Shown here: piece by piece, positions 1 to 64,000 of the stretch
Numbering within the stretch: position 1 is the stretch's first letter
Layout: every line of letters starts with the position of its first letter
Virus record (IMG/VR): IMGVR_UViG_3300009702_000014
Span: 62,445 to 126,444 of that record
DNA length: 64,000 bases
DNA from: a virus
Lineage: Duplodnaviria > Heunggongvirae > Uroviricota > Caudoviricetes
Reading direction: 5' to 3' (one strand)
Translations under genes and position numbers: made by a program
Notes under the pieces: generated by a model
What the model was told of the DNA's origin: nothing
The model's database searches: none
Seen by the model: the letters and a program-made list of their open reading frames with translations, nothing else

Positions 1-186
1 TAACACGCAAGTTAGCCATGCTCAAATCCTATCATGTTGCTCAATGAGAAGTATTAAACAACTCCACTAACTTTTCATTCGGCTCGGGAGGACGTTTTAG
101 AGCCTCCACAAATTTAAGGCTCTCCTCAGGAGAGAGAATAATGGGCGCTTCCATATCCTTTGTATAAGCAACACATTCGTCGTCCA

Positions 187-567
187 TTATTGCTCCTTTG
201 CAGACAGATAGGGGACTCCAAGAATATATGAGGATTCAATGTGCGTCCTATTGATACCGTTATACTCTTCCCACTTTTCAGGGTTTGAATACTCAGAGGG
301 CTCAGGCCATGCAGCTAAATAAGCTTTCCACTTACCCAAACGTTCTTCCATACGGTTGACATTTTTCATAAGATATTCTTTGACTTTCTCCAAATCAAAA
401 AAGATAAGCCCTTCAAATACCATTTCATAGCCGCCTAGATGGGTATTACGACAAATATAGTACTTTTGACCGCGTGAATCCGTATATTCAGATACTGTTT
501 CTACTACATCTACACGCTCAGTGAATGGATAGTTGTGTGGATGGGAATTAACCTTATATGCTTTCAT
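187..567 (-). CDS. hypothetical protein
   Basis: 126-aa ORF in the six-frame track; no recognisable motif. Confidence 0.4.
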   Translation of the reverse strand: MKAYKVNSHPHNYPFTERVDVVETVSEYTDSRGQKYYICRNTHLGGYEMVFEGLIFFDLEKVKEYLMKNVNRMEERLGKWKAYLAAWPEPSEYSNPEKWEEYNGINRTHIESSYILGVPYLSAKEQ

Positions 568-604
568 GCTGCCATCCTTTCTTTGCTCTTATTTCGAACA
601 AAAG

Positions 605-689
605 TGGTGGGAGAGGTAGGATTCGAACCTACTAAGCCTAAGGCATCCGGGTTACAGCCGGACACAACTCGCCATCGTTGCCGCTCTCC
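605..689 (-). tRNA. tRNA-Tyr(GTA), type II with long variable arm, CCA encoded
   Basis: reverse complement gives acceptor GGGAGAG/CTCTCCC, anticodon stem TCCGG/CCGGA with loop CTGTAAC, T-arm GGTTCGAATCC, 3' ACCA. Confidence 0.6.
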
Positions 690-826
690 CATAAATTGAG
701 TATCCTTTTTCGTCGGGCGGCGATACTCGTTCCGCTCCCCGCAACCCGAACCTGTCCTCGGTCAAGCGTCTATCCGCTTTGTCTGCCGTTGCTATTCACG
801 GCTGTCAAACCTATGGTGGGGCTGTA

Positions 827-909
827 TGGTGGACGAAGAGGGACTTGAACCCACGGCCTACGCGCTACGCGCTGCCAGCGCGTTGCTCTTCCAACTGAGC
901 TATTCGCCC
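827..909 (-). tRNA. tRNA-Ala(GGC) carrying a 7-nt tandem duplication (CGCGTAG x2) after the anticodon stem; possibly non-functional
   Basis: acceptor GGGCGAA/TTCGTCC with G3:U70; D-arm GCTCAGTTGGAAGAGC; anticodon loop CTGGCAG; T-loop TTCAAGT; CCA encoded; removing one CGCGTAG copy leaves a canonical 76-nt tRNA. Confidence 0.5.
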
Positions 910-973
910 ATACACACACCATAGTATATCATGTAATGAGAAGCATGTGAATATTTAGCTTCCTCTTTCCCGA

Positions 974-1049
974 TGGTAGCGTAGCACGGATTCGAACCGA
1001 GATTACCAGCTTGAAGGGCTGGTGTCCTGTACCCTTAGACGACTACGCC
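974..1049 (-). tRNA. tRNA-Glu(TTC)
   Basis: reverse complement GGCGTAGTCGTCTAAGGGTACAGGACACCAGCCCTTCAAGCTGGTAATCTCGGTTCGAATCCGTGCTACGCTACCA; resembles bacterial tRNA-Glu as recalled; anticodon loop CCTTCAA. Confidence 0.65.
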
Positions 1050-1259
1050 TTAATTGTACTGCTTGTCGATTTGTTCCTCGGAAAGCACCATGTAGCGCCC
1101 TTCATGCTCTCCCTCTGTAATTCGGCACTTATGATAGGGCTTTCCAAAATGACGCGTTAGAACAATCGCTACTCCACGTGCTTCTTTCTCTGTGTAGAGC
1201 TTTTCATTGACTACTGACACGGTACGGTTCATTTTTTTCCTTCTCCAAGCGTGGCGCAA
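1050..1259 (-). CDS. hypothetical small protein
   Basis: 69-aa ORF between tRNA genes. Confidence 0.3.
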   Translation of the reverse strand: MRHAWRRKKMNRTVSVVNEKLYTEKEARGVAIVLTRHFGKPYHKCRITEGEHEGRYMVLSEEQIDKQYN

Positions 1260-1431
1260 TAAAGTGTTTGACTCGATAGTTTAGATTGTCGGCCAGAGCA
1301 ATAAGCTCTTGGTCTGTAAGAATAGTGAATGGAGCGCCCCAACCGTTTCTTTTGACTATACCATCAAAACGAATTACATGTTCATCAGGTTCCCGACTAG
1401 AAACTACTGTAACTTTTGGCCCCATGCTCAA
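1204..1431 (-). CDS. hypothetical small protein
   Basis: 75-aa ORF between tRNA genes. Confidence 0.3.
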   Translation of the reverse strand: MSMGPKVTVVSSREPDEHVIRFDGIVKRNGWGAPFTILTDQELIALADNLNYRVKHFIAPRLEKEKNEPYRVSSQ

Positions 1432-1447
1432 ACTCCTTACTTAAAAA

Positions 1448-1523
1448 TGGTGTACCAGAAGGGACTCCAACCCCTAACCCCCCGAATGCAAATCGGGCGC
1501 TCTCGCAGTTGAGCTACTGGCAC
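1448..1523 (-). tRNA. tRNA-Ala(TGC)
   Basis: acceptor GTGCCAG/CTGGTAC with G3:U70; anticodon stem CCCGA/TCGGG with loop TTTGCAT; T-loop TTGGAGT; CCA encoded. Confidence 0.65.
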
Positions 1524-1527
1524 GTGA

Positions 1528-1598
1528 TGGTGGAGGCCGAGGGAATCGAACCCTCCAAAGAATGTCTGCATAACATTCAAGCTATTCCTAAAGCCCCC
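1528..1598 (-). tRNA. atypical tRNA-like element (71 nt, reduced D-arm); isotype unresolved
   Basis: canonical T-arm GAGGGTTCGATTCCCTC and ACCA 3' end; acceptor GGGGGCT/GGCCTCC; anticodon region GAATGTTATGCAGACATTC folds ambiguously; D-arm only about 3 bp. Confidence 0.35.
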
Positions 1599-1672
1599 AC
1601 AGTTATAGGAAACAGGGTGTGCTAGCCTATGGTCTAACTTCCTATTTCCATCTGTCGCAGATAATGTCTGCG

Positions 1673-1758
1673 TGGCGGAAGGTGAGGGAATCGAACCCCC
1701 GAGGCTGTTACGCCCAACTGTTTTCAAGACAGGTTCCTCGACCAACCGGGCACCTTCC
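1673..1758 (-). tRNA. tRNA-Ser(TGA), type II
   Basis: acceptor GGAAGGT/ACCTTCC; anticodon loop CTTGAAA; long variable arm; T-arm GGGGGTTCGATTCCCTC; CCA encoded; 86 nt. Confidence 0.6.
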
Positions 1759-1761
1759 ATA

Positions 1762-1836
1762 TGGTCCTCCCGGTAGGAATCGAACCCACGCTGTTCCGAT
1801 TAAAAGTCGGTTGCCTAACCATTCGGCCACGGGAGG
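1762..1836 (-). tRNA. tRNA-Lys(TTT)
   Basis: acceptor CCTCCCG/CGGGAGG; anticodon region ACCGACTTTTAATCGGA resembles bacterial tRNA-Lys; T-loop TTCGATT; ACCA. Confidence 0.65.
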
Positions 1837-1968
1837 ATAAATTGTGTAGTTGGCACACGGTATTTGGACGGTTACTTAGCAGCAACGCCACACTATTATT
1901 TCCGTGCTATCCCCATTGGCCCAGGGTACCTTTCGGCCGCCAACCGTCAACAATATAACAGATACAAA

Positions 1969-1983
1969 TATGAGAAGGATTAG
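1969..1983 (-). promoter_or_regulatory. copy of recurrent minus-strand motif CTAATCCTTCTCATA (putative phage promoter), upstream of a tRNA sub-cluster
   Basis: plus strand reads TATGAGAAGGATTAG; same 15-mer family recurs at least 14 times in the window. Confidence 0.5.
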
Positions 1984-1987
1984 AACT

Positions 1988-2064
1988 TGGTGCTCCGGGA
2001 GGGATTTGAACCCGCATCTGGTCTGATTAAGAATCAGCCGCTTTGCCAATTAAGCTACCGAAGC
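1988..2064 (-). tRNA. tRNA-Lys(CTT) (tentative anticodon)
   Basis: acceptor GCTTCGG/CCGGAGC; D-arm GCTTAATTGGCAAAGC; anticodon loop TTCTTAA by position counting; T-loop TTCAAAT; CCA encoded. Confidence 0.5.
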
Positions 2065-2068
2065 ATAA

Positions 2069-2185
2069 GGCGGAGGGAAGGATTCGAACCTCTCACGACC
2101 GGAACCGTGCCACTTCCAACTGGCCCTCACGCATGGGAGAGTTTACCCCGACTTAAGCACCTTTGTCAACCCCTTTCAAGAAAGT
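2069..2185 (-). tRNA. tRNA-like element or elements with a T-arm signature; structure unresolved
   Basis: contains GGATTCGAACC (T-loop on minus strand) and a D-arm-like GCCAGTTGGAAGTGGC, but no convincing acceptor pairing could be found by hand over the 117-nt interval. Confidence 0.25.
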
Positions 2186-2260
2186 TGGCTCTAGGGGCAG
2201 GATTCGAACCTACAACTAACAGGTTAACAGCCTGTCGTGTTACCATTACACCACCCTAGA
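2186..2260 (-). tRNA. tRNA-Asn(GTT)
   Basis: acceptor TCTAGGG/CCCTAGA; anticodon stem ACAGG/CCTGT with loop CTGTTAA; T-arm GTAGGTTCGAATCCTGC; GCCA 3' end. Confidence 0.7.
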
Positions 2261-2269
2261 ATACATGTT

Positions 2270-2640
2270 TTAATGAAGCTGTTTATACTCCTTGCTCGGA
2301 ATTGTAGTTTGTCGTAAGTTATAAACACTATTCCAAGTAGCTAGGACTGCTAAGAGCAGAATAATAAGGGAAACAAAAGAAGTGCTTCCTTTCAGGAGAG
2401 GCAATAAATAGATTAGACCAATAAACGAATAAATACCTATATGAGCGACCTCCTTTGCTTTACGGCCCCATTTCACAAAAAAAGAAAGGGTATCAAAAAC
2501 TACGTTAAATAAGAAAAGGCCAATTATTACTATAAAATAGTGTTCCGCTATAAAGTCCGAGGAACCAACAAGCCAAAGGATTACCAAAGCTACGAGACTA
2601 AAATAAATAATATCGTTAAAGATACGTTTTACGTAAGGCA
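2270..2640 (-). CDS. small integral membrane protein
   Basis: ORF 2270..2698 is strongly hydrophobic with several predicted TM segments; start trimmed to internal Met (MPYVKR) because the upstream part overlaps tRNA-Asp. Confidence 0.4.
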
Positions 2641-2662
2641 TACATAATATCCTCTCAAATAT

Positions 2663-2740
2663 TGGCGGCCTAGACGGGATTCGAACCCGCAACCTCACCG
2701 GCTGACAACCGGGTGTTCAACACCGTAGAACTACTAAGCC
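2663..2740 (-). tRNA. tRNA-Asp(GTC)
   Basis: acceptor GGCTTAG/CTAGGCC; anticodon loop TTGTCAG; T-arm GCGGGTTCGAATCCCGT; GCCA 3' end. Confidence 0.65.
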
Positions 2741-2765
2741 ATACCTAAAGTATATGATAGCAGGA

Positions 2766-2780
2766 AATGAGAAATATTAG
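2766..2780 (-). promoter_or_regulatory. copy of recurrent motif (minus strand CTAATATTTCTCATT) upstream of tRNA-Asp
   Basis: plus strand reads AATGAGAAATATTAG. Confidence 0.45.
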
Positions 2781-2810
2781 ATTGTCAATGTACTTGTCCT
2801 AGAAGGACTT

Positions 2811-2884
2811 TGGCGCGGGAGGAGGGATTCGAACCCATTCACAGAGGAGTTTTGGGGACTCCCTGGCACAACCTACGCTCTCCC
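2811..2884 (-). tRNA. degenerate tRNA-like element (possible tRNA-Trp(CCA) remnant)
   Basis: T-loop TTCGAAT and GCGCCA 3' end; good anticodon-like hairpin GGAGT-CCCCAAA-ACTCC; acceptor and T-stems pair poorly and the D region is shortened. Confidence 0.3.
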
Positions 2885-3328
2885 ACATGTGCGGATGTGT
2901 TTTCTAATAGCATTATCCGAAACGCCTAACTCTCTACCCAAAGCAGAATACCCGATTTCTTCGGCTCGGGCTGTGAGGTATTCCACAGGAGGCCAGTCTA
3001 TCTTTTTACGGCGAAAATCGTACCAAGTTTTTATATAATTAGGTTTCACTCGGTAACGAGTGTCTAAGCATATATAAGCGCCGTCCATACGTTTCACAAG
3101 AGGATTTTTCTTGTTTCTATGGTACCGCGCATGGTGTCGCTGACTTAGAAAAACCATCAAATTACTTGGGACGTTGTGCGCTCGATTTTCGTCCATATGA
3201 TGCACAACTTCATAATTTTTTAATGGCCTCCCAAGCATCCTCTCAGCGACCAATACATGTTCCCATACACATCCGTTGGGGCGTGCTCTAGGGTGGGCGG
3301 GGCGATAAATTTCAACATAGTTATTCAT
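2873..3328 (-). CDS. HNH homing-type endonuclease
   Basis: HNH motif VVHHMDENRAHNVPSNLMVFLSQRHHARYH; start trimmed to internal Met (MNNYVEIY) because upstream ORF sequence overlaps tRNA-Gly; embedded in the tRNA array. Confidence 0.6.
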   Translation of the reverse strand: MNNYVEIYRPAHPRARPNGCVWEHVLVAERMLGRPLKNYEVVHHMDENRAHNVPSNLMVFLSQRHHARYHRNKKNPLVKRMDGAYICLDTRYRVKPNYIKTWYDFRRKKIDWPPVEYLTARAEEIGYSALGRELGVSDNAIRKHIRTCGRA

Positions 3329-3374
3329 TTTACTGCCCTTTCCGTGTGGAGCGGCATAGGAGAATCGACAAATT

Positions 3375-3450
3375 TGGAGCGGACGGTGAGATTCGAACTC
3401 ACGAAATATCGGTTTGGAGGACCGACGCCTTACCACTTGGCCACGTCCGC
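3375..3450 (-). tRNA. tRNA-Gly(TCC)
   Basis: acceptor GCGGACG/CGTCCGC; anticodon stem TCGGT/ACCGA with loop CCTCCAA; T-arm GGTGAGTTCGAATCTCACC; TCCA 3' end resembles bacterial tRNA-Gly(UCC). Confidence 0.7.
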
Positions 3451-3716
3451 ATAAATTTTACCGCAAGCCGGGGTGGAGGGCCGTATGCATCCGGTTATCC
3501 TCTCACGCAGGGAGCGGTAAGTCCCCTACGCACAGCAAAGCCCCGACCAGTAACTCCCCAGCATCGTAACACTGAGGGTGCCACAGAATAAATCTGTGGG
3601 GGAGAAAATACGGGCAGCTACTCAGGAAACCGACCTTTTGGGTCCGGGGGTGCTTTTTGCGTCACTCTGTCGCCGGGTTTGCCCAACCCTATTATCCTCT
3701 CGGCGTGACGGCGGTA

Positions 3717-3806
3717 TGGCGGTGGGAATAGGATTCGAACCTATGGACCTCTTTCGAAATCACGTACTTTCCAGGCACGCCCAATAAACCGCTCTGGCAT
3801 CCCACC
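3717..3806 (-). tRNA. tRNA-Ser(GGA), type II
   Basis: acceptor GGTGGGA/TCCCACC; anticodon stem CGTGC/GTACG with loop CTGGAAA; long variable arm; T-arm ATAGGTTCGAATCCTAT; GCCA; 90 nt. Confidence 0.6.
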
Positions 3807-3853
3807 ATGTTCAAACTTGCATTCATTACATTTGAACAGTATAATATACTTAT

Positions 3854-4399
3854 ATGAAAACTACATTAGAAAACGACATTCTTACTTTAAGAAAAGAAGG
3901 AAAAACTTATTCTCAAATTCAAAAAGAACTAGGCTGTTCCAGAGGCACTATTTCTTATTATGTTGGTAAAGGACAGAAAGATAAAACACGTCAACGAAAT
4001 AAAAAAGTTAGAGACGAAAATCCAGTTAGTCGAAAGGTAGCTGAATTTAAATCAAGAGGAAAAGCACGAAAGAATTTTGTTTCTAAAACAAGAGATTTCC
4101 AACGTCGTGACGGTTTATATCTAGCATCTACTCCTGAAACCGTTGATTTTACGTATCAAGACGTGCTAGATAAAATTGGCCCTAATCCTACATGTTATTT
4201 AACAGGACTGCCTATAGATTTATATGACCCGTCCTCTTACCATTTTGACCATATTATCCCTGCATCACAAGGTGGTAATAATTCTCTAGAAAACCTTGGA
4301 ATCGCTTTAAAATCCGCAAACAATGCAAAAGACTCATTACTCTTAGGAGAATTTTTAGACCTGTGTGAAGCAGTTTTGAAACACCACGGTAGAATATAA
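3854..4399 (+). CDS. HNH homing-type endonuclease with N-terminal HTH
   Basis: HNH motif HFDHIIPASQGGNNSLENLGIALKSANNAK; the only plus-strand gene inside the minus-strand tRNA array. Confidence 0.65.
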   Translation: MKTTLENDILTLRKEGKTYSQIQKELGCSRGTISYYVGKGQKDKTRQRNKKVRDENPVSRKVAEFKSRGKARKNFVSKTRDFQRRDGLYLASTPETVDFTYQDVLDKIGPNPTCYLTGLPIDLYDPSSYHFDHIIPASQGGNNSLENLGIALKSANNAKDSLLLGEFLDLCEAVLKHHGRI

Positions 4400-4401
4400 A
4401 T

Positions 4402-4488
4402 TGGCGGAAGGGGTGGGAATCGAACCCACAGGCCCATTGAGCCCCGAATTTAGCAAATTCGGCAGAGTAGCCAATCTCAATCCCTTCC
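4402..4488 (-). tRNA. tRNA-Ser(GCT), type II
   Basis: acceptor GGAAGGG/CCCTTCC; anticodon stem CGAAT/ATTCG with loop TTGCTAA; long variable arm; T-arm GTGGGTTCGATTCCCAC; GCCA. Confidence 0.65.
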
Positions 4489-4629
4489 ATCGCTCCTCTC
4501 AAATTTAATACACATATCATAGCACGTACCTAGTCAAGCTGTCAATCCCCATGTTAAAGGATAATCAACTCTCGATTTCGTCTTTGTCTGCCTGGGTTAG
4601 ATGGGGCCAAAGGGGGCTTTCAACTTCTT

Positions 4630-4647
4630 TATGAGAAGGATTATAGG
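4630..4647 (-). promoter_or_regulatory. copy of recurrent motif (minus strand CCTATAATCCTTCTCATA; includes a TATAAT hexamer)
   Basis: plus strand reads TATGAGAAGGATTATAGG; lies between gene 4652..4858 and the tRNA array. Confidence 0.45.
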
Positions 4648-4651
4648 CTAA

Positions 4652-4858
4652 CTAAGGATGCAAGCACTCGTTTGAATCCCTGTGCCACATGACTCCTTCT
4701 GAATCCTGTTCATATTCTTCATCACCTAGGATATAATTACCGCAAACTTCACATATACCAGCGGTTTCTCCCTCATATAAAATATAGGCTTCTAACCTAC
4801 GAATCTCAGCTAACAAGTCATTCCGCGTCGCATTTCTATGCATAAAAAACCTCCTCAA
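4652..4858 (-). CDS. hypothetical small Cys-containing protein
   Basis: 68-aa ORF with C-x2-C pair (CEVCGN). Confidence 0.35.
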   Translation of the reverse strand: MRRFFMHRNATRNDLLAEIRRLEAYILYEGETAGICEVCGNYILGDEEYEQDSEGVMWHRDSNECLHP

Positions 4859-4880
4859 ATACCTCTTCTATTTCCCAATC

Positions 4881-5108
4881 TTACAAGTTTTCCTCGTTGG
4901 CATAGTCGAAAATAGCCAAAGCCACACTAAGGGATGGTTTGTCGAGGACATAGTGCCTCTTAATGTCCTCTCGGGTTTCCGAATCTAGTACGACCAAAAC
5001 CATCGCATCTATAGCCTCGGCATCATAGATAGACGGGTATTCTTTAGAAATCATCCGTACTAGTTGTTGAATCTTTTCCATAGTCAGTATATTACTCTGC
5101 TGCTTCAT
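4881..5108 (-). CDS. hypothetical protein
   Basis: 75-aa ORF; true start may be the internal Met (MEKIQQ) about 25 nt downstream of the recurrent motif. Confidence 0.35.
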   Translation of the reverse strand: MKQQSNILTMEKIQQLVRMISKEYPSIYDAEAIDAMVLVVLDSETREDIKRHYVLDKPSLSVALAIFDYANEENL

Positions 5109-5120
5109 GAGAAGGATTAG
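5106..5120 (-). promoter_or_regulatory. copy of recurrent motif (minus strand CTAATCCTTCTCATG)
   Basis: plus strand reads CATGAGAAGGATTAG. Confidence 0.45.
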
Positions 5121-5794
5121 AGCCAGCCTTCTTCTTTTAGAAAGCCCCTAAGCCCTCCCACAATTTTATTGTTATAGTAGCGCCAAAGTGTTAAGTCTAA
5201 ATCAGCAACGGTACCTTTGAACCCCTGCTCCTTCCATGCATGATAGAGCAACAGAAACACCCTTTCCAATTCTAGATATCTTTTCGGCCCGCTGGGAGTT
5301 GTTTGTGGCACATGTAAACTATTACCTATATCAGCCTGTTTAAGGTATTTAAGAACATGAGTATCCAACGCCGCGCACTCAGGGGGATTTTTTCGGGAAT
5401 GAAGAATGAAGAATCTGGAGGTTTTCATTCCTATTCCTGGGAATTTCTCTAACTCTTCCAGCGTTAGCTTTTTCAAGTCTTTGATGTCAGAGTAATTCCA
5501 GCTTATGTAGGAGAAAAGGCGCATCATCAAATCATACTTGCCCAACTTGTGCTCTTTTAAAAGCCGTAAAAGCACATTTTCAAGACGATTGAGAGATAAT
5601 GCCATAATAGCTGAGAAAGGAGTCACTTCAAAGCCGCCCATCAGCGGGTATGCCATAATCGACTCCAAAAAAGCATCTACCTTCTTAGCAGTTGTGCCCG
5701 CTGTCTTGCCGCCTACAGCTACAGCGAAAATGAGAAATTCTTGTAATTCTTCGTCCGTTCTGTTAAAATTCGTAATTTTCTGAGGGTCTACCAT
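5117..5794 (-). CDS. HhH-GPD superfamily DNA glycosylase (endonuclease III-like)
   Basis: helix-hairpin-helix LEELEKFPGIGMKTSRFF followed by AALDTHVLKYL (catalytic Asp region, compare endonuclease III VDTHIFRV). Confidence 0.5.
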   Translation of the reverse strand: MVDPQKITNFNRTDEELQEFLIFAVAVGGKTAGTTAKKVDAFLESIMAYPLMGGFEVTPFSAIMALSLNRLENVLLRLLKEHKLGKYDLMMRLFSYISWNYSDIKDLKKLTLEELEKFPGIGMKTSRFFILHSRKNPPECAALDTHVLKYLKQADIGNSLHVPQTTPSGPKRYLELERVFLLLYHAWKEQGFKGTVADLDLTLWRYYNNKIVGGLRGFLKEEGWL

Positions 5795-6015
5795 GACTCC
5801 GAATCAGCAATCATAATAAGGGGACCACCTACAGTGGGGTGTCGTGGATTACGAGGCTGGGTGTCATGGTCTTTACGGACAACAAAAGTAAGATTGTCCT
5901 GCTTGAGAATTACTTCGCCCTCGATACCAAAGAGTTCCTGTACTTCCTGGGGAGTAATATCTCCTGAGAGTGTTGTCTGTTGCCCGTTCATGTAGTAAAT
6001 AGTATGTTCTGCCAT
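5788..6015 (-). CDS. hypothetical protein
   Basis: 75-aa ORF; preceded by motif plus RBS GGAGTAAAA. Confidence 0.4.
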   Translation of the reverse strand: MAEHTIYYMNGQQTTLSGDITPQEVQELFGIEGEVILKQDNLTFVVRKDHDTQPRNPRHPTVGGPLIMIADSESW

Positions 6016-6037
6016 AATGCATTTTACTCCATCTAAG

Positions 6038-6052
6038 TATGAGAAAGATTAG
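6038..6052 (-). promoter_or_regulatory. copy of recurrent motif (minus strand CTAATCTTTCTCATA), 23 nt upstream of the start of 5788..6015
   Basis: plus strand reads TATGAGAAAGATTAG. Confidence 0.5.
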
Positions 6053-6628
6053 TTAGTCCCAAAAGAACGAGAATGCTTGGAGCGTCTTGACGAATTCAGA
6101 GAAGCGCCACATTTCGTCCCACGCGCTGTCCATTTTCATTTCCTGCAATTCACGAAGGCGTGCAATTAGTCCCTCGGTAGCCGGGTGCGCGGTAAAAACC
6201 TCGTGCCACTTGTACTGAGTAGACGCCTTGTTACGGCGAAGCTCAAATGCCTGAATGTAGGGCTGTTCCGTTACAATCGAGGTAAAGGCTTCTTCACGGG
6301 TAGGATAGCCTTCCTCGTGCCAGAAGTAAATACGAGCCGGGTCAAAAGGCTCCCCCTCCAAGGCGGTTTCCGGGACGCTTTCCTTATCCCCGAGGTTGGA
6401 ACGCAGCCCCTCATAGTACAAATTCCACAATTCCTGACTACGAGCGCCGTTGACGGTTACGGTTTCGTTAATAATGCTAGACAGGGTGTGTGCGTTGTAT
6501 CCATCCTCAAGAAAGCTATCCTTAACGGTAAAACGCACCGTCACAAAGATACAACCGCGTTCATCATGAGGACTGTACTCGCCCTGTTTCGTATCAACAG
6601 CCAGAATCTTAAATCCCCGAAAGCTCAT
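6053..6628 (-). CDS. hypothetical protein
   Basis: 191-aa ORF. Confidence 0.45.
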   Translation of the reverse strand: MSFRGFKILAVDTKQGEYSPHDERGCIFVTVRFTVKDSFLEDGYNAHTLSSIINETVTVNGARSQELWNLYYEGLRSNLGDKESVPETALEGEPFDPARIYFWHEEGYPTREEAFTSIVTEQPYIQAFELRRNKASTQYKWHEVFTAHPATEGLIARLRELQEMKMDSAWDEMWRFSEFVKTLQAFSFFWD

Positions 6629-6651
6629 GATGCTATCCTATCCTTCTGTCA

Positions 6652-6675
6652 TATGAGAAGGGTGAGGATTAATCC
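6652..6675 (-). promoter_or_regulatory. variant of recurrent motif with CTCACCC insert (minus strand GGATTAATCCTCACCCTTCTCATA)
   Basis: about 25 nt upstream of start of 6053..6628; the same variant occurs near 24299 and 48769. Confidence 0.45.
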
Positions 6676-6871
6676 CCAAACCTTTTTCCCATAAGAGATT
6701 TTTAATATTTCGAATGAGATTAGTGAGGAGTCAAGGCGAAGGCAAACATTGCTCCTAGCAGAAAGCCGGGTAGCTCCCAGCGCACAAGGCTGCGAATAGA
6801 AAGACGCTGGCCAAAATACCAAAGAATCCCGTAATCAGCAAGCGTTAAAATTACCGCAATAAGCACGTAAA

Positions 6872-7189
6872 TCATGGGTCATTCCTTTCAAAAGTGATTA
6901 TCCAGCCCGCATCAATAAACTCCCCAACAGTCTCCCCCACAGGGGTATTCTCAGCATCCCAATGAAATTCATAGTGGCGGCGACTAAATGCATCAGTTCC
7001 CGCAAAGGTAGAATAGAGGGTCTTTTTCGCGGCCATCAGGTAAAGTTGGGTAGTAATATCCTCGACCGGATGTTCTTTTTCTAAGACCGTATATTCTCCA
7101 AAATCATTCTCAAGGATAACTCGACTGATTGCCAGTTTGGGTTCCTCTGGTAAGGCCCCCATGTCATTTAAATCGTCGCCAAATGCCAT
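6872..7189 (-). CDS. hypothetical protein
   Basis: 105-aa ORF. Confidence 0.4.
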   Translation of the reverse strand: MAFGDDLNDMGALPEEPKLAISRVILENDFGEYTVLEKEHPVEDITTQLYLMAAKKTLYSTFAGTDAFSRRHYEFHWDAENTPVGETVGEFIDAGWIITFERNDP

Positions 7190-7190
7190 C

Positions 7191-7451
7191 TCAAAACTCC
7201 AACATTGCTACGATGGGGTGGAACTCATACCGGTCACTTTGGTCTTCTACCTTGTCAAGAAACCAATCCATAGCTGCACGTACATTTGAGCAATCAAGGG
7301 GCGCAAAAACAGTTCCTTGTGAAATTGGTGCTTCCGTATGAATGTCCTCAACATCATAGTCAATACGAAATTGAATCATAAGGTCAATCCTGAAAAAGAC
7401 GGCCCTCTTGCACGCCCTGTAGAGTCCACCCGCGCCACGTCGAATATACAT
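7191..7451 (-). CDS. hypothetical protein
   Basis: 86-aa ORF adjacent to the previous gene. Confidence 0.35.
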   Translation of the reverse strand: MYIRRGAGGLYRACKRAVFFRIDLMIQFRIDYDVEDIHTEAPISQGTVFAPLDCSNVRAAMDWFLDKVEDQSDRYEFHPIVAMLEF

Positions 7452-7798
7452 AGGCTTGGGCCGCTTTGTAAAGGTCAGTACGACTCTTAGTATCCAATGT
7501 TACACTAACCAGCTTGCGATGGTTCTGTTTGTCGGCAATCAAAAGTTCAACGGGTACTCGCATTTTAACCTGCTTCCTCTTCGAACAGATAATTTGCTAC
7601 ATCATCGGGTCCATAGCCTTGTTCGAATAAATACTCAAAATCTACATCCTCAAAATCTGATAGCTTTGCCCCCATGAAAAGCCAAACGGAATTTTCTACT
7701 TCATCTAACCAGTCGTCATACATCATCGGTCTCCTGTTTAAGTTTGATACAGTCTGCTTACATCACCTGCCATTATAACAATAACAAGAGTGAAGAAA

Positions 7799-8011
7799 TC
7801 AAGCCCATGCCAAGTAGATATAAATATCGTCGGAGTATACACGAACCTTTCCTTCTGGAGTTTCGTATTCCTTCGGCCCGGTTTCTTTGTTACGATGATA
7901 CTTCATGATATAAGCAATCGCTTCCTCATGGCCGAGAGCATTTAACACATCAGCTTTAACTGATTTCATCTTAGTTAGTGGATTGTAGGGGTGATGATTT
8001 AGTTTAACCAT
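7799..8011 (-). CDS. hypothetical protein
   Basis: 70-aa ORF. Confidence 0.35.
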   Translation of the reverse strand: MVKLNHHPYNPLTKMKSVKADVLNALGHEEAIAYIMKYHRNKETGPKEYETPEGKVRVYSDDIYIYLAWA

Positions 8012-8020
8012 AGTTTGATT

Positions 8021-8422
8021 CTACTCTTTCGCTGTATTAGAAAGGTGAGTGAGCCCCAGCTTGAGGTTAGAATAGATTATTTCCTCACCCCAGCGTTGGA
8101 ATAGGTTGCCTAGAAACACCGGCAACAGCGGCTCAACAGAGGAGGCAGTCGCAACATCTTCTTCTTCCCACCGGTTAATATCAAAATAGTCGTCACCAGG
8201 ATGGTCTTGACCATATATAAGACGGAAGATATCAGTTTCGACTTGCCCACTGTACTGCGTAGCGGTACCTCCCTTAATTATGTAGTTATCACCTAGTAGT
8301 AGAAGGTTCTGCTTTTCGTCATAAAACCAATCCATCGGGATAACCGGCTTAATCCTCTCAAGAACCTCTTGCACACTACGCAATTCATGTTGGGTAATCT
8401 GTCTCATGACTTTCTCCTCCAT
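8021..8422 (-). CDS. hypothetical protein
   Basis: 133-aa ORF preceded by motif and RBS GAGGAGAAAG. Confidence 0.45.
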   Translation of the reverse strand: MEEKVMRQITQHELRSVQEVLERIKPVIPMDWFYDEKQNLLLLGDNYIIKGGTATQYSGQVETDIFRLIYGQDHPGDDYFDINRWEEEDVATASSVEPLLPVFLGNLFQRWGEEIIYSNLKLGLTHLSNTAKE

Positions 8423-8441
8423 AGAGTCTATGTTAGACAGC

Positions 8442-8456
8442 TATGAGAAGTATTAG
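8442..8456 (-). promoter_or_regulatory. copy of recurrent motif (minus strand CTAATACTTCTCATA), immediately downstream of an intrinsic terminator and 20 nt upstream of gene 8021..8422
   Basis: plus strand reads TATGAGAAGTATTAG. Confidence 0.55.
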
Positions 8457-8480
8457 AAAAGGGGGCTTTTGCAAGCCCCC
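8455..8480 (-). terminator. rho-independent terminator downstream of rIIB-like gene
   Basis: minus strand GGGGGCTTGCAAAAGCCCCC (8-bp stem) followed by TTTTCT. Confidence 0.6.
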
Positions 8481-8485
8481 ATCCT

Positions 8486-9607
8486 TTAGAGATATTCCCC
8501 ACGCAACCGGTTAACGTGGTAACGATAGACATTCTGAGCATTGTGGTTGAAGTCAAGGAATTCAGCTACATTAGCATCAAAGCCTAGTCTTTCTGAAAGA
8601 GTCAGATAATTCGGCCCCATGCGCCCCTTGAAGGTGTAGTTTACGGCTTCACTCTCCAGAGCAGAGACAGCGTTCTCCAATTCTTCTAGAAATTCCTCTT
8701 CGCTGGTAAACACGTGAGATTCCAGGCCGGGGTAATTTTCTTCCCAATCCCCCTCGTCGTCATAATACTCATTGCCCCACTCTTCCTCACCGTCGTCCAG
8801 CCAGAAATCCTCAGGGGCTTCCTCCCCATCATCGGTATAGTATGTACCGGTGAGGTCGTTTTCGATTTCCCGAAGAACCTGATAGCGTGTCACACGAATC
8901 TTCTGGTAGGTGTGATCATGAGGGACGGAAACAACATCACGAGGATTAACCTTAATGAGCAAAATCCTCTTCGCAAAGCTGCGAGCGTAGTCATAGGTAC
9001 CAACGTGCAAACCAACAGCGCAACCAAGTTCCGGGTTTTCCACAACTACATCGCGGCCAAGCTCAACAATTGCCCCATCGGGGTTAGGAAGGTTGGCATA
9101 ATCAAACACTTCGCCATTGACGACACCAGGACCGGCATGGACCGAAGTACGGTCACGGCTAACGCCCTTGTGAGCCAGGAAATGCCCATCTTCGGTAATA
9201 GCGAAGGTATACCGTTCCAGGAACTCATAAAGCTGTTCCCGGCTATGCTTGCTAGGATTCTGCATGAGGTTTTCCAGGAAGTTTACGAGCGGTGTAAAGT
9301 TACGATTAGTCCTCCAAGCCTCCAACAGAACTTCGGTCACGCGACCAAAAAGCGGTTCAGCATCGAAATACACTCGGTCTCCACCGACGCTCACACGCTC
9401 ACTGATACGTTCAAGGCGCTTGGTGATGGCGGTACCAACATCGAACAGTGCAGGAAGTGCAGCAAAGTCCTTGGTGCGGCAGGCCGTCAAAATACGGTTG
9501 AAAGAAGGATGGTCCTCGCCAGCGGCATAGGGCTTACCGTCGATAAAGACGGTAATCTGAGTTCCTTCTTCCTCAGACTGAGTGATATTAAACGATACCT
9601 GATTCAT
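8486..9607 (-). CDS. rIIB: rIIB-like protein (by position after rIIA; sequence not independently recognised)
   Basis: 373-aa ORF whose start overlaps the rIIA stop (ATGA); acidic C-terminus. Confidence 0.4.
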   Translation of the reverse strand: MNQVSFNITQSEEEGTQITVFIDGKPYAAGEDHPSFNRILTACRTKDFAALPALFDVGTAITKRLERISERVSVGGDRVYFDAEPLFGRVTEVLLEAWRTNRNFTPLVNFLENLMQNPSKHSREQLYEFLERYTFAITEDGHFLAHKGVSRDRTSVHAGPGVVNGEVFDYANLPNPDGAIVELGRDVVVENPELGCAVGLHVGTYDYARSFAKRILLIKVNPRDVVSVPHDHTYQKIRVTRYQVLREIENDLTGTYYTDDGEEAPEDFWLDDGEEEWGNEYYDDEGDWEENYPGLESHVFTSEEEFLEELENAVSALESEAVNYTFKGRMGPNYLTLSERLGFDANVAEFLDFNHNAQNVYRYHVNRLRGEYL

Positions 9608-11613
9608 ACATTCCTTCCTTCCTTTTCGGAGATAGCATTAGCATAGTCGATGTACGCCTGAGAATTGTGAGAGTTCCCAAAGAGCAGAGGGTAGTCCTTG
9701 CTCAGCTTATCAGCAATATCGGTTAGCTCCTTTTGTAGCCGTTTAATTTCCGAATAGTAGAGTTTCGTAGAAATTCCATGACTTTCGCAGATAAGAAGAA
9801 GAATTCCCCACTGATACCCTCCGACGGCCGGAATAGGTCCCGTGCTAGCACTTTCAATCAGCTTTCCAAATTCCCGCAAAGCATCGTCCTTGATATGGGG
9901 AACAGCCTCAATCGGGAGATTAAAGTGAATACCATAGGGAACTCCCGCAAGACGACGCTTCTGGTCCTCTGTAAGCTTACCAAACTCCTGTGTATACTTG
10001 CTGGCCAGAAAATCCTGGAGCCTTTGTGCCTTAGGAAAAGCCTTACAAAATCCGTCAGCTTGCTTAGGCGTCACACCATAAAAGGAAACGTTAGGGAAAA
10101 GTTTCGTCAGAGTAGGCATACTCGAATGATATTCCATGCGGCCAGCGTAGACAATGGTTTCCGTGTCCTGTGGCTTTTCCTTCGTGAAAATAGCCTTCCC
10201 ATATTGGCTCAAAGCCGGAGAGAGCTTAGGCCACGGGCGCACAGACGGCTTGCGAGTCGTAGTTGTCGCCACCTTGATAGGCTTCAAATCATCCACATCA
10301 GTAATCAACGTTAGAAATTCACGGATTGCTGGTTCGAAATACTCCTTAATGTCACCTTCGATATAGTAGACATCCTTCTTATCGTGTGTGTGCATCCAGT
10401 CCTTGAGCTTATTACGATAAGTCTGAGTCAATTCAGACTTTTCACCAGAGAGCACAATTGCATTGCGAAGGCTGTGCATCGGGATTATTTCCAGGCGACT
10501 ACGGTAAAGTAGTCGGTCGTTTGCATCCAGGTAATACTGACTGAACTTCTTCTTCGACGGACCGCCATTAATAAGCGGGACACCCTTATAAGTCGGTGTT
10601 AAATCAAGCCGGAAAGCCCGAATAAGGATATTATAGTCGTGCTTATTGTAAAGCTCAGTGGCTTCGATGTAGTTTTTGGCTGTTACCAAATCCTTTGTTA
10701 TTTGAGAAGCAAGCAGACGAGTTACTTCATCTAACTTATTCTGAATAAAAGACCGAGTACGCTTAGTGTAATGCAATTCCTCACGGCTGGGGGTAAAATC
10801 CACGTCACCCATTTCAGCATAAAGAGCCAGAGTAGGACGAGATAGATAATGGCGGTCCAGTTGAGAAAATTCCGAAGCCTTGATAGGATAAGCCACATTC
10901 CCCATAACAACATAATCCTCGGGGCGGCCTCCGTTGCCTTCCAAAAACTTAATCGTGGGAGTCAAACCCATAAGGACATCTATAGTTGGGTTAAAGTCAG
11001 CATCATTGATAAACACAGGCTTCGGTTCAACGAAACGGAAGAACTTCTCAGCCTTGCGACGAAATTCGTGAATATTCTTCACGGGAACGGTGATTTCTAC
11101 ACCATTCGGCTCCTCAGTTTCGGCCTGATAAAGCTCTGTCATGCGAGGAACACCAAATTCGTCCTTGTGGACGGAGAAGGCGCACTTGACACCATCCTTG
11201 ATAGCAACCAGAGAAAACTGGTTGGTCAGAGTAAGAGCAGACTTACAACCAAGACCAAGCTGTCCCGTAAAGTCGTTGCTCTCACGCTTAGTTGAAGCAC
11301 CATAATTTCCGTAGATTTCGAATACTTCTTCTTCGCTGAGGCCAACACCTTCGTCCTTCACAACAAAGCTGTCGCTAAAGATGGAAGGTAGCGTGACAGT
11401 AATAGGCACATCGCCCTTACCAGCAGCCACATGCGAATCCAAAGCATTCGTAGTGTACTCCCGAATAACAGCCATCGCAGGGTCACTGTAAAGGTCGGTC
11501 AGGATGCCCATGATGTGTGCGACGCTGTTAGGGTCGATACCCATTTGCTTCGTGCGAACGACACCCGAAGTTTCAGTAACTACCGTTTGTTCCTTGTTTA
11601 CAATCATGCTCAA
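9604..11613 (-). CDS. rIIA: rIIA-like protein with GHKL ATPase domain
   Basis: N-box IREYTTNALDS, G1 KDEGVGL, G2 ESNDFTGQLGLGCKSA and PSREELHYTKRTR, closely paralleling T4 rIIA ESNDFIGGFGLGSKS and PSREALSLDDRTR as recalled. Confidence 0.75.
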   Translation of the reverse strand: MSMIVNKEQTVVTETSGVVRTKQMGIDPNSVAHIMGILTDLYSDPAMAVIREYTTNALDSHVAAGKGDVPITVTLPSIFSDSFVVKDEGVGLSEEEVFEIYGNYGASTKRESNDFTGQLGLGCKSALTLTNQFSLVAIKDGVKCAFSVHKDEFGVPRMTELYQAETEEPNGVEITVPVKNIHEFRRKAEKFFRFVEPKPVFINDADFNPTIDVLMGLTPTIKFLEGNGGRPEDYVVMGNVAYPIKASEFSQLDRHYLSRPTLALYAEMGDVDFTPSREELHYTKRTRSFIQNKLDEVTRLLASQITKDLVTAKNYIEATELYNKHDYNILIRAFRLDLTPTYKGVPLINGGPSKKKFSQYYLDANDRLLYRSRLEIIPMHSLRNAIVLSGEKSELTQTYRNKLKDWMHTHDKKDVYYIEGDIKEYFEPAIREFLTLITDVDDLKPIKVATTTTRKPSVRPWPKLSPALSQYGKAIFTKEKPQDTETIVYAGRMEYHSSMPTLTKLFPNVSFYGVTPKQADGFCKAFPKAQRLQDFLASKYTQEFGKLTEDQKRRLAGVPYGIHFNLPIEAVPHIKDDALREFGKLIESASTGPIPAVGGYQWGILLLICESHGISTKLYYSEIKRLQKELTDIADKLSKDYPLLFGNSHNSQAYIDYANAISEKEGRNV

Positions 11614-11671
11614 AACTCCTTAACGCTCAGATGCTCCTATCATAGCGTACATCCCGTGAGAATGATGAGAC

Positions 11672-11908
11672 TCAGCCCCTCGACGAAAGTATAACTGGTA
11701 TCTCGTATCTTTCTAAAGTTACATTATAGTACACGACAGTCGTATGATACTTTTTACCTTCGATAAACAGATGGGGAGTGTGCCCTCGGCTAATATTAAC
11801 AGCAACAAATTCAGGAATTTCCTGAAAAAGGTTCAAGCTTCCATCAGGTGTGTAGAAATGGCATTTAGTCTTCATTGATAGCCTCCATCCACGGGAATTC
11901 GAAATCAT
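11672..11908 (-). CDS. hypothetical protein
   Basis: 78-aa ORF. Confidence 0.35.
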   Translation of the reverse strand: MISNSRGWRLSMKTKCHFYTPDGSLNLFQEIPEFVAVNISRGHTPHLFIEGKKYHTTVVYYNVTLERYEIPVILSSRG

Positions 11909-12269
11909 AAGTGACAGCTAGTGCCCGTTCTAAAACAGGCATATAGTAATCATCCCAATTCTGTTCAGGCAATAAGTCGTCTGTTAGCCCTTGTTGGCGC
12001 AGATAATTACGAATACTCATACCGGTTGACATATGAAAAGAATAAAACTCCACGTCTCGTCCAAGCTCATAACTCCATTGGTCGGGCCGAGCAGCAATTG
12101 CTTTTTCTATCAAGCCGAAATCTGGAGACTCATTCCATTCCTTCACAATAGGAAGAAGAGCAAGAACAGCCTGTGTCCTGACTTTCTCATTCATAGCGTT
12201 ATAAGCTGCGGCTTTGAATTCTCGCCACCATTCATCCTTATCTAGATAACTCTCATTTTCTGTATTCAT
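11865..12269 (-). CDS. hypothetical protein
   Basis: 134-aa ORF; motif 24 nt upstream. Confidence 0.45.
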   Translation of the reverse strand: MNTENESYLDKDEWWREFKAAAYNAMNEKVRTQAVLALLPIVKEWNESPDFGLIEKAIAARPDQWSYELGRDVEFYSFHMSTGMSIRNYLRQQGLTDDLLPEQNWDDYYMPVLERALAVTYDFEFPWMEAINED

Positions 12270-12292
12270 AATACAATTCTACCCCTGTCCCA

Positions 12293-12307
12293 TATGAGAA
12301 ATGTTAG
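12293..12307 (-). promoter_or_regulatory. copy of recurrent motif (minus strand CTAACATTTCTCATA)
   Basis: plus strand reads TATGAGAAATGTTAG. Confidence 0.45.
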
Positions 12308-12722
12308 AGCCCTTAGAACGCCGGGAAACTCTAACATTTCGTTTCATATATAAAAATTTGGAGGCGTCGGCATCGAAGCCGAGTCCAGAATAATGTCCAA
12401 ATAGCCTTCTACGTGTGTAGCACCTTACTCAAGTGCGGAGTCTTACGGGGTTTTGTCTGTTATACATTTGCAGTTATTGTGCGCTAACTGCGGGCGGGGG
12501 CTGCTTTACGCAGCGAGTGGCATACCGTAGCTACCATAGGTAGCAGGGATATAACCGTAATCATTAACGTTGTTAGTTAATTATTTGGGCTTGTTAAGGG
12601 GCCAGCCCACCCCTACACGCGGGTTATTCTTCTTTTGCCCTGTCGAAACCTTGTCGCCCCCATAATTCCTCGGGGTATCCAGGCTCATTGCTTCTTAATA
12701 ATACCACATAATCTACAAGGCG

Positions 12723-13226
12723 TCAAGATAACAAGCTATGTATCGTACCTCTGTTGTTGAAAAAATCTCGGAATGGAGGGAACATTTCTTCGGCATCCAA
12801 CTTCATAAATGCCTCTTCCGTCAGCCATTCCCAGCCCGCTGATTTTTCAGGCTCTATAGTTTGTGGCTCCGAATCTGCATCAGCTTCCACAAAATAGTAA
12901 AATCCAACCCAATGTTGCTTATCTTCATGGACGGGGTATTCATAAACGTACACAAGAGTAAAATCAGACTCGGGAAAATCTAGGCCCGTTTCTTCCAACA
13001 ATTCTCTCTTGGCCGCACTTTGTGTAGTTTCTCCAAACTCCATTGCGCCGCCGGGAAGTTCCCATAAGCCCTTTCCCCCGTAGTCTCCTTTATATAAGCG
13101 CCTGCCTAGCAAAAGCGCATAATCCTCTGCAACTCCCTTAGCTACAATAATGGATACAGATATTCGTGGAAATTCAGGCATTAGGGGGTTTTCCCATCCC
13201 GGATTCAATAGCATCCGACTGACCAA
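12723..13226 (-). CDS. NUDIX hydrolase
   Basis: Nudix box GGAMEFGETTQSAAKRELLEETG. Confidence 0.8.
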   Translation of the reverse strand: MVSRMLLNPGWENPLMPEFPRISVSIIVAKGVAEDYALLLGRRLYKGDYGGKGLWELPGGAMEFGETTQSAAKRELLEETGLDFPESDFTLVYVYEYPVHEDKQHWVGFYYFVEADADSEPQTIEPEKSAGWEWLTEEAFMKLDAEEMFPPFRDFFNNRGTIHSLLS

Positions 13227-13410
13227 AATATTCTAAAACTTCGGCTATAGATGTTCCTTGCTGGAAAATATTAGCTTCTATACCCCCATATGGAGTCGTG
13301 TAAATCACAATATTCTCCTCGCGTTCAACGACAGGAATAATATAAAGGGTGAAGTCCCAATCCGCATTGTAAAGACGGGTGCAGCCCATCGGTACACCAT
13401 ATGTATTCAT
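13174..13410 (-). CDS. hypothetical protein
   Basis: 78-aa ORF overlapping the Nudix gene start. Confidence 0.3.
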   Translation of the reverse strand: MNTYGVPMGCTRLYNADWDFTLYIIPVVEREENIVIYTTPYGGIEANIFQQGTSIAEVLEYFGQSDAIESGMGKPPNA

Positions 13411-13412
13411 AA

Positions 13413-15386
13413 TCAGTCTCCTAACTGACGACGGTATTTATGTACTAATTGCCTACCAATAACAGCTTGTTTCGGAGTGAGAAACAGAGCGTTTGCCAAA
13501 GAATGTCCAATATGCGTATCGACACCGTTGAACCCGATTCCATTCTGATAGGTTGCGTGGTCATTGTCCATCGAAGCCAATAACCGCAGTTTGGCATGGA
13601 TTTCCTGGACTTCTTCCGCTGAAATCTTCTCGGCCTCTTTGACAACCTCCTTTTGCGTCGGATAGTTGGTCCTATCCGGCACAGGAAGCTCAAAGACTTC
13701 TCTATCATATTCTGTATCCAAAGCCTTGTCAATAATTTCCTGCTTTTGGATAAGAGTCTGAGCCATATAGGCATCAAGGCTCCCTTCCAGAACCAAATGC
13801 TGCACCAAGACGGATTCTTGTTGGCCAATGCGGTGACAACGGCTCTCGGCCTGACTCATATTGCCCGGAACCCAGTCCAATTCGGCAAAAACAACATGAG
13901 AAGCGGCAGTTAAAGTAATACCAACCCCAGCAGCCTGGATACTACCAATAAAGACTTTAATGTCGTCATTTCCCTGAAACTGCTCCACCGCTTTCTGGCG
14001 GTCCTCCATTTTGGTATCCCCTACAAGTACGACAGCCTTGCTCCCAAGATTCTCTTTGAGAGATTTAACAACATCTTTATGGTGTGCGAAAACAACTACT
14101 TTTTCTTCTATATTGTTCAAGTGCTCAAGGACATAAGGAACTTTTGCCATTGCAACTTCATAACGCAGCTTAGCCATTTCTCTAAAAAAAGCACTTACAC
14201 CCTCTTTGAGTTGATTAACGGCAATCTTATAATCCTCAGGCTCCTCACTAGCTTTGGACAACTCGACAGCAGCTTTTAAGTTAGCAATAACTTTTTCTTT
14301 ACTATTCCATACTTCTTTTTCAGCGTTTATAAGTTTACTGTCGGCGGGTGTAGTAGGAACCTCTATAATCTGACGACGCTTATTAGGCAATTCCTTCAAA
14401 ACATCCTTCTTAAGCCTGCGAATCATTATGGTACTACGCAAACGGTCTTGTAATTCCTCTAAATTACTTGCTCCCGTTACATCCCACCCATACTTGTTTC
14501 TGGTGGCACCACAATACCTTATGGCATAAGGCCAAAACTTCGGCCACTCTACCGGGTCAAGAGAATTTATAATAGGAAATAACTCAACAGGTCTATTTAC
14601 AATGGGAGTCCCGGTAAGGTAAATACGTTTGGTAGCAGTAATAGGTTGAATATCAAAAATCCATTCACGCGCCTTTCTATCATAATGAGACTTGCCAAAT
14701 ATAAATTGTGTGCGTTGAGATTTTTGATTTTTTAGATAATGAACTTCGTCAATAATAAGTAAATCCCATTTAGTATCAGTAAGAATCTTATGATGCTTTT
14801 TTACTATGTCATAATTAATGATAACAATGTCAGCATTCTCAGGATAATCAGAGCGGTCTACGACACCAACCGATAAATCCCGTGTCAGCCATGCGTTAAG
14901 TTCCTTACGCCAATTGAGGCGCAAAGAGGCGGGGCAAATAATGAGAACACGCTTAATCTCTTCCTCACCGTTAATGGTGCCGATAGACTGAATAGTTTTT
15001 CCCAGTCCCATTTCGTCACCAATAAGAACGGCATCCTTGCTCATTGCAAAAGCAATCCCGGCCCGTTGGTAGGGCAGATACTCTAGCCCCTCCGGGCTAG
15101 GCACTTCAACCTCGGCATCCGTAGCTTTAGACAATTTACGGCTGGCTTCTCGCTCTTCAAGAACTTCCTTAGGCAAGTCATTCCAATGAAGCAATTCCCA
15201 GGTGTCTCCATCCTTCGACAGAGAATACCCGTTGGCCTTCAATTCAGACTTATGGGCACGCCAAAGCTGCCAGAATTCCTCAGTCGGAGAAGTTTTGCTC
15301 AGAATCTTCTCTCCGTACCGAGTATTCACGTGCTTAGGTTTACTCCAATCCAAAGTATTAAGGAGGGTGCGTTCTTCATCAGTCAT
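13413..15386 (-). CDS. SNF2-family helicase/ATPase
   Basis: motif I DEMGLGKTIQSI, motif II IIDEVHYLKN, motif VI SQAESRCHRIGQ. Confidence 0.85.
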   Translation of the reverse strand: MTDEERTLLNTLDWSKPKHVNTRYGEKILSKTSPTEEFWQLWRAHKSELKANGYSLSKDGDTWELLHWNDLPKEVLEEREASRKLSKATDAEVEVPSPEGLEYLPYQRAGIAFAMSKDAVLIGDEMGLGKTIQSIGTINGEEEIKRVLIICPASLRLNWRKELNAWLTRDLSVGVVDRSDYPENADIVIINYDIVKKHHKILTDTKWDLLIIDEVHYLKNQKSQRTQFIFGKSHYDRKAREWIFDIQPITATKRIYLTGTPIVNRPVELFPIINSLDPVEWPKFWPYAIRYCGATRNKYGWDVTGASNLEELQDRLRSTIMIRRLKKDVLKELPNKRRQIIEVPTTPADSKLINAEKEVWNSKEKVIANLKAAVELSKASEEPEDYKIAVNQLKEGVSAFFREMAKLRYEVAMAKVPYVLEHLNNIEEKVVVFAHHKDVVKSLKENLGSKAVVLVGDTKMEDRQKAVEQFQGNDDIKVFIGSIQAAGVGITLTAASHVVFAELDWVPGNMSQAESRCHRIGQQESVLVQHLVLEGSLDAYMAQTLIQKQEIIDKALDTEYDREVFELPVPDRTNYPTQKEVVKEAEKISAEEVQEIHAKLRLLASMDNDHATYQNGIGFNGVDTHIGHSLANALFLTPKQAVIGRQLVHKYRRQLGD

Positions 15387-15479
15387 ACTTGTATCCTAGC
15401 ATAGTGTTTATGAGGATTGTGAAACTTCGTTCCTCACAGCCTTTTTGCCGAATCAGTGTTCCTTGCCCATACCTTAGAA

Positions 15480-15749
15480 CTATGAGACTTTTTCTAGATT
15501 AACCATGTTAAATTGCTCAAAAAACCCTTCTAGAAATACAGTTGTGCGGGAAGGATATACATAAACTCCACGAACTGTATACTTTTTATCTTTCTCAAGA
15601 GTCTTTTTGGCTATTTCCTTATCCTGATTATCCCCGGCCTCGAAAAAAGGAACTACAATATCCCCCGGCTGTAGGGGGTAGGTAGAATCGTCAAAATTTA
15701 CACTGCCGTCTGGTTGTGGATTAGGTGTTGTGAAGTTTTGTGTAAACAT
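15480..15749 (-). CDS. hypothetical protein, paralogue of the next ORF
   Basis: shares PG..VV ... Y.VRGVYVYP..T.V.LEG pattern with 15749..16048. Confidence 0.4.
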   Translation of the reverse strand: MFTQNFTTPNPQPDGSVNFDDSTYPLQPGDIVVPFFEAGDNQDKEIAKKTLEKDKKYTVRGVYVYPSRTTVFLEGFFEQFNMVNLEKVS

Positions 15750-16048
15750 CAGGGAACCCTTTTAAGACATACGGAGTTAAAAGGCACTGAGTAACCAACA
15801 AGGTACACATCAGTATGCCAACCATAAACCTCAACCCGACGAGTGGTGTAAACATCTGTCAAATTGAGGGTTTCCTTAATCTTCTTTTTGTCCAAAGCTG
15901 TACCTCCTCTGATTTCCCCATTAACGAGGTCAACAACTACTTGATTCCCCGGCTGCAACTCCCAATCAGGCAAGTCGCCGCCGGGGTACTGAAAGAAATT
16001 TTGAGCGTACTCCTCAACGCGATTTACTTCTTTACGGAAATCGTACAT
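15749..16048 (-). CDS. hypothetical protein, paralogue of the previous ORF
   Basis: tandem arrangement; similar motif order (PGNQVVVD ... YTTRRVEVYGWHTDVYLVGY). Confidence 0.4.
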   Translation of the reverse strand: MYDFRKEVNRVEEYAQNFFQYPGGDLPDWELQPGNQVVVDLVNGEIRGGTALDKKKIKETLNLTDVYTTRRVEVYGWHTDVYLVGYSVPFNSVCLKRVP

Positions 16049-16768
16049 TTAGGTCCCCTTCAAAACTAAGACCGGCTTTAAACGTTTTTCGACAATTGCT
16101 ACTTCGGCATCAACCAATGCTCCAATTACTTCATCTACGTCCTTATAGGCTCCGTGAGATTCGTCCAAGGGCACGTTCTGGAAGTTACCCATAACGTTTC
16201 TTGTTTTAAACTCAGCGTTAATAGTGCCCTGGTCGAGCATTTCCTTTGCCTTACCACGGCTCAGCACGCGGCCAGCACCGTGAGACACAGACTCCCCGAG
16301 TTTCGGAGCCATTTTACCAGGACGGAGCACGTAGCTTCCAGTTGCCATGCTACCAGGAACTAGTAACGGAATACCATCGTTATCGTAGGCTGGTGTAGCC
16401 CCCTTACGGCCTACGAATTTTTCGTTGCGCTGCTCAATGAAGTTGTGCGGAATGTGCCCGATAAAATTAAATTGAGCCTCTGGAAGCACTTCCTGGATTG
16501 CCTCTGCGACCGAGTGCTGCACAATATAGTGGTTATGAGTCGTCCATTCAAGCATAGCCTGTTGGAAGGCGAAGTAGAAACGCCCCAAACTACTATCCGC
16601 AGGAACGTAGAGCAACTTATTCTTAGGTGCTGCTCCCCACTTCGTCAATTCCGCTTCAATAGCTTCGTCAAAGAATTTTGCACCCTTTGCTCCAATTCCA
16701 CGGCTACCGAAATGCGACATAACGAAAACATTTCCATCTTCATCTTCCTGTACTTCTACAAAGTGATT
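16049..16768 (-). CDS. rtcB: RtcB RNA ligase, exon 2 (C-terminal part)
   Basis: in-frame extension above the annotated Met reads NHFVEVQEDEDGNVFVMSHFGSRGIG; contains RtcB GSRG, PGSMATGSYV and SHGAGR motifs; upstream stop at 16784. Confidence 0.7.
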   Translation of the reverse strand, partial: NHFVEVQEDEDGNVFVMSHFGSRGIGAKGAKFFDEAIEAELTKWGAAPKNKLLYVPADSSLGRFYFAFQQAMLEWTTHNHYIVQHSVAEAIQEVLPEAQFNFIGHIPHNFIEQRNEKFVGRKGATPAYDNDGIPLLVPGSMATGSYVLRPGKMAPKLGESVSHGAGRVLSRGKAKEMLDQGTINAEFKTRNVMGNFQNVPLDESHGAYKDVDEVIGALVDAEVAIVEKRLKPVLVLKGT

Positions 16769-17836
16769 CAGTGTTGTTACTACTTACGCGAATTGGATAA
16801 AACCTACCGACCAAGGTTTGTTTTCTCCATATCTACATTGTATACTACATTTTGGTGAGATTGATGAGACTAGACTTTTCCAAACCAGAATTTTCATATA
16901 TGCTCGGATTACTACACGCAGACGGACATTATGACAAACAACATACCAATGGCAAAATAACACTTGAAGCCAGTATGAAAGATGTGGATATAGCCCATAA
17001 ATTATCAAAAGTGCTTCCTGGAAAATCTACAATCACGTATAGGAACCGGCATACTAATTACTCAAAAGACTCTCAAACCTTTGTGTGGAGCATATATGAC
17101 AAAGACATTCGTACTCAGTTCCCTATGCCTTCTGGCAAAAAATCCCACCTAATTGCCCCTCCAGATATCCCTTACTCCAAAGTAGACTATTGGAGAGGTA
17201 TCATAGATGGTGATGGTTCTCTTGGATTTACCAGTCAAGGACTTCCTTTTATTAGTTTAGTAACTCAAAGTGAGGCTCTAAAGGAAACCTACATAGATTT
17301 TCTTGAACCAATTCTAGGATATCGCAAGCGGCTATCACGTAATACACGGGATAATGTGTATAATATTGTAATATTCAATGAGGCGGCTCAGTCACTAGCA
17401 AATAAACTTTACTATCTTGACTGTCTTGCTATTGCTAGAAAGTACGAAGTGGCGAATCAGCTTAAACAATGGGAGCGTTCTATCCCGCAGCGGCCCCGCT
17501 CCCTACCGTGGGAGCAATGGGAAGAACAATATTTACAGACACACACCCTTGATGAAGCTATCAAATACTTATCTCATAGAACGAAAAAGGCTATTAAACT
17601 AAAACATTATCGCATAAGCGGGTAGGTCATTTCTGCCTACCTCAACATGTTTCCATGCTGCTCAGACTATCCCTTCATCCCGTAGGATGCGCCTATTATA
17701 GTCGTTGCACGTTCCCTCGCGGGCTTCGCTCAGGGTTGCCGTATAGCACCTAAAGGTCGGTGGCGCTACTTAGGGTTCCCCTGAATTTAAGGCGTTTTTA
17801 TCTTCCCTGTTACCAGGAAAGGGAGGCAGTCAGTTT
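16769..17836 (-). mobile_element. intervening sequence in rtcB (probable group I intron, about 1068 nt) carrying a LAGLIDADG endonuclease ORF in antisense orientation
   Basis: splits the invariant RtcB motif GGG|NHF; exon 1 ends with U (codon GGT), the insert ends with G (..CTG) before AAT CAC TTT; GC-rich structured flanks at 17626-17836. Confidence 0.55.
16852..17625 (+). CDS. LAGLIDADG homing endonuclease (two motifs)
   Basis: YMLGLLHADGH and WRGIIDGDGSLGF; plus strand, i.e. antisense to rtcB. Confidence 0.75.
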   Translation: MVRLMRLDFSKPEFSYMLGLLHADGHYDKQHTNGKITLEASMKDVDIAHKLSKVLPGKSTITYRNRHTNYSKDSQTFVWSIYDKDIRTQFPMPSGKKSHLIAPPDIPYSKVDYWRGIIDGDGSLGFTSQGLPFISLVTQSEALKETYIDFLEPILGYRKRLSRNTRDNVYNIVIFNEAAQSLANKLYYLDCLAIARKYEVANQLKQWERSIPQRPRSLPWEQWEEQYLQTHTLDEAIKYLSHRTKKAIKLKHYRISG

Positions 17837-18430
17837 ACCTCCACCAATGCTACCAACTTGTCCAAGCTGCGCCTGAGTCATGAGCTTGCTAAGCAAGTCC
17901 CACAAACTCTTCCATTCGTGAGTACGAGCGTGTTTATACAGCACGTACTCGCTGTTTTTGACCCAGGTCTTTTCGTGGCGAAAATGCCCCTGCACAATCC
18001 ACTTAAATTCGTCTATCGTTATGGGACGGCTCTGCTTTGGGACACGGGCGTGTCCTGCACCAACGCTAATACGACGGCCCATTTCTCCAAGAATGCGGCT
18101 ACGAAGTCCCTTGTCGGCCTGAGAAAGTCCTTTAATCCCATTAACTCGCATCAAAGACACAGAGCAGGCGGGGTCAGGCCCTACAACATCAGGGTAAAGG
18201 TGCGTACTAGACTCGACTACGCTCCCAATCGGGAAACCATAGCCCGTGTGCATGTCAGGCGTAACAGTGAAGCGTTCCACCCCCGGCAACTCCATAGAAT
18301 TGCGAAGTTGCTCCAATGCAGAGGATTCGACTGCCCCCATGAGGGCATCAGAGAGAAGCATGGTTGCCCATACGTTTCCGTGGCGCATTTTATAAATATT
18401 GCCAGCTTTAAACGGCTGAAATTCATTCAT
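17837..18430 (-). CDS. rtcB: RtcB RNA ligase, exon 1 (N-terminal part)
   Basis: PDMHTGYGFPIGSV and GSIGGG (start of GGGNHF motif); the ORF reads through into the insert (KLTASLSW*). Confidence 0.7.
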
Positions 18431-18573
18431 AATGAGTTCATCCTATCTATGTACTTACATTACAGCACCTTAAAGTGAGAACAACGAGAACCTCTGGCTT
18501 ACTGAGTTTTCTCCCACAAATCCGCCCCTACCAAATGTTTATGAATAGAGGTAATCTTCTAATATGGGTGTCC

Positions 18574-19653
18574 TTATGACAACCCGTATGGGCTGCTGCC
18601 AACGAAGTCGATAAAAATCTTCGACCTCTTGTTTCGTGACTCGGGGGTGTTACCACCTTGTTGTGAAATTAGGTCATATTCGTAAGTAATCGGAGACTTC
18701 GCCTCTTTTAGCTTATGGAAATCGTCCCACGCTACTTTAAGAGATTCTATGTTGTCCTCTGAAAACCAATCTGTCTTTTTCTTATGAACTAACATCAAGG
18801 TGACAATTTGTGTTTCGTTGAATTTACGTGCAATCCGCTGACTGTCAGATTCGGTGTAAAGGCTTACTAATGCATCAAGAGCTTCCAAAAACTCAACTAC
18901 CAAATCCGAGGCGTCACTAATCTCCTTCTCCTTTGTTCCGGTGGTTAGGTACAAATGGTCTACAGGACCCCTACTAGTGGTAATGTCAGGCTCAAGCGTG
19001 ATGGCGAGAAGGTGGGTTGCAAGTTTCTTACGCTCTGCACCCCTTTCCCTTAGTTTTATTGTATCAAACAACTCATCAAATTCCCTTACAATAACCTCAA
19101 CCGCCTTAGAGTACCAATTTCTTACCGCATTTCGCTTCTCTTGGGGTTTTAGAGCGACACCTTCTTGTAGAAGAGTAAAAATGGTTGTAAGAGCATCTTC
19201 TGGATAGTCTTTAAGCATTACTACATCAAACACACATTCTCTGATATCTTCCTGTCTACCGGGGGGTAGGTCAGAGAATTTCTTACCAATACAGTCTGAG
19301 ACTCCCTCTGTGTACTGTGGGTTCTTTGGATTAAAACTTAGCCTGGAAGTCTTACCGTCGGTGGTCTTACCAGTTAGATACTCCAAAGCTGTCAGTAGTC
19401 TTTGCTTTCCGTCAACTACCTCATATACAAACGTCCCGTCTTCTCTAGCCCTTTTGTGGAAATAGATTTTAGGAATATCTGCCCAAGAGCTATTCAGTAG
19501 AGTATAGATGAAATTCTTTCGTTTTTCTCTGGGCCATGCCCCTTCATCACGTTGCATACTAATATCGAAGTCGAGTTTTCCCGCCTCGTAATGCATACGA
19601 ATCGTGTCTAGGGTCAGATGTTCGAAGGTTTTTCTCTTTGCCATGATTATCAA
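18574..19653 (-). CDS. DUF262 (ParB/GmrSD-like nuclease domain) protein
   Basis: VVDGKQRLLTALEYL, equivalent to the DGQQR motif; likely true start at MAKRK with RBS AAAGGAG. Confidence 0.55.
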   Translation of the reverse strand: MIIMAKRKTFEHLTLDTIRMHYEAGKLDFDISMQRDEGAWPREKRKNFIYTLLNSSWADIPKIYFHKRAREDGTFVYEVVDGKQRLLTALEYLTGKTTDGKTSRLSFNPKNPQYTEGVSDCIGKKFSDLPPGRQEDIRECVFDVVMLKDYPEDALTTIFTLLQEGVALKPQEKRNAVRNWYSKAVEVIVREFDELFDTIKLRERGAERKKLATHLLAITLEPDITTSRGPVDHLYLTTGTKEKEISDASDLVVEFLEALDALVSLYTESDSQRIARKFNETQIVTLMLVHKKKTDWFSEDNIESLKVAWDDFHKLKEAKSPITYEYDLISQQGGNTPESRNKRSKIFIDFVGSSPYGLS

Positions 19654-19694
19654 GCTCCTTTTTGATATAATAACATGTTATCATAGCATGTTAT

Positions 19695-19760
19695 AGTTTG
19701 TCAAGAGTATACCGTGGCGCATCTTGTAAATGTTGCCCGCTTTAAACGGCTCATTCATAT
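19695..19760 (-). pseudogene. remnant duplicate of the rtcB 5' end (22-codon fragment MNEPFKAGNIYKMRHG..)
   Basis: 19710-19760 is about 85% identical to 18378-18430 (rtcB start codons MNEFQPFKAGNIYKMRHG) with a 6-nt indel. Confidence 0.5.
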
Positions 19761-19961
19761 GGCTATAACCCTCCCTAGCTCCTTAAAAACCTTCACCATA
19801 TCCTGTTCCAAAGCTTTAATTGCGACACGTCGAATTTTTGAGTCAGACATTCCAGGGTGTATCTTTTTTTGGAAAGCAACTTCCTTACAAAAGGCTTTGT
19901 AAAACTTCGGGCGATACTGACTAAAATATGAACTATTCCAATAATCCTGAATGTGTGCCAT
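19755..19961 (-). CDS. hypothetical protein
   Basis: 68-aa ORF. Confidence 0.35.
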   Translation of the reverse strand: MAHIQDYWNSSYFSQYRPKFYKAFCKEVAFQKKIHPGMSDSKIRRVAIKALEQDMVKVFKELGRVIAI

Positions 19962-20416
19962 TAAAGTCTCCCCTTATTAACTCCGCATTCTTTAACTTGG
20001 TCCCACAAAAGCCCCGCAGTTAAGTCTGTACGGCGAAGGAAGTGACAGTAAGCATTTTGGTATTCAGGACGTGGTGCCCAATACGGGCAAACAGCTCGAT
20101 TTCCTTGGACATCCCGGCTATAACAGTAATCGCCTTCGGGAATAGCCGCCTGAAACATCTTAGCTTGTTCCTCGTCTGTCGTAGCGTAATACTCTTCTAA
20201 AACACGTGCCTGTAACGTTTCAACAGCAGCCTCAATGCTGTCTCCAACAGCCCAACAATGGCCAAAGTCCTTGTCAAACCTCTTCTGATTTCTCAGCATT
20301 GCTACCCACCAAAACTCGTCCGCCCCTCCACGTTCGCCTTCTTCTAGGTAAATCTCTATATTGCTTGAGAAAATATCGGCCAAATCAATATCTGTGAGTT
20401 CCATGTCATGCCCCAA
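19961..20416 (-). CDS. hypothetical protein
   Basis: 151-aa ORF. Confidence 0.45.
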   Translation of the reverse strand: MGHDMELTDIDLADIFSSNIEIYLEEGERGGADEFWWVAMLRNQKRFDKDFGHCWAVGDSIEAAVETLQARVLEEYYATTDEEQAKMFQAAIPEGDYCYSRDVQGNRAVCPYWAPRPEYQNAYCHFLRRTDLTAGLLWDQVKECGVNKGRL

Positions 20417-20972
20417 TCACAAAGCGTTCCAGCATTTCCTGGTCGCCCAACTCGTATACAGTTAGAAGGCTACTGAGAGAGTTAACTGTGAACTCCTTAC
20501 TACTAATTGTCTTGCGGAGAATATGACGAATCCTGTCCGTTAGGAATTGGATAGCCCTCTTATGGCTGACCTCTAGCTGTTTTACAGGAATATCTAGAAA
20601 TTCTACATCAAGACTGACGGAGGGAGCATGAATTCTCAAATCTCTAAATTTAATTCTTAGGCAAAGCCTTTCCTCCATGTCTGTAACAATTGAGAATTGT
20701 CCATCTAAGTAGTGCCATTCTCCAGGACCAGTGACAAAAGCCACATCAATCGCTTTAGGCCACACGGAGTCTTCAAACCAGCAACCCATATCACCCTGAA
20801 AATTTTCGATACGAAACTCAGCGTCGTAAATCTCTTGTAAAAGTTCCTCAGTAGGCTTCTCAATAGGGAATGACATAATTATCCTTTCAAAAATAGAGTT
20901 GAGTTGAGTTGGGTCGTAAGCCGGGTTCTGTTTCAATCTAGCATCTATCTTGTCTTGGGTTATTATTCCCAA
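20406..20972 (-). CDS. hypothetical protein
   Basis: 188-aa ORF. Confidence 0.45.
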   Translation of the reverse strand: MGIITQDKIDARLKQNPAYDPTQLNSIFERIIMSFPIEKPTEELLQEIYDAEFRIENFQGDMGCWFEDSVWPKAIDVAFVTGPGEWHYLDGQFSIVTDMEERLCLRIKFRDLRIHAPSVSLDVEFLDIPVKQLEVSHKRAIQFLTDRIRHILRKTISSKEFTVNSLSSLLTVYELGDQEMLERFVIGA

Positions 20973-21275
20973 GCTCTTTGCGGCAATTCTGCCTTGCTGC
21001 CACGTAAGGATTGCCTAGCCATAGGTTATTAGTCCTATGCTGGTGAGTTTTTACCTCACCGCTTTCACCTACCGCTGGTACGCGGTCTCTGTTCGCTGTT
21101 GCTCTTGCTCGCACGTCACCGTGGTCGGGCGTTACCCGATACGCTTTTTATGGCAGCCCGGACTTTCCTCCCCGTAGGGCGCTAGAATGCCCAACTCAAC
21201 TTCGCTCAGTCTACTCTACCATACTATGAGAATAGTGAAAAGTCCCCGACGTATGCCGAGGACTTTATAGGTTCT

Positions 21276-22151
21276 TTAGTAAACCGGGAAGAAGAGCAGC
21301 GTGGTATTGTTTACAGCCGTACCAATAACTATAACATTTCCTGTAGCAGGCATATTACTAGAGATATGCCCATTTTCTGCTAAGTAGTATACTGTGCCTG
21401 CTTGAAGGTTCTGCATTCCAGTTACCAGACTACCAGGGAGGTAGAATTTGTTGTTGTAATGAAAAACCAGTCCAACAAGTTCAAGGCGCGAATTTGAGCT
21501 AGAGGCTGTTGTCCAGGTGTTATTGACATGAGTCATACGTAGGACAAGTGACCCGGTACCATAATTCTGGTCGGTTGTAAAGTTGGTGGTGTCACCATTC
21601 TTACTAGTGATAAATACACCGTCTTTTCCTGAGGGGCCTTGGGGTCCAGTATTTCCCCTAGGGCCTTGTGGACCAGTTGCCCCAACAGGCCCTTGCGGGC
21701 CACGCGCCCCAGTATCACCCTTTGGTCCCTGCGGTCCCTGAGCACCAGTATCCCCCTTAGGCCCTTGTGGGCCGACCGGACCCTGAGGGCCAGTTTCGCC
21801 TATATGTCCTGGCGTGCCGGGAGTCCCAGGCGCCCCCGCGGGCCCGCGTTCACCTTGCGGTCCCTTAGGCCCCTGCGGGCCTTGAGCACCAGTATCCCCT
21901 TTTGGTCCTGTTGCTCCGGTATCGCCCTTTGGACCGGCTGGTCCTGTATGTCCTGGTGTTCCAGCGGGGCCCCTATCCCCCTTAGGCCCCTGCGGACCAG
22001 CAGGGCCTCTTTCACCCCTCGGGCCAGCCTTACAGGTCTGACCATGATAGCCAGAATCATCGCCATGCCCTCCATCAGCAAAAGCCACTCCGACGCCCCC
22101 CATAAAGGCGAGCGAAAGAAGAAGGAGTATAATAAGTCGAAGTCTTTTCAT
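21276..22151 (-). CDS. secreted collagen-like triple-helix repeat protein with C-terminal globular domain
   Basis: signal peptide [25 protein letters not shown]; about 55 uninterrupted G-X-Y triplets; start chosen at the Met with RBS AGGA. Confidence 0.7.
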
Positions 22152-22190
22152 AAGTTCAATCCTTTCGTTTAACATTGTTCCATAAAAGTT

Positions 22191-22205
22191 TATGAGAAGT
22201 ATTAG
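22191..22205 (-). promoter_or_regulatory. copy of recurrent motif (minus strand CTAATACTTCTCATA), 40 nt upstream of collagen-like gene start
   Basis: plus strand reads TATGAGAAGTATTAG. Confidence 0.5.
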
Positions 22206-22681
22206 TTTATAAATAAAAGCAATCCCAACACAAGCAAGTGAAAGGCTTGGTCTGTTAGGATAGTGGCGGGAGCCCAACTGCGAGTAACCCAGCGGCGGCT
22301 ATCAATAATAAGGTGAGTCCCAAATATCACAAGCAATCCCCACCAGGAAAAAGCACCTAACAAAACCGCCGGAATAAAGAATGCGGTATAAATTAGTACA
22401 TGCTGAAAAAGTGCTGGGATACTAAATCGTATCTTATTCATATCCAAAGGGTGCTTTTTGCGCCTCAAAAGATACGACATGACTTCAAACGCATGACTCT
22501 TATATTTCGCCATCCTATCCGTCTGGTAGGTGTAGTCTCCCAATATGTGTAATGCAAGTAGAATTAAAATCATATTACTCCCAAGGGTACTGATGCGACG
22601 GCTTCCAACGTGGGTTACGTCCGTAATCATCCACGAACACTTCATCGAACACCGTTTGGTGAGGATAATTATACCGTTCAA
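22202..22681 (-). CDS. membrane protein
   Basis: hydrophobic segments FFIPAVLLGAFSWWGLLVIFGTHLII and LLVLGLLLF. Confidence 0.4.
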   Translation of the reverse strand: MNGIIILTKRCSMKCSWMITDVTHVGSRRISTLGSNMILILLALHILGDYTYQTDRMAKYKSHAFEVMSYLLRRKKHPLDMNKIRFSIPALFQHVLIYTAFFIPAVLLGAFSWWGLLVIFGTHLIIDSRRWVTRSWAPATILTDQAFHLLVLGLLLFIN

Positions 22682-22922
22682 AAAACCGCATATCTCGCGT
22701 GTCTACATTTTTCAGCATTTCAGTCTTGACTTTGTAGATAAGTTCCTCAATTGCATTCGTTACAGAAATTCCACTTTCCGGGGGCTCTGTAAAGATAACA
22801 TAGTAAGCACTATCCACATTGTAAATGTCAAGATAACACTGGCTCTGGATACCAAAATATCCTTTATAGTGAATCTTCATATTGTCATGCGAGTGAATCA
22901 GTACCATGTTCAATCCTTTCAA
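22575..22922 (-). CDS. hypothetical protein
   Basis: 115-aa ORF. Confidence 0.35.
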   Translation of the reverse strand: MKGLNMVLIHSHDNMKIHYKGYFGIQSQCYLDIYNVDSAYYVIFTEPPESGISVTNAIEELIYKVKTEMLKNVDTRDMRFFERYNYPHQTVFDEVFVDDYGRNPRWKPSHQYPWE

Positions 22923-22991
22923 CAGGCATTCTACTTTTCAAAGCAATGAGAGTTGTGAGATGCCTCTTTGTGGTTATCATTAACCCGACGC

Positions 22992-23801
22992 TCATGCTTC
23001 CTCTAGCATCACTTTTACTAATGCCCGCAGCGGTATGGCGGCGTCCTCTGCCTCTAAACTGTAGGAGATATCTGTAGGCAACTCTATCCAAAATAAGTGG
23101 TAGCTACCATCAGAATAAATCTCTACAGAAATTTCGTAATTGTCAGTTCTCCAACTTAGGTGTAGACTGTCACCCTCTTCCGACGGAGAAATCTGTGGGT
23201 CAGGCAAATTAAGCACAAAGTCCTTCGTAAGTTCTATAACTCCATTGCTATCGAAAGGTTCATAGGTAGCAAGCCTTTGAAAGTACTGCTCTAATTCTCC
23301 ACCCCATAGTGTCTCCGCTTCTGGACTCGTCCATATCTCTTCCCGCAGGAATTTGCTTTCCCCATCGTCAAACTCAATTTCTTCCAATTTCCTTTGTAGC
23401 CTCTCAAATTCCTGCCGAGCATGTTCCTTGGACGTAGCCCATATAAAACCGTGAAATGTGTCATGGCCCTCTATACGTAAGAGGGAAAGGGTATTAGAAA
23501 TACATACATCTGTATCATGGCTTGTTGTCAATGAGATTTCTTCGTCCAGCAAAGAATCAACACGATATTCGTGGAGCCCGGTTTCCTCTAAAAATTCTAA
23601 AGCAGGCTCTTCATCAAATTGATTCAATTCTTGGTCATAAACAGTCACATTGAATGCCTTACCAATGCGCTCAGCCAACTCCTTATGGTCCTCATCAAAG
23701 TACCCATATATCTTTTCAATACCTTCGTACCCTACAGACATAGGAATATAAATCTTCATTACTTCAACTCCTTTTCCCACAATAACAATATTGTCAGTCA
23801 C
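22992..23801 (-). CDS. hypothetical acidic protein
   Basis: 269-aa ORF. Confidence 0.45.
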   Translation of the reverse strand: MTDNIVIVGKGVEVMKIYIPMSVGYEGIEKIYGYFDEDHKELAERIGKAFNVTVYDQELNQFDEEPALEFLEETGLHEYRVDSLLDEEISLTTSHDTDVCISNTLSLLRIEGHDTFHGFIWATSKEHARQEFERLQRKLEEIEFDDGESKFLREEIWTSPEAETLWGGELEQYFQRLATYEPFDSNGVIELTKDFVLNLPDPQISPSEEGDSLHLSWRTDNYEISVEIYSDGSYHLFWIELPTDISYSLEAEDAAIPLRALVKVMLEEA

Positions 23802-23828
23802 CTACGAACCGGGCATATAAATGCGTCA

Positions 23829-24265
23829 TTAGGAGATTTTCTTGCCCATCATGACGCCAGAAAGAAACTCTAGGGCCTTCCTGTACTTGTTTTCTAGCCT
23901 TTCCCTGGTAGCGTTGCCGAGATAAGAAAGTCTATTGGGGTCGGAGTTGTCCATCAGGTCTGCCCATTTGACCATAAGGCCAATGTCGTTTTGGCTCGCC
24001 CGGTAAACGAATTCGTCATAAGGCTCTCCGTCGTGACGAGTGACGGATTCAACAGCCTCTACGATATACTCAGGAAAGCCTGCCTCTAGCAAATGATAGA
24101 AGTGTCCTCCAGAATGTCATGGAGAGCAGCTACTACCATATCGTCCTCTCTGCGGAGACGACCGACTACCCTAAAAATATGAGAAATATAGGGCGCACCC
24201 AGTTTGTCGAACTGACCGGCGTGCGCTTCGACTGCAAGTGCGAGTGCCTTCTTGAGAAGTAGCAT
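23829..24265 (-). pseudogene. SpoT/MESH1-like HD-domain (p)ppGpp-hydrolase-type gene interrupted by a -1 frameshift near 24092-24096
   Basis: N-terminal frame ALAVEAHAGQFDKLGAPYISHIFRVV...VVAALHDILEDTSIIC*; C-terminal frame LEAGFPEYIVEAVESVTRHDGE...VKWADLMDNSD; together they span a complete HD hydrolase domain. Confidence 0.55.
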
Positions 24266-24298
24266 CTAGCCATCCTTTCTTCTATTATAGTCGCACAT

Positions 24299-24318
24299 AA
24301 ATGAGAAGGGTGAGATTT
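24299..24318 (-). promoter_or_regulatory. variant of recurrent motif (minus strand AAATCTCACCCTTCTCATTT), about 35 nt upstream of the HD gene start
   Basis: plus strand reads AAATGAGAAGGGTGAGATTT. Confidence 0.4.
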
Positions 24319-24371
24319 GCAGCATTGAATTTAGGCTGCTGCAAATTTCCGGGGAGAACAAACATCTTCTG

Positions 24372-25481
24372 TCATGAGATATCGTCCTTCCACCTTAGTC
24401 CGACACCAACAGGGAAGCGAGGCACACCATCGTCTGTCTTTTCAAAAAACCTAACTGTCAGCTTTTCTCCGATATGCGAATCAGCTTCCTGGTACCACGC
24501 TTGACGTTCTTCCATCGTTCCCTTCGGGACCACGTTAAACTTAATACCCTCCGGGGTTTCACACTCATAAATGATACAACCTACAAACTTGCCGACACCC
24601 TCTGTGTAACCTGTAACAGAATACTCAGCATCCAGAAAATCCTTCTTTTTAAGAAGAGCCGCTGAACGAGCACCTGTACGGTATCCCAAGTCTTTGTCTT
24701 TAAGGCCACGGGTTAGGCGTATAATAGAACCTTCGTAGCCCTGCTGGATGAAGGATTCGTGTGCCTTTTGCACTTCTTCCTCGTTGAAGCAAGTCTGTTC
24801 CCCAACAAGTTTAATCTTATCAGCTTCAGGAAAATCTAGGAAAGTGATATCATGACGATTTTTCCAATTATCATCCTTTGTTAAAGCACAATAGCTATCA
24901 TAGCAATGGAATTCGACGTTTTCGGATTCTCCCGGACGATACTTCTTCACAAGCTTCAAGAGGGACTGGAATCCCATACCATGAATGTACAGCTCGCCGT
25001 CAAGAACCATCGGGGGAAGGTTCATGTCCTTAACCTGTTGACGAATATGCTCACAATTCTCGATAGGCTTACCCGAGCGGCTGACCATTTCGACATCATC
25101 ACCATCTGCACGAATCAGGCAGCGAACACCATCCAGCTTAGGCTGAACATAGACCGGAAACTGCTCCTTCTTGAGCTTCGTCACGGACTTGGCCAGCATC
25201 GGTTGGAGCTTATCTACAATATTTGACGTGGCCCGAGACTCACTATACTTACGGTCCTTCTGATAGACCCACATAGCCTCAGCTTCAAGTAGAGCCTGTT
25301 CCTCAGCGGTAGTCGAATTCGACTTGCCTACATTCTTTGGTGTAGCCTGTTTGGACGCCTCTTGCTTTGAATCTCCTTCACCACCATAAAGGGTGAAAAT
25401 GGTATCTCCTTCGACCCAAATATCCCACTCGTAGGTCTTGCCCGAATTATTCGTGTAATATAGCCTCGGCCAAGTTTTCAT
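24372..25481 (-). CDS. ATP-dependent DNA ligase
   Basis: motif I QPKLDGVRCLIR (KxDG) and downstream nucleotidyltransferase motifs. Confidence 0.8.
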   Translation of the reverse strand: MKTWPRLYYTNNSGKTYEWDIWVEGDTIFTLYGGEGDSKQEASKQATPKNVGKSNSTTAEEQALLEAEAMWVYQKDRKYSESRATSNIVDKLQPMLAKSVTKLKKEQFPVYVQPKLDGVRCLIRADGDDVEMVSRSGKPIENCEHIRQQVKDMNLPPMVLDGELYIHGMGFQSLLKLVKKYRPGESENVEFHCYDSYCALTKDDNWKNRHDITFLDFPEADKIKLVGEQTCFNEEEVQKAHESFIQQGYEGSIIRLTRGLKDKDLGYRTGARSAALLKKKDFLDAEYSVTGYTEGVGKFVGCIIYECETPEGIKFNVVPKGTMEERQAWYQEADSHIGEKLTVRFFEKTDDGVPRFPVGVGLRWKDDIS

Positions 25482-25535
25482 ACGTTCAACGCTCCTTCAT
25501 AGGAAAAGTAGTATAGCGGCTCAACTACCACTATA

Positions 25536-26228
25536 CTACTTCGCAGTACTATGAGAGGTATTAGTAGATTCCTCTGGAAATTCCAAGTCTACATAGTGAC
25601 CAGTCTGCATCACATGTAGACAGATGAATTGCGTGCCATCTACATTTACATTGAGACGTTTATGGTGGTGCCCAAAGAGCCACAAACTAGGCTTTTTGGG
25701 GCCAACAAGAACATTCTTACGTAGATGTTCCAGGAATTCAGCCGTCCTATTCGGAAAAGCGTGCATGGGGTGTAGATGCTTATAAAGCTCATAAGGGGCT
25801 TCGTGCGTTATAACGGTATTAATGGCTCCTTCATAACGACGCACCTTTTCCTCAATCATATCCATCTCACCCATTGAAAGCTGCTCTTGGTCCCACCAGT
25901 TCATCCCCGGTGTGCGCTGTTGCCAGTCAATCGACCACGCGCCTCCAATGAATAGGGTATCATGGTGAATCATTCCGTCCGGGATATAAAAGAACCCTTT
26001 ATGGTCCCAATCAAAGTAAATTCTGATGTTAGGGTTGTCATGATTGCCTCGGATAAACCTTATCCTAATTTTCGGAGTTTCAATTGGCTGGTCGAAGGTA
26101 CCGGGGAAGCCATACCCGAAGTCACCTGCAATCCAAACCTCATCAATGCCCAAACCGTCCAAACTTTTAATAGTTTTGTCGAGAAAAGAGAAGTCTCCAT
26201 GTAAATCTCCGTAAACTCTGACTTTCAT
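25536..26228 (-). CDS. calcineurin-like metallophosphoesterase
   Basis: GDLHGDF, AGDFGYG and GNHDN metal-binding motifs. Confidence 0.75.
   Translation of the reverse strand: MKVRVYGDLHGDFSFLDKTIKSLDGLGIDEVWIAGDFGYGFPGTFDQPIETPKIRIRFIRGNHDNPNIRIYFDWDHKGFFYIPDGMIHHDTLFIGGAWSIDWQQRTPGMNWWDQEQLSMGEMDMIEEKVRRYEGAINTVITHEAPYELYKHLHPMHAFPNRTAEFLEHLRKNVLVGPKKPSLWLFGHHHKRLNVNVDGTQFICLHVMQTGHYVDLEFPEESTNTSHSTAK
25550..25564 (-). promoter_or_regulatory. copy of recurrent motif (minus strand CTAATACCTCTCATA), overlapping the last codons of the phosphoesterase gene and upstream of the ligase gene
   Basis: plus strand reads TATGAGAGGTATTAG. Confidence 0.4.
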
Positions 26229-26229
26229 G

Positions 26230-26460
26230 TCATGCCTCCATATGGTGTGAGTCTACGCCGTATACATGAAAAACATTAGTTACAGCGCCATATGGTACGT
26301 ATTTGGCTGCCATATTCAGACTCTCCTTTTCATTGTACTGCGCATTCGTGAGAGCCTCATGAAACTCAAGAGCACCTTCTTCTTCAAGAAAAGGCTCCAC
26401 GATATCAAAGATTTCGTTAGTGGTAGCATCATACACCTGAAATGGCACGTAAAAGACCAT
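26230..26460 (-). CDS. hypothetical protein
   Basis: 76-aa ORF. Confidence 0.35.
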   Translation of the reverse strand: MVFYVPFQVYDATTNEIFDIVEPFLEEEGALEFHEALTNAQYNEKESLNMAAKYVPYGAVTNVFHVYGVDSHHMEA

Positions 26461-26652
26461 TATAGCCCCAAGGAACCGAGAGCAGCATCAACGAGAAGAG
26501 CTGCTGGGTTATCCTCTGTAAAGCCGTGTTTTTCATCTAGGGAGGTTGTGACAAGAGCGAGCATGAGGATTAACTCCATTGCCCCTCGTCGTTAAGAGCG
26601 TCCTTATTCGGAGCAAAGGCATCCACTAGTTCTAAAGTACGATTTATATTCA

Positions 26653-26904
26653 TTAGGCTTTCCTTTCCAAAGCATGTACTAAGGTATTAAGCTGTAGTCT
26701 GTCTACTTCATTGATTAATTCGTCAAAGCCACCTTCTATCTGAAAGCTATACTTTTCTTCTAAGTAGACTAAAAGTGCAAGCTGGTTAGAGCCTATTCCC
26801 GTTTTGACATATTCAGAGTCCATTGCCAATTCGGAAAGTCTACGACCATTCAGTATTTCCATACGCTGCCCTATACCTTTCATCCGCGTGCATACATCTA
26901 TCAC
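26653..26904 (-). CDS. hypothetical protein
   Basis: 83-aa ORF. Confidence 0.35.
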   Translation of the reverse strand: MIDVCTRMKGIGQRMEILNGRRLSELAMDSEYVKTGIGSNQLALLVYLEEKYSFQIEGGFDELINEVDRLQLNTLVHALERKA

Positions 26905-27052
26905 ACACTATATTTTCATCGGGGTCTGCAAACCAAGCCCAGTGCCCTTCGCGGGTGTCATAAAAACCTGCTGTTACATCGGAGTAGTCAGGATGAATAA
27001 AACTGTGAATGATAACTCCGCACCTATCGCATGTAACTGTAACTTCTTCCAT
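26840..27052 (-). CDS. zinc-ribbon-like small protein
   Basis: CDRCG ... CDRCM cysteine pairs. Confidence 0.35.
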   Translation of the reverse strand: MEEVTVTCDRCGVIIHSFIHPDYSDVTAGFYDTREGHWAWFADPDENIVCDRCMHADERYRAAYGNTEWS

Positions 27053-27089
27053 GCGCAGATTGTATCATGTGTGTTTGAAAAAGGTAAAA

Positions 27090-27359
27090 TCATCGAAGTC
27101 TTTCAATTAGATTCTCTATAGTGTACCCCAGGAACAGGGTTAGAAGTATGAGAAACACGAAAAAGACACAGCTAGAGAATAGATTCAAATCACCTAAGGC
27201 CCCGTGAGACAGATAGAGTACGTCTAAACCACCAAAAAGCACCGCAATGCTTCCGAAAAGTAGATTAGAAAACCAATTGATTATATGACGTAACATTCTA
27301 TCACCACCAAAAGTCCGAGTAAAATGCTGAATATCCCGTGTTACTCTGGCAATATCCAA
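27090..27359 (-). CDS. small membrane protein
   Basis: hydrophobic 89-aa ORF. Confidence 0.35.
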   Translation of the reverse strand: MDIARVTRDIQHFTRTFGGDRMLRHIINWFSNLLFGSIAVLFGGLDVLYLSHGALGDLNLFSSCVFFVFLILLTLFLGYTIENLIERLR

Positions 27360-27371
27360 CTCTCTATCGTT

Positions 27372-27626
27372 TCAGACCTCCGTTGGAGTTCCGTAAATAG
27401 GTGTCTGGATTCCATCTTCCAGAAAGTCCTCAATAGAATGAGCTAATCCCTCGGAAATTTCGGCCTTTCGTACCCAAATCTTCTCCGACATAAGTTTATG
27501 CCATTCTCCTACGTAGTTTTTGGTTACTTCCCGTAAAAGTAGTTTCGCAAACGTTAAATCATCCATTTTTAACCTTTCGGGGGTGGACAAGCTTCGAAAC
27601 CGATTTGTAACCTTCTTCCGTGCCAA
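27372..27626 (-). CDS. hypothetical protein
   Basis: 84-aa ORF. Confidence 0.35.
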   Translation of the reverse strand: MARKKVTNRFRSLSTPERLKMDDLTFAKLLLREVTKNYVGEWHKLMSEKIWVRKAEISEGLAHSIEDFLEDGIQTPIYGTPTEV

Positions 27627-27662
27627 TCCTGATTATACCACCCTATACACTTATACACAAGA

Positions 27663-27905
27663 CTATGCATTCTCTCGGGCCAAATGGGCTACGAAAGCAT
27701 TGTCGTCAACTATCTTATGGTCTTCTCGGGACTGTTCATAGCCCGCAAAATACCCCCATGCCCCGAAAGCAAAGCTAGCAAAGACAAAGATAGTCACCAA
27801 ACCAAGATTTAGTACATTTACAGAATGTGGCGTTATAAGAAAAGCCATCAAGCCGACCACGCCAAGGGCTTGCAAAAAACCAAAGAGCATCATATACTTA
27901 GGCAT
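27663..27905 (-). CDS. small membrane protein
   Basis: two hydrophobic helices; last minus-strand gene before the strand switch. Confidence 0.4.
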   Translation of the reverse strand: MPKYMMLFGFLQALGVVGLMAFLITPHSVNVLNLGLVTIFVFASFAFGAWGYFAGYEQSREDHKIVDDNAFVAHLARENA

Positions 27906-27945
27906 AGTTTAACTTCCTTCCTGTTACTGTTTTAAAGTAAGCAAG

Positions 27946-28272
27946 ATGAGAAGTATGAAATCTCACGTTTCTCACTCATATATATGTAGAATGGAGACTA
28001 TGGACACGCTTACTGACGAACAAGTTGAGTTTATGGATAAAATTCTTACCTTTCTTCTCTATTTGGAAACCATCACGTTAAGTCAAAACGAAATGATGTC
28101 TCCACAAGCGACGAAAGGCGACCTGATATCTAGTTGGGTGATATACAATAACAACATCACTACCTCAATGGCCAAGGAGATTCTAGACTCTGAGTATATG
28201 AAAGAGTATATCTCCGTCACCAACGAGGCTGAGAGAAAAAAGATTGAGGAAAAGTACCAAGAGGTTAACTAA
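27946..28272 (+). CDS. hypothetical protein (first gene of the plus-strand block; true start may be internal Met METMD)
   Basis: 108-aa ORF. Confidence 0.4.
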   Translation: MRSMKSHVSHSYICRMETMDTLTDEQVEFMDKILTFLLYLETITLSQNEMMSPQATKGDLISSWVIYNNNITTSMAKEILDSEYMKEYISVTNEAERKKIEEKYQEVN

Positions 28273-28817
28273 TGGAATTTATTGTGATGAACAGACAAGA
28301 AGCAGCGAATAGCACACGTCCTGGTGTGTATGGGGGTATCGTCTCCATCAATGACCCCGGCATGAAGATGCCGTGGGAAGTTAAGAATTTCCATAAAGGG
28401 CTCCGGCTTTCATTGTATTTCCATGACATTCGCAAGCCGCTTCCTCGCAATGCTACCCCATTTAAAATAGGGGCGTATCAGCCACCAACAAAGGAGGATG
28501 CGGAAAAGATTATCAATTTCGCTCGCCTTCTCCCCGAAGACGCAAAGGTCATGACACATTGTTACGCGGGCATCAGTCGCTCCAGTGCAGCCGCTATCAT
28601 CATCATTGCTACGCGGTATAACAAAGAAGAGGCGACTCAAAAAATCAAACAACTGGGAGAGGATTACCCTTGGATTTACCCTAACCAACTCCTAATCAAC
28701 TATGCTGCTGAAATTCTTGAATTGCCGTGGCTAGAAGGAACAGTGTCTTGGGCCATCAGTCATGGTATGTACGAGGATGGTTGGGAACCCTTGACAGAAA
28801 GGAAAGTAAATGGGTAA
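28272..28817 (+). CDS. cysteine-based (dual-specificity/PTP-like) phosphatase
   Basis: CX5R P-loop VMTHCYAGISRSS. Confidence 0.6.
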   Translation: MEFIVMNRQEAANSTRPGVYGGIVSINDPGMKMPWEVKNFHKGLRLSLYFHDIRKPLPRNATPFKIGAYQPPTKEDAEKIINFARLLPEDAKVMTHCYAGISRSSAAAIIIIATRYNKEEATQKIKQLGEDYPWIYPNQLLINYAAEILELPWLEGTVSWAISHGMYEDGWEPLTERKVNG

Positions 28818-29187
28818 AAAGAGTAGCGCGAAGAAAAAACTACGCCCATTCAAACAGGCTAATGTGACTTTCCATAAGTGGACAGAGGGGGATAAGGAAT
28901 ACGAGATTCAAGAGATTCACCCCTCAGGCACAGACCCTTCTACCGAAGAAATGGTAAAAGGAATGTCACTAATAGCCAAGTCAGGACCAGAGACTTTCGA
29001 TGGTCTTATGCAAATGCTTATCAAGGCCCTTCCTAAGCGTAGATTTTACGTCATAACCCCAAGAGAATTCGTCCTGGGCGAAACCCCAATCCTTGTGGCA
29101 ACATACCCTGCACTTACAGAAGGACAAACCCGGCGTATAAAAGATGGCATAGAGAGCATTAGGAAGCAGAAGGGGTTGACAACATAA
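28810..29187 (+). CDS. hypothetical protein
   Basis: 125-aa ORF. Confidence 0.4.
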   Translation: MGKKSSAKKKLRPFKQANVTFHKWTEGDKEYEIQEIHPSGTDPSTEEMVKGMSLIAKSGPETFDGLMQMLIKALPKRRFYVITPREFVLGETPILVATYPALTEGQTRRIKDGIESIRKQKGLTT

Positions 29188-29204
29188 CTCTGGCGTGCTA
29201 TACT
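29176..29204 (+). promoter_or_regulatory. near-consensus sigma70-type promoter TTGACA-N17-TATACT
   Basis: TTGACA at 29176-29181, 17-nt spacer, TATACT at 29199-29204. Confidence 0.5.
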
Positions 29205-29210
29205 ATTGAT

Positions 29211-29538
29211 GTTGAAGGAAATAGCAACCAGGAAGTCGCATACTTCGATTACAAATGATACCGGTTATCCGCTGAGTGTAGGATGCGAAAAACCGCGACT
29301 TCAAAAACTTCTAGTACTTTAACCGCATTAAAGCACTCCTCTCTTTGGAGAGTACCACAATAAGTTTTTATAGGGGAGCCATATACTCCCCGCTCACAAA
29401 TAAATAATCTTTAGCAGCCAGGTTTTCGGTTACTTCGATACTAACTCGTCATATAGCACCGAACTCCACTTTTCTCTAAGGATATTTCTTTACGGATTTA
29501 CCCCTGGATGCTACACCATGTATCCAGGGTTTTCTTTT
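29211..29538 (+). ncRNA. candidate ~330-nt structured non-coding transcript directly upstream of the Ro60 orthologue (Y-RNA-like candidate)
   Basis: delimited by the promoter above and an intrinsic terminator; no ORF of 60 aa or more; 8-bp inverted repeat GAAGTCGC..GCGACTTC and several hairpins (GGGGAG..CTCCCC; CTCTC..GAGAG). Confidence 0.3.
29502..29538 (+). terminator. rho-independent terminator
   Basis: CCCTGGAT-12 nt-ATCCAGGG followed by TTTTCTTTTG. Confidence 0.6.
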
Positions 29539-29717
29539 GCTTCAATCGGCTATGATTGAACTTAAAGAAGAATACAGAAACCTAATCGAACTAAAAAATC
29601 TAGTAGGGAAGCTTTTCATCATTTTTATGGATGCTCCCTTATGCGAGCAGGAGGACAGAGTGACTCACCTTCTTATCTGCCTGTTCGAAAGCTATCATAA
29701 TCTAAAAGGAGATTAAT

Positions 29718-31274
29718 ATGAACAAACTAAACACTACCAGACAACCAAGAACCCGTTATGTTAACACCTACGAGGGCGGTCGCGGCCTCAAGGTCGGCGC
29801 TGAGGAAGAATTGGCGTTTCTAACCTTCGCTAGCAATTTCCATGACAAGTTTTATGAAACCGGTAAGGCTACTCTAAAGCGTATGGAGGCTCTTGTTAAC
29901 CAGTCGCGCCCGGAGTTCGTCCAACAGCTAGCCCGTGTTGCTCGTCAAGAGTTCAACATGCGTGCTACCCCAGCAGCTTTGACGGCTTTCTATACCTTGA
30001 AGCATGGACAGCCAGATAATGATAAGCTTATCACTGACGCTTTCTTCCGTGGCGACGAAATCGGTGACTACCTAGCCGTAGTCGAATCTGCCTCCCGTAA
30101 GGGTAAGGTTATTCCTTCTGCCGTTCGTTTTGCTCGTCGCGTTTTGCAGGAACAGCTAAATGAGCGTAAGGCTCTGCGTTATGCTCGTTCTGGACGTGCC
30201 TGGAGCCTAGCTAAGATTATTCGCCTAAGCCACGCCCGCATGGGTGCTACCCCAGCCCAGGAAGCTCTCTTTAATTTCGTGCTCGCATGGAATGGTGAAG
30301 GTAGCTTGACAAAGGCGTGGGAAACGCTGCCCTCCGCACAGCGCAAGTTGCTTCCGACTATCAAGCAGGCTGTCGAAGGTGGAGACGCCGACGGCAGCAT
30401 CAGTTGGGAACGTACTATTTCTGCTGCTGGTGCAGAGAAGGACTGGACTAGGGTTGTAGATAAGATGGGCTACATGGCCCTTCTACGTAACCTTCGTAAC
30501 TTCCTCCAGGACGTTCCGGCTAAGAATACGGAATTCTGGAACACGGTTACTCGTAGGCTAGCTGACGAGGAAGAAGTCTTGGCTTCTAAGCAATTCCCAT
30601 TCCGTTTCTACTCTGCATACAAGGCTATTAAGGATATGCAGCACGCTAAGACTCACGCGGTCATTGATGCGCTGTCTACTGCCTTGGACTACTCGGCACG
30701 CAATCTCCCGGAATTCCCGGAAAAGACCCTTATCGTTATCGACGCTTCCGGTTCTATGAGTAGTGGTTTGCTTTCCGACAAGTCTGAAATGTCTTATCGT
30801 GAAGTCGGGGAAGTTTTGGGTGCAGCTCTATTCACTACGACAGGTGCAGATGTTGTACACTTCGGTACGACTGCGTACAAGCACAACGGCCTCGACGTAA
30901 ACAGTGGTGTTCTAAACACCCTTAATGAGTTTGCTACGGTCAACCACAGCACGGTAAGGGGCATCTATATGGGTCGGGGTGGCCGCAAGATGGTCGGCCA
31001 CAGCACAGAGCTTGGTTCCATTCAAAGCGTTGTAAATGTTAACGACTATGATGCTATCATCGTTTTCTCTGACATGCAGCTAGCTGATAGTGCCAGCAGC
31101 ACCCTTGGTAACTACAAGGGTAAGCTCTACACTGTCAATATGGCGGGCTATGAGGCCCAGCTAGACCTACGTAGCAACGATGTTGTTGCTGTCGGGGGTT
31201 GGAGCGAAGCTGTTCTCCGGCTTATGTCGCTTATCACACGTAACCAGCTTATCAAGTACATCCTGGACTACTAG
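29718..31274 (+). CDS. rsr: Ro60-like RNA-binding protein (TROVE domain plus C-terminal vWA domain)
   Basis: vWA MIDAS TLIVIDASGSMSS; 518 aa with N-terminal region resembling TROVE as recalled; strong RBS AAAGGAGA. Confidence 0.6.
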   Translation: MNKLNTTRQPRTRYVNTYEGGRGLKVGAEEELAFLTFASNFHDKFYETGKATLKRMEALVNQSRPEFVQQLARVARQEFNMRATPAALTAFYTLKHGQPDNDKLITDAFFRGDEIGDYLAVVESASRKGKVIPSAVRFARRVLQEQLNERKALRYARSGRAWSLAKIIRLSHARMGATPAQEALFNFVLAWNGEGSLTKAWETLPSAQRKLLPTIKQAVEGGDADGSISWERTISAAGAEKDWTRVVDKMGYMALLRNLRNFLQDVPAKNTEFWNTVTRRLADEEEVLASKQFPFRFYSAYKAIKDMQHAKTHAVIDALSTALDYSARNLPEFPEKTLIVIDASGSMSSGLLSDKSEMSYREVGEVLGAALFTTTGADVVHFGTTAYKHNGLDVNSGVLNTLNEFATVNHSTVRGIYMGRGGRKMVGHSTELGSIQSVVNVNDYDAIIVFSDMQLADSASSTLGNYKGKLYTVNMAGYEAQLDLRSNDVVAVGGWSEAVLRLMSLITRNQLIKYILDY

Positions 31275-31278
31275 GAAA

Positions 31279-31308
31279 GGCCCCGCTTCGGCGGGGTTTC
31301 ACTTTTCT
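31279..31308 (+). terminator. rho-independent terminator after the Ro60-like gene
   Basis: CCCCGC-TTCG-GCGGGG followed by TTTCACTTTTCTC. Confidence 0.6.
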
Positions 31309-31313
31309 CATGT

Positions 31314-31598
31314 TTGTTTAGAGTAAGATGTTGTTCATTGAAGGAGGAAGTCATGCACAATCATCGAGCAGTTGCAGCTATCGAAAGGGCTGCACTTGAA
31401 GGTCTAGGTATTATTGCTGTTATGTGGGCGTTCCTAGCCCTCTTTGGAAGTTACATAGGGTTTGTTTCATCCACATCAGGCAGTTTCACCGGTTATTTCG
31501 GTGTTCTCGTGCTATACACCTTAGTAAGGGCAATTTTTCTTGCCAGAAAGGAAACTAAATTAAGAAGAAGCTGGTGTTGCTCTTGTTGGTCTCGTTGA
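31314..31598 (+). CDS. small membrane protein
   Basis: two hydrophobic helices; precedes and overlaps the SPFH gene. Confidence 0.4.
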   Translation: MFRVRCCSLKEEVMHNHRAVAAIERAALEGLGIIAVMWAFLALFGSYIGFVSSTSGSFTGYFGVLVLYTLVRAIFLARKETKLRRSWCCSCWSR

Positions 31599-32446
31599 GC
31601 TTTATTCTCGGAGCCTGTTCGTATGTAGCCCCCGGGGAAGTCGGCATTAAAATCGACAAGATGGGGCATCACCGTGAGGTAACAAATGCTGATGTGGTCG
31701 TTGGGCGTGTGTTCTATAATCCCATCACTACAGGTATCGTCACCTATCCAATTAAGGCTGAGCGTATCGTTTGGACTCGCAGCAACACCGAAGGTAGTCC
31801 AAACAACGATGAAATCGACTTTAACTCTAAGGAAGGGTTGAAGCTAACTGCCGATGTGGCACTAACGGTTTCTGTCAACCCAAAGTGTGCTCCCCAATTG
31901 TATAACACATATAAGCAGCCGCTTAGTGTCCTCATTCAAGGAACCATCCGAGATATTGTTCGTGAAAATATGAGAAGAGTTTCTTCGAATATGGGCGTCG
32001 AGGATATCATCGGGAGCGGAGCCGACAGCTTTAATCAACAGGTAAAGGCTGGTATCACTAAAGAGCTTGCCCCGATGTGTGTAGATGTTAAAGAGTTCTC
32101 TGTTCTAGGTACTATTCGGGTACCAGACAGTGTTACTGCTTCAATTCATCAGAAGATTCAGGCTCAGCAAGATGCGCTAACCGAAATGAATAAGGTTAAG
32201 GTCGCCCAGGCACAAGCCGACCAGATGCGGGAATTGGCGCAAGGTAAGGCAGACTCCGCTGTTATTCAAGCTAAGGGTGAAGCAGAAGCCCTCAAGATTC
32301 GTGGACAGGCTCTAGCCAATAACCCCGAGATTCTACAGCTTGAAGCAATTCAGCAATGGAATGGCGTGCTACCACAGTACATGCCGGGTACTCAGTCGGG
32401 AGCACTACCTTTCGGCATCATGGTAAACCCTCTAGCTAAAAAGTAG
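31574..32446 (+). CDS. SPFH/band-7 (stomatin/prohibitin/HflC-like) membrane protein
   Basis: N-terminal TM, SPFH core, then long Ala/Gln-rich coiled-coil QAQADQMRELAQGKADSAVIQAKGEAEALKIRGQA. Confidence 0.6.
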   Translation: MLLLLVSLSFILGACSYVAPGEVGIKIDKMGHHREVTNADVVVGRVFYNPITTGIVTYPIKAERIVWTRSNTEGSPNNDEIDFNSKEGLKLTADVALTVSVNPKCAPQLYNTYKQPLSVLIQGTIRDIVRENMRRVSSNMGVEDIIGSGADSFNQQVKAGITKELAPMCVDVKEFSVLGTIRVPDSVTASIHQKIQAQQDALTEMNKVKVAQAQADQMRELAQGKADSAVIQAKGEAEALKIRGQALANNPEILQLEAIQQWNGVLPQYMPGTQSGALPFGIMVNPLAKK

Positions 32447-32657
32447 GCACCCCTTTCGAAGGCCCGGCCCTAAAAGCTGGGGCTTTTCTTTTAAGGAGAA
32501 GCATGTCAGACGAACGCTATTGTTTTCGACAAGACGACTCTTCGGAGTATAGTTTTGTTGACCCGCAATACGAATGAGGTTATAATGGGACTGTGGATTA
32601 CAACATATAAGTATAAGGTAAGGAGGCAAAGAATGGAGTTTCTAAAGGAGGCCGACG

Positions 32658-32933
32658 ATGAGGGTGTACCTAATCGACGTTACGACTCATCCGGCCACTA
32701 TCAGGATAGGTAATTATAATCGTTCCAAAGACAAGAAGATTGCTGACGTAGACGTGATTCATGGGACGAATGGTGCATCATGGAATGAGCACCGTACATG
32801 GAACAAAGAAATGATGTATACCTCGTTCAAAGGGGCAAAACAATTTCTTTCTAATTATTATATTTCAAAAGGACAGCTAGATATAGCTAAGTATTTTGCA
32901 GAATTAGTAGAGGAAGACTATGATTTCGGATAA
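32658..32933 (+). CDS. hypothetical protein
   Basis: 91-aa ORF. Confidence 0.35.
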   Translation: MRVYLIDVTTHPATIRIGNYNRSKDKKIADVDVIHGTNGASWNEHRTWNKEMMYTSFKGAKQFLSNYYISKGQLDIAKYFAELVEEDYDFG

Positions 32934-33201
32934 TAGTGTGTTTAACTATCTTGTTATCGACTATGCTGCAACAGGAGAAGGCAGAAGCTTTTGGTACATC
33001 CGTGTCCCGGCGTCATGGTCCCTTGAAAGAAAACTTAAATGTCTACAACATACTTTCTTCTCTGATGAAAGCGCCTGGGAATTTTATAAGATAGACGTAG
33101 TGGAATATACTAACTATGAAGATGTATGTAGAGTCTATGCTTTCATGCCATTATCTCTTGATTCCCCGGCGAACATGTTTATTAGGTGGGAGCCACTATG
33201 A
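32920..33201 (+). CDS. hypothetical protein
   Basis: 93-aa ORF. Confidence 0.35.
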   Translation: MISDNSVFNYLVIDYAATGEGRSFWYIRVPASWSLERKLKCLQHTFFSDESAWEFYKIDVVEYTNYEDVCRVYAFMPLSLDSPANMFIRWEPL

Positions 33202-33725
33202 TTGTAAATGTTATAGATGTAGAAGCTACCTGCTGGCAAGGAAAACCACCGGTAGCTTCTGAAATTATTGAGATTGGTATTGCTGAGATTAACCTCGACA
33301 CGCATGAGCTTATCAATGCCAATGGTATGTTTGTTAAACCTATTCTTTCAACTTCTCTTAGCCCGTTTTGCACAGAGCTAACGGGTCTTACTGACGAGGA
33401 GATTTTTGAAAACTCCGCAGCGTATGATTTTTCTAAGAGTGCTCAGGTTTTGATTGAGGAATATAACTCCGTAAAACGCCCCTGGTTGAGTTGGGGGCAG
33501 TATGACTTCAATCAGTTCCAACGAGACGCACAGTTACATGGCATCAAAAATCCTATGGGGCGTAACCATCTTAACCTAAAGCTTCTGTACTCGCTTAAAA
33601 CCGGTAAAAAACAAGTCGGAATGGATAAGGCTCTTAAAGAGCTGGGCATGGAGCTTATTGGGCAGCACCACAGTGGGCAGGATGATGCCCACAATATTGC
33701 TCGGATTGCACTTGAAATTCTATGA
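33186..33725 (+). CDS. DEDDh-type 3'-5' exonuclease
   Basis: Exo I VIDVEATC, Exo II WGQYDFNQF, Exo III HSGQDDAHNIARI. Confidence 0.6.
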   Translation: MGATMIVNVIDVEATCWQGKPPVASEIIEIGIAEINLDTHELINANGMFVKPILSTSLSPFCTELTGLTDEEIFENSAAYDFSKSAQVLIEEYNSVKRPWLSWGQYDFNQFQRDAQLHGIKNPMGRNHLNLKLLYSLKTGKKQVGMDKALKELGMELIGQHHSGQDDAHNIARIALEIL

Positions 33726-34651
33726 TTCTTTCAGGTACAGGGCACCGCCCTAATAAGCTAGTAGCACACGGGAAGCAAGCATACCCTAATCCCAACACTT
33801 ATGGTTTTGGATATGCTTATTCTCGTCTTATAGACTTGGCTTATGCCTATCTGCTTAAATTAAAGCCTGCAAAAGTTGTCTCAGGGATGGCTTTGGGATG
33901 GGATTTGGCGCTTGCTCAGGCTGCTCTTTATGCAGAGATTCCCTATATAGCTGCTGTGCCGTTTAGGGGTCAAGAGTCCCAATGGCCCGAAAGTAGTCAA
34001 AAATATTACCGTGCTGTTCTTTCTATGGCCGAATCTATTGAATATATCTCTCCTGGAGAGTACTCGGCGTGGAAAATGCAAAGCCGCAATAAATGGATGG
34101 TGGACCATAGCGACACCGTATTAGCTTTATGGAATGGGACTCCCGGAGGAACAGCCAACTGCATAAAGTATGCCGAAGAGACCAAGATTCACATTATTAA
34201 TGCCTGGGATAGTTGGGATAATCACAAAGAGGATAGATTTGAATTTTCTAACTTCGGTTTGGCAGATGTGCCCTATGGTGGTATAATATACCCATCGGTA
34301 GAGAACTTCTACCAAGCAATGAAAACAACGAATCCTGTGATGCGCAAGCATATAGCTAGCGTCTCCCCGGAGGAAGCAAAAGCCTTGGGCCGAAAGGTGA
34401 CGTTGAGAACAGATATTGATTGGGATAACATTAAGGAAGAAATCATGAGGACTGGCTTGCATATTAAGTTCTCAGAGAATAAGGAGTGGCTTCGTAAGCT
34501 ACTTGCCACGAAGGGAAAGCCCCTTATCGAATGGAATACGTGGGATGATACATTTTGGGGAAAAGATATTAAGTCCGAACAAGGTGATAATCGGTTAGGT
34601 ACCCTCCTAGAAGAGATACGGGAGGTTCACCGGCCACCAGGGGAGGAGTAA
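33722..34651 (+). CDS. two-domain protein: N-terminal Rossmann-like (possibly SLOG/YpsA-like) domain fused to a C-terminal NADAR (YbiA-like) domain
   Basis: C-terminal YPSVENFYQAMK...AKALGRKV...DWDNIKEEIMRTGLHIKFSEN...LIEWNTWDDTFWGKD..GDNRLGTLLEEIR matches the NADAR pattern as recalled; start overlaps the exonuclease stop. Confidence 0.55.
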   Translation: MILSGTGHRPNKLVAHGKQAYPNPNTYGFGYAYSRLIDLAYAYLLKLKPAKVVSGMALGWDLALAQAALYAEIPYIAAVPFRGQESQWPESSQKYYRAVLSMAESIEYISPGEYSAWKMQSRNKWMVDHSDTVLALWNGTPGGTANCIKYAEETKIHIINAWDSWDNHKEDRFEFSNFGLADVPYGGIIYPSVENFYQAMKTTNPVMRKHIASVSPEEAKALGRKVTLRTDIDWDNIKEEIMRTGLHIKFSENKEWLRKLLATKGKPLIEWNTWDDTFWGKDIKSEQGDNRLGTLLEEIREVHRPPGEE

Positions 34652-34654
34652 TTA

Positions 34655-35041
34655 ATGGATTTTCTGAATGCCTTAGAACTTTCGCTAGCCACAGAGAAGC
34701 ATATGTGGCGTTTTCAAGAAGAAGCATATGCGGCGGCTGCCAGAAAACGCGGCTATACCTTTGTCCACACGCCTACCGAGACTGCTATTCTCCTAGAGAT
34801 TACCACAGATGAGAACAACCATGTTGTGTCTCAACAACTATCCTTTATCGAAGTTATGATGGTACAGGGTAAATATAGACAGTTAGCTAATTCCTCAAAT
34901 AATACCACTGTAGAAATACCTGAGGACAGTGACATTTATGCAAATCTGATGGAGATTCGTGATGTAGAGAAGCTATTTGAACATGTCAACCATACTAGTG
35001 ATTTTATTAACCACGTTATGTCCAGTTTCAAAAACCCGTAG
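34655..35041 (+). CDS. hypothetical protein
   Basis: 128-aa ORF. Confidence 0.4.
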   Translation: MDFLNALELSLATEKHMWRFQEEAYAAAARKRGYTFVHTPTETAILLEITTDENNHVVSQQLSFIEVMMVQGKYRQLANSSNNTTVEIPEDSDIYANLMEIRDVEKLFEHVNHTSDFINHVMSSFKNP

Positions 35042-35223
35042 ATTGGAATAGATGGAGAGCCTATATTCCAGGAAATGTTAACGGCAGTTGTAATACGGAA
35101 TTAGAAGCCGCTAAAAAGAACGGAACATATCATGAAAACAGTACTTAAAACAGATTTCATAGACTATTATGATTTTTTTTTGACACATTAATAATCCCGG
35201 AACCACACCACACCTTCAAGCGT

Positions 35224-35772
35224 ATGGGGCGTACTAATTTTAGTCGTCAGGCTGCATTGAATTTTCTGGATGATTGGGGGTATGTCTACACTGTTCCTCA
35301 CGGCTATCTCGGAGATTTAGGAGAGCAGTTTGGCTTTGACCAGGAAGCAGTCATATACCTAGACCCATATGCCCATCAGGGCGATGGTAAAACAGTCATG
35401 AAAATCAGAGAAGCAGTCAAGCTATATCCTGACTCTTATGCTTCTTTGTTTTACCCTCGAAATTATAGCATCAGACAGCTTCAAATAGGCAGACAAGACA
35501 TTTTTCTCAAATACTCCTCTGACCACCCGTGGAAGTCTAATGTAGGTAACGTACAAATTGAAAAGGTTAGTGCGGCCCCAAGGATGGGAAGTTATAACGA
35601 GTACTTTCCCATGTTTGCCATAGATTACATTCCCTTCACAGAATTTGAACTTCTGGCCGTAGATTTAAATACAGCCCCCCTCATCAAATTCACACCTGTA
35701 GAAGATATAATGAGCCCTAAAGAAATTGTTAATGAAATTCGTGGATGGATGGAGTGGAAATATGGTAACTGA
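35224..35772 (+). CDS. hypothetical protein
   Basis: 182-aa ORF. Confidence 0.4.
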   Translation: MGRTNFSRQAALNFLDDWGYVYTVPHGYLGDLGEQFGFDQEAVIYLDPYAHQGDGKTVMKIREAVKLYPDSYASLFYPRNYSIRQLQIGRQDIFLKYSSDHPWKSNVGNVQIEKVSAAPRMGSYNEYFPMFAIDYIPFTEFELLAVDLNTAPLIKFTPVEDIMSPKEIVNEIRGWMEWKYGN

Positions 35773-36238
35773 TAGATTAGGTAAACCGATGAAGCCAGGG
35801 GATATTATAGCCTACAGAGGCCGTTCGGGAGATATCGGGGTCTTAAATCTAAGAATAATTCTGGATACCAAAGAGGAGCAGAGGCCAAGCCCTGATTTTA
35901 AAGGCAGAATGGATACAGTATCCACAATCTACATTGTAAAGGCTGACCTAGAAAATCCCCGCATTGAAATTCCCATTAGGAATGATGCAGACCTGGAAGC
36001 TCTCAAACAACATCCCAAACTAAGCGATGTCCGCCGCAAGTATGATAATCCTTATATCGCCTGGGCCAGGGACTTGTCTCGGGAGGAGTTTTCTGCCAAA
36101 CGAGCACAGGTATACTTTCCTGAGAGAGCAGCAATAGTCGATTTACCCCCTCAAACACCAGATGAGCCTCTAGAAATAAAGGCATTGAGGATGGGAAGAG
36201 AGAAGGTTTTGAATGGTGAAATACGAAGAAAGCGATAA
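35726..36238 (+). CDS. hypothetical protein
   Basis: 170-aa ORF, likely starting at internal Met MVTDRLG. Confidence 0.4.
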   Translation: MLMKFVDGWSGNMVTDRLGKPMKPGDIIAYRGRSGDIGVLNLRIILDTKEEQRPSPDFKGRMDTVSTIYIVKADLENPRIEIPIRNDADLEALKQHPKLSDVRRKYDNPYIAWARDLSREEFSAKRAQVYFPERAAIVDLPPQTPDEPLEIKALRMGREKVLNGEIRRKR

Positions 36239-36794
36239 GAGCCTCTTTGACCCTGAATTAGAATTAGACATGATTTTCAATCCAGTTAATTGCAAGGGCG
36301 TCGCTGGCAAGGGGCTGGCAAAAGAATTCAAAGAGAGATATCCTACGGGTTTTGCTACCTATCGACAGCAATGTCAATCCTCTATGATGATGCCAGACGC
36401 AACAGGGAAGCTTCGTAAAGTTCCTAACTTTCAGCCCGGTGATGTTCTTCACTTTGTTGATATGACACCCCAGGAATATGAGCAAATTAATCAGGCAGAA
36501 ACAGCAGACGAAGCAGTAAAGCTTGCCGAAAGAGTGCGCAAGCATATCGTGTATTTCCCAACAAAGAACCACTGGAAACGCCCCTCTCAATTGAACTTCA
36601 TTGTAAAAGGAATGAGGAATGTCCGTAGTCTCTTGGAACGCGAGGATATCCAGGAACAAGTGCATCGTATAGGAATTCCTGCGTTAGGCTGCGGATTAGG
36701 GGGTTTGAATTGGGCCGATGTTAGGCGTACAATAGAGGAAGCTCTAGCTGGCCTAGAGGCTAATTATACAGTAGTTTTATTTCCTCCTCAATAA
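36213..36794 (+). CDS. macro-domain (ADP-ribose binding/processing) protein
   Basis: IFNPVNCKGVAGKGLAKEF and IGIPALGCGLGGLNWADV match macro-domain glycine-rich motifs. Confidence 0.5.
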   Translation: MVKYEESDKSLFDPELELDMIFNPVNCKGVAGKGLAKEFKERYPTGFATYRQQCQSSMMMPDATGKLRKVPNFQPGDVLHFVDMTPQEYEQINQAETADEAVKLAERVRKHIVYFPTKNHWKRPSQLNFIVKGMRNVRSLLEREDIQEQVHRIGIPALGCGLGGLNWADVRRTIEEALAGLEANYTVVLFPPQ

Positions 36795-36847
36795 GCCCCA
36801 CAAAGGGGCTTTTGTTTTGCTCGTGATGGCTATGCTATAATAATCTT

Positions 36848-37033
36848 ATGCCAGAGAATAACCATAGAACTGTCGTATTGGGCGTCGTTTCAGATATTTT
36901 AAATGATGAAGAATTAGACAATTTACGTGTGAAGGATATTCGTAGGGTAGTTCTACACCTACAGGACAGGTTAAATACAAGCGGGAAAACAGAAGAGGAA
37001 AGCGACGAAGAGTTGCGAGACTACATTCTCTAG
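36848..37033 (+). CDS. hypothetical small acidic protein
   Basis: 61-aa ORF. Confidence 0.3.
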   Translation: MPENNHRTVVLGVVSDILNDEELDNLRVKDIRRVVLHLQDRLNTSGKTEEESDEELRDYIL

Positions 37034-37043
37034 GAGGCTCTAG

Positions 37044-37991
37044 ATGGTTCAAAGAAGCGCAAGTTTGGTTAAAAAGACAGTGGGTGGTGCAACTGCATTC
37101 ACAGCCGGGTCTTTGTATCCAAAGGTTCTAATCAATGGAACAACAGGGGTATATACTGCTGTTAAGAATTTGGCAGATGAAACAAGTATTCTCACTCCAC
37201 TGGTCGGAGTAAATGATACTTGGGTCGTATGGGAACCTGATGTGGCCCCCAGTGTAACGGTAAATAGCGTTACTTACCCGCTCACTTTTGGTACAGACTT
37301 CGACACGATGGTTTACCTAGACGAAACAGGGACTTCAAATGTAGTTCACGAAGCTATCGGTGCTCCCGTGTTAACGACTGCCTGGAATACGCCCACAGTA
37401 AATGCCTCTAACCTAAGTTGGACCAATACGTATCTAAGCCCGACGTATATCTACCGCACCGCCCCGTACGCCACGTTTAGCAGCACTCCTGTTTCTAATG
37501 TTGCTGGTACAATCCCGGCGGCTAATAATACCACAACGACAGTTTATAGCTATACCGCCTCCACCACCGGCGAAATTTCTGTGGCTTACTCTTTGACAGC
37601 TTCGGGAGCACCAAGCGCACCAGGAAGTGTACAACTTCTACAAAACAACCAGCCTATTCTTAATACAGGTGGTACACTTCCAGCAGATACAAGTACTTAC
37701 AGCTTTACAGATAGAATCAGTGTAACGTCTGGAGATGTTATCAATATTTCTGTGACAAACGGTGATACGGGTACGGTTATCACATATGCTGCCTCTGCCA
37801 TCACCATTAAGATATATGCTGTTGCCCCGTCTACGTATACCTTAATTGCTAAGGTTGACGGTCCAAGTATTCCGGGGACTCCTGCAACTTACGCGGATGC
37901 TGCCTCTGGTGTGACCTCAGCTAATTCTGTCACCTACATGGTTATGAATGCTAATGGTACTTCTGCAAGTGCCTACGTTGATGTTCCTTAA
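37044..37991 (+). CDS. Thr/Ser-rich hypothetical protein (possible structural/Ig-like)
   Basis: 315 aa, about 35% S/T/A/G/V. Confidence 0.4.
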   Translation: MVQRSASLVKKTVGGATAFTAGSLYPKVLINGTTGVYTAVKNLADETSILTPLVGVNDTWVVWEPDVAPSVTVNSVTYPLTFGTDFDTMVYLDETGTSNVVHEAIGAPVLTTAWNTPTVNASNLSWTNTYLSPTYIYRTAPYATFSSTPVSNVAGTIPAANNTTTTVYSYTASTTGEISVAYSLTASGAPSAPGSVQLLQNNQPILNTGGTLPADTSTYSFTDRISVTSGDVINISVTNGDTGTVITYAASAITIKIYAVAPSTYTLIAKVDGPSIPGTPATYADAASGVTSANSVTYMVMNANGTSASAYVDVP

Positions 37992-38095
37992 TTCCTAACT
38001 TAACAAAATACTAATGCTTAGCTCATTACACGAAACTTTAAAGAGTCTCGCGGGAAACCGTCGGGACTTTTTTGGTTTAAAGGAGAGTAACTCCG

Positions 38096-38761
38096 ATGGC
38101 AAAAAAGGGTATCAGTCTCTATTCTATTCTCAAGAAGTATTACCTCAATCCCTTACAAGTAATAGCAGTCGAGGCTATCCGAAACAACAAGATAGTCGTG
38201 TTACGTGGGGAAGCTGGTACAGCTAAAACATTCACAGCCGTTTATGCGGCCATGAAGTTGCTGACCGAAGAGAATAGCATTGAGAGGATTGCCATTACTC
38301 GACCGATGATTACAACCGAAAAGATGGGATTTCTTCCAGGAGAAATAGAGGATAAGCTAGACCCTTTTCTTAGCCCCGTCATTTCCTTTTTCAACAAATT
38401 TGGAGAAGCAGGTGAAAAGACCTTTGAAGCCTACACCGTCGCTGGAAAGATTCGCCGCGCCCCGCTCGCGTTTATGCGAGGCACCACAGTCGAGAGTGAA
38501 ATATTGATTGTAGACGAGGCACAAAACGTTACACCCGAGCAGATGCTCATGATTCTAACTCGCCTTGGAAAGGGTGGCAAAATCGTTATCACGGGAGACG
38601 AGAAACAAAACGACTTACATAGCATAGCAACCGGCATGGATTACATCGTGGCCTTGTCTAAACGCCTTCCCTACATCAGGGAAATCACGTTAACTGATAA
38701 CATGCGCGACCCAATCATCAATGAGATTATCCAGAACTGGCCACGTGAAATCCGCGTTTAA
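38096..38761 (+). CDS. phoH: PhoH-like ATPase
   Basis: Walker A GEAGTAKT; ILIVDEAQNVTPEQMLMILTRLGKGGKIVITGD. Confidence 0.75.
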   Translation: MAKKGISLYSILKKYYLNPLQVIAVEAIRNNKIVVLRGEAGTAKTFTAVYAAMKLLTEENSIERIAITRPMITTEKMGFLPGEIEDKLDPFLSPVISFFNKFGEAGEKTFEAYTVAGKIRRAPLAFMRGTTVESEILIVDEAQNVTPEQMLMILTRLGKGGKIVITGDEKQNDLHSIATGMDYIVALSKRLPYIREITLTDNMRDPIINEIIQNWPREIRV

Positions 38762-38874
38762 TTTGACTCATGTACAAAAATACGGTATAATAAAGAAGTC
38801 TCAAAGGAATTTGGGGCTTCTCATTTATCTAATATGAGCTGTTGCTATAATGAGCGCAGTTAAAGGAGTTTGCG

Positions 38875-39225
38875 ATGATTAAATTAAAACTCTCTCCTCG
38901 TACAGAAAAGCTGAGGCCGTTCATCAAGGAAATTCTACTTTATAGCGGCCTGGATGATGTGACGGTAGAAATAGGCGAAAATCAAACGTCTTTTACGGCA
39001 AACACAATCTTCGTGTGTGAAAATAAATACGGAAACCTAGAAGATGTGCTTGCTGCCTTCGCAGAGCGGATTTACGACGGAAGTGTTCATATACGATATA
39101 GACCCGCGACTAGGGTATGGCTACAAAACACACGCTCAGAGACACGTGCAGGCAAGGTTGCTGCTGTTATTGAAAAGGCTATTGAACCTAATACATTCTT
39201 TGGCCTGGAAAGGTACGCATTATAA
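38875..39225 (+). CDS. hypothetical protein
   Basis: 116-aa ORF. Confidence 0.35.
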   Translation: MIKLKLSPRTEKLRPFIKEILLYSGLDDVTVEIGENQTSFTANTIFVCENKYGNLEDVLAAFAERIYDGSVHIRYRPATRVWLQNTRSETRAGKVAAVIEKAIEPNTFFGLERYAL

Positions 39226-39666
39226 ATGATAGAGGTCACACCAGACGATTCTTTCTTTAGTTATGCACAATACGACAACGTGTTAGTGTTGCCCATAACA
39301 GGATTCGTCCGTAAGGATGGTGGCCTCGTTTTCGTTGATGAACATGCTAAAGAGGCAGCCGAAGAACACCCTCAGCTAGCGAGAATGATGGGTTGGTTAG
39401 TCAAACAGGATGTACCAACACCTTACTATCGTAAGGGGGATATAAACTTCTTAGGGTTACGCACCCGCGAGCACTACGCTGGTAAGGATGATGCCCAATT
39501 GATAGAAGAAAGCCTCTGGTATCTCAACGGCGAGGCCATCGAAAAGCCAGGTATGGTTTTTTACCTATACCCACTCAACGAGGACTTGGAGCTTCATAGG
39601 AAAATATTAGGCCAACTCCCAAATGTTGTACTGCTTAGAAAGGATGAGCATGATACTGGAGATTGA
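39226..39666 (+). CDS. hypothetical protein
   Basis: 146-aa ORF. Confidence 0.4.
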   Translation: MIEVTPDDSFFSYAQYDNVLVLPITGFVRKDGGLVFVDEHAKEAAEEHPQLARMMGWLVKQDVPTPYYRKGDINFLGLRTREHYAGKDDAQLIEESLWYLNGEAIEKPGMVFYLYPLNEDLELHRKILGQLPNVVLLRKDEHDTGD

Positions 39667-40156
39667 TACTTCAACGTGTCCAGAAGCCACTGAAATCCTT
39701 GAAGAAGAAACTAAGTATCTAAAATGTGCGGCCTGCGGAAAACATTTCGCTCACGCGGGCCGAGGAAGACCACCTAGTTCTTGCTCTTGGATTCGTGAAT
39801 TACGGAAAAAGCAAGATGTTAAATTTAAAAAGGAGCGTAAAAAGGCGCGTAAGAATGACAATCTTATCGAAGTGCCTATTTTTGACTCCTATTCCTCTGC
39901 CGAGGAGTTGCAAAAGGGCAACATTGTATATGTGCTGGCCACGGCTTTAAATCGAGAGGTTAGCCAACGCAGATTCGCCAAAGAATATAAGGTTACTCGT
40001 GTCGAGGACGACACCGTGTATGTTGTAAGAAACGCTAAGATGGGTCACAGAGAATATGAAGTTGGTGTGACGAATATTTCTCGCCTGCATAAGATTATCG
40101 GTGTAGACTATGTTGATAAGACCGACGATGATGTAATTGACGAAGAAGAAGAATGA
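39623..40156 (+). CDS. hypothetical protein with Cys cluster and acidic tail
   Basis: 177-aa ORF; CAACGKHFAHAG...CSW. Confidence 0.4.
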   Translation: MLYCLERMSMILEIDTSTCPEATEILEEETKYLKCAACGKHFAHAGRGRPPSSCSWIRELRKKQDVKFKKERKKARKNDNLIEVPIFDSYSSAEELQKGNIVYVLATALNREVSQRRFAKEYKVTRVEDDTVYVVRNAKMGHREYEVGVTNISRLHKIIGVDYVDKTDDDVIDEEEE

Positions 40157-40475
40157 AAGGATAGCAATGGAAGAACCACAGTTTAAAGAAGGGATGCCCA
40201 AGGAGGAACAGCCTCAGGTATTCACGTTTAGCCTTCAAGTCCCGGTGTTCATCACCCAAGAAGAAGAAGTCGGAGGAATGCCCCTAGAGCCTTATATCAA
40301 GAAACTCATCGAAACGGGATATGCTACGGAAAAAGAGTTGGTGTCTTACATCAAGTTCGTGGCTCAGTTTAGCAGCATCGCTCCCTTCCTTCTAGATGAA
40401 TTCCTGGCTACATATCGAAAAGTAGTAGGAGAGGAGGCTAGTACAAAGACTGACCTTTGGACCCCCCGCCGATAA
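40137..40475 (+). CDS. hypothetical protein
   Basis: 112-aa ORF. Confidence 0.35.
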   Translation: MTKKKNERIAMEEPQFKEGMPKEEQPQVFTFSLQVPVFITQEEEVGGMPLEPYIKKLIETGYATEKELVSYIKFVAQFSSIAPFLLDEFLATYRKVVGEEASTKTDLWTPRR

Positions 40476-40484
40476 GGAGGAGAA

Positions 40485-40748
40485 ATGGTACACACGCAAG
40501 CCTACTATCGACACCACGTGGAACGAGTAAGTCAAAATCGCAACGAAATACATAATATGTTTCTTCCAGAGTATATGAAGGAAGAGTGGGAAACACATGA
40601 TAGTAGATGGGCTAAGCACCACCCGTTTGATTGTGGCAACCCCAGATGCTTAGCCTGCCATCACGAAAAGGTATTAGAAAAGCGCAGATTTACATTATCC
40701 GAAGCCGAATTAGAGCAACTTTTGGCCGAGGAAGATATGGAGCTATAA
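40485..40748 (+). CDS. hypothetical protein
   Basis: 87-aa ORF with good RBS AGGAGGAG. Confidence 0.4.
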   Translation: MVHTQAYYRHHVERVSQNRNEIHNMFLPEYMKEEWETHDSRWAKHHPFDCGNPRCLACHHEKVLEKRRFTLSEAELEQLLAEEDMEL

Positions 40749-40870
40749 ACGAAAGTCGTAGAAAGGGTCCAAGCGGAAAGGAATAAAACCACAGACAACA
40801 TGAAAGAAGAAACAGAGCAAAAGAAAAAGCCTGTCTCTTGGTGGGACAGACTCTTTGGAAGTGTTGTTTA

Positions 40871-40895
40871 AGGCCCCGAAAGGGGTCTTTTTCTA
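40871..40895 (+). terminator. rho-independent terminator ending the plus-strand block
   Basis: GGCCCC-GAAA-GGGGTC followed by TTTTTC. Confidence 0.55.
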
Positions 40896-41444
40896 TAATT
40901 TGACTTCTATATGCACTCGGCTAGCTATGTAATCCATAGTTTGAAATATAACCGGGAGCTTTTTATTGCTATTAAGGAGGGGGTTGACGCTCCACCTGCC
41001 ACTGTGTGAGGAGACACATTCCATTATAGTATGGTATGCACTCGCATCTATATGAAACCTATCAGCATATCCATTATAAGGGAACTGCATCAGAGGATAC
41101 AACGGATGCATTACATCTGAGGCTTTTATATCCTTAGGTGGGATTCCTCTAGCGAATGAATCATGAAGAATAGCCGAGGCCAAGAGTATGTCTTGTTCCC
41201 ACAGGCTGAGGTTATAAAACCTTACAAAATCATCAACTAATTTACAAACCCGCCTCGTATGTAACACAAGGCCCCCTGCTTTTCTTTCATCCTCAGGATG
41301 ATACCAGTTTACACTTGCAGGTGCTTCCCAAAAATACTCAGGAAAATCGTCTAGAGTTGCCATTAAAAACTTTTGGAGGTTTCCGTCTGTTATTCTTTGT
41401 ACTTCTTGTTCTAAGAAGATTCTGTTTAAAGTTGCCAATTCCAC
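40893..41444 (-). CDS. HD-domain phosphohydrolase-like protein
   Basis: LVLHTRRV ... ASAILHDSFARG (H..HD). Confidence 0.45.
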   Translation of the reverse strand: MELATLNRIFLEQEVQRITDGNLQKFLMATLDDFPEYFWEAPASVNWYHPEDERKAGGLVLHTRRVCKLVDDFVRFYNLSLWEQDILLASAILHDSFARGIPPKDIKASDVMHPLYPLMQFPYNGYADRFHIDASAYHTIMECVSSHSGRWSVNPLLNSNKKLPVIFQTMDYIASRVHIEVKL

Positions 41445-41496
41445 GGGTCAACTTCCTTTCCATTTTCTTATATTTTACCTATTTAGTTTAGAGTAG

Positions 41497-44400
41497 TCAA
41501 GTCTGTGGAAAGATATCCTTCAAGTTTATAGTCTGTTTGTTTTTCAACTCTTTCCAGGAACCGAGGCCGATTGTTTTAGAGTACAACTCTTCTGAGTATT
41601 TTTGCTTTTCATCATCAGTAGCAACACCTGTTTTGAGCTTGGCAGCTAATTCCTGTTGCTTGGAGTTAATGCCAGCGGTAAGAATGTCTACGAATGGCCA
41701 GTCGTATGTCAGGAGATAGACCGCCTTGGCAATAACATCGGCAATGTCCTTACCACCGTTAGCCGGGTGGTCTACCTTTGCTGGGTTCTTACTATTTGAG
41801 ACTATTATATGCCCGTCTTCTAGTAGAAAATTATGCGTACCATCAACCGTTATATCATACATAGCGGTTGGGGAAACAGTAACAGTCTCTACACAAGTAA
41901 CTGTACGATTGGCTGCGTCTAATTGCACCTTATTCATACCCAATAAACTAGTACCTGGGATTAACTCCTGAGCTTCTGTCCACTCGCCGTTACTGGTCAT
42001 GTATTTATGTTCTGGTGTAGATTTAATAACGGTCCCATCCTCAAGGGTCACTTTTGTTATCTGCGTTGTATGATACGTTATTCTGGCAGAATGAGCTAGT
42101 GCAGGCACAAAACCATCTTGAGCAGAATCATAGGAATATACCCAGAACGATTCTTTATCAGAATTAGCTAATTCCTCTAGCGTGGGAGTTGTACCATCCA
42201 ACAGGCATATCCTGGTATCTCCTGTAAAACATCTATCCTCCCGCAATTCTCGTAATTCTTCATAAACGATTGGATGCCACGGCAAATCAATCCCGCCATT
42301 GCTTTCTTTCTCCCCTTTTCCATTAGACGGCGGGGCTTCACCAAATAGAGCGTCTCGTAAGGCTGTATAATCCCTGGTTTCTACTAGGTTAAAATCTTTG
42401 ACCAGGGCGTCTCTGTAGGTTTTAGCAATCCATTGCGTGAGAGAGGCTGAATTATGACTTAGCAAGCCCTCTGCGATGTATGTATGGTCCCCATCAACCT
42501 CCATATGTACTATCGTTGAGGTAGATTCTACAATGTCAACTATCTTTACCGAATCTATAAAATCTGGTTTTTTAAGTTTAGAAACTAATTCTTTCAGTGT
42601 TTCTTGTTTTCTATCACTTAGAAATCCTACAACCTCAGAAAAGGGTATAATCTGACTGCCTAAAATAGTAACTTTATATCCATCTTTACGATATGCCTTT
42701 ACGCCCAACTGTAATAGTAATAGTTGTATATCTTTGGATACCTTTTCCGATACCGTAGTAAATTCAATCTTAGAATTTTCAATATCTATACTAGCTGAAT
42801 TTTCATAGAAGGCAGATAGAAAAGCCCCAATATCATTAGAAGTTCCATTAAAAGATAGTTGATAATCTTTAGGGGTTAATTTCGAAATTAGATATCCGAA
42901 CACAAGTGCTTCGGGTATATTTTCATGATTTCCAAAATGAGCCTGTTCTCCGTAAACTATGCTATCCCCAATAGAAAGGTTTTTTGCCTCTACAAAGCCT
43001 TTATTTTTAACATAAAGTGGGTGATTTCTTGTAACTTCTAGTTCAAGCCCAGTATCCATCTTGACAATATAAGAAGGAACGTTATCCTTACTTTCTAATT
43101 CTTGTACAGTATTTAAGCCTTCTTTTCCTACGACCGTATCCCCCACAGAAAGAGTCTCCACATTCCTATACCCTTCCTCTGTTAATACCTTAGACCCTTT
43201 AGCAATGCAATTCCAACCATCAAAAGAGAAATATTTGATGTTGTATCCATACTGGTCCTTGAGCTTGGTTATTAGTTTCTCAATAGCTACCATCTGTACC
43301 TGACCCTCTTCGAACATACGGCCAGTGAAACGGAACGCTAGGTCGATAATAGGACGTACATATTTACGGCCCCGCTCGTCTCGAACAATCTCTCGGTGAG
43401 CTAGCGCAATACCGTAACCGTCCCCACCGTTGACTTCGGAGCCAAGCGCGGGGTCTCCACAGAATACGTATGTCTGGTTTGGGTCGCCTACTTTTGCAAT
43501 AGGCATATCATAGGGTTCTAGCTGGTTAGACTCTCCATCTTCGCCTACGTATATGTGCTCGGAAAGTGGGGAACCTCGCCATTCTCTGTGTGAAATCTTG
43601 TTTTTCCATTCTTCTGTGCCTACTTCATGCGGGTCATAAGGAAGAGGCCAATCCAGAACCCACGTTCTATTCCAATTCATAGCATTCTTGATTCGCTTGG
43701 AATCCTTAATCCAGGAGTCAACAAAACTTCCTGTGACCACAGAGCCATACATACATGCGGCTTTTTCTGGATTTTCTTTGAAGTAGGATTCAAAGTCTTC
43801 CCTTGTGCGTGCAGGATGAAACTCCCAGGAGGCGTATTTTCTTGCATATACGTGAGAAAAGTTGCCAGCATTAGAATAAAATTCATTAATTTTACCAGAG
43901 GAGCCAACATAACGCTGATATGAGATTACCATAACCTTTTCATGGCCTTCGAAACGCGACTGTGAAGAAGTGCGAAGGGTATCTACAATCTTGTCTACGC
44001 TGTGAAATTCAACATCGTCAACCTCGTCAGCCATTGCTACGAGCAAGTCGTAACCTTCGATACCCCCTGCTCGACTGTTGGCCGACATGATTTCGATATT
44101 CTTTGGAAAGACCACCTGTGTTTTTTGAATATCTGTTTCAGGATTAAACCCAAATTGTCTGAAAGCTTTATCCCCCGAGGCTCTTAAAATATTTGCCAAG
44201 GGGTCGAAAAAGTTCTTTCTGGCCTGAGTCTCGTTAATAGCTACATTGATAAGGGTAATAGCCTTTGCGCTGTTATGATTCAGGTACTTATGAGGGTCAT
44301 ACATGCACAGCAGCTTATACACGATATAAAGGAAAAGTACGCCAGAGGACCAATTCTTTCCTCCCCCCTTTCCTACGAAAAGAACAAAGAAATTGATGCC

Positions 44401-44616
44401 ATTTTCCAAATCTGAGCCTTTTTCCAAGAAATCCTTCTGTACGTCAGAAAGGCCCCATAAATCCTGTCCCAGGTACTCATGGCTCAAGACAAAGGTTTCC
44501 AGGTCCACCGGTTTAATTCGGTAAACTTCCCCTTCGGACTCTTTGGCCGCATGTTCGCTCTTACGAAGCAAGTCACCCCAAGTCTCAGTGGCCTTAAACT
44601 CATTTCTTTTTGCCAT
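41497..44616 (-). CDS. terL: terminase large subunit interrupted by two inteins
   Basis: ATPase Walker A VGKGGGKNWS and Walker B LLVAMADEVDD; nuclease Asp motifs FCGDPALG and SFDGWN; 1039 aa against about 640 aa expected for exteins. Confidence 0.7.
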   Translation of the reverse strand: MAKRNEFKATETWGDLLRKSEHAAKESEGEVYRIKPVDLETFVLSHEYLGQDLWGLSDVQKDFLEKGSDLENGINFFVLFVGKGGGKNWSSGVLFLYIVYKLLCMYDPHKYLNHNSAKAITLINVAINETQARKNFFDPLANILRASGDKAFRQFGFNPETDIQKTQVVFPKNIEIMSANSRAGGIEGYDLLVAMADEVDDVEFHSVDKIVDTLRTSSQSRFEGHEKVMVISYQRYVGSSGKINEFYSNAGNFSHVYARKYASWEFHPARTREDFESYFKENPEKAACMYGSVVTGSFVDSWIKDSKRIKNAMNWNRTWVLDWPLPYDPHEVGTEEWKNKISHREWRGSPLSEHIYVGEDGESNQLEPYDMPIAKVGDPNQTYVFCGDPALGSEVNGGDGYGIALAHREIVRDERGRKYVRPIIDLAFRFTGRMFEEGQVQMVAIEKLITKLKDQYGYNIKYFSFDGWNCIAKGSKVLTEEGYRNVETLSVGDTVVGKEGLNTVQELESKDNVPSYIVKMDTGLELEVTRNHPLYVKNKGFVEAKNLSIGDSIVYGEQAHFGNHENIPEALVFGYLISKLTPKDYQLSFNGTSNDIGAFLSAFYENSASIDIENSKIEFTTVSEKVSKDIQLLLLQLGVKAYRKDGYKVTILGSQIIPFSEVVGFLSDRKQETLKELVSKLKKPDFIDSVKIVDIVESTSTIVHMEVDGDHTYIAEGLLSHNSASLTQWIAKTYRDALVKDFNLVETRDYTALRDALFGEAPPSNGKGEKESNGGIDLPWHPIVYEELRELREDRCFTGDTRICLLDGTTPTLEELANSDKESFWVYSYDSAQDGFVPALAHSARITYHTTQITKVTLEDGTVIKSTPEHKYMTSNGEWTEAQELIPGTSLLGMNKVQLDAANRTVTCVETVTVSPTAMYDITVDGTHNFLLEDGHIIVSNSKNPAKVDHPANGGKDIADVIAKAVYLLTYDWPFVDILTAGINSKQQELAAKLKTGVATDDEKQKYSEELYSKTIGLGSWKELKNKQTINLKDIFPQT
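41791..42228 (-). mobile_element. intein 2 in terL (146-aa mini-intein, C797-N942, +1 Ser)
   Basis: begins CFTGDTRICLLDG; ends FLLEDGHIIVSN|S. Confidence 0.55.
42448..43209 (-). mobile_element. intein 1 in terL (254 aa, residues C470-N723, +1 Ser), with putative endonuclease region
   Basis: begins CIAKGSKVLTEEG immediately after nuclease motif FDGWN; ends IAEGLLSHN|S. Confidence 0.6.
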
Positions 44617-44617
44617 G

Positions 44618-45304
44618 TTATCCCTCTATTGGTTCTGCATCGAGCATAGGAGTTTCTTCACGCATAACCTTTCCTATGTCGGAGTCCCAATACATCAGTA
44701 CATCTTCGCGGGTTAGAGAGTCCAGAACACGCTTCGCTGCTGGGTCAGCGTCAAGAGCCCTTTGTAATTTACGATAAAGTGCAGGGTCCTCTTTACGCAA
44801 TAAATCTGTAACAATCTTGACATAAGAGACCTCTTTTTGCACATCAAGAACCTGCGCAAAGAGATTAATATACCCTTCTAATTGCTTTGGAGCCATTTCT
44901 ACAAGCTTATTAAGTTTTTGAGCATTCCTGTTCCATTGTTGCAGAGTGTCGTAATTATCTCCTTTGGTTAAGGCAGTTAGTCCCTGCTCATCAATGATGC
45001 TGGCTACCTCTTCTCGATACATTTGAGCCAACATACCAGTAAAAGCCAGTTCCTTAGAAGCATGGTGTACACTCTGGAAATAGTGAGTGATAACACTCAA
45101 CGGGCTAAACTCATCCGTCATTGCGATAGCTTCTAGATTCTCGTCATTGTAGTTACGAAGCTTGTCGTCACGTATAAATCGGTATACTTCGGTATAACCT
45201 AAATCAAACTTATCCGCAATTTGTCGGTAATTTAATTTTTGCTTGAAATGGGCATCTTTAATCTTATCTCCAAGTCCCAATTCCTTGATACGCTTATGCT
45301 TCAT
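44618..45304 (-). CDS. HTH-containing protein immediately upstream of terL (small-terminase candidate)
   Basis: N-terminal YRQIADKFDLGYTEVYRFI. Confidence 0.35.
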   Translation of the reverse strand: MKHKRIKELGLGDKIKDAHFKQKLNYRQIADKFDLGYTEVYRFIRDDKLRNYNDENLEAIAMTDEFSPLSVITHYFQSVHHASKELAFTGMLAQMYREEVASIIDEQGLTALTKGDNYDTLQQWNRNAQKLNKLVEMAPKQLEGYINLFAQVLDVQKEVSYVKIVTDLLRKEDPALYRKLQRALDADPAAKRVLDSLTREDVLMYWDSDIGKVMREETPMLDAEPIEG

Positions 45305-45668
45305 AACCAGTCACCAACTTGTCATTTATCCAATGACGTTGTATATTTCTTGAAGGGGTAGGCACCAGTTCAAATACCTTGTCGTTTTCTTTCTCTGTTA
45401 CTTTTGTCACCCGCCAGATTGTAAGTTCTTCGCCAAATTGAAATGTGTCTCCGATATCCAACCATCGGAAATCATCCACATTAAAATATTGTACATGGAA
45501 ACTCTCTTCTAGCCCCCGTTCTTTGATTTCGTACTTAATAAATCTACGTAAATTTGAGTAGTGGACTCTATACTTATCCGCAATCTCACTCATATTAAGA
45601 TTGCCGTATAAATAATCCTGCATTATAGCCTCTGCGTGGGGACGTAATCTCTTAAACTTGCCTTTCAT
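45294..45668 (-). CDS. HTH-containing protein, N-terminal paralogue of the previous ORF
   Basis: MSEIADKYRVHYSNLRRFI. Confidence 0.35.
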   Translation of the reverse strand: MKGKFKRLRPHAEAIMQDYLYGNLNMSEIADKYRVHYSNLRRFIKYEIKERGLEESFHVQYFNVDDFRWLDIGDTFQFGEELTIWRVTKVTEKENDKVFELVPTPSRNIQRHWINDKLVTGYEA

Positions 45669-46491
45669 TCTGTAGTAAACTCCCTTGTGGTATAATGGAT
45701 TCTTTTAGTTGTAAGCCATCCACAACAGAACCGGACACAATAGAGTCAGTTAACACAGAGTTGATTATATTAGCATCGTTTACAAAAGAGCCAAATACCT
45801 TACTACCTGAAATAGTAACGTCCCCGGTGACAATACTGCCGGGGGCGATATAAGAATTCACAATTGTTGAATTTTCACTGATGTATGAGGGAGCACAAAT
45901 AGTACTATTCTGTACAGAAGAGGATAGTAATGCAGGAGCACCGTAAATGGTGTTACTTTCGTCTGCTTTAACCGTATTCAATGAAAGTTGCCCCACGAGT
46001 TGCTGATTAATCCTCAAATAGCTGGAAGGGGTTAATTGCCAAAAAGCGTCAAATCCCTCAAAGTCCTCGGGAGCAGGCATAGCCTGTTCTTTTTCTAAGT
46101 AGCCCCCAATGACTCCATTATTCTGATACAACTTTCCAGGGTTTTGTTTTAGAAAAGCAATATCCTCCTTAGAAAAATCTCCCACCATCACCGAAAATAA
46201 GCTCATAAGAAATACTAATTCATATTCTCTGCTTTGCTCGGCTTCAAGGGTCTGCGCTACGTTGGTATACAAAGAATATAGACTGATGTTACTAATATCA
46301 CTCCACCAGTCAGGTATATAGATTGTATGGCCCTCCCCTACCTGTGCGGCATTACGGAGAATTCCCATAGTCGCAAAGTTAAGGAGGTTCGTGCTAAGAA
46401 AAGGCACACGATAGTCCGGTTCCCCAAACAAATTATTTAATTCGTTGGGATTATCATAAATAAAAACCTTCATATGCAAATAGTATAACAC
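45652..46491 (-). CDS. protein with C-terminal left-handed beta-helix (hexapeptide-repeat) region
   Basis: repetitive [IVL]-x-x-S-x-[IV] hexads in the last ~100 aa. Confidence 0.35.
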   Translation of the reverse strand: MLYYLHMKVFIYDNPNELNNLFGEPDYRVPFLSTNLLNFATMGILRNAAQVGEGHTIYIPDWWSDISNISLYSLYTNVAQTLEAEQSREYELVFLMSLFSVMVGDFSKEDIAFLKQNPGKLYQNNGVIGGYLEKEQAMPAPEDFEGFDAFWQLTPSSYLRINQQLVGQLSLNTVKADESNTIYGAPALLSSSVQNSTICAPSYISENSTIVNSYIAPGSIVTGDVTISGSKVFGSFVNDANIINSVLTDSIVSGSVVDGLQLKESIIPQGSLLQNERQV

Positions 46492-46520
46492 ATGAAGGTC
46501 AGGGAGTCAATAATTTTTAA

Positions 46521-47162
46521 CTATTCTGGTAATTTTTGCAAAAAAGCCATCTTCCCATCATATAAAACGGAAGAATCTTCGTACAAGCGAATAGCCAGCT
46601 TCTTAGTGGTACCCTCTCTAATGGTGTTACGCAACACACGTTTAATTATCTCTGGTTTTAGAGTTAAGTTGCGTTCGGCGTAACCAATTACCCCCGCGTC
46701 AATGTAGTCTCTGTGCTGGATGATTTCATCATACTCGACCCATACGAGTTCTGCATCTCTATCAATAGATACATTTAATGGGGACGGGACTAGAGCATAA
46801 AAAGGAAACTCAGTATCATATCGACTCGTAATAGGCTTTATAAACCATTTTGCGAAGTTTTCAAATGTATAAAATAGCTGCCCTCTAAACACTAGTTCAA
46901 AATAGCTGTTAGGGTCCATTACAATCACGGCGTCATGTCCAGTTCGGGTGTTTTCATCTATTTCAATTTCACGCTTATTCATACTTAAATAGTTACGAGT
47001 TGCACTTCTGTAGTTGTCGTCGTTTATCACCAAGCCCCTATGCACCCAAGGCTCAAACAAATCCCGTTGGAATCTGTATAGCTCGCCTCTATCATCCCCG
47101 CTCTCCACACCTACGATTCTATAATGAGTAAGTACACCCGTTGTTATTGATTGAATTTCCAT
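46521..47162 (-). CDS. hypothetical protein
   Basis: 213-aa ORF. Confidence 0.45.
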   Translation of the reverse strand: MEIQSITTGVLTHYRIVGVESGDDRGELYRFQRDLFEPWVHRGLVINDDNYRSATRNYLSMNKREIEIDENTRTGHDAVIVMDPNSYFELVFRGQLFYTFENFAKWFIKPITSRYDTEFPFYALVPSPLNVSIDRDAELVWVEYDEIIQHRDYIDAGVIGYAERNLTLKPEIIKRVLRNTIREGTTKKLAIRLYEDSSVLYDGKMAFLQKLPE

Positions 47163-47164
47163 GT

Positions 47165-47710
47165 CTATATCCTTTCATATAGTTGAGCTACTTCGGAACT
47201 AAATTTACGTGTATTCAAAATGGGCCTCGTATCTAGTTTATGCCCCTCAAATGTCTTAATGCCCTCTTTGATTCCCTCTAAAAACTCTGCATTGTTTACA
47301 AGATATTTGTCTGGTAAGTGTTTATCTTCTCCCTTGCCGAATTCTGACAGAAGCTCCGCGAGAGGCTTACTATAACAAATAGCCTGATAAACCCCCTTAC
47401 TGCTCCGACGTAAAGAAAGGTCCAGAGCAAATGATTCTTTCATATAACCCTGGAGCTTACCAAAGTATTCTATTTTATCAACGGGGATGTACCAACGCAC
47501 GGAGCCGCGCTTAGAATGCTTGTATGTGACGAGACTGGCATTCCCTATAGCCAAAAATGAGCCAAACACAAAACCTAGAGCATAATTTGAATGTATAAAT
47601 ATACGTAAATATGTATCTTTACCAGTTATGAGGTATTCTCCATCCACAGTAGCCCTCTGAACATAATGCGCCATATTAAGTGTGAAGCCCTTTTTATTCA
47701 TCGAATCCAA
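47165..47710 (-). CDS. hypothetical protein
   Basis: 181-aa ORF. Confidence 0.4.
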   Translation of the reverse strand: MDSMNKKGFTLNMAHYVQRATVDGEYLITGKDTYLRIFIHSNYALGFVFGSFLAIGNASLVTYKHSKRGSVRWYIPVDKIEYFGKLQGYMKESFALDLSLRRSSKGVYQAICYSKPLAELLSEFGKGEDKHLPDKYLVNNAEFLEGIKEGIKTFEGHKLDTRPILNTRKFSSEVAQLYERI

Positions 47711-48737
47711 TCATATCAGACGGTTTTATATTTTCAAGACGTGTCTGCGCTTCTCTATCCTCCTCAGACACCCTAAAAAACTCTACTTGGCTCTGAAATT
47801 CTGGTAAATCGAGGGCATCGACATAAGCCATAGCACTTCTCAAACCATCGCTTAATTCCTGCATGATATCTTTCACGGACTTGTCCTCATAAGGGACATA
47901 CCCTGAAACACCTTCGACATAGGAGTTGATTTTCTTCTCTTCGGCAGAGGCCATTCCTCGATAAGGTTTATACCATCGTCCTTGAATTTTCACAGGTTCC
48001 CAAGGTGTTTCTTTCGCCCCCGCAAATAGCCGCCCTAACATCACCGCATCGGCCCCAAGAGCTACTGCCTTTACGAAATCTCCGACATTCTTAACGCCAC
48101 CATCAGATATTATCGGCTTGTCATGCCAACGTGTCGCTTCTTGGATAAGCCATCCCTGTGGCGCTCCTACACCGGTTACAAGCCTCGTGGTACAACCTGA
48201 ACCGCTGCCAATACCAAACTTATAAATTAATTCACCCTTCAAATCACGTCGTTGAAGAACACCAGGGTTTCCAAAGTTGCCAAGGATAAGAGGATACTTT
48301 CCTTGCCAATCAATATCCTCAATAATAGAACCATTAGCTATATCAATAGAGATAAAAGCTTCGGTATCTTCCAGGGTAGCTTGATGCACTTGAAATTCTT
48401 GGTAACTAACGGCAATACCGAATTCTATACCGGAATCCGGCAGTACTTGTGACGCTGCAAGGCGTTCATGAAGTGTGGAACCCCGGCTAAGGACATGAAG
48501 GCCGCCAGCCGCGTACATAGCTTCTGCAAAGCCCCAAAAAATGTCGTTGCTATCAGTATCCGAAGTATCAAAAAGGGACATACTTGCGGATAAAACCGGC
48601 ATAGGCAATTCTATATCATAGAAAGCAGTCGTTGTATCCACCATAGCCCGAGATTTTACACGAGACTTAGACTTGGGTTTTATCAATATATTGTCAAAGG
48701 TAAATGTTTCTGTCATTAAACGTCTTTCTGAGGACAT
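47694..48737 (-). CDS. GMP reductase / IMP dehydrogenase-family (TIM-barrel, catalytic Cys) enzyme
   Basis: GIGSGSGCTTRLVTGVGAPQ and ISDGGVKNVGDFVKAVALGADAVMLGRLFAG; 347 aa as in GuaC. Confidence 0.7.
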   Translation of the reverse strand: MSSERRLMTETFTFDNILIKPKSKSRVKSRAMVDTTTAFYDIELPMPVLSASMSLFDTSDTDSNDIFWGFAEAMYAAGGLHVLSRGSTLHERLAASQVLPDSGIEFGIAVSYQEFQVHQATLEDTEAFISIDIANGSIIEDIDWQGKYPLILGNFGNPGVLQRRDLKGELIYKFGIGSGSGCTTRLVTGVGAPQGWLIQEATRWHDKPIISDGGVKNVGDFVKAVALGADAVMLGRLFAGAKETPWEPVKIQGRWYKPYRGMASAEEKKINSYVEGVSGYVPYEDKSVKDIMQELSDGLRSAMAYVDALDLPEFQSQVEFFRVSEEDREAQTRLENIKPSDMIGFDE

Positions 48738-48768
48738 TTTCTAATTGCCCACAAATTACAGGGTGAGG

Positions 48769-48779
48769 ATTGAGACAGT
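48769..48779 (-). promoter_or_regulatory. CTCACCC-variant of recurrent motif (minus strand AATCCTCACCCT), about 35 nt upstream of the GuaC-like gene
   Basis: plus strand reads AGGGTGAGGATT, as at 6652 and 24299. Confidence 0.3.
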
Positions 48780-48839
48780 CTTTACTACACATATGTAAGT
48801 ACACTTTTAAACCATTGTAACATGGAATGTGTAAACTGT

Positions 48840-49319
48840 CTACTGCTTAATAACAACTGAATTGCTAAAAATCGACTGATTTGGAACTAGAATCCTCTGT
48901 CCGTCTGTAGTTAACTCGGTGTAACGTAAGCTGATGGAGGCTACAATGCCCGATTGCCCCGCAACGGAGATATTGTCTCCTATATTAAAGGGATGATACA
49001 AGAGAATCATGGCACCAGCGACGATATTAGAAAGTAAGTCCTTGAGCGCAAAGCCAAGAGCAAACCCCCCAAGACCCAAACCTGTGACAAGTGTACCCAC
49101 ATGGATACCAAGCTGAGTTAGCCCGTATAAAGCTATTATTAACCAAAAAGCAACATTTAAGGACTGTAACACAAGCCCCTGTAAACCGGTATGCACCTTA
49201 CGTTTACGAAATCTCCTAGCCAAAACCATTCTCATTACAAATATAGCGCTGGCAAAGATAACTACCAGAAAATCAACTATCACATGTGACGCCATATCAA
49301 AACCTCTAAGTCGTACCAT
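48840..49319 (-). CDS. MscS-like mechanosensitive channel domain protein
   Basis: TM helices then LKDLLSNIVAGAMILLYHPFNIGDNISVAGQSGIVASISLRYTEL. Confidence 0.5.
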   Translation of the reverse strand: MVRLRGFDMASHVIVDFLVVIFASAIFVMRMVLARRFRKRKVHTGLQGLVLQSLNVAFWLIIALYGLTQLGIHVGTLVTGLGLGGFALGFALKDLLSNIVAGAMILLYHPFNIGDNISVAGQSGIVASISLRYTELTTDGQRILVPNQSIFSNSVVIKQ

Positions 49320-50215
49320 TCTACCAGGCGACTATGAACCAAAGGTGTGAGGTCTACCAGGAGAGCTTGCACGTGGGGCTGGCGCTCATTAGGTTTACCT
49401 TTTGTATATACGGTACGTAGGTACCTATATGCTCCCATAGCTGTAACTACAGGGTTACTATTTTCCATAGCAGATTCAAGAGCGTCCAATGCCCCCTGCA
49501 TATCCTTCTTCAAAAGGGAGCGGGGAAAGTTCTCGTTCGATTCCTGCTCGGCTTCGTAACTACCAATGATACTCTGAAAGGTTTCAGAAGAGATAAAACC
49601 TTTCTCATTAGCCGCCGGGATTAGCTTTTCCAAAACAGAGTAAACGACACGCAGGGAACCCTCTGCCTGTTCGATAACAGGCCAGAAGTCCTTCGTACTT
49701 TCGAATTCGATACCATACTTCTCTTTGACCCTGTTAACGGCTTCTCCGACCTGTGCATTCGTAGCAGGGCGCGTCTCATACACAACACAACGGCTCTGAA
49801 TTGTTTTCATGAGCTTCTTTGGCTCATTGGTCACAAGAATGAAGTGAACATTATTATTGGAGTCCTCAAGCGTCTTGAGGAGTGCGCTTTGTGCGGGCTG
49901 AGAAAGCTTATGGGCCTCGTCCAGAATAAAAACTTTCTTTGCTGAAAACAAAGAAGAGTGAGTCGCCGATTCCACTAATTGTCTAATATTTTCTACACTA
50001 CCCTCGCTACCACAGTCAATCTCAGTAACGTCAGCATGTAGCTCATTTGCGATGATTTTGGCAAAGCTCGTCTTTCCTGAGCCGTATATCCCTGTAAACA
50101 TCAAGGATTGGCTCAGCGTGCCATCCTCAAGTTGCTTGCGAAGAGGAGTTACAATATGTTCATTTCCGATTACCTCATCGAGAGTTTTTGGGCGCATTGT
50201 TTCGGCTAAATTCAT
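49280..50215 (-). CDS. AAA+ clamp-loader ATPase (gp44/DnaX-like)
   Basis: Walker A GIYGSGKTSFAKI, Walker B FILDEAH, SRC motif TIQSRCVVYE. Confidence 0.7.
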   Translation of the reverse strand: MNLAETMRPKTLDEVIGNEHIVTPLRKQLEDGTLSQSLMFTGIYGSGKTSFAKIIANELHADVTEIDCGSEGSVENIRQLVESATHSSLFSAKKVFILDEAHKLSQPAQSALLKTLEDSNNNVHFILVTNEPKKLMKTIQSRCVVYETRPATNAQVGEAVNRVKEKYGIEFESTKDFWPVIEQAEGSLRVVYSVLEKLIPAANEKGFISSETFQSIIGSYEAEQESNENFPRSLLKKDMQGALDALESAMENSNPVVTAMGAYRYLRTVYTKGKPNERQPHVQALLVDLTPLVHSRLVEWYDLEVLIWRHM

Positions 50216-50268
50216 TTATGAAACCTTTCGACAAAGAAAAATCATGCTCATAGTATACAGGCATGATT

Positions 50269-50283
50269 GATGAGAAAGATTAA
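50269..50283 (-). promoter_or_regulatory. copy of recurrent motif (minus strand TTAATCTTTCTCATC) upstream of the clamp-loader gene
   Basis: plus strand reads GATGAGAAAGATTAA. Confidence 0.4.
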
Positions 50284-50471
50284 AAGGTGTAGCCATCATT
50301 GCCAAATGTGTATTCCCCGGCCGTTTTGTTTTCAATATACCATGCTGCCGGTGAGACAGGTGAGACGGGCAACGGGGCCGTAGGGGGTGTAAACGTTCCT
50401 ACTGCGGATTGGTCGGGGGCCGGAACAAAGTAGGCATCCGTTACATTCCCATCATTTATGTAGAAATCCAG

Positions 50472-50768
50472 CTAATAAGAGGCTTCTTGAGGATTAAAAA
50501 CTGCCTGATAGATTTTATTCCCCCCGGTTATAGTATATGTCCATACCACCGTGATGTCGATTCTACCATAACTGCCAAACTGAGGATGCGTTCCCAGCTT
50601 CGGCGGCAGCAGCTTATCCTTGTCCTTGTAGAAATACTCGATACGAGGAAAAACTGAGTTTATTCCCGTTCCGGGTGTTTGTGGTATATCATAATTTACT
50701 TTCATTAAAATGTATTCCCCGAGGAGCCGAACTGGTAAGCACTTGAAAGAAGGACTTTCTTCATCCAA
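50472..50768 (-). CDS. hypothetical protein sharing a C-terminal module with the next ORF
   Basis: SYGRIDITVVWTYT parallels TYGTIEIRIQWEYP in the next ORF. Confidence 0.4.
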   Translation of the reverse strand: MDEESPSFKCLPVRLLGEYILMKVNYDIPQTPGTGINSVFPRIEYFYKDKDKLLPPKLGTHPQFGSYGRIDITVVWTYTITGGNKIYQAVFNPQEASY

Positions 50769-51757
50769 TCATCTTCTGGTGGGGCACCTACATAAGCATT
50801 TAGGTTAGGCATAATGAATGTGCCTGTAGAATGCTGGTCCGGGGCTGGGTAGAAAATCACCCCATCAATATCTGGACGATTCTTGTAGTAGTTCAGCCAC
50901 CAGCTTGCCTCTTCTGTATTTCTAATTGCCTGGTATAGATAATTAGGCAATGCATATGGATATTCCCATTGAATGCGTATCTCTATTGTACCATATGTTC
51001 CGAATATCTTACGAGAATTAAAACGTGGAATATTTCTTTCAAGGTAATTGCCCCAATATTGGGCTAAATCGGGGGGAATAAGAGACTCAAAAGTGGCAAC
51101 ATGGATATCAGTACCCGTAAATATATTCTGACTTTCTCCCTCGCCACTAGCTGACGAAAGAACAATGACAAAAGGAGAGAAACTTGCCAAATTTTCGCCT
51201 AAGGATGATGCGCTCGCCATTACTATATTTGTCGGGGCAGTAATACCAACGCCTTCTCCTTTGGAAGTAAAAATTCCATGCCAGATTTGACTAAGTATTG
51301 CAGTGCCAGCGCCTTCTCCTGCGCCAATGAAAGCACTTGGAACTATTAGGTATGCTGTGGCTGCACCCGTACCGTTGCCGTCTCCAGTAAATGTGCTGGG
51401 GGTAATAAGAAAAGCATTAACTATTCCCTCCCCGTCTCCTGCTCCCGCTACCGAAGAAACAACCACATTCAGACCTATGGCTGTTCCTTTTCCTTCTCCT
51501 TGGGCCGTAAAAATACCTGGAGTAATTAGGTATGCGGTTGAAGAAGCATCCCCCTCCCCTTGAGAAGAAAAATCAGACAAAACTGTATTAGAACCTATAG
51601 AGGAACCACTGCCTTCGCCCGTGCCCGACAAAATAGCAAAAGTAATATTGTAGGCGGTTAAACCACCATTCCCTTCTCCTTGGGCATTGAAAATCCCAAG
51701 AACAGTGGTCCCTCCTATATTCAAAGCACTAGAAAATGCTGAGGTAAATGCGCCCAT
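50705..51757 (-). CDS. repeat-rich fibre-like structural protein
   Basis: about 9 tandem ~19-aa repeats of form [IL]xxxxFxxxGEGxGxxxAY; C-terminal WLNYYK module. Confidence 0.5.
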   Translation of the reverse strand: MGAFTSAFSSALNIGGTTVLGIFNAQGEGNGGLTAYNITFAILSGTGEGSGSSIGSNTVLSDFSSQGEGDASSTAYLITPGIFTAQGEGKGTAIGLNVVVSSVAGAGDGEGIVNAFLITPSTFTGDGNGTGAATAYLIVPSAFIGAGEGAGTAILSQIWHGIFTSKGEGVGITAPTNIVMASASSLGENLASFSPFVIVLSSASGEGESQNIFTGTDIHVATFESLIPPDLAQYWGNYLERNIPRFNSRKIFGTYGTIEIRIQWEYPYALPNYLYQAIRNTEEASWWLNYYKNRPDIDGVIFYPAPDQHSTGTFIMPNLNAYVGAPPEDDWMKKVLLSSAYQFGSSGNTF

Positions 51758-51871
51758 TGATTCTCCTTATAAGGACAAGGCTCCTACCGCTTTGGGATGC
51801 GCTCCGCATCTTAGCGTCGGGTGCCGACCGAGGCTGGCTATCCACCTGGCGAGTGCGCTCATGCTTGTCTC

Positions 51872-52636
51872 CTATGGGGTAGAGAAGGTGGACCGCGCCC
51901 AGGCGAGCATGTTCGCTCGCTGAGCCCCGCTGAGCAGGCTGTCGATGATGAACAACGCCTTGACGACCCCCGTAGTATAGGAAGTATTAATGCGACTTGC
52001 CATAAGCCTCCCCCCTATAGTGGATACGGTTGTTGTAGCACCAACGGAAGTAGGAGCTGAATCGACGCCATCGAGGCTCACAATCACATTGACAGACCTT
52101 GAATAGCGTGCTCCGATTAGGTGTAGCCCAACTGGGCTAGTGCTGAGCGTAGCGGTCTTGTCGCTGCCGTCGGACACAATAGCCTGCACATTCCCGGTGG
52201 ACGCATTGGTTACGACACGAACATAGCCGCCTGCGCCGTTGAGTTCGAAGGCGCGCTGGTTATCCGAAGTGCCAGAGAGGTCAAGAACTATCATCATCTC
52301 AAAGGTGGCGGTATCAACAATCTCGCCAAGGACGTTGCCAATGTCCATGCTCGCAGCGCCGCCGAAGTAGACGCCCTTGTTGGCCGTCTGCAAGATTGCC
52401 GAACCAGCAGAGCTTGAAGCGAATACGCCGGGATGTTGGTCGATGAGTTTCGTGACAGTCTCAGCATCGGTAGCGGGCGCGTTACTGCTATTCAGGCTCT
52501 CGTTTCCGCTGTCGGCACCATACCACCACGCGAATTTCCAGGGAATGTCTAGCGGAGGAACCGCAGCGCCCCCGCCGGGGGCATTCGTCGGTATCACGAT
52601 GAGCGGCATCAGGCCAGTGCTCCCGTCAACAGCCAC
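51872..52636 (-). CDS. Ala/Gly/Ser/Thr-rich structural (fibre-like) protein
   Basis: 254-aa ORF with low-complexity beta-rich composition. Confidence 0.45.
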   Translation of the reverse strand: MAVDGSTGLMPLIVIPTNAPGGGAAVPPLDIPWKFAWWYGADSGNESLNSSNAPATDAETVTKLIDQHPGVFASSSAGSAILQTANKGVYFGGAASMDIGNVLGEIVDTATFEMMIVLDLSGTSDNQRAFELNGAGGYVRVVTNASTGNVQAIVSDGSDKTATLSTSPVGLHLIGARYSRSVNVIVSLDGVDSAPTSVGATTTVSTIGGRLMASRINTSYTTGVVKALFIIDSLLSGAQRANMLAWARSTFSTP

Positions 52637-54156
52637 GTGTCCGTAGCGAGCTTCGTCAGGCTGACTGGCAAATTCTGCGCTGAGATGCTGAGCAAGCTGC
52701 TATAACTCTTGATGGTGACACCCGCCCCAGCCGCAACCGTGACCTTGCCCGCACCGAGTTGCGCTAGTGCGATAGTCGTGCCTACCGGGAACGCCACGCT
52801 GGTGCTCGGAGGAACCGTGAGCGTGATAGCGGCGGCGTTGTCAAGCGTGACCATGCCCTCCGCGTCGGTCAATGCCAGTGTGTACGTGGTCCCTGTCTGC
52901 GCATTGATGTTGATGCCCGAGCGGTTGTCGATTCCAAGCGTTAGGTAATCAGTGATATCCTCAAGCTCATTGCCCCAGGCGGCGTAGTAGTCACCTGCCA
53001 CAGTCGCGTTAGGATAAAGCTGTACGCCTAGAGTGCTGCTACCCGTGTCAACATTCATTGGAAGGACAAAAGCGAATTCCTGCCACCCATCGGCCACGAG
53101 AAGGTTGATGTAGGCGGTGTAACGCGACGTTCCAACTCCGGTATCCGCAATCTGCACAACAAGCGTGCAGGCTTGCTTCGCTTTAAGCCACACTTTCCAA
53201 CGCCACACTCGACCGGCGTATTGGATGCCTGTGTTGTAGTAGACTGCTCGCCCGGTCGAGCCGGTAATGCCCATAGTATCGGCATCTGTAGCAGTTCCGA
53301 ATGGGTTGAGGTCAGTATTAGCTGTGACGGTCGCATTGGTCTGTTTCGTCCAGGCTGTGAAGTCATTCTGGGCAACGGAGGGGAACTGATTGGCAATAGA
53401 CGGTTTGGATACAGCTCCGCCACGTTCCAGCCATATTTCAGAATAAATTTCTATTTCTCCATCAGCAGAAGTTGACACACCAAGCCCGTTGGTGGTTTTC
53501 GCCGCCGTAGCGAAATATTGCAACTCAAGCGTGGTCGCGGTCGAAAGTGTGATAACTCCTTCAAGAACTACATCAACGCTTGCCGCCCCACTGTCACCAT
53601 ACTGCTGCCCACTGACTAGCAAGACCGCGCTGTTGGTTACATCATAGAGTCTAGTCTTAAAGAAAGTTGGACCTGCCTGGTAAAAAGGTGAGCGGGCGGT
53701 TACTCGGTAAGTACCTGACGGAACAGTAATCTGATTTGATGCAAGAGAGGCACCCCCAGTATCATCATTCTTAATTATGTTGAGAGTACGTGCGAGCCAA
53801 GTAGACGCGGTAGACGCACCGCCGTTTGTACCGCTTGGCTGTTCTTCTCGTGCGTAGATAACGTCTATCGAAGAAGTACCAGCAGGTGCAGGCCATCTTA
53901 ATACCCATACCGCAGCACTAGCAGTATTATCTTCACACTGATAAAGCGTAGTGGGAGTTACAGTGGTATTAATCCAAAAATCCCCAACATTATACCCAAG
54001 ACTGGAATCATCTGTTGTAGTTGGGGCCACTGTATCTGCGTGAACCGGGAAACTTTTTACAATAGAACGAATTTCGGGAGCATCAATTAATCCCGAGGTA
54101 TTATTAGGCAATTGTGATATTAAGTCAGCAATTGTGCTTCTAGAGTCGGCTGGCAT
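52609..54156 (-). CDS. large Thr/Ser/Ala-rich structural (tail-fibre-like) protein
   Basis: 515-aa ORF; composition typical of phage fibres/adhesins. Confidence 0.5.
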   Translation of the reverse strand: MPADSRSTIADLISQLPNNTSGLIDAPEIRSIVKSFPVHADTVAPTTTDDSSLGYNVGDFWINTTVTPTTLYQCEDNTASAAVWVLRWPAPAGTSSIDVIYAREEQPSGTNGGASTASTWLARTLNIIKNDDTGGASLASNQITVPSGTYRVTARSPFYQAGPTFFKTRLYDVTNSAVLLVSGQQYGDSGAASVDVVLEGVITLSTATTLELQYFATAAKTTNGLGVSTSADGEIEIYSEIWLERGGAVSKPSIANQFPSVAQNDFTAWTKQTNATVTANTDLNPFGTATDADTMGITGSTGRAVYYNTGIQYAGRVWRWKVWLKAKQACTLVVQIADTGVGTSRYTAYINLLVADGWQEFAFVLPMNVDTGSSTLGVQLYPNATVAGDYYAAWGNELEDITDYLTLGIDNRSGININAQTGTTYTLALTDAEGMVTLDNAAAITLTVPPSTSVAFPVGTTIALAQLGAGKVTVAAGAGVTIKSYSSLLSISAQNLPVSLTKLATDTWLLTGALA

Positions 54157-54169
54157 TATTTAAACTCCA

Positions 54170-54568
54170 CTAAACTTCGGTAAAGGTAATGTTTCCAACA
54201 GCAATCTGAAATGTGTCTCCAGCGTTTGTAGTCTTAGACACGGAAATAGCAGCACGGAAGAGGAAATTTCCTGACGTAGCCGCATCCCATGCCCCAGCAT
54301 ATAGAACGGTTGTGGCTGGCATGTTGGTAAATGAAATGACAGATGTATTACTTATGGAGCCCGCTGTTGAAGCTGTCGCAAATGTTCCGGCTTGGCGTGC
54401 ATAACTACCCCCTACTACTTCATTAGCTCCTGTTAATCCTGGGTCAGCAGTATGAAGACTTATATATGGGGTTATTGTGCTCGCTGTTGCAGCCCCAAGG
54501 GCCGTCCCTCCATTAAAAACTGCATTCAAAATAGCGTTTCTTAAATAAGTGCTTGTATCTTGTGCCAT
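54170..54568 (-). CDS. Ala/Thr/Gly-rich structural protein
   Basis: 132-aa ORF. Confidence 0.4.
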   Translation of the reverse strand: MAQDTSTYLRNAILNAVFNGGTALGAATASTITPYISLHTADPGLTGANEVVGGSYARQAGTFATASTAGSISNTSVISFTNMPATTVLYAGAWDAATSGNFLFRAAISVSKTTNAGDTFQIAVGNITFTEV

Positions 54569-54580
54569 TAGGTTCTCCTA

Positions 54581-54862
54581 TTATGTTTCCCCTCTTGGTA
54601 TAAACCACGCATCTTGATAGAGCGGGACGGGCTGGAAGTTATTGTATTCCGTCTGAGTCTTATAATAATTTAACCAATAAGCGGCATCCGAGTAGGTATC
54701 CACCGGATGATATAGTTTACCAGCAAATCGTGGAGTTTCCAAGGAAAGCTTGTAGGTATATACAACTACACCTACAGCTCCCATCGTCATATGGGTGTCT
54801 CGTTTAGGGGCGGTTCTTGTGTCCCTATCCTGGTCGCCCACAGGATATTTCCAGAGAGCCAT
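54581..54862 (-). CDS. hypothetical protein with WLNYYK module shared with 50705..51757
   Basis: AAYWLNYYKTQTEYNNF parallels ASWWLNYYKNRPDIDG. Confidence 0.4.
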   Translation of the reverse strand: MALWKYPVGDQDRDTRTAPKRDTHMTMGAVGVVVYTYKLSLETPRFAGKLYHPVDTYSDAAYWLNYYKTQTEYNNFQPVPLYQDAWFIPRGET

Positions 54863-54883
54863 ATATAGTCTCCTTATGTTGGT

Positions 54884-55441
54884 TTGTATTATATCAGATT
54901 AGCCAGAGGAACTCAATCGGGAGAAATGGTGTTCAGGGGGGATATTGTACCCATGTTGGGGTTGAAAAAATCTCCCCAGGTATGCTATAACTATAGCTGG
55001 GGATGGGTGAGTAAGAAAATGAAAACGCCAGAGACAAAAGAAAAGAAGGCATTGGCTGATAGGGTCGTGCAAACAATGGGCTCATGGAGGTTCATCATCA
55101 TACAGAGCATCTTTTTGGCTCTGTGGATGGCCTTTAATACCATTGGCCACGCTTACCACTGGGACGAATACCCTTTTGTTTTCATGAATCTGATGCTGTC
55201 AATGCAAGCCGCATATGCCGCTCCTATTATTCTGATGAGCCAGAATAGACAAGTAGAAAACGACCGTCGGCAAGCTAATCTTGCGTATATTCTGACCCAA
55301 CAAACAGGAAGCAATGTACACACCGTAATTGAAGAAATTAAGGACTTGGCTGAAAAACTAGAAGAATTGGGGGATACGTTTGAAGATAAAACAAAGGTCG
55401 TAGATGAGGATACTACCGGTCTAGCCCAAGCAAAAGAGTAG
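54884..55441 (+). CDS. membrane protein (DUF1003-like two-TM protein)
   Basis: WRFIIIQSIFLALWMAFN and FMNLMLSMQAAYAAPIILMSQNRQ; likely start at internal Met MKTPETKEK. Confidence 0.35.
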   Translation: MYYIRLARGTQSGEMVFRGDIVPMLGLKKSPQVCYNYSWGWVSKKMKTPETKEKKALADRVVQTMGSWRFIIIQSIFLALWMAFNTIGHAYHWDEYPFVFMNLMLSMQAAYAAPIILMSQNRQVENDRRQANLAYILTQQTGSNVHTVIEEIKDLAEKLEELGDTFEDKTKVVDEDTTGLAQAKE

Positions 55442-55464
55442 CCGGAAGAGGGATTCTTCCAGCT

Positions 55465-56283
55465 TTATAATGCCTCCAGGTTATCAACAATGAAGCCGGA
55501 GGCATTTTTATGGCCCCCGCCGCCATACTTCTTGGCAATCGTGGAAACATCGAATGCACCCTCGGATACAAGGGAGAAGTGGACTTTTCCATCAACTCCA
55601 AAATAATATCCAGCTACAAAAGGAAAGTCCTTGTGTTTATTGGCTAGATAGTTGCCCGTTTCTGCCTGTAAAAGGGGTGTATTTACTGTGGGGACTTCAA
55701 AACCACCGATAGTGAGGAGACGCATGGTACGGTCTTCGATTCCCTCGATATGAACCTTCACATAATCGTAGATTGCTTGACCTTGGTTGAACATGGGGGA
55801 TGAGAGAGCATCGGGCCGTTCCAATTCTTTTTTAATCTTATCCCAGCCCGAAAAGGTGCGGGGCTGCGTAGAAAGGTAGTAGAAGAATTGCTTGGACTTA
55901 GGAAGTGACCAATGCCACAAATCCATATCCTCAACGTATCTTAACAATAACGGAACAGGAACTTCGGGGTTAAAATATTCCCACGCCAAAACAGCCGCCG
56001 AGTGCTCCTGATTGATATAGACGTAGGGTAAATCCCCTATTTCCTCTTCCGCGCTCTTATGGTGGTCAATGATTGTTAATGATTTCACGGAAGCGGCTAA
56101 TTCTTCGGTCTCTTCTCGTGGGAGAGTGTAGTCAATCATATAAACATCGGCATCAGAGCTGAGGTAAGGAACTGGCTTGCCATACGACATCTCTACATAT
56201 TTGGCTTCGGGGCCAAAATGTGACCATGCCGAATACGCGGAACCAAATCCATCCTCGTCATTATGGTGCAGAATGTAAATCAT
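55465..56283 (-). CDS. DHH-DHHA1 phosphoesterase (NrnA/oligoribonuclease-like)
   Basis: HHNDEDGFGSAY, IIDHH, GGGHKNASGF. Confidence 0.7.
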   Translation of the reverse strand: MIYILHHNDEDGFGSAYSAWSHFGPEAKYVEMSYGKPVPYLSSDADVYMIDYTLPREETEELAASVKSLTIIDHHKSAEEEIGDLPYVYINQEHSAAVLAWEYFNPEVPVPLLLRYVEDMDLWHWSLPKSKQFFYYLSTQPRTFSGWDKIKKELERPDALSSPMFNQGQAIYDYVKVHIEGIEDRTMRLLTIGGFEVPTVNTPLLQAETGNYLANKHKDFPFVAGYYFGVDGKVHFSLVSEGAFDVSTIAKKYGGGGHKNASGFIVDNLEAL

Positions 56284-56366
56284 ATATTTTCTCTTTCTAA
56301 AAAAGTGAATATCCCTCCTATCGCCAGAGAAGAAGGGATATTCTAAATGGGGTGGGGCACACTATT

Positions 56367-57023
56367 TTAATCGTCGTCTTGTGCAACCAGATTCGAATTG
56401 TCGTAGAAGTTGGCTACTTGAGTTTTTCCCGCATTGCGAGCATTAAAGTAGGCAGATGTGCTTGCATTAGTGGCATTTAGTCCCATCGTAGTTCCAGCGG
56501 CATCTGATGTGTACCTCATTACATTGCCCGCAGATAGGTTTAGGCGCTTCTGTAGAAGCACTTCGTCCTGATTAGCGACAAGGTAAACAAAAGTCCAACG
56601 CTCAGTAGCTTCCTTCTCCTTGATAAGACTTGCAATCTGCTCCTGATTAAACGTGCGTGAGGAGTTTTCTGCTCCATCCGTCACGACGACGACAAGAATA
56701 GCATCCTCAGTCCCTAATTCTATGGAGGAGAGGATATTGATGCCTTGTCCTACAGCATCGTACATAGCAGTAGTACCGTCGGGAATGTATGTTTGCTTGG
56801 TGAGCGGTGCTACGTCATAAATATTCGATTCAGTGTATGTTACTTCAACGGAGCCGTTGAATTGGATTAGTGTAGCTAGGATTTTATGCTCAGGATTGGC
56901 TTGGTTTTTAAGCACGAGAAGCTGTTCATTGAAACCGCTGATGGCTTCATCCCAGGCAGCCCCCATTGAACTACTTTTATCTAGTATAAGTGCAACATGA
57001 GTAAACTTCATGTACAACTCCAA
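56367..57023 (-). CDS. vWA-domain protein
   Basis: MIDAS ALILDKSSSMG. Confidence 0.55.
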   Translation of the reverse strand: MELYMKFTHVALILDKSSSMGAAWDEAISGFNEQLLVLKNQANPEHKILATLIQFNGSVEVTYTESNIYDVAPLTKQTYIPDGTTAMYDAVGQGINILSSIELGTEDAILVVVVTDGAENSSRTFNQEQIASLIKEKEATERWTFVYLVANQDEVLLQKRLNLSAGNVMRYTSDAAGTTMGLNATNASTSAYFNARNAGKTQVANFYDNSNLVAQDDD

Positions 57024-57090
57024 TCAATTACCTAATTATACTACCCTTCCATTCTGTTGTCAACAATGAGAAAGCCCGCAAAGCGGGCTT

Positions 57091-57468
57091 TCAATCAACC
57101 GGAATTTGTCTAGCTCTTTTATCCTTATGTATAGGAAGGGTTATCGAGAGAACACCGTATTCCATTTTAGCTTTAATACCTTCTTCATCATAGGAATCAG
57201 ATAATGTAAAACTCCTATTTATTCCAGATGTTTCCTTTCGTGCTGATATTCTAAGAATACCATTTTCAACCTCAACATTTATATCATCTCTGGAATATCC
57301 AGGCAAATTCAAAGAAAATGTATCTTCTTCTTTTCCCCTATTAAATTCACCTTGCCATAAATCTTTATCCCATGAGTACAGGGGTTGGAAAAGCCGGTTA
57401 AATTGGTCTAAAGAATTGCGTCGTGCCAACATTTTAAACCTTCTTAAACTTGAGTGTCTTACACTCAC
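57091..57468 (-). CDS. Hsp20/alpha-crystallin small heat-shock protein
   Basis: FSLNLPGYSRDDINVEVENGILRISARKE ... EYGVLSITLP. Confidence 0.7.
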   Translation of the reverse strand: MSVRHSSLRRFKMLARRNSLDQFNRLFQPLYSWDKDLWQGEFNRGKEEDTFSLNLPGYSRDDINVEVENGILRISARKETSGINRSFTLSDSYDEEGIKAKMEYGVLSITLPIHKDKRARQIPVD

Positions 57469-57498
57469 ATAATATTATAAATCAACAGTGATTATCTG

Positions 57499-57846
57499 TC
57501 AAGACCCCAAACATTCAATGTTATCATAGACTTCATCATAAATAATCAAGAGACTAACGTCAATATACCAGTGCTCTATGCTGCCTGGCGCAGCCACTCC
57601 AATCTGCACGGTGCGGAAATGACGATTAGATAGGGACCATGTTTGTCCCTTCTTATTAATTACGTTATACCATATTTCACCATTGATACCACAACCCTCA
57701 ACGGTATTAATTACAAGATATGCAGTTCCTTTTTCTAGCCCCGCCTCGTCAGGTGTAGGGCCAGAAGGTGTGTCCTTTCCAACATACGTACAAGGAATTA
57801 CCCATTGCTCATACTGCATTGGATTCTTCCCCTTCCTTAGTACCAT
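57499..57846 (-). CDS. hypothetical protein
   Basis: 115-aa ORF. Confidence 0.4.
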   Translation of the reverse strand: MVLRKGKNPMQYEQWVIPCTYVGKDTPSGPTPDEAGLEKGTAYLVINTVEGCGINGEIWYNVINKKGQTWSLSNRHFRTVQIGVAAPGSIEHWYIDVSLLIIYDEVYDNIECLGS

Positions 57847-58423
57847 CAGGAATCTTATTGTTTAAGGCTTTTATAGCATCATTGTATGCAATCATCGTAT
57901 CAATTTGGTGAATAACGTCAGACAAAGCGTTATGGGCAAGCCCCGTGCGACGCGGCACATCTAACTCAGGAACACCTAGATTGCGAATGGTATCCTTGAA
58001 TGTCCTAACGTCACGCCGACGCCAAAACATAGAAAACGGGTTGGTAACGTCGAGTTGGGCCGTTAACCTGTCCAAAATAGCAAAGTCAAAATCTGTTCCC
58101 TGCGCCCACGGGGTTTGTTGTTTCTTGCCCGTCCCAACCCACTTGTTAAGAGCTATAAGAGCTTCGCGTGTAGTCGTTGCCTTCTTATCGAAAAGAATAT
58201 TCTGAAAAACTTCACGGCGTTCATCAGCCATCCACCATCCCCATGTCCCCTTCTCAATCTTGCCATAGGAAACGGCGTCAGGTAGACTAATATTCTTATA
58301 GAAAGCATTATCTGTATCTACCTCACCAGCATTCAAGTCAAATTTAATCGCCGCAATTGAGATAACCGGCGCAGACTCACGTGCGGCTCCAAGGGTTTCA
58401 ATATCAACCATTATATGCTTCAT
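57809..58423 (-). CDS. 3'-5' exo(ribo)nuclease, Rv2179c-like / DEDD family
   Basis: MKHIMVDIETLG, FDFAILD, LAHNALSDV. Confidence 0.55.
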   Translation of the reverse strand: MKHIMVDIETLGAARESAPVISIAAIKFDLNAGEVDTDNAFYKNISLPDAVSYGKIEKGTWGWWMADERREVFQNILFDKKATTTREALIALNKWVGTGKKQQTPWAQGTDFDFAILDRLTAQLDVTNPFSMFWRRRDVRTFKDTIRNLGVPELDVPRRTGLAHNALSDVIHQIDTMIAYNDAIKALNNKIPDGTKEGEESNAV

Positions 58424-58618
58424 TCAGAGTCCTTTCTATTCTCTTCCTCTGGTGGCAAAAACTCAGAAAAAGGCTCGTCTCTAGGAAGAGGCGGCGATGC
58501 TATTGCTAAGAGTATTACAAATCCTAGTATTATACCCACTACCCACATTATTTCTGCTTCCCCTTATCAAGGACAGTTAAAACTCCCCTATTACGGGGAG
58601 TATTATATCTCAGGTTTT

Positions 58619-58633
58619 GATGAGAAAGATTAG
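58619..58633 (-). promoter_or_regulatory. copy of recurrent motif (minus strand CTAATCTTTCTCATC)
   Basis: plus strand reads GATGAGAAAGATTAG. Confidence 0.35.
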
Positions 58634-59289
58634 ATGTTAGGATTTTCCACTGCAAGGCACGCTTCTCCATAAGCATCAAGCAAATTGCCAAAGTCAGTAA
58701 TGGAAATATAAGCAAAACCATTATTACCCCAGGATTTGCCCCAAGAGTTCTTGATGCGAAGCAAGCCTTTTCCGACATTAATGCCATCTAGAACGTAACA
58801 ATGCCCACCTACGTTTGCACCTGTAGGGTGTATAACCCCATTCGCATCAGGCTGAAACATGTCCATGCTCCAGGCCGTACCTACGACTAGGGGACCAGTT
58901 GTTAAGAGACAAGTCTTTACATCTTCGATGTTTTGTGCCCAATGGTACGAAAGCACATACCCTTGTTCCTGTAAAATCTTGGCTCCTGCACGTACAGTAC
59001 TTCCTTGGTGGGGCTGAGGAAGGCCGTCGATGGCCTGTTCTTTAGCATAGAAACTTGCTGGGTCCTCAACAGGAGACTTATCCTTGGGGTGTTTAATTGG
59101 CCCGTCAGAAACCCAATGCATCCATCCATAAGCGGTACATTGCTCCGTGTGGCCTTGATTCCCCCACCAACCGTCTGCCCACCAGTACTTCCAGGTATTA
59201 TCTGTAGCCTTAGCGGGTAATTTTGCGCTAAGTGGAAACTTATTGTCTCTTTCGTCGGGAACATGAATTCTTCCTAATCCGTATTCCAT
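58630..59289 (-). CDS. papain-like (C1-type) cysteine peptidase
   Basis: QGHTEQCTAYGW (Cys), GGHCYVLDG (His), NSWGKSWGNNGFAYI (Asn). Confidence 0.55.
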   Translation of the reverse strand: MEYGLGRIHVPDERDNKFPLSAKLPAKATDNTWKYWWADGWWGNQGHTEQCTAYGWMHWVSDGPIKHPKDKSPVEDPASFYAKEQAIDGLPQPHQGSTVRAGAKILQEQGYVLSYHWAQNIEDVKTCLLTTGPLVVGTAWSMDMFQPDANGVIHPTGANVGGHCYVLDGINVGKGLLRIKNSWGKSWGNNGFAYISITDFGNLLDAYGEACLAVENPNI

Positions 59290-59940
59290 CTAATCCTCCA
59301 GTTGGAATCTAGGGTAGTAGTCGGTACCTCCATTGATGGGGTCCAACCAGTCTGAAACGCGTCGTGCATAGGTGCCTCCCTTATCATCATGATAGGTAAC
59401 GACAGCCTCCCCATCATAAGGGTATGACTTGAATATCGCAATCGAATCCACAGTGTAACTACCACCTTTATAATGCTTATATTTACGCCCCGGAACGGGA
59501 TATGGTGCTTTCATTTTTACAGCTTCCTGCTTTTCTTCTTCAGAGGGCTTTAAAATCCAGATTTCTGCACTCTCAGGCGCAACAACAATCCCTTCACCAT
59601 CCTGGGTAAAAAAGTAGAAATCCACATCTATTTCACAAATATACAGGTCTTCCCCTGGCTGGTCATGTATACTATACTTCGGATAGTCCTTACTCCAGTG
59701 GTCAAAATAAATGATTCTGTTTATATGTATCCGGTCTGAAAAGTTTATGTAATCTATAGATAGCAACGTGCCTTGTAGAGCATTAAGCTTAGCTTCTAAT
59801 TCCTTTTCATAATCTAACATATTTTTCCTTTCGTGGGGGAGGGGTCCAGTGCCGTAAACTACATTATCAACACGTCTTAGCGGAGTTCCATAAGTGAAAG
59901 CTGCCATTATGCTCCCTTCCTTACACACTATCTTATCCAA
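59290..59940 (-). CDS. hypothetical protein
   Basis: 216-aa ORF. Confidence 0.45.
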   Translation of the reverse strand: MDKIVCKEGSIMAAFTYGTPLRRVDNVVYGTGPLPHERKNMLDYEKELEAKLNALQGTLLSIDYINFSDRIHINRIIYFDHWSKDYPKYSIHDQPGEDLYICEIDVDFYFFTQDGEGIVVAPESAEIWILKPSEEEKQEAVKMKAPYPVPGRKYKHYKGGSYTVDSIAIFKSYPYDGEAVVTYHDDKGGTYARRVSDWLDPINGGTDYYPRFQLED

Positions 59941-59958
59941 AACATCGGTTACAACCGT

Positions 59959-60495
59959 TTATGGGTTTAATGGCCAAGGCCGCGTAGTTGTCAAAGTTAT
60001 AGCTAGAGTACCGTTTTTGTCAAACAGATATTCCCCCGTTTGCGGATGGCGCAGTAAGGTATAGATGCGAATTTCTTCTGCTTTTTCATCCAACTCGATA
60101 CGCTGCACGTCTTGGATGCCCGGAGAAAGAGCCTGAGCCAGTACATGCCCGATAACATTATCCCGATGTGAACCAGTTTCTAGAATAATCGGAGTATAGG
60201 AGGATGCTCGCGTAGAAATTACTACCTTGCCATATGAAGTAGGGAATTCTATGTGGTCCTCATATACTGTTGCGGTAATGGGGATATAAAAGATAGTACC
60301 GCCTTGAGTACATACCCTGTAGGCCCATTTTTGCTGAGCCCACTCGCTAGCCGTATCATCCCCGATAAGCACTTTATAGGTTGTGGGGACGCGATAATAG
60401 AAATCGAGGAGGTCCCCACACATATCAATATGCTCAAGTTTTAATTGAACTCCTATCCAAGAATCCAGCATTTTTTCGATGGTATAATTCTTCAT
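59959..60495 (-). CDS. hypothetical protein
   Basis: 178-aa ORF. Confidence 0.45.
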   Translation of the reverse strand: MKNYTIEKMLDSWIGVQLKLEHIDMCGDLLDFYYRVPTTYKVLIGDDTASEWAQQKWAYRVCTQGGTIFYIPITATVYEDHIEFPTSYGKVVISTRASSYTPIILETGSHRDNVIGHVLAQALSPGIQDVQRIELDEKAEEIRIYTLLRHPQTGEYLFDKNGTLAITLTTTRPWPLNP

Positions 60496-60496
60496 A

Positions 60497-60820
60497 TCAT
60501 ATCCTTCCGGTGTTGTACGCCGCCCTTTCTACTACTAATCCATCCACATAGGGGCCTTGGTAACAAATCCTGTCTCCAAGTACTTCTGCGTCCCCCGGAA
60601 CAGTATATTTCTTCCCTGTACCCAAGTCTGTTAGTATAAACGACGTTTCTACATGTTCTCCTTCCTCTTTGTCATAATAGTACTGTATTTTCAGACCTTG
60701 ATAGGTGAATTCATCTACGTATGAGCTGTAGATACTCGGACCCCCAACAAACTCTGTTGAATGGTACTTGACGTTATGGCCCGACCATTGAAGTAATTTT
60801 AATAGCACATCGTCATTCAT
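60497..60820 (-). CDS. hypothetical protein
   Basis: 107-aa ORF. Confidence 0.4.
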   Translation of the reverse strand: MNDDVLLKLLQWSGHNVKYHSTEFVGGPSIYSSYVDEFTYQGLKIQYYYDKEEGEHVETSFILTDLGTGKKYTVPGDAEVLGDRICYQGPYVDGLVVERAAYNTGRI

Positions 60821-60828
60821 ACGACTCC

Positions 60829-63800
60829 TTACCCGCAGTTTGAAGCTCCGCAGTCACGGCACAAAGTACAGCCTGATTCGAAGATTACATTTTCACCACC
60901 ACAAACAGAGCATGTAACTCCTTTAATCTCGGTACCGTTCTTAATATGAGATGAAAGGAACTTCTTGATAGCAAAGATTAGGTCTGTAACATAGACCTCT
61001 GGAACGCGGTCCAAAGCTGCCACAATGTTGGTCAATGGAATGTTATGACGGAGACACATGGAAACAAACTTAGCAACACGCATGTATCCCCCGTTGCCTT
61101 TGGTTTTTTCTTTTTGTACTTCAATCAAGTCAGGGTCAATCTCAAAGCGTTCAAGCAAGTCTACGAGTACTTTAACTGCTCCGTTTGCTTCACGAATATC
61201 CCCCGTGTTGTTCGTTTGAATCCAAAGTGCGATGGGGAATATTCTCTCGGAATCCTCGGGCAGATAAGAGAAATTCATGTAGAACTTCTGCCCTTCTCGC
61301 TTAATAATATGCATATCCCCATTTATAAACACATCAGGAAGCTTCAAGTCCTTTTTAATAACATCTGGCTGTTTAGTCTCTTTGGATTCCTCGACTTGTG
61401 AGAGGACTGCTTCCATTGAACCGGCTCTATAGGTTGTGAATCCATTTAGCCCGCGCTTCCATGCCTCCATATACAGATTCTTAAACTCTTCATAGTCGTA
61501 GTTATTTGGCACATTTAGAGTTTTGCTCGTGCTTTGGTTCATATTGCTTTGAACTATCTCTTGTATATTGATATGGTCCATAACGTTCAAGTCGTTGGTT
61601 GTAACCATGTAATATTCGACGGGCAACGAAAATAAACCTTCTTGCACTTCATAGTCCTCCGGGTAATTATCCATAACCCATTGAACTCCATAGTCCCTTA
61701 CAGTTTCGGTAATGCATAAACCTCGATTGTGTGGTTCATAAAGCCAGTTCGTTCCGTTATATTCTCCGGCCCACGCTACGGAGTCTCCCTGCTTTGTCTC
61801 CTTCAATATATCCTTAATATTCTCTTTTGTTAATCCCTTGGGCCAAGTATCAGCGATGTAGGTACGCTGGTATTCAGTCATAAACACGGGCTCAATACCA
61901 TTCGAAACAATATCACAGATAACCGACGAATTACCTAGTGGAGGATTCGTGGTTGTCTTACCGTTACGGACACCATTCTTACGGATTAAGTCCTTGGTTT
62001 CCTCGGAAATCTTTGTGAACTCGGTGAACCATTGAGTCGTTAGGAAGTTTTCATTGTAGGCGGGGAATGGACCCTTTTCGGCTGCCAACTCCGCAGACGT
62101 TCTCCAGGTCAATTCTTCCTTTAGGGCGGTGACTCTTTCAGTAAATTCATGCGCGTCTTTGGAATTATATGCAATACCCATCATATACAAGGCGGACCCC
62201 AAACCATTGATGCCCATACCATATTGACGCACATTTTCTGTGGCCCAATTATATTGAGGTAACGCATTGTTTGTTAAGTCATTAACATTATCCAAAGCCC
62301 GCGCAAAGATAGGAATATCTTTCTTTAACTGGTCCCAGTCAAAACTCCTATCATCCAAAACGTACTGAGTCAAGTTGATGGACCCCAAAAGACATACGGT
62401 ACTCGTAAGTGGGTTGCCACCAATCTCACCACACGGGTTTGTGGCGTTCAATGGACCAAGGTAAGCCAACGGATTATTGCGCTGCATACTGTCATAGAAC
62501 AAAATACCCGGTTCTGCACGGTTGTATGTAGACTTCATAATTAGGTCATACAACTCACGGGCCTTAATACGCTTGTAAACCTTACCGTCAAAGTGCAAAT
62601 CGTAGAAGTCGTCAGCTTCAACGGCTTCCATAAACTTGTTGTCCACGATAACAGACATATTGAATTTTGTTAGACGGCCCGGTTCCTGCTTCGCTCGTAC
62701 ATACTCTTCGATATCCGGGTGCCAAATAGGCAGAACAGCCATCTGAGCACCTTTACGAGCTTGCTTCTTCATTTTAATAGAAGCATCTTTACCCATTTCA
62801 TCTAAATAATTCTTAATCGTATCTTGATATCCGTCATTGTTACCCATGACAATAACTGTCGCTACTTTATCCCAGATATCCATATAATGAATCACACCAG
62901 GGTGAGTGATACCTATACTTTTAATAACAGAGCCACGCGGCCGAATAAAACCAAAATTAATACCATACCCTCCCTCCGACTTGAGGGTTTCTGCCTGTTC
63001 CAGCAGAGTGAGCATGATATTCTTTAGATTGTCACCAGTATCGTCTGTATGGTAAGTAACATCAATAGTTTTGTCCGTATTTGGCACAGGGCGTTGGTAG
63101 GAGATGGTCGCGTTTTTTACAGGCCCATTAATGAAGCAGTTGCCACTAAAAATACCTCCTGAAAGGGTAAAAGTTGCAGTTTTTGGCACAACCGCACAAT
63201 ACACTTCTTCCTCACGCAATAGTGGAGTAATGCTAACAACCTTAAACTTTAGGTTACGAGCGTTGTATAGAATTAGTCTTTTGAGTAAGCTACTACGCTT
63301 ACCCAAATTAGTTTCTTCTGAGTGGTAATCCGTTCTATATCCAGTTGCAATGTATCCCGCAAAGGGAGCATTCTCCTGCAACCATCGAAGGCCCTTTAGG
63401 TTGGTTGAAGAAAGCTCTACCCGTTCGTCACTGAGTATGCTCCCGTCAGCAGCTAACCAGCCTTTGATAAAGCCTGAAATGTAATTAGGGTCAGTATCCG
63501 TAGGAAGCTCTTTGAAGTTTATAGGGCTTCTAACGTAGGTGATTGCATCAACACCACCCCAGTCAACACCTTTAACATTGTCAAACATGGAAGAGTACTG
63601 TAAATCTTTTTGACCGAAAAACCTTACTTCAAACTTATAGTCTCCGTTTGCGTAGCTGTAAGCCCTCCAGCCACCACCAAAAACAAACCCGTGTTGGAAT
63701 CCGTAGCGGTAGTTCTCCGAAGTAGTATCTACCTCTGCCACCTGAGCAGGAACAACATCTCCTACACGCAACGCTGTCGTTTCAGTTCCATCCGAGAGTA

Positions 63801-64000
63801 TCCATCTGTGGTCAGGAGTTACCTCCACAGAAAGGCCATACGTGCCCCTGAATGGACGATAAGCAGTACTACCCTTCTGTCCCTTTAGATGAGAAATATC
63901 TAGTTCTTGGGCGGGTCTAAAAACCACAGATTGTAGCTGTTGAACACCAAAAGGTCGGATAGTAGCTGATTGCCAACCCTCTTCTGTCAAAACTGTTACT
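60829..64000 (-). CDS. nrdJ: class II (B12-dependent-type) ribonucleotide reductase, 5'-partial, intein-containing, with C-terminal zinc ribbon
   Basis: active-site NATNPCGEIGG; C-terminal CSVCGG...CTLCRDCG; the N-terminal 284 aa in the window belong to an intein; the ORF continues beyond the window edge. Confidence 0.7.
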   Translation of the reverse strand, partial: VTVLTEEGWQSATIRPFGVQQLQSVVFRPAQELDISHLKGQKGSTAYRPFRGTYGLSVEVTPDHRWILSDGTETTALRVGDVVPAQVAEVDTTSENYRYGFQHGFVFGGGWRAYSYANGDYKFEVRFFGQKDLQYSSMFDNVKGVDWGGVDAITYVRSPINFKELPTDTDPNYISGFIKGWLAADGSILSDERVELSSTNLKGLRWLQENAPFAGYIATGYRTDYHSEETNLGKRSSLLKRLILYNARNLKFKVVSITPLLREEEVYCAVVPKTATFTLSGGIFSGNCFINGPVKNATISYQRPVPNTDKTIDVTYHTDDTGDNLKNIMLTLLEQAETLKSEGGYGINFGFIRPRGSVIKSIGITHPGVIHYMDIWDKVATVIVMGNNDGYQDTIKNYLDEMGKDASIKMKKQARKGAQMAVLPIWHPDIEEYVRAKQEPGRLTKFNMSVIVDNKFMEAVEADDFYDLHFDGKVYKRIKARELYDLIMKSTYNRAEPGILFYDSMQRNNPLAYLGPLNATNPCGEIGGNPLTSTVCLLGSINLTQYVLDDRSFDWDQLKKDIPIFARALDNVNDLTNNALPQYNWATENVRQYGMGINGLGSALYMMGIAYNSKDAHEFTERVTALKEELTWRTSAELAAEKGPFPAYNENFLTTQWFTEFTKISEETKDLIRKNGVRNGKTTTNPPLGNSSVICDIVSNGIEPVFMTEYQRTYIADTWPKGLTKENIKDILKETKQGDSVAWAGEYNGTNWLYEPHNRGLCITETVRDYGVQWVMDNYPEDYEVQEGLFSLPVEYYMVTTNDLNVMDHINIQEIVQSNMNQSTSKTLNVPNNYDYEEFKNLYMEAWKRGLNGFTTYRAGSMEAVLSQVEESKETKQPDVIKKDLKLPDVFINGDMHIIKREGQKFYMNFSYLPEDSERIFPIALWIQTNNTGDIREANGAVKVLVDLLERFEIDPDLIEVQKEKTKGNGGYMRVAKFVSMCLRHNIPLTNIVAALDRVPEVYVTDLIFAIKKFLSSHIKNGTEIKGVTCSVCGGENVIFESGCTLCRDCGASNCG
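63139..64000 (-). mobile_element. C-terminal portion of an intein in the RNR gene, including a LAGLIDADG endonuclease motif
   Basis: Hint-like VEVTPDHRWILSDGTETTALRVGDVV; DOD motif GFIKGWLAADGSI; C-terminal junction VYCAVVPKTATFTLSGGIFSGN|CF. Confidence 0.55.

Follow-up and report, generated by a model that had tools for sequence, protein, structure and literature searches.

Inteins are most abundant in phage large terminases, where they lie beside functional motifs, and in the mycobacteriophage terminases surveyed by Kelley et al. (mBio 2016, PMC5050341) they occupy sites TerL1-a to e, TerL6-f and Pham3880-g, splice efficiently and in some instances carry active homing endonucleases. Two inteins within one large terminase have also been described. 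Cyanophage Mic1, a long-tailed phage of 92.6 kb, encodes a two-intein large terminase (Front Microbiol 2020, PMC7156551), and in the crAss-like cMAG OBYQ01000140, whose genome carries further inteins and introns, TerL is interrupted by a pair of Hint-Hop inteins (Nat Commun 2021, PMC7886860). The gene described here lies in a 64-kb window (the whole stretch of DNA that was analysed) of a genome of ~203 kb. Like the Mic1 protein, its product pairs a mini-intein with a different, larger intein that has a homing-endonuclease domain, and contains at least one of the two in the nuclease domain (PMC7156551). Like OBYQ01000140 TerL, it consists of three in-frame extein fragments with two inteins between them (PMC7886860). 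We propose, with a probability of about 0.88, that the gene encodes a phiYS40-type precursor of TerL, the ATPase and nuclease responsible for cleaving and packaging phage DNA, in which two class-1 inteins, separately acquired as selfish elements, interrupt the nuclease domain and splice out to leave a protein of 640 aa.

Results

The precursor reading frame (Table 1) is open across 3.1 kb in the standard code with zero in-frame stops. An independent assembly (L003, SRR6056608) holds a near-identical precursor gene that differs at 2 nt, both in the N-extein. Once both inteins are taken out, 640 aa are left, 399 aa below the length of the ORF; the preliminary description, which held that the ORF is about 400 aa too long and that removing the inteins restores a normal length, agrees well with the 620-647 aa of ~45 metagenomic homologues that show clean gaps at both insertion points. 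The closest homologue, P0002 (81% identity), runs FDGWN-SASL and REDR-SKNPAKVDH across the two points, and a search of its DNA for intein sequence found none. Similarly, phiYS40 TerL is intein-less and aligns with gaps at both points, where its sequence runs FFDIYN-SAST and IEDR-EKKKVDH. When the DNA is compared with intein-less L002, the insertions measure exactly 759 and 438 bp, both multiples of three, and the intein-less allele retains 74% DNA identity across the aligned ~1.6 kb of extein coding sequence. Nowhere in the homologues do the insertions align with ordinary terminase sequence, the alternative to insertion that the preliminary description had itself put forward. Extein conservation is as high near the insertion sites as elsewhere, and ~90% of the terminase family is without either intein.

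Table 1. Features of the two-intein terminase gene (aa, residues of the precursor).
Feature	Position	Strand	Description
Large terminase precursor ORF with two inteins	41497..44616	-	1039 aa, ATG start; ORF listing
N-extein, aa 1-469	43210..44616	-	ATPase domain and first two-thirds of nuclease domain; ends FSFDGWN
Walker A / P-loop VGKGGGKN, aa 81-88	44353..44376	-	G82, K83, G84, G86 and K87 invariant
Walker B LLVAMADEVDD, aa 191-201	44014..44046	-	D197 and E198 invariant
Nuclease motif I YVFCGDPALG	43441..43470	-	Invariant D388; first long beta-strand of C-terminal domain
Nuclease motif II FSFDGWN, aa 463-469	43210..43230	-	Invariant D466; intein 1 directly after N469
Intein 1, aa 470-722, 253 aa	42451..43209	-	Class-1, with decayed LAGLIDADG endonuclease domain
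LAGLIDADG motif 1 remnant ALVFGYLISKLT	42874..42909	-	Alignment to site-1 relatives
LAGLIDADG motif 2 IGAFLSAFYENSAS	42790..42831	-	Alignment; LAGLIDADG_3 match
Middle extein, aa 723-795 (SASLTQW...ELRELREDR)	42232..42450	-	Nuclease-domain segment between the inteins
Intein 2, aa 796-941, 146 aa	41794..42231	-	Class-1 mini-intein without endonuclease domain
C-extein, aa 942-1039 (SKNPAKVDHPANGGKDIADVIAKA...)	41500..41793	-	Carries nuclease motif III
Nuclease motif III	41722-41757	-	Invariant D957 and D960 (KDxxD)
Stop codon of precursor ORF	41497-41499	-	

Judged from their sequences, both insertions are class-1 inteins, each with a starting nucleophile, a TxxH motif, a C-terminal Asn followed by Ser+1, and HINT homology. 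Intein 1 begins CIAKGSKV (C470) directly after FSFDGWN and ends LLSHN (N722), followed by SASL (S723); its motifs are C1, block B TRNH (VTRNHP), block F VDGDHTY and SHN↓S (the arrow marks a junction or insertion point), and its penultimate residue is His. The block B Thr and His are invariant among its site-1 relatives. These are the junctions first described, Cys after FDGWN and SHN before Ser, but the length of 254 aa given with them is one residue too great. Intein 2 begins CFTGDTRICLLDG (C796, CFTGDT...) after LREDR and ends HIIVSN (N941), followed by SKNPAK (S942), with C1, block B TPEH (STPEHK), block F YDITVDGTHNF and IVSN↓S; junctions and profile score alike agree with the 146 aa and the IVSN end before Ser proposed initially. 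Its penultimate His is absent (VSN, not HN). A penultimate His is common in inteins but not universal, and highly active DnaE-type inteins are also without it. Searched alone, both exceed the Pfam Intein_splicing (PF14890) cut-off of 35.8 bits, intein 1 with 43.7 and intein 2 with 48.8 bits. Among PDB sequences, intein 1 finds the gp41-1 intein and an intein-like domain from a bacterium, and intein 2 finds solved DnaE, DnaB, RadA and RecA mini-inteins; an exhaustive search with intein 2 yielded 3989 relatives. The AlphaFold model of intein 1, of moderate confidence (pLDDT 66, from an alignment of four sequences), finds the endonuclease inteins TliVMA, PI-PfuI and PhoVMA as its best Foldseek matches, and everything matched at E < 0.001 is an intein or a Hint-fold domain (bacterial intein-like, hedgehog autoprocessing). 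A further intein had been reported in RNR; its end, GIFSGN↓C, can be seen where the window stops, although the element is truncated there and scores below the Pfam threshold.

Motif positions place both insertions in the C-terminal nuclease half, as the preliminary description had it. Intein 1 lies three residues past invariant D466, and intein 2 lies 16 residues ahead of the invariant KDxxD motif, in a hairpin just before the helix that bears D957 and D960.

What has become of the intein 1 endonuclease? The LAGLIDADG_3 profile scores 27.2 bits against a cut-off of 22.5 and covers intein residues 128-177. In motif 1, Lys (YLISKLT) stands where the relatives have the catalytic Glu (YLIAEGDW), and in motif 2, Ser (FYENSAS) stands where P0019 has the catalytic Asp (YEGDGNV). 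Compared with P0019 and P0030, ~64 residues of half-domain 1 are deleted after motif 1; the region around this motif (intein residues 87-121) has pLDDT < 50 and is predicted to be disordered, and the model contains a single alpha-beta-beta-alpha-beta-beta-alpha unit at intein residues 124-211. With a single half-domain left and neither catalytic acid in place, the endonuclease has very probably lost its activity. The label 'endonuclease-type', given to intein 1 at the outset, is thus right as to LAGLIDADG ancestry but overstated, and an active endonuclease fold, suggested then as a point to check, does not appear to be retained. We considered and rejected an active two-motif LAGLIDADG enzyme, which requires a catalytic Asp or Glu at the end of both motifs as well as two half-domains.

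The relatives of intein 1 appear to document the same history. In P0019, P0022 and P0030 the residue used by intein 1 is occupied by an intein of its own lineage, and L026 also has an intein at site 1. The exteins of P0019 and of intein-less P0014 are 98% identical, and 12 of their 13 differences fall within the 60 residues upstream of the insertion point; this clustering is the pattern that a homing co-conversion tract would leave and suggests that the lineage is or was mobile. The site-1 alleles may be read as a homing-cycle series. First comes P0019, set against P0014, with an intact endonuclease and a co-conversion-like footprint; next P0030, with one catalytic residue lost; then P0022 and the window phage, with a half-domain deleted; and last P0002, with an empty site, sequence of this type giving the empty target as TTTGATGGCTGGAAT↓TCTGCCTCT.

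The G+C content of intein 1 is 34.9%, against a window mean of 44.7% and a minimum of 36.4% for any other 759-bp segment of the 64 kb, and this lowest value is a sign of foreign origin. It could also mean recent arrival, and hence an intein 1 that is still an active and mobile homing endonuclease, for example a single-motif LAGLIDADG homodimer. The LAGLIDADG_3 match above the cut-off, the complete alpha-beta-beta-alpha-beta-beta-alpha unit predicted with fair confidence and the apparently recent mobility of a same-site relative would all fit such an enzyme. We nevertheless consider it improbable, given Lys and Ser at the motif-final positions where P0019 has Glu and Asp, the deletion of ~64 residues of the first half-domain in a region predicted to be disordered, and the existence of P0022 and P0030 as intermediate stages of the same decay.

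The site of intein 2, LREDR↓SKNPAKVDH, is empty in the other terminases inspected, which comprise 56 close homologues, 79 loci from IMG/VR and 14 distant terminases with multiple inteins, and EDR↓SKNPAKVDH is empty in the intein-bearing P0019, P0022, P0030, L026, P0048, P0177 and P0133. A heavily used hot spot, KVDHxxxx↓SKDxxD, lies 11-13 residues downstream. The inteins there are larger and belong to the same broad clade as intein 2; several have a recognisable HNH motif, and some are then followed by the same Ser-Lys. For example, P0048 has an HNH-motif intein at KVDHxxxx↓SKD. Likewise, P0177 and P0133, which match the extein weakly (phmmer E 5e-19 and 2e-5), contain two nuclease-domain inteins as the window gene does, one after D-x-[FW]-[QN] and one near KDxxD; their second inteins are large and lie 11-13 or more residues further downstream than intein 2, and that of P0133 has, on reading, an HNH-like motif. 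The subfamily of the window phage reads GG↓KD at the hot spot and so offers no nucleophile. Since intein 2 occupies a site that is empty in the other terminases inspected and lies near a hot spot of its own clade, and the hot spot in its own subfamily is without a nucleophile, it could have moved ectopically to a neighbouring Ser-Lys site in the same gene, with loss of its endonuclease afterwards. We put this forward tentatively, as a minority view of the evidence; if true, intein 2 captures an event that is seldom seen, the spread of an intein to a new site.

Could the inteins be kept for regulation, with conditional splicing (redox, temperature or DNA) timing the activation of the terminase nuclease? 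Such a role has been proposed earlier for the Mic1 terminase and other intein hosts, and it would suit a protein whose ATPase domain is intact, whose nuclease domain is interrupted twice beside putative catalytic motifs, and whose inteins persist though their endonuclease is dead or absent. However, homing-site conservation explains the motif placement equally well, the 81%-identical relative and ~90% of the family have neither intein, and no sensor feature is in evidence here, which leaves this reading with a low probability. Regulation of this kind is compatible with a selfish-element origin.

On predicted fold and orthology, the protein that carries the inteins is a large terminase of the phiYS40 type, the identity it was first given. 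Foldseek was run against the PDB with an AlphaFold model of P0002, the closest intein-less relative (pLDDT 84), and its best 14 matches are all large terminases (E 1e-12 to 9e-6), ranked above any helicase or other ATPase. The full-length chains of HK97 (6z6d, E 1e-12), T4 gp17 and D6E align over 536-591 columns and cover the C-terminal domain, and five ATPase-domain chains (T4 gp17, P74-26) align over ~300 columns. The phiYS40 / TMA terminase (YP_874075, 622 aa) is the orthologue of the extein, with 42% identity end to end and shared Walker and nuclease motifs. The N-extein assignment draws on this 42%, on the 81% identity to P0002 and on the resemblance of the P0002 predicted fold to solved large terminases; the middle extein aligns to both proteins without gaps. 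The ATPase and nuclease motifs recognised in the preliminary description prove to be conserved: scored across 36 intein-less homologues, both Walker motifs and the acidic residues at three nuclease positions do not vary, GKGGGK and hydrophobic-ADE being the family-wide motifs of the N-terminal ASCE ATPase. In the P0002 model, nuclease motif I falls on strand E382-392, motif II on strand E459-464 and the start of a helix, and motif III on helix H557-570. Invariance and position in the predicted fold mark D388, D466 and D957/D960 as putative catalytic residues of what is probably an RNase-H-like nuclease domain.

The 640-aa extein gave zero matches in Pfam and PHROGs at E up to 10, and zero among PDB sequences with the family profile included. 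Since no sequence family identifies it, the terminase call rests on the predicted fold and on the annotation and orthology of phiYS40. A terminase-like ATPase-nuclease paralogue with another role, comparable to the mycobacteriophage Pham3880 terminase-like protein, would produce the same blanks in Pfam terminase families, PHROGs and PDB sequences. It would also fit the database tag of the extein, PF27249, named MJ0330_N, a name that does not say terminase, and the window covers just 64 kb of the ~203-kb genome. Such a paralogue is highly improbable in view of the full-length fold matches to HK97, T4 and D6E, which precede helicases and other ATPases. Furthermore, the phiYS40 orthologue is the sole annotated terminase among the 170 genes of that phage, and the more distant tblastn matches, clear homologues from phages of Brevibacillus, Rhodococcus and Streptomyces, all bear a terminase annotation. 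The upstream neighbours (44618-45304 and 45294-45668) have PHROG matches solely to groups of unknown function.

Discussion

We propose that each intein folds post-translationally as a HINT domain and removes itself by the standard intein mechanism. Cys1 would undergo an N-S acyl shift, the +1 Ser would attack the thioester, the C-terminal Asn would cyclise, and an O-N shift would restore the peptide bond; ligation of FDGWN to SASL and of REDR to SKNPAK would yield the 640-aa terminase. Because the inteins adjoin D466 and the D957/D960 helix, the precursor is expected to be without nuclease activity, and it would probably have no properly packed nuclease domain until both inteins are out; both this inactivity and the order of events are inferred. 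That splicing takes place we infer from the intact catalytic residues and the essential role of the host protein. Insertions that no longer splice, so that the terminase gene is disabled or its product tolerates two HINT domains as permanent additions, would be consistent with the missing penultimate His of intein 2 and with a sequence known from metagenome assemblies, which may derive from a non-viable phage, yet they are very improbable given the intact nucleophiles and block B and F residues in both inteins, the frame uninterrupted across 3.1 kb, two independent assemblies whose 2 nt of difference fall in the N-extein, exteins equally conserved near the sites and elsewhere, and the poor prospects of an element left unspliced three residues away from an invariant Asp of the putative active site.

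In the splicing reading that we prefer, the two inteins are selfish elements with separate histories. Intein 1 would belong to a lineage of LAGLIDADG inteins that home into FDGW(N/Q)↓S of this terminase family, and would now be in the decay phase of the homing cycle. Intein 2 would derive from a clade that is both very large and promiscuous, with HNH and HTH domains in its full-length members.

A naive gene call would report a 1039-aa 'hypothetical protein / LAGLIDADG endonuclease', and NCBI names P0022 in this way; the mature product is a predicted 640-aa terminase of a lineage missed by Pfam, PHROGs and PDB sequence searches. Should they prove active, the apparently unrelated pair within one protein and the 146-aa mini-intein, with its Ser at +1, might find minor use as orthogonal splicing tools.

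How, finally, does this terminase compare with those already described? Two-intein terminases have been published for Mic1 and a crAss-like phage and recur in metagenomes, so the present one is not exceptional. It leaves the current understanding of inteins and terminases unchanged, as a familiar selfish insertion and not a new mechanism. Its particulars do differ. Mic1 is a long-tailed cyanophage whose two inteins are divided between the ATPase and nuclease domains and have Thr and Cys as +1 residues, whereas the phiYS40-like window phage has both inteins in the nuclease domain, Ser at +1 twice and a decayed intein endonuclease. OBYQ01000140 belongs to another phage order, has another intein architecture and uses alternative coding, in contrast to the standard code of the window gene. 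The mycobacteriophage survey covers Terminase_1, Terminase_6 and the terminase-like Pham3880, whereas the host protein here matches no Pfam terminase family. All seven mycobacteriophage sites lie in the ATPase domain (PMC5050341), where neither intein of the window terminase is found; recurrent intein hot spots exist in the terminase nuclease domain too.

The terminase gene and its two inteins

[quoted passage not shown] It had given 254 residues for intein 1; the actual length is 253, with position and junction residues as described. Removal of both inteins leaves an extein of 640 aa, which is a normal length for the family: a search with the extein returned 56 homologues, about 45 of them full-length (620-647 aa) and without a HINT domain. 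A second, independent assembly (L003, from Logan SRR6056608) has the same gene, differing at two nucleotides, and the presence of the inteins in the terminase is therefore not an accident of assembly. Those two differences, N364H and E367D (window 43516-43527), both fall in an N-extein loop that the TerL of phage phiYS40 does not have.

Features of the window discussed in the text
Feature	Window position	Strand	Remarks
Terminase precursor	41497-44616	-	single uninterrupted ORF, 1039 aa, ATG start
Intein 1	42451-43209	-	C470-N722, 253 aa; FSFDGWN upstream, SASLTQ downstream
Intein 2	41794-42231	-	C796-N941, 146 aa; ELREDR upstream, SKNPAK downstream
Class II (B12-type) ribonucleotide reductase (RNR) ORF	60829-64000	-	apparent intein part about 63139-64000; RNR N-extein and N-terminal part of apparent intein beyond window
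RIIB-like protein	8486-9607	-	
GmrSD_N-like protein	18574-19653	-	
ATP-dependent DNA ligase	24372-25481	-	
TROVE (Ro-like) domain protein	29718-31274	+	
SLOG/DprA-NADAR fusion	33722-34651	+	
IMPDH/GMP-reductase family protein	47694-48737	-	

The preliminary description would have been refuted had the insertions aligned to ordinary terminase sequence in homologues; they have no counterpart there. The closest homologue, the metagenomic protein P0002 (81% identical), is continuous across both sites (...FSFDGWN-SASLTQW... and ...LREDR-SKNPAKVDH...), as is the TerL of Thermus phage phiYS40 (42% identical), which reads ...FFDIYN-SAST... and ...IEDR-EKKKVDH.... At the DNA level, the window gene is 74% identical to that of P0002 (locus L002) across about 1.6 kb of extein coding sequence, and relative to the latter it carries insertions of exactly 759 and 438 bp. 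The intein DNA is absent throughout the L002 locus, where the empty site 1 reads TTTGATGGCTGGAAT directly followed by TCTGCCTCTTTAACC. A megablast search with 24 kb around the gene found no match among 50,697 phage records; the phage itself was absent from the IMG/VR loci returned, of which the best matched P0002 at 100% identity and the second-best stood at 63%.

Both insertions are inteins by several lines of evidence. Scanned alone, each segment exceeds the curated threshold of the Pfam intein splicing domain (35.8 bits), intein 1 with 43.7 bits and intein 2 with 48.8 bits, and intein 1 also exceeds the LAGLIDADG_3 cut-off (27.2 vs 22.5 bits). Each has the residues of a class-1 intein: Cys1, a block B of the form TxxH (TRNH in intein 1, TPEH in intein 2), Asp in block F (VDGDHTY and YDITVDGTHNF, respectively), Asn at the end, and Ser in the first position of the C-extein. 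Intein 2 matches the sequences of the solved DnaE, DnaB, RadA, and RecA mini-inteins, and intein 1 those of the gp41-1 intein and of an intein-like domain from bacteria. Intein 1 was also modelled with AlphaFold, at moderate confidence (pLDDT 66); the model's best structural matches are the endonuclease-bearing inteins TliVMA, PI-PfuI, and PhoVMA, followed by many mini-inteins. The evidence thus supports the original interpretation, once corrected, of an ORF with two inteins, and standard class-1 protein splicing of both would restore the 640-aa terminase. Base composition also supports a foreign origin of intein 1, whose G+C content is 34.9% while that of the three extein segments is 44-47%; all other 759-bp stretches of the 64-kb window are richer in G+C (minimum elsewhere 36.4%, mean 44.7%, SD 3.6%). 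Intein 2, at 41.1%, lies within the normal range for the window.

Identity of the host protein

What is the protein that the inteins interrupt? The 640-aa extein has no Pfam or PHROGs match up to E = 10 and no match among PDB sequences, even with a profile of 36 family sequences, and structure prediction was required because sequence models could not identify the protein. PHROG matches of the whole protein ('DNA helicase', 'terminase', and 'head protein') were set aside, since all of them lie on the intein segments and so reflect inteins within those PHROG families. In the protein database, the precomputed Pfam tag of the host protein is PF27249, 'MJ0330_N', and at NCBI the homologue P0022, which also bears an intein, is listed as 'LAGLIDADG family homing endonuclease'. 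A terminase lineage missed by local Pfam-A, PHROGs v4, and PDB sequence profiles constitutes an annotation trap.

Homology, motifs, and predicted fold nonetheless agree with the original assignment. In tblastn searches the extein matched the annotated 'terminase large subunit' of phages phiYS40 and TMA and, more weakly, terminases of Brevibacillus, Rhodococcus, and Streptomyces phages; the phiYS40 annotation contains no second terminase. The family shows no variation in Walker A (GKGGGK), in Walker B (ADE), or at the acidic positions D388, D466, and D957/D960. The 14 best PDB matches of the P0002 AlphaFold model (36 homologues, pLDDT 84) are exclusively large terminases, namely HK97 (E 1e-12), T4 gp17, D6E, and the P74-26 ATPase domain, and the full-length HK97, T4 gp17, and D6E chains align to the model over 536-591 columns, thereby covering both terminase domains. 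On the basis of annotated homologues, conserved motifs, and predicted fold, we consider it highly probable (about 0.9) that the host protein is a large terminase.

Both inteins had been assigned to the nuclease half of the protein, and the P0002 model agrees. In this model D466 (D465 in P0002 numbering) closes a beta-strand and a helix begins two residues on; intein 1 is placed where this helix starts, three residues past the invariant Asp. Intein 2 lies in the hairpin before the helix that carries the invariant KDxxD (D957, D960), 16 residues ahead of D957. The positions in the model thus indicate that both inteins break up the nuclease domain and spare the ATPase domain, and the geometry of the insertions suggests that the precursor would be nuclease-dead.

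Endonuclease decay in intein 1 and mobility of its lineage

Intein 1 had been described as endonuclease-type. Its LAGLIDADG origin is borne out, but the implied activity is not. The identical residue is occupied by an intein in three homologues, P0019 (342 aa), P0030 (331 aa), and P0022 (256 aa), whose inteins are 31-45% identical to intein 1 by BLASTP with deletions included, or 41-61% over the aligned columns alone. The P0019 intein keeps the acids of both LAGLIDADG motifs (YLIAEGDW and YEGDGNV). That of P0030 keeps the motif 1 Glu and has Tyr for the motif 2 acid; in P0022, half-domain 1 is mostly lost and the motif 2 acid is Lys. In the window, motif 1 reads YLISKLT, with Lys for the relatives' Glu and a deletion of about 64 residues thereafter, and motif 2 reads FYENSAS, with Ser for the acid. 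The intein 1 model retains a single alpha-beta-beta-alpha-beta-beta-alpha unit (intein residues 124-211), and what remains of motif 1 (residues 87-121) is predicted to be disordered. Judged by motif alignment and predicted structure, the endonuclease is very probably inactive, and "endonuclease-derived" is therefore the better term.

The lineage of intein 1 has been mobile. The exteins of P0019 and of the intein-less homologue P0014 are 98% identical, and 12 of their 13 differences fall at extein residues 409-455, directly upstream of the insertion point, which follows residue 468. This cluster resembles the co-conversion tract that recent homing of a version of intein 1 with an intact endonuclease would leave. 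Between the window and P0002, no co-conversion footprint was found around either site, identity near the sites (0.85 and 0.92) being no lower than elsewhere.

Relatives and insertion site of intein 2

Intein 2 has no endonuclease domain. A word-indexed search with it returned one match, an RtcB intein, and was too insensitive; an exhaustive phmmer search returned 3989 relatives, 1433 of them at E ≤ 1e-10, mostly in long multi-HINT proteins and with overall identities of at most about 49%. The best matches by domain score lie in sequence contexts unlike this terminase. The 150 top-ranking proteins include 14 distant terminases from the same superfamily, each of which contains two to four HINT domains (P0115, P0116, P0148, P0186, P0177, and P0133 among them). 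Their HINT domains are sometimes only 7-8 residues apart, as in P0115 (...VHNS KDMSDGL C...).

Inteins recur at several sites in these distant terminases (a slash marks each junction): the P-loop; the equivalent of site 1, D-x-[FW]-[QN]/C...HN/S, in P0177, P0180, P0133, and the IMG/VR locus L026; KDMADS/; and a hot spot, KVDHxxxx/C...HN/SKDxxD, occupied in P0048, P0093, P0146, P0148, P0177, P0115, and P0168 by inteins of about 140 to 410 aa. The P0048 intein has an HNH-like motif (HNH_3 at E 0.016 only) and an HTH_23 domain above cut-off, and an HNH-like motif can be read in the inteins of P0146, P0148, and P0133. The L026 terminase (IMGVR_UViG_3300037493_003260, ORF 2773-5460) is only 28% identical to the window's terminase family; its intein, YDGWQ/CTLGSNKV...FVHN/SVD, sits at the same residue as intein 1 and belongs to the intein-2-like clade, so that one site has been used by two intein lineages.

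Site 2 lies 11-13 residues upstream of the hot spot, which in the window's subfamily reads GG/KD and has no nucleophile. No intein occupies site 2 in the distant multi-HINT terminases, the 56 close homologues, or 79 IMG/VR loci. An ectopic move of intein 2 within the gene is unsupported and of low probability. Intein 2 and the P0048 intein are 40% identical (E 3e-27), and a specially close kinship would point to a shift of site within the family; P0048, however, ranks only about 23rd among the matches to the N-terminal domain, behind inteins in unrelated-looking sequence contexts. Since the P0048 intein is no privileged relative, independent invasion by intein 2 is the simplest account.

An apparent partial intein in the RNR

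The phage had also been called intein-rich, with at least one further intein in its RNR. The RNR ORF enters the window within a segment not alignable to RNR structures, which contains a TPDH block B, the LAGLIDADG-like motifs YGFQHGFVFGGGW and FIKGWLAADGSI, and the end GIFSGN/CFING. Pfam support is sub-threshold (LAGLIDADG_3, E 0.007; Intein_splicing, E 0.09) because the window edge truncates the element; a HINT profile built from intein 2 relatives matches the RNR ORF at E 3e-5. Among 312 six-frame ORFs of the window, this profile's only matches were the two inteins of the terminase and the partial one in the RNR; no further intein emerged when the other large ORFs were scanned with Pfam. At least three inteins in 64 kb are plausible, the third being verified only in part. 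In phiYS40 (L083 35201-38206) the RNR is annotated as two adjacent ORFs, 'N-terminal portion' and 'C-terminal portion', and RNR genes in phiYS40-type phages may often be interrupted or split. The remaining genes in the table have no bearing on the terminase inteins.

Comparison with known terminase inteins

Inteins are commonest in phage terminases (PMC5050341). Seven sites have been described in mycobacteriophages, all in the ATPase domain, with splicing demonstrated and endonuclease activity in two cases (PMC5050341), and in actinobacteriophages a switch of extein from terminase to Cas4 has been reported (bioRxiv 10.1101/2025.01.02.630785). Terminases with two inteins are already known, and the window adds another. 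Its novelties are modest: a terminase lineage unrecognised by curated models, a nuclease domain that holds both inteins, and a second insertion site that is apparently unused elsewhere. [quoted passage not shown]
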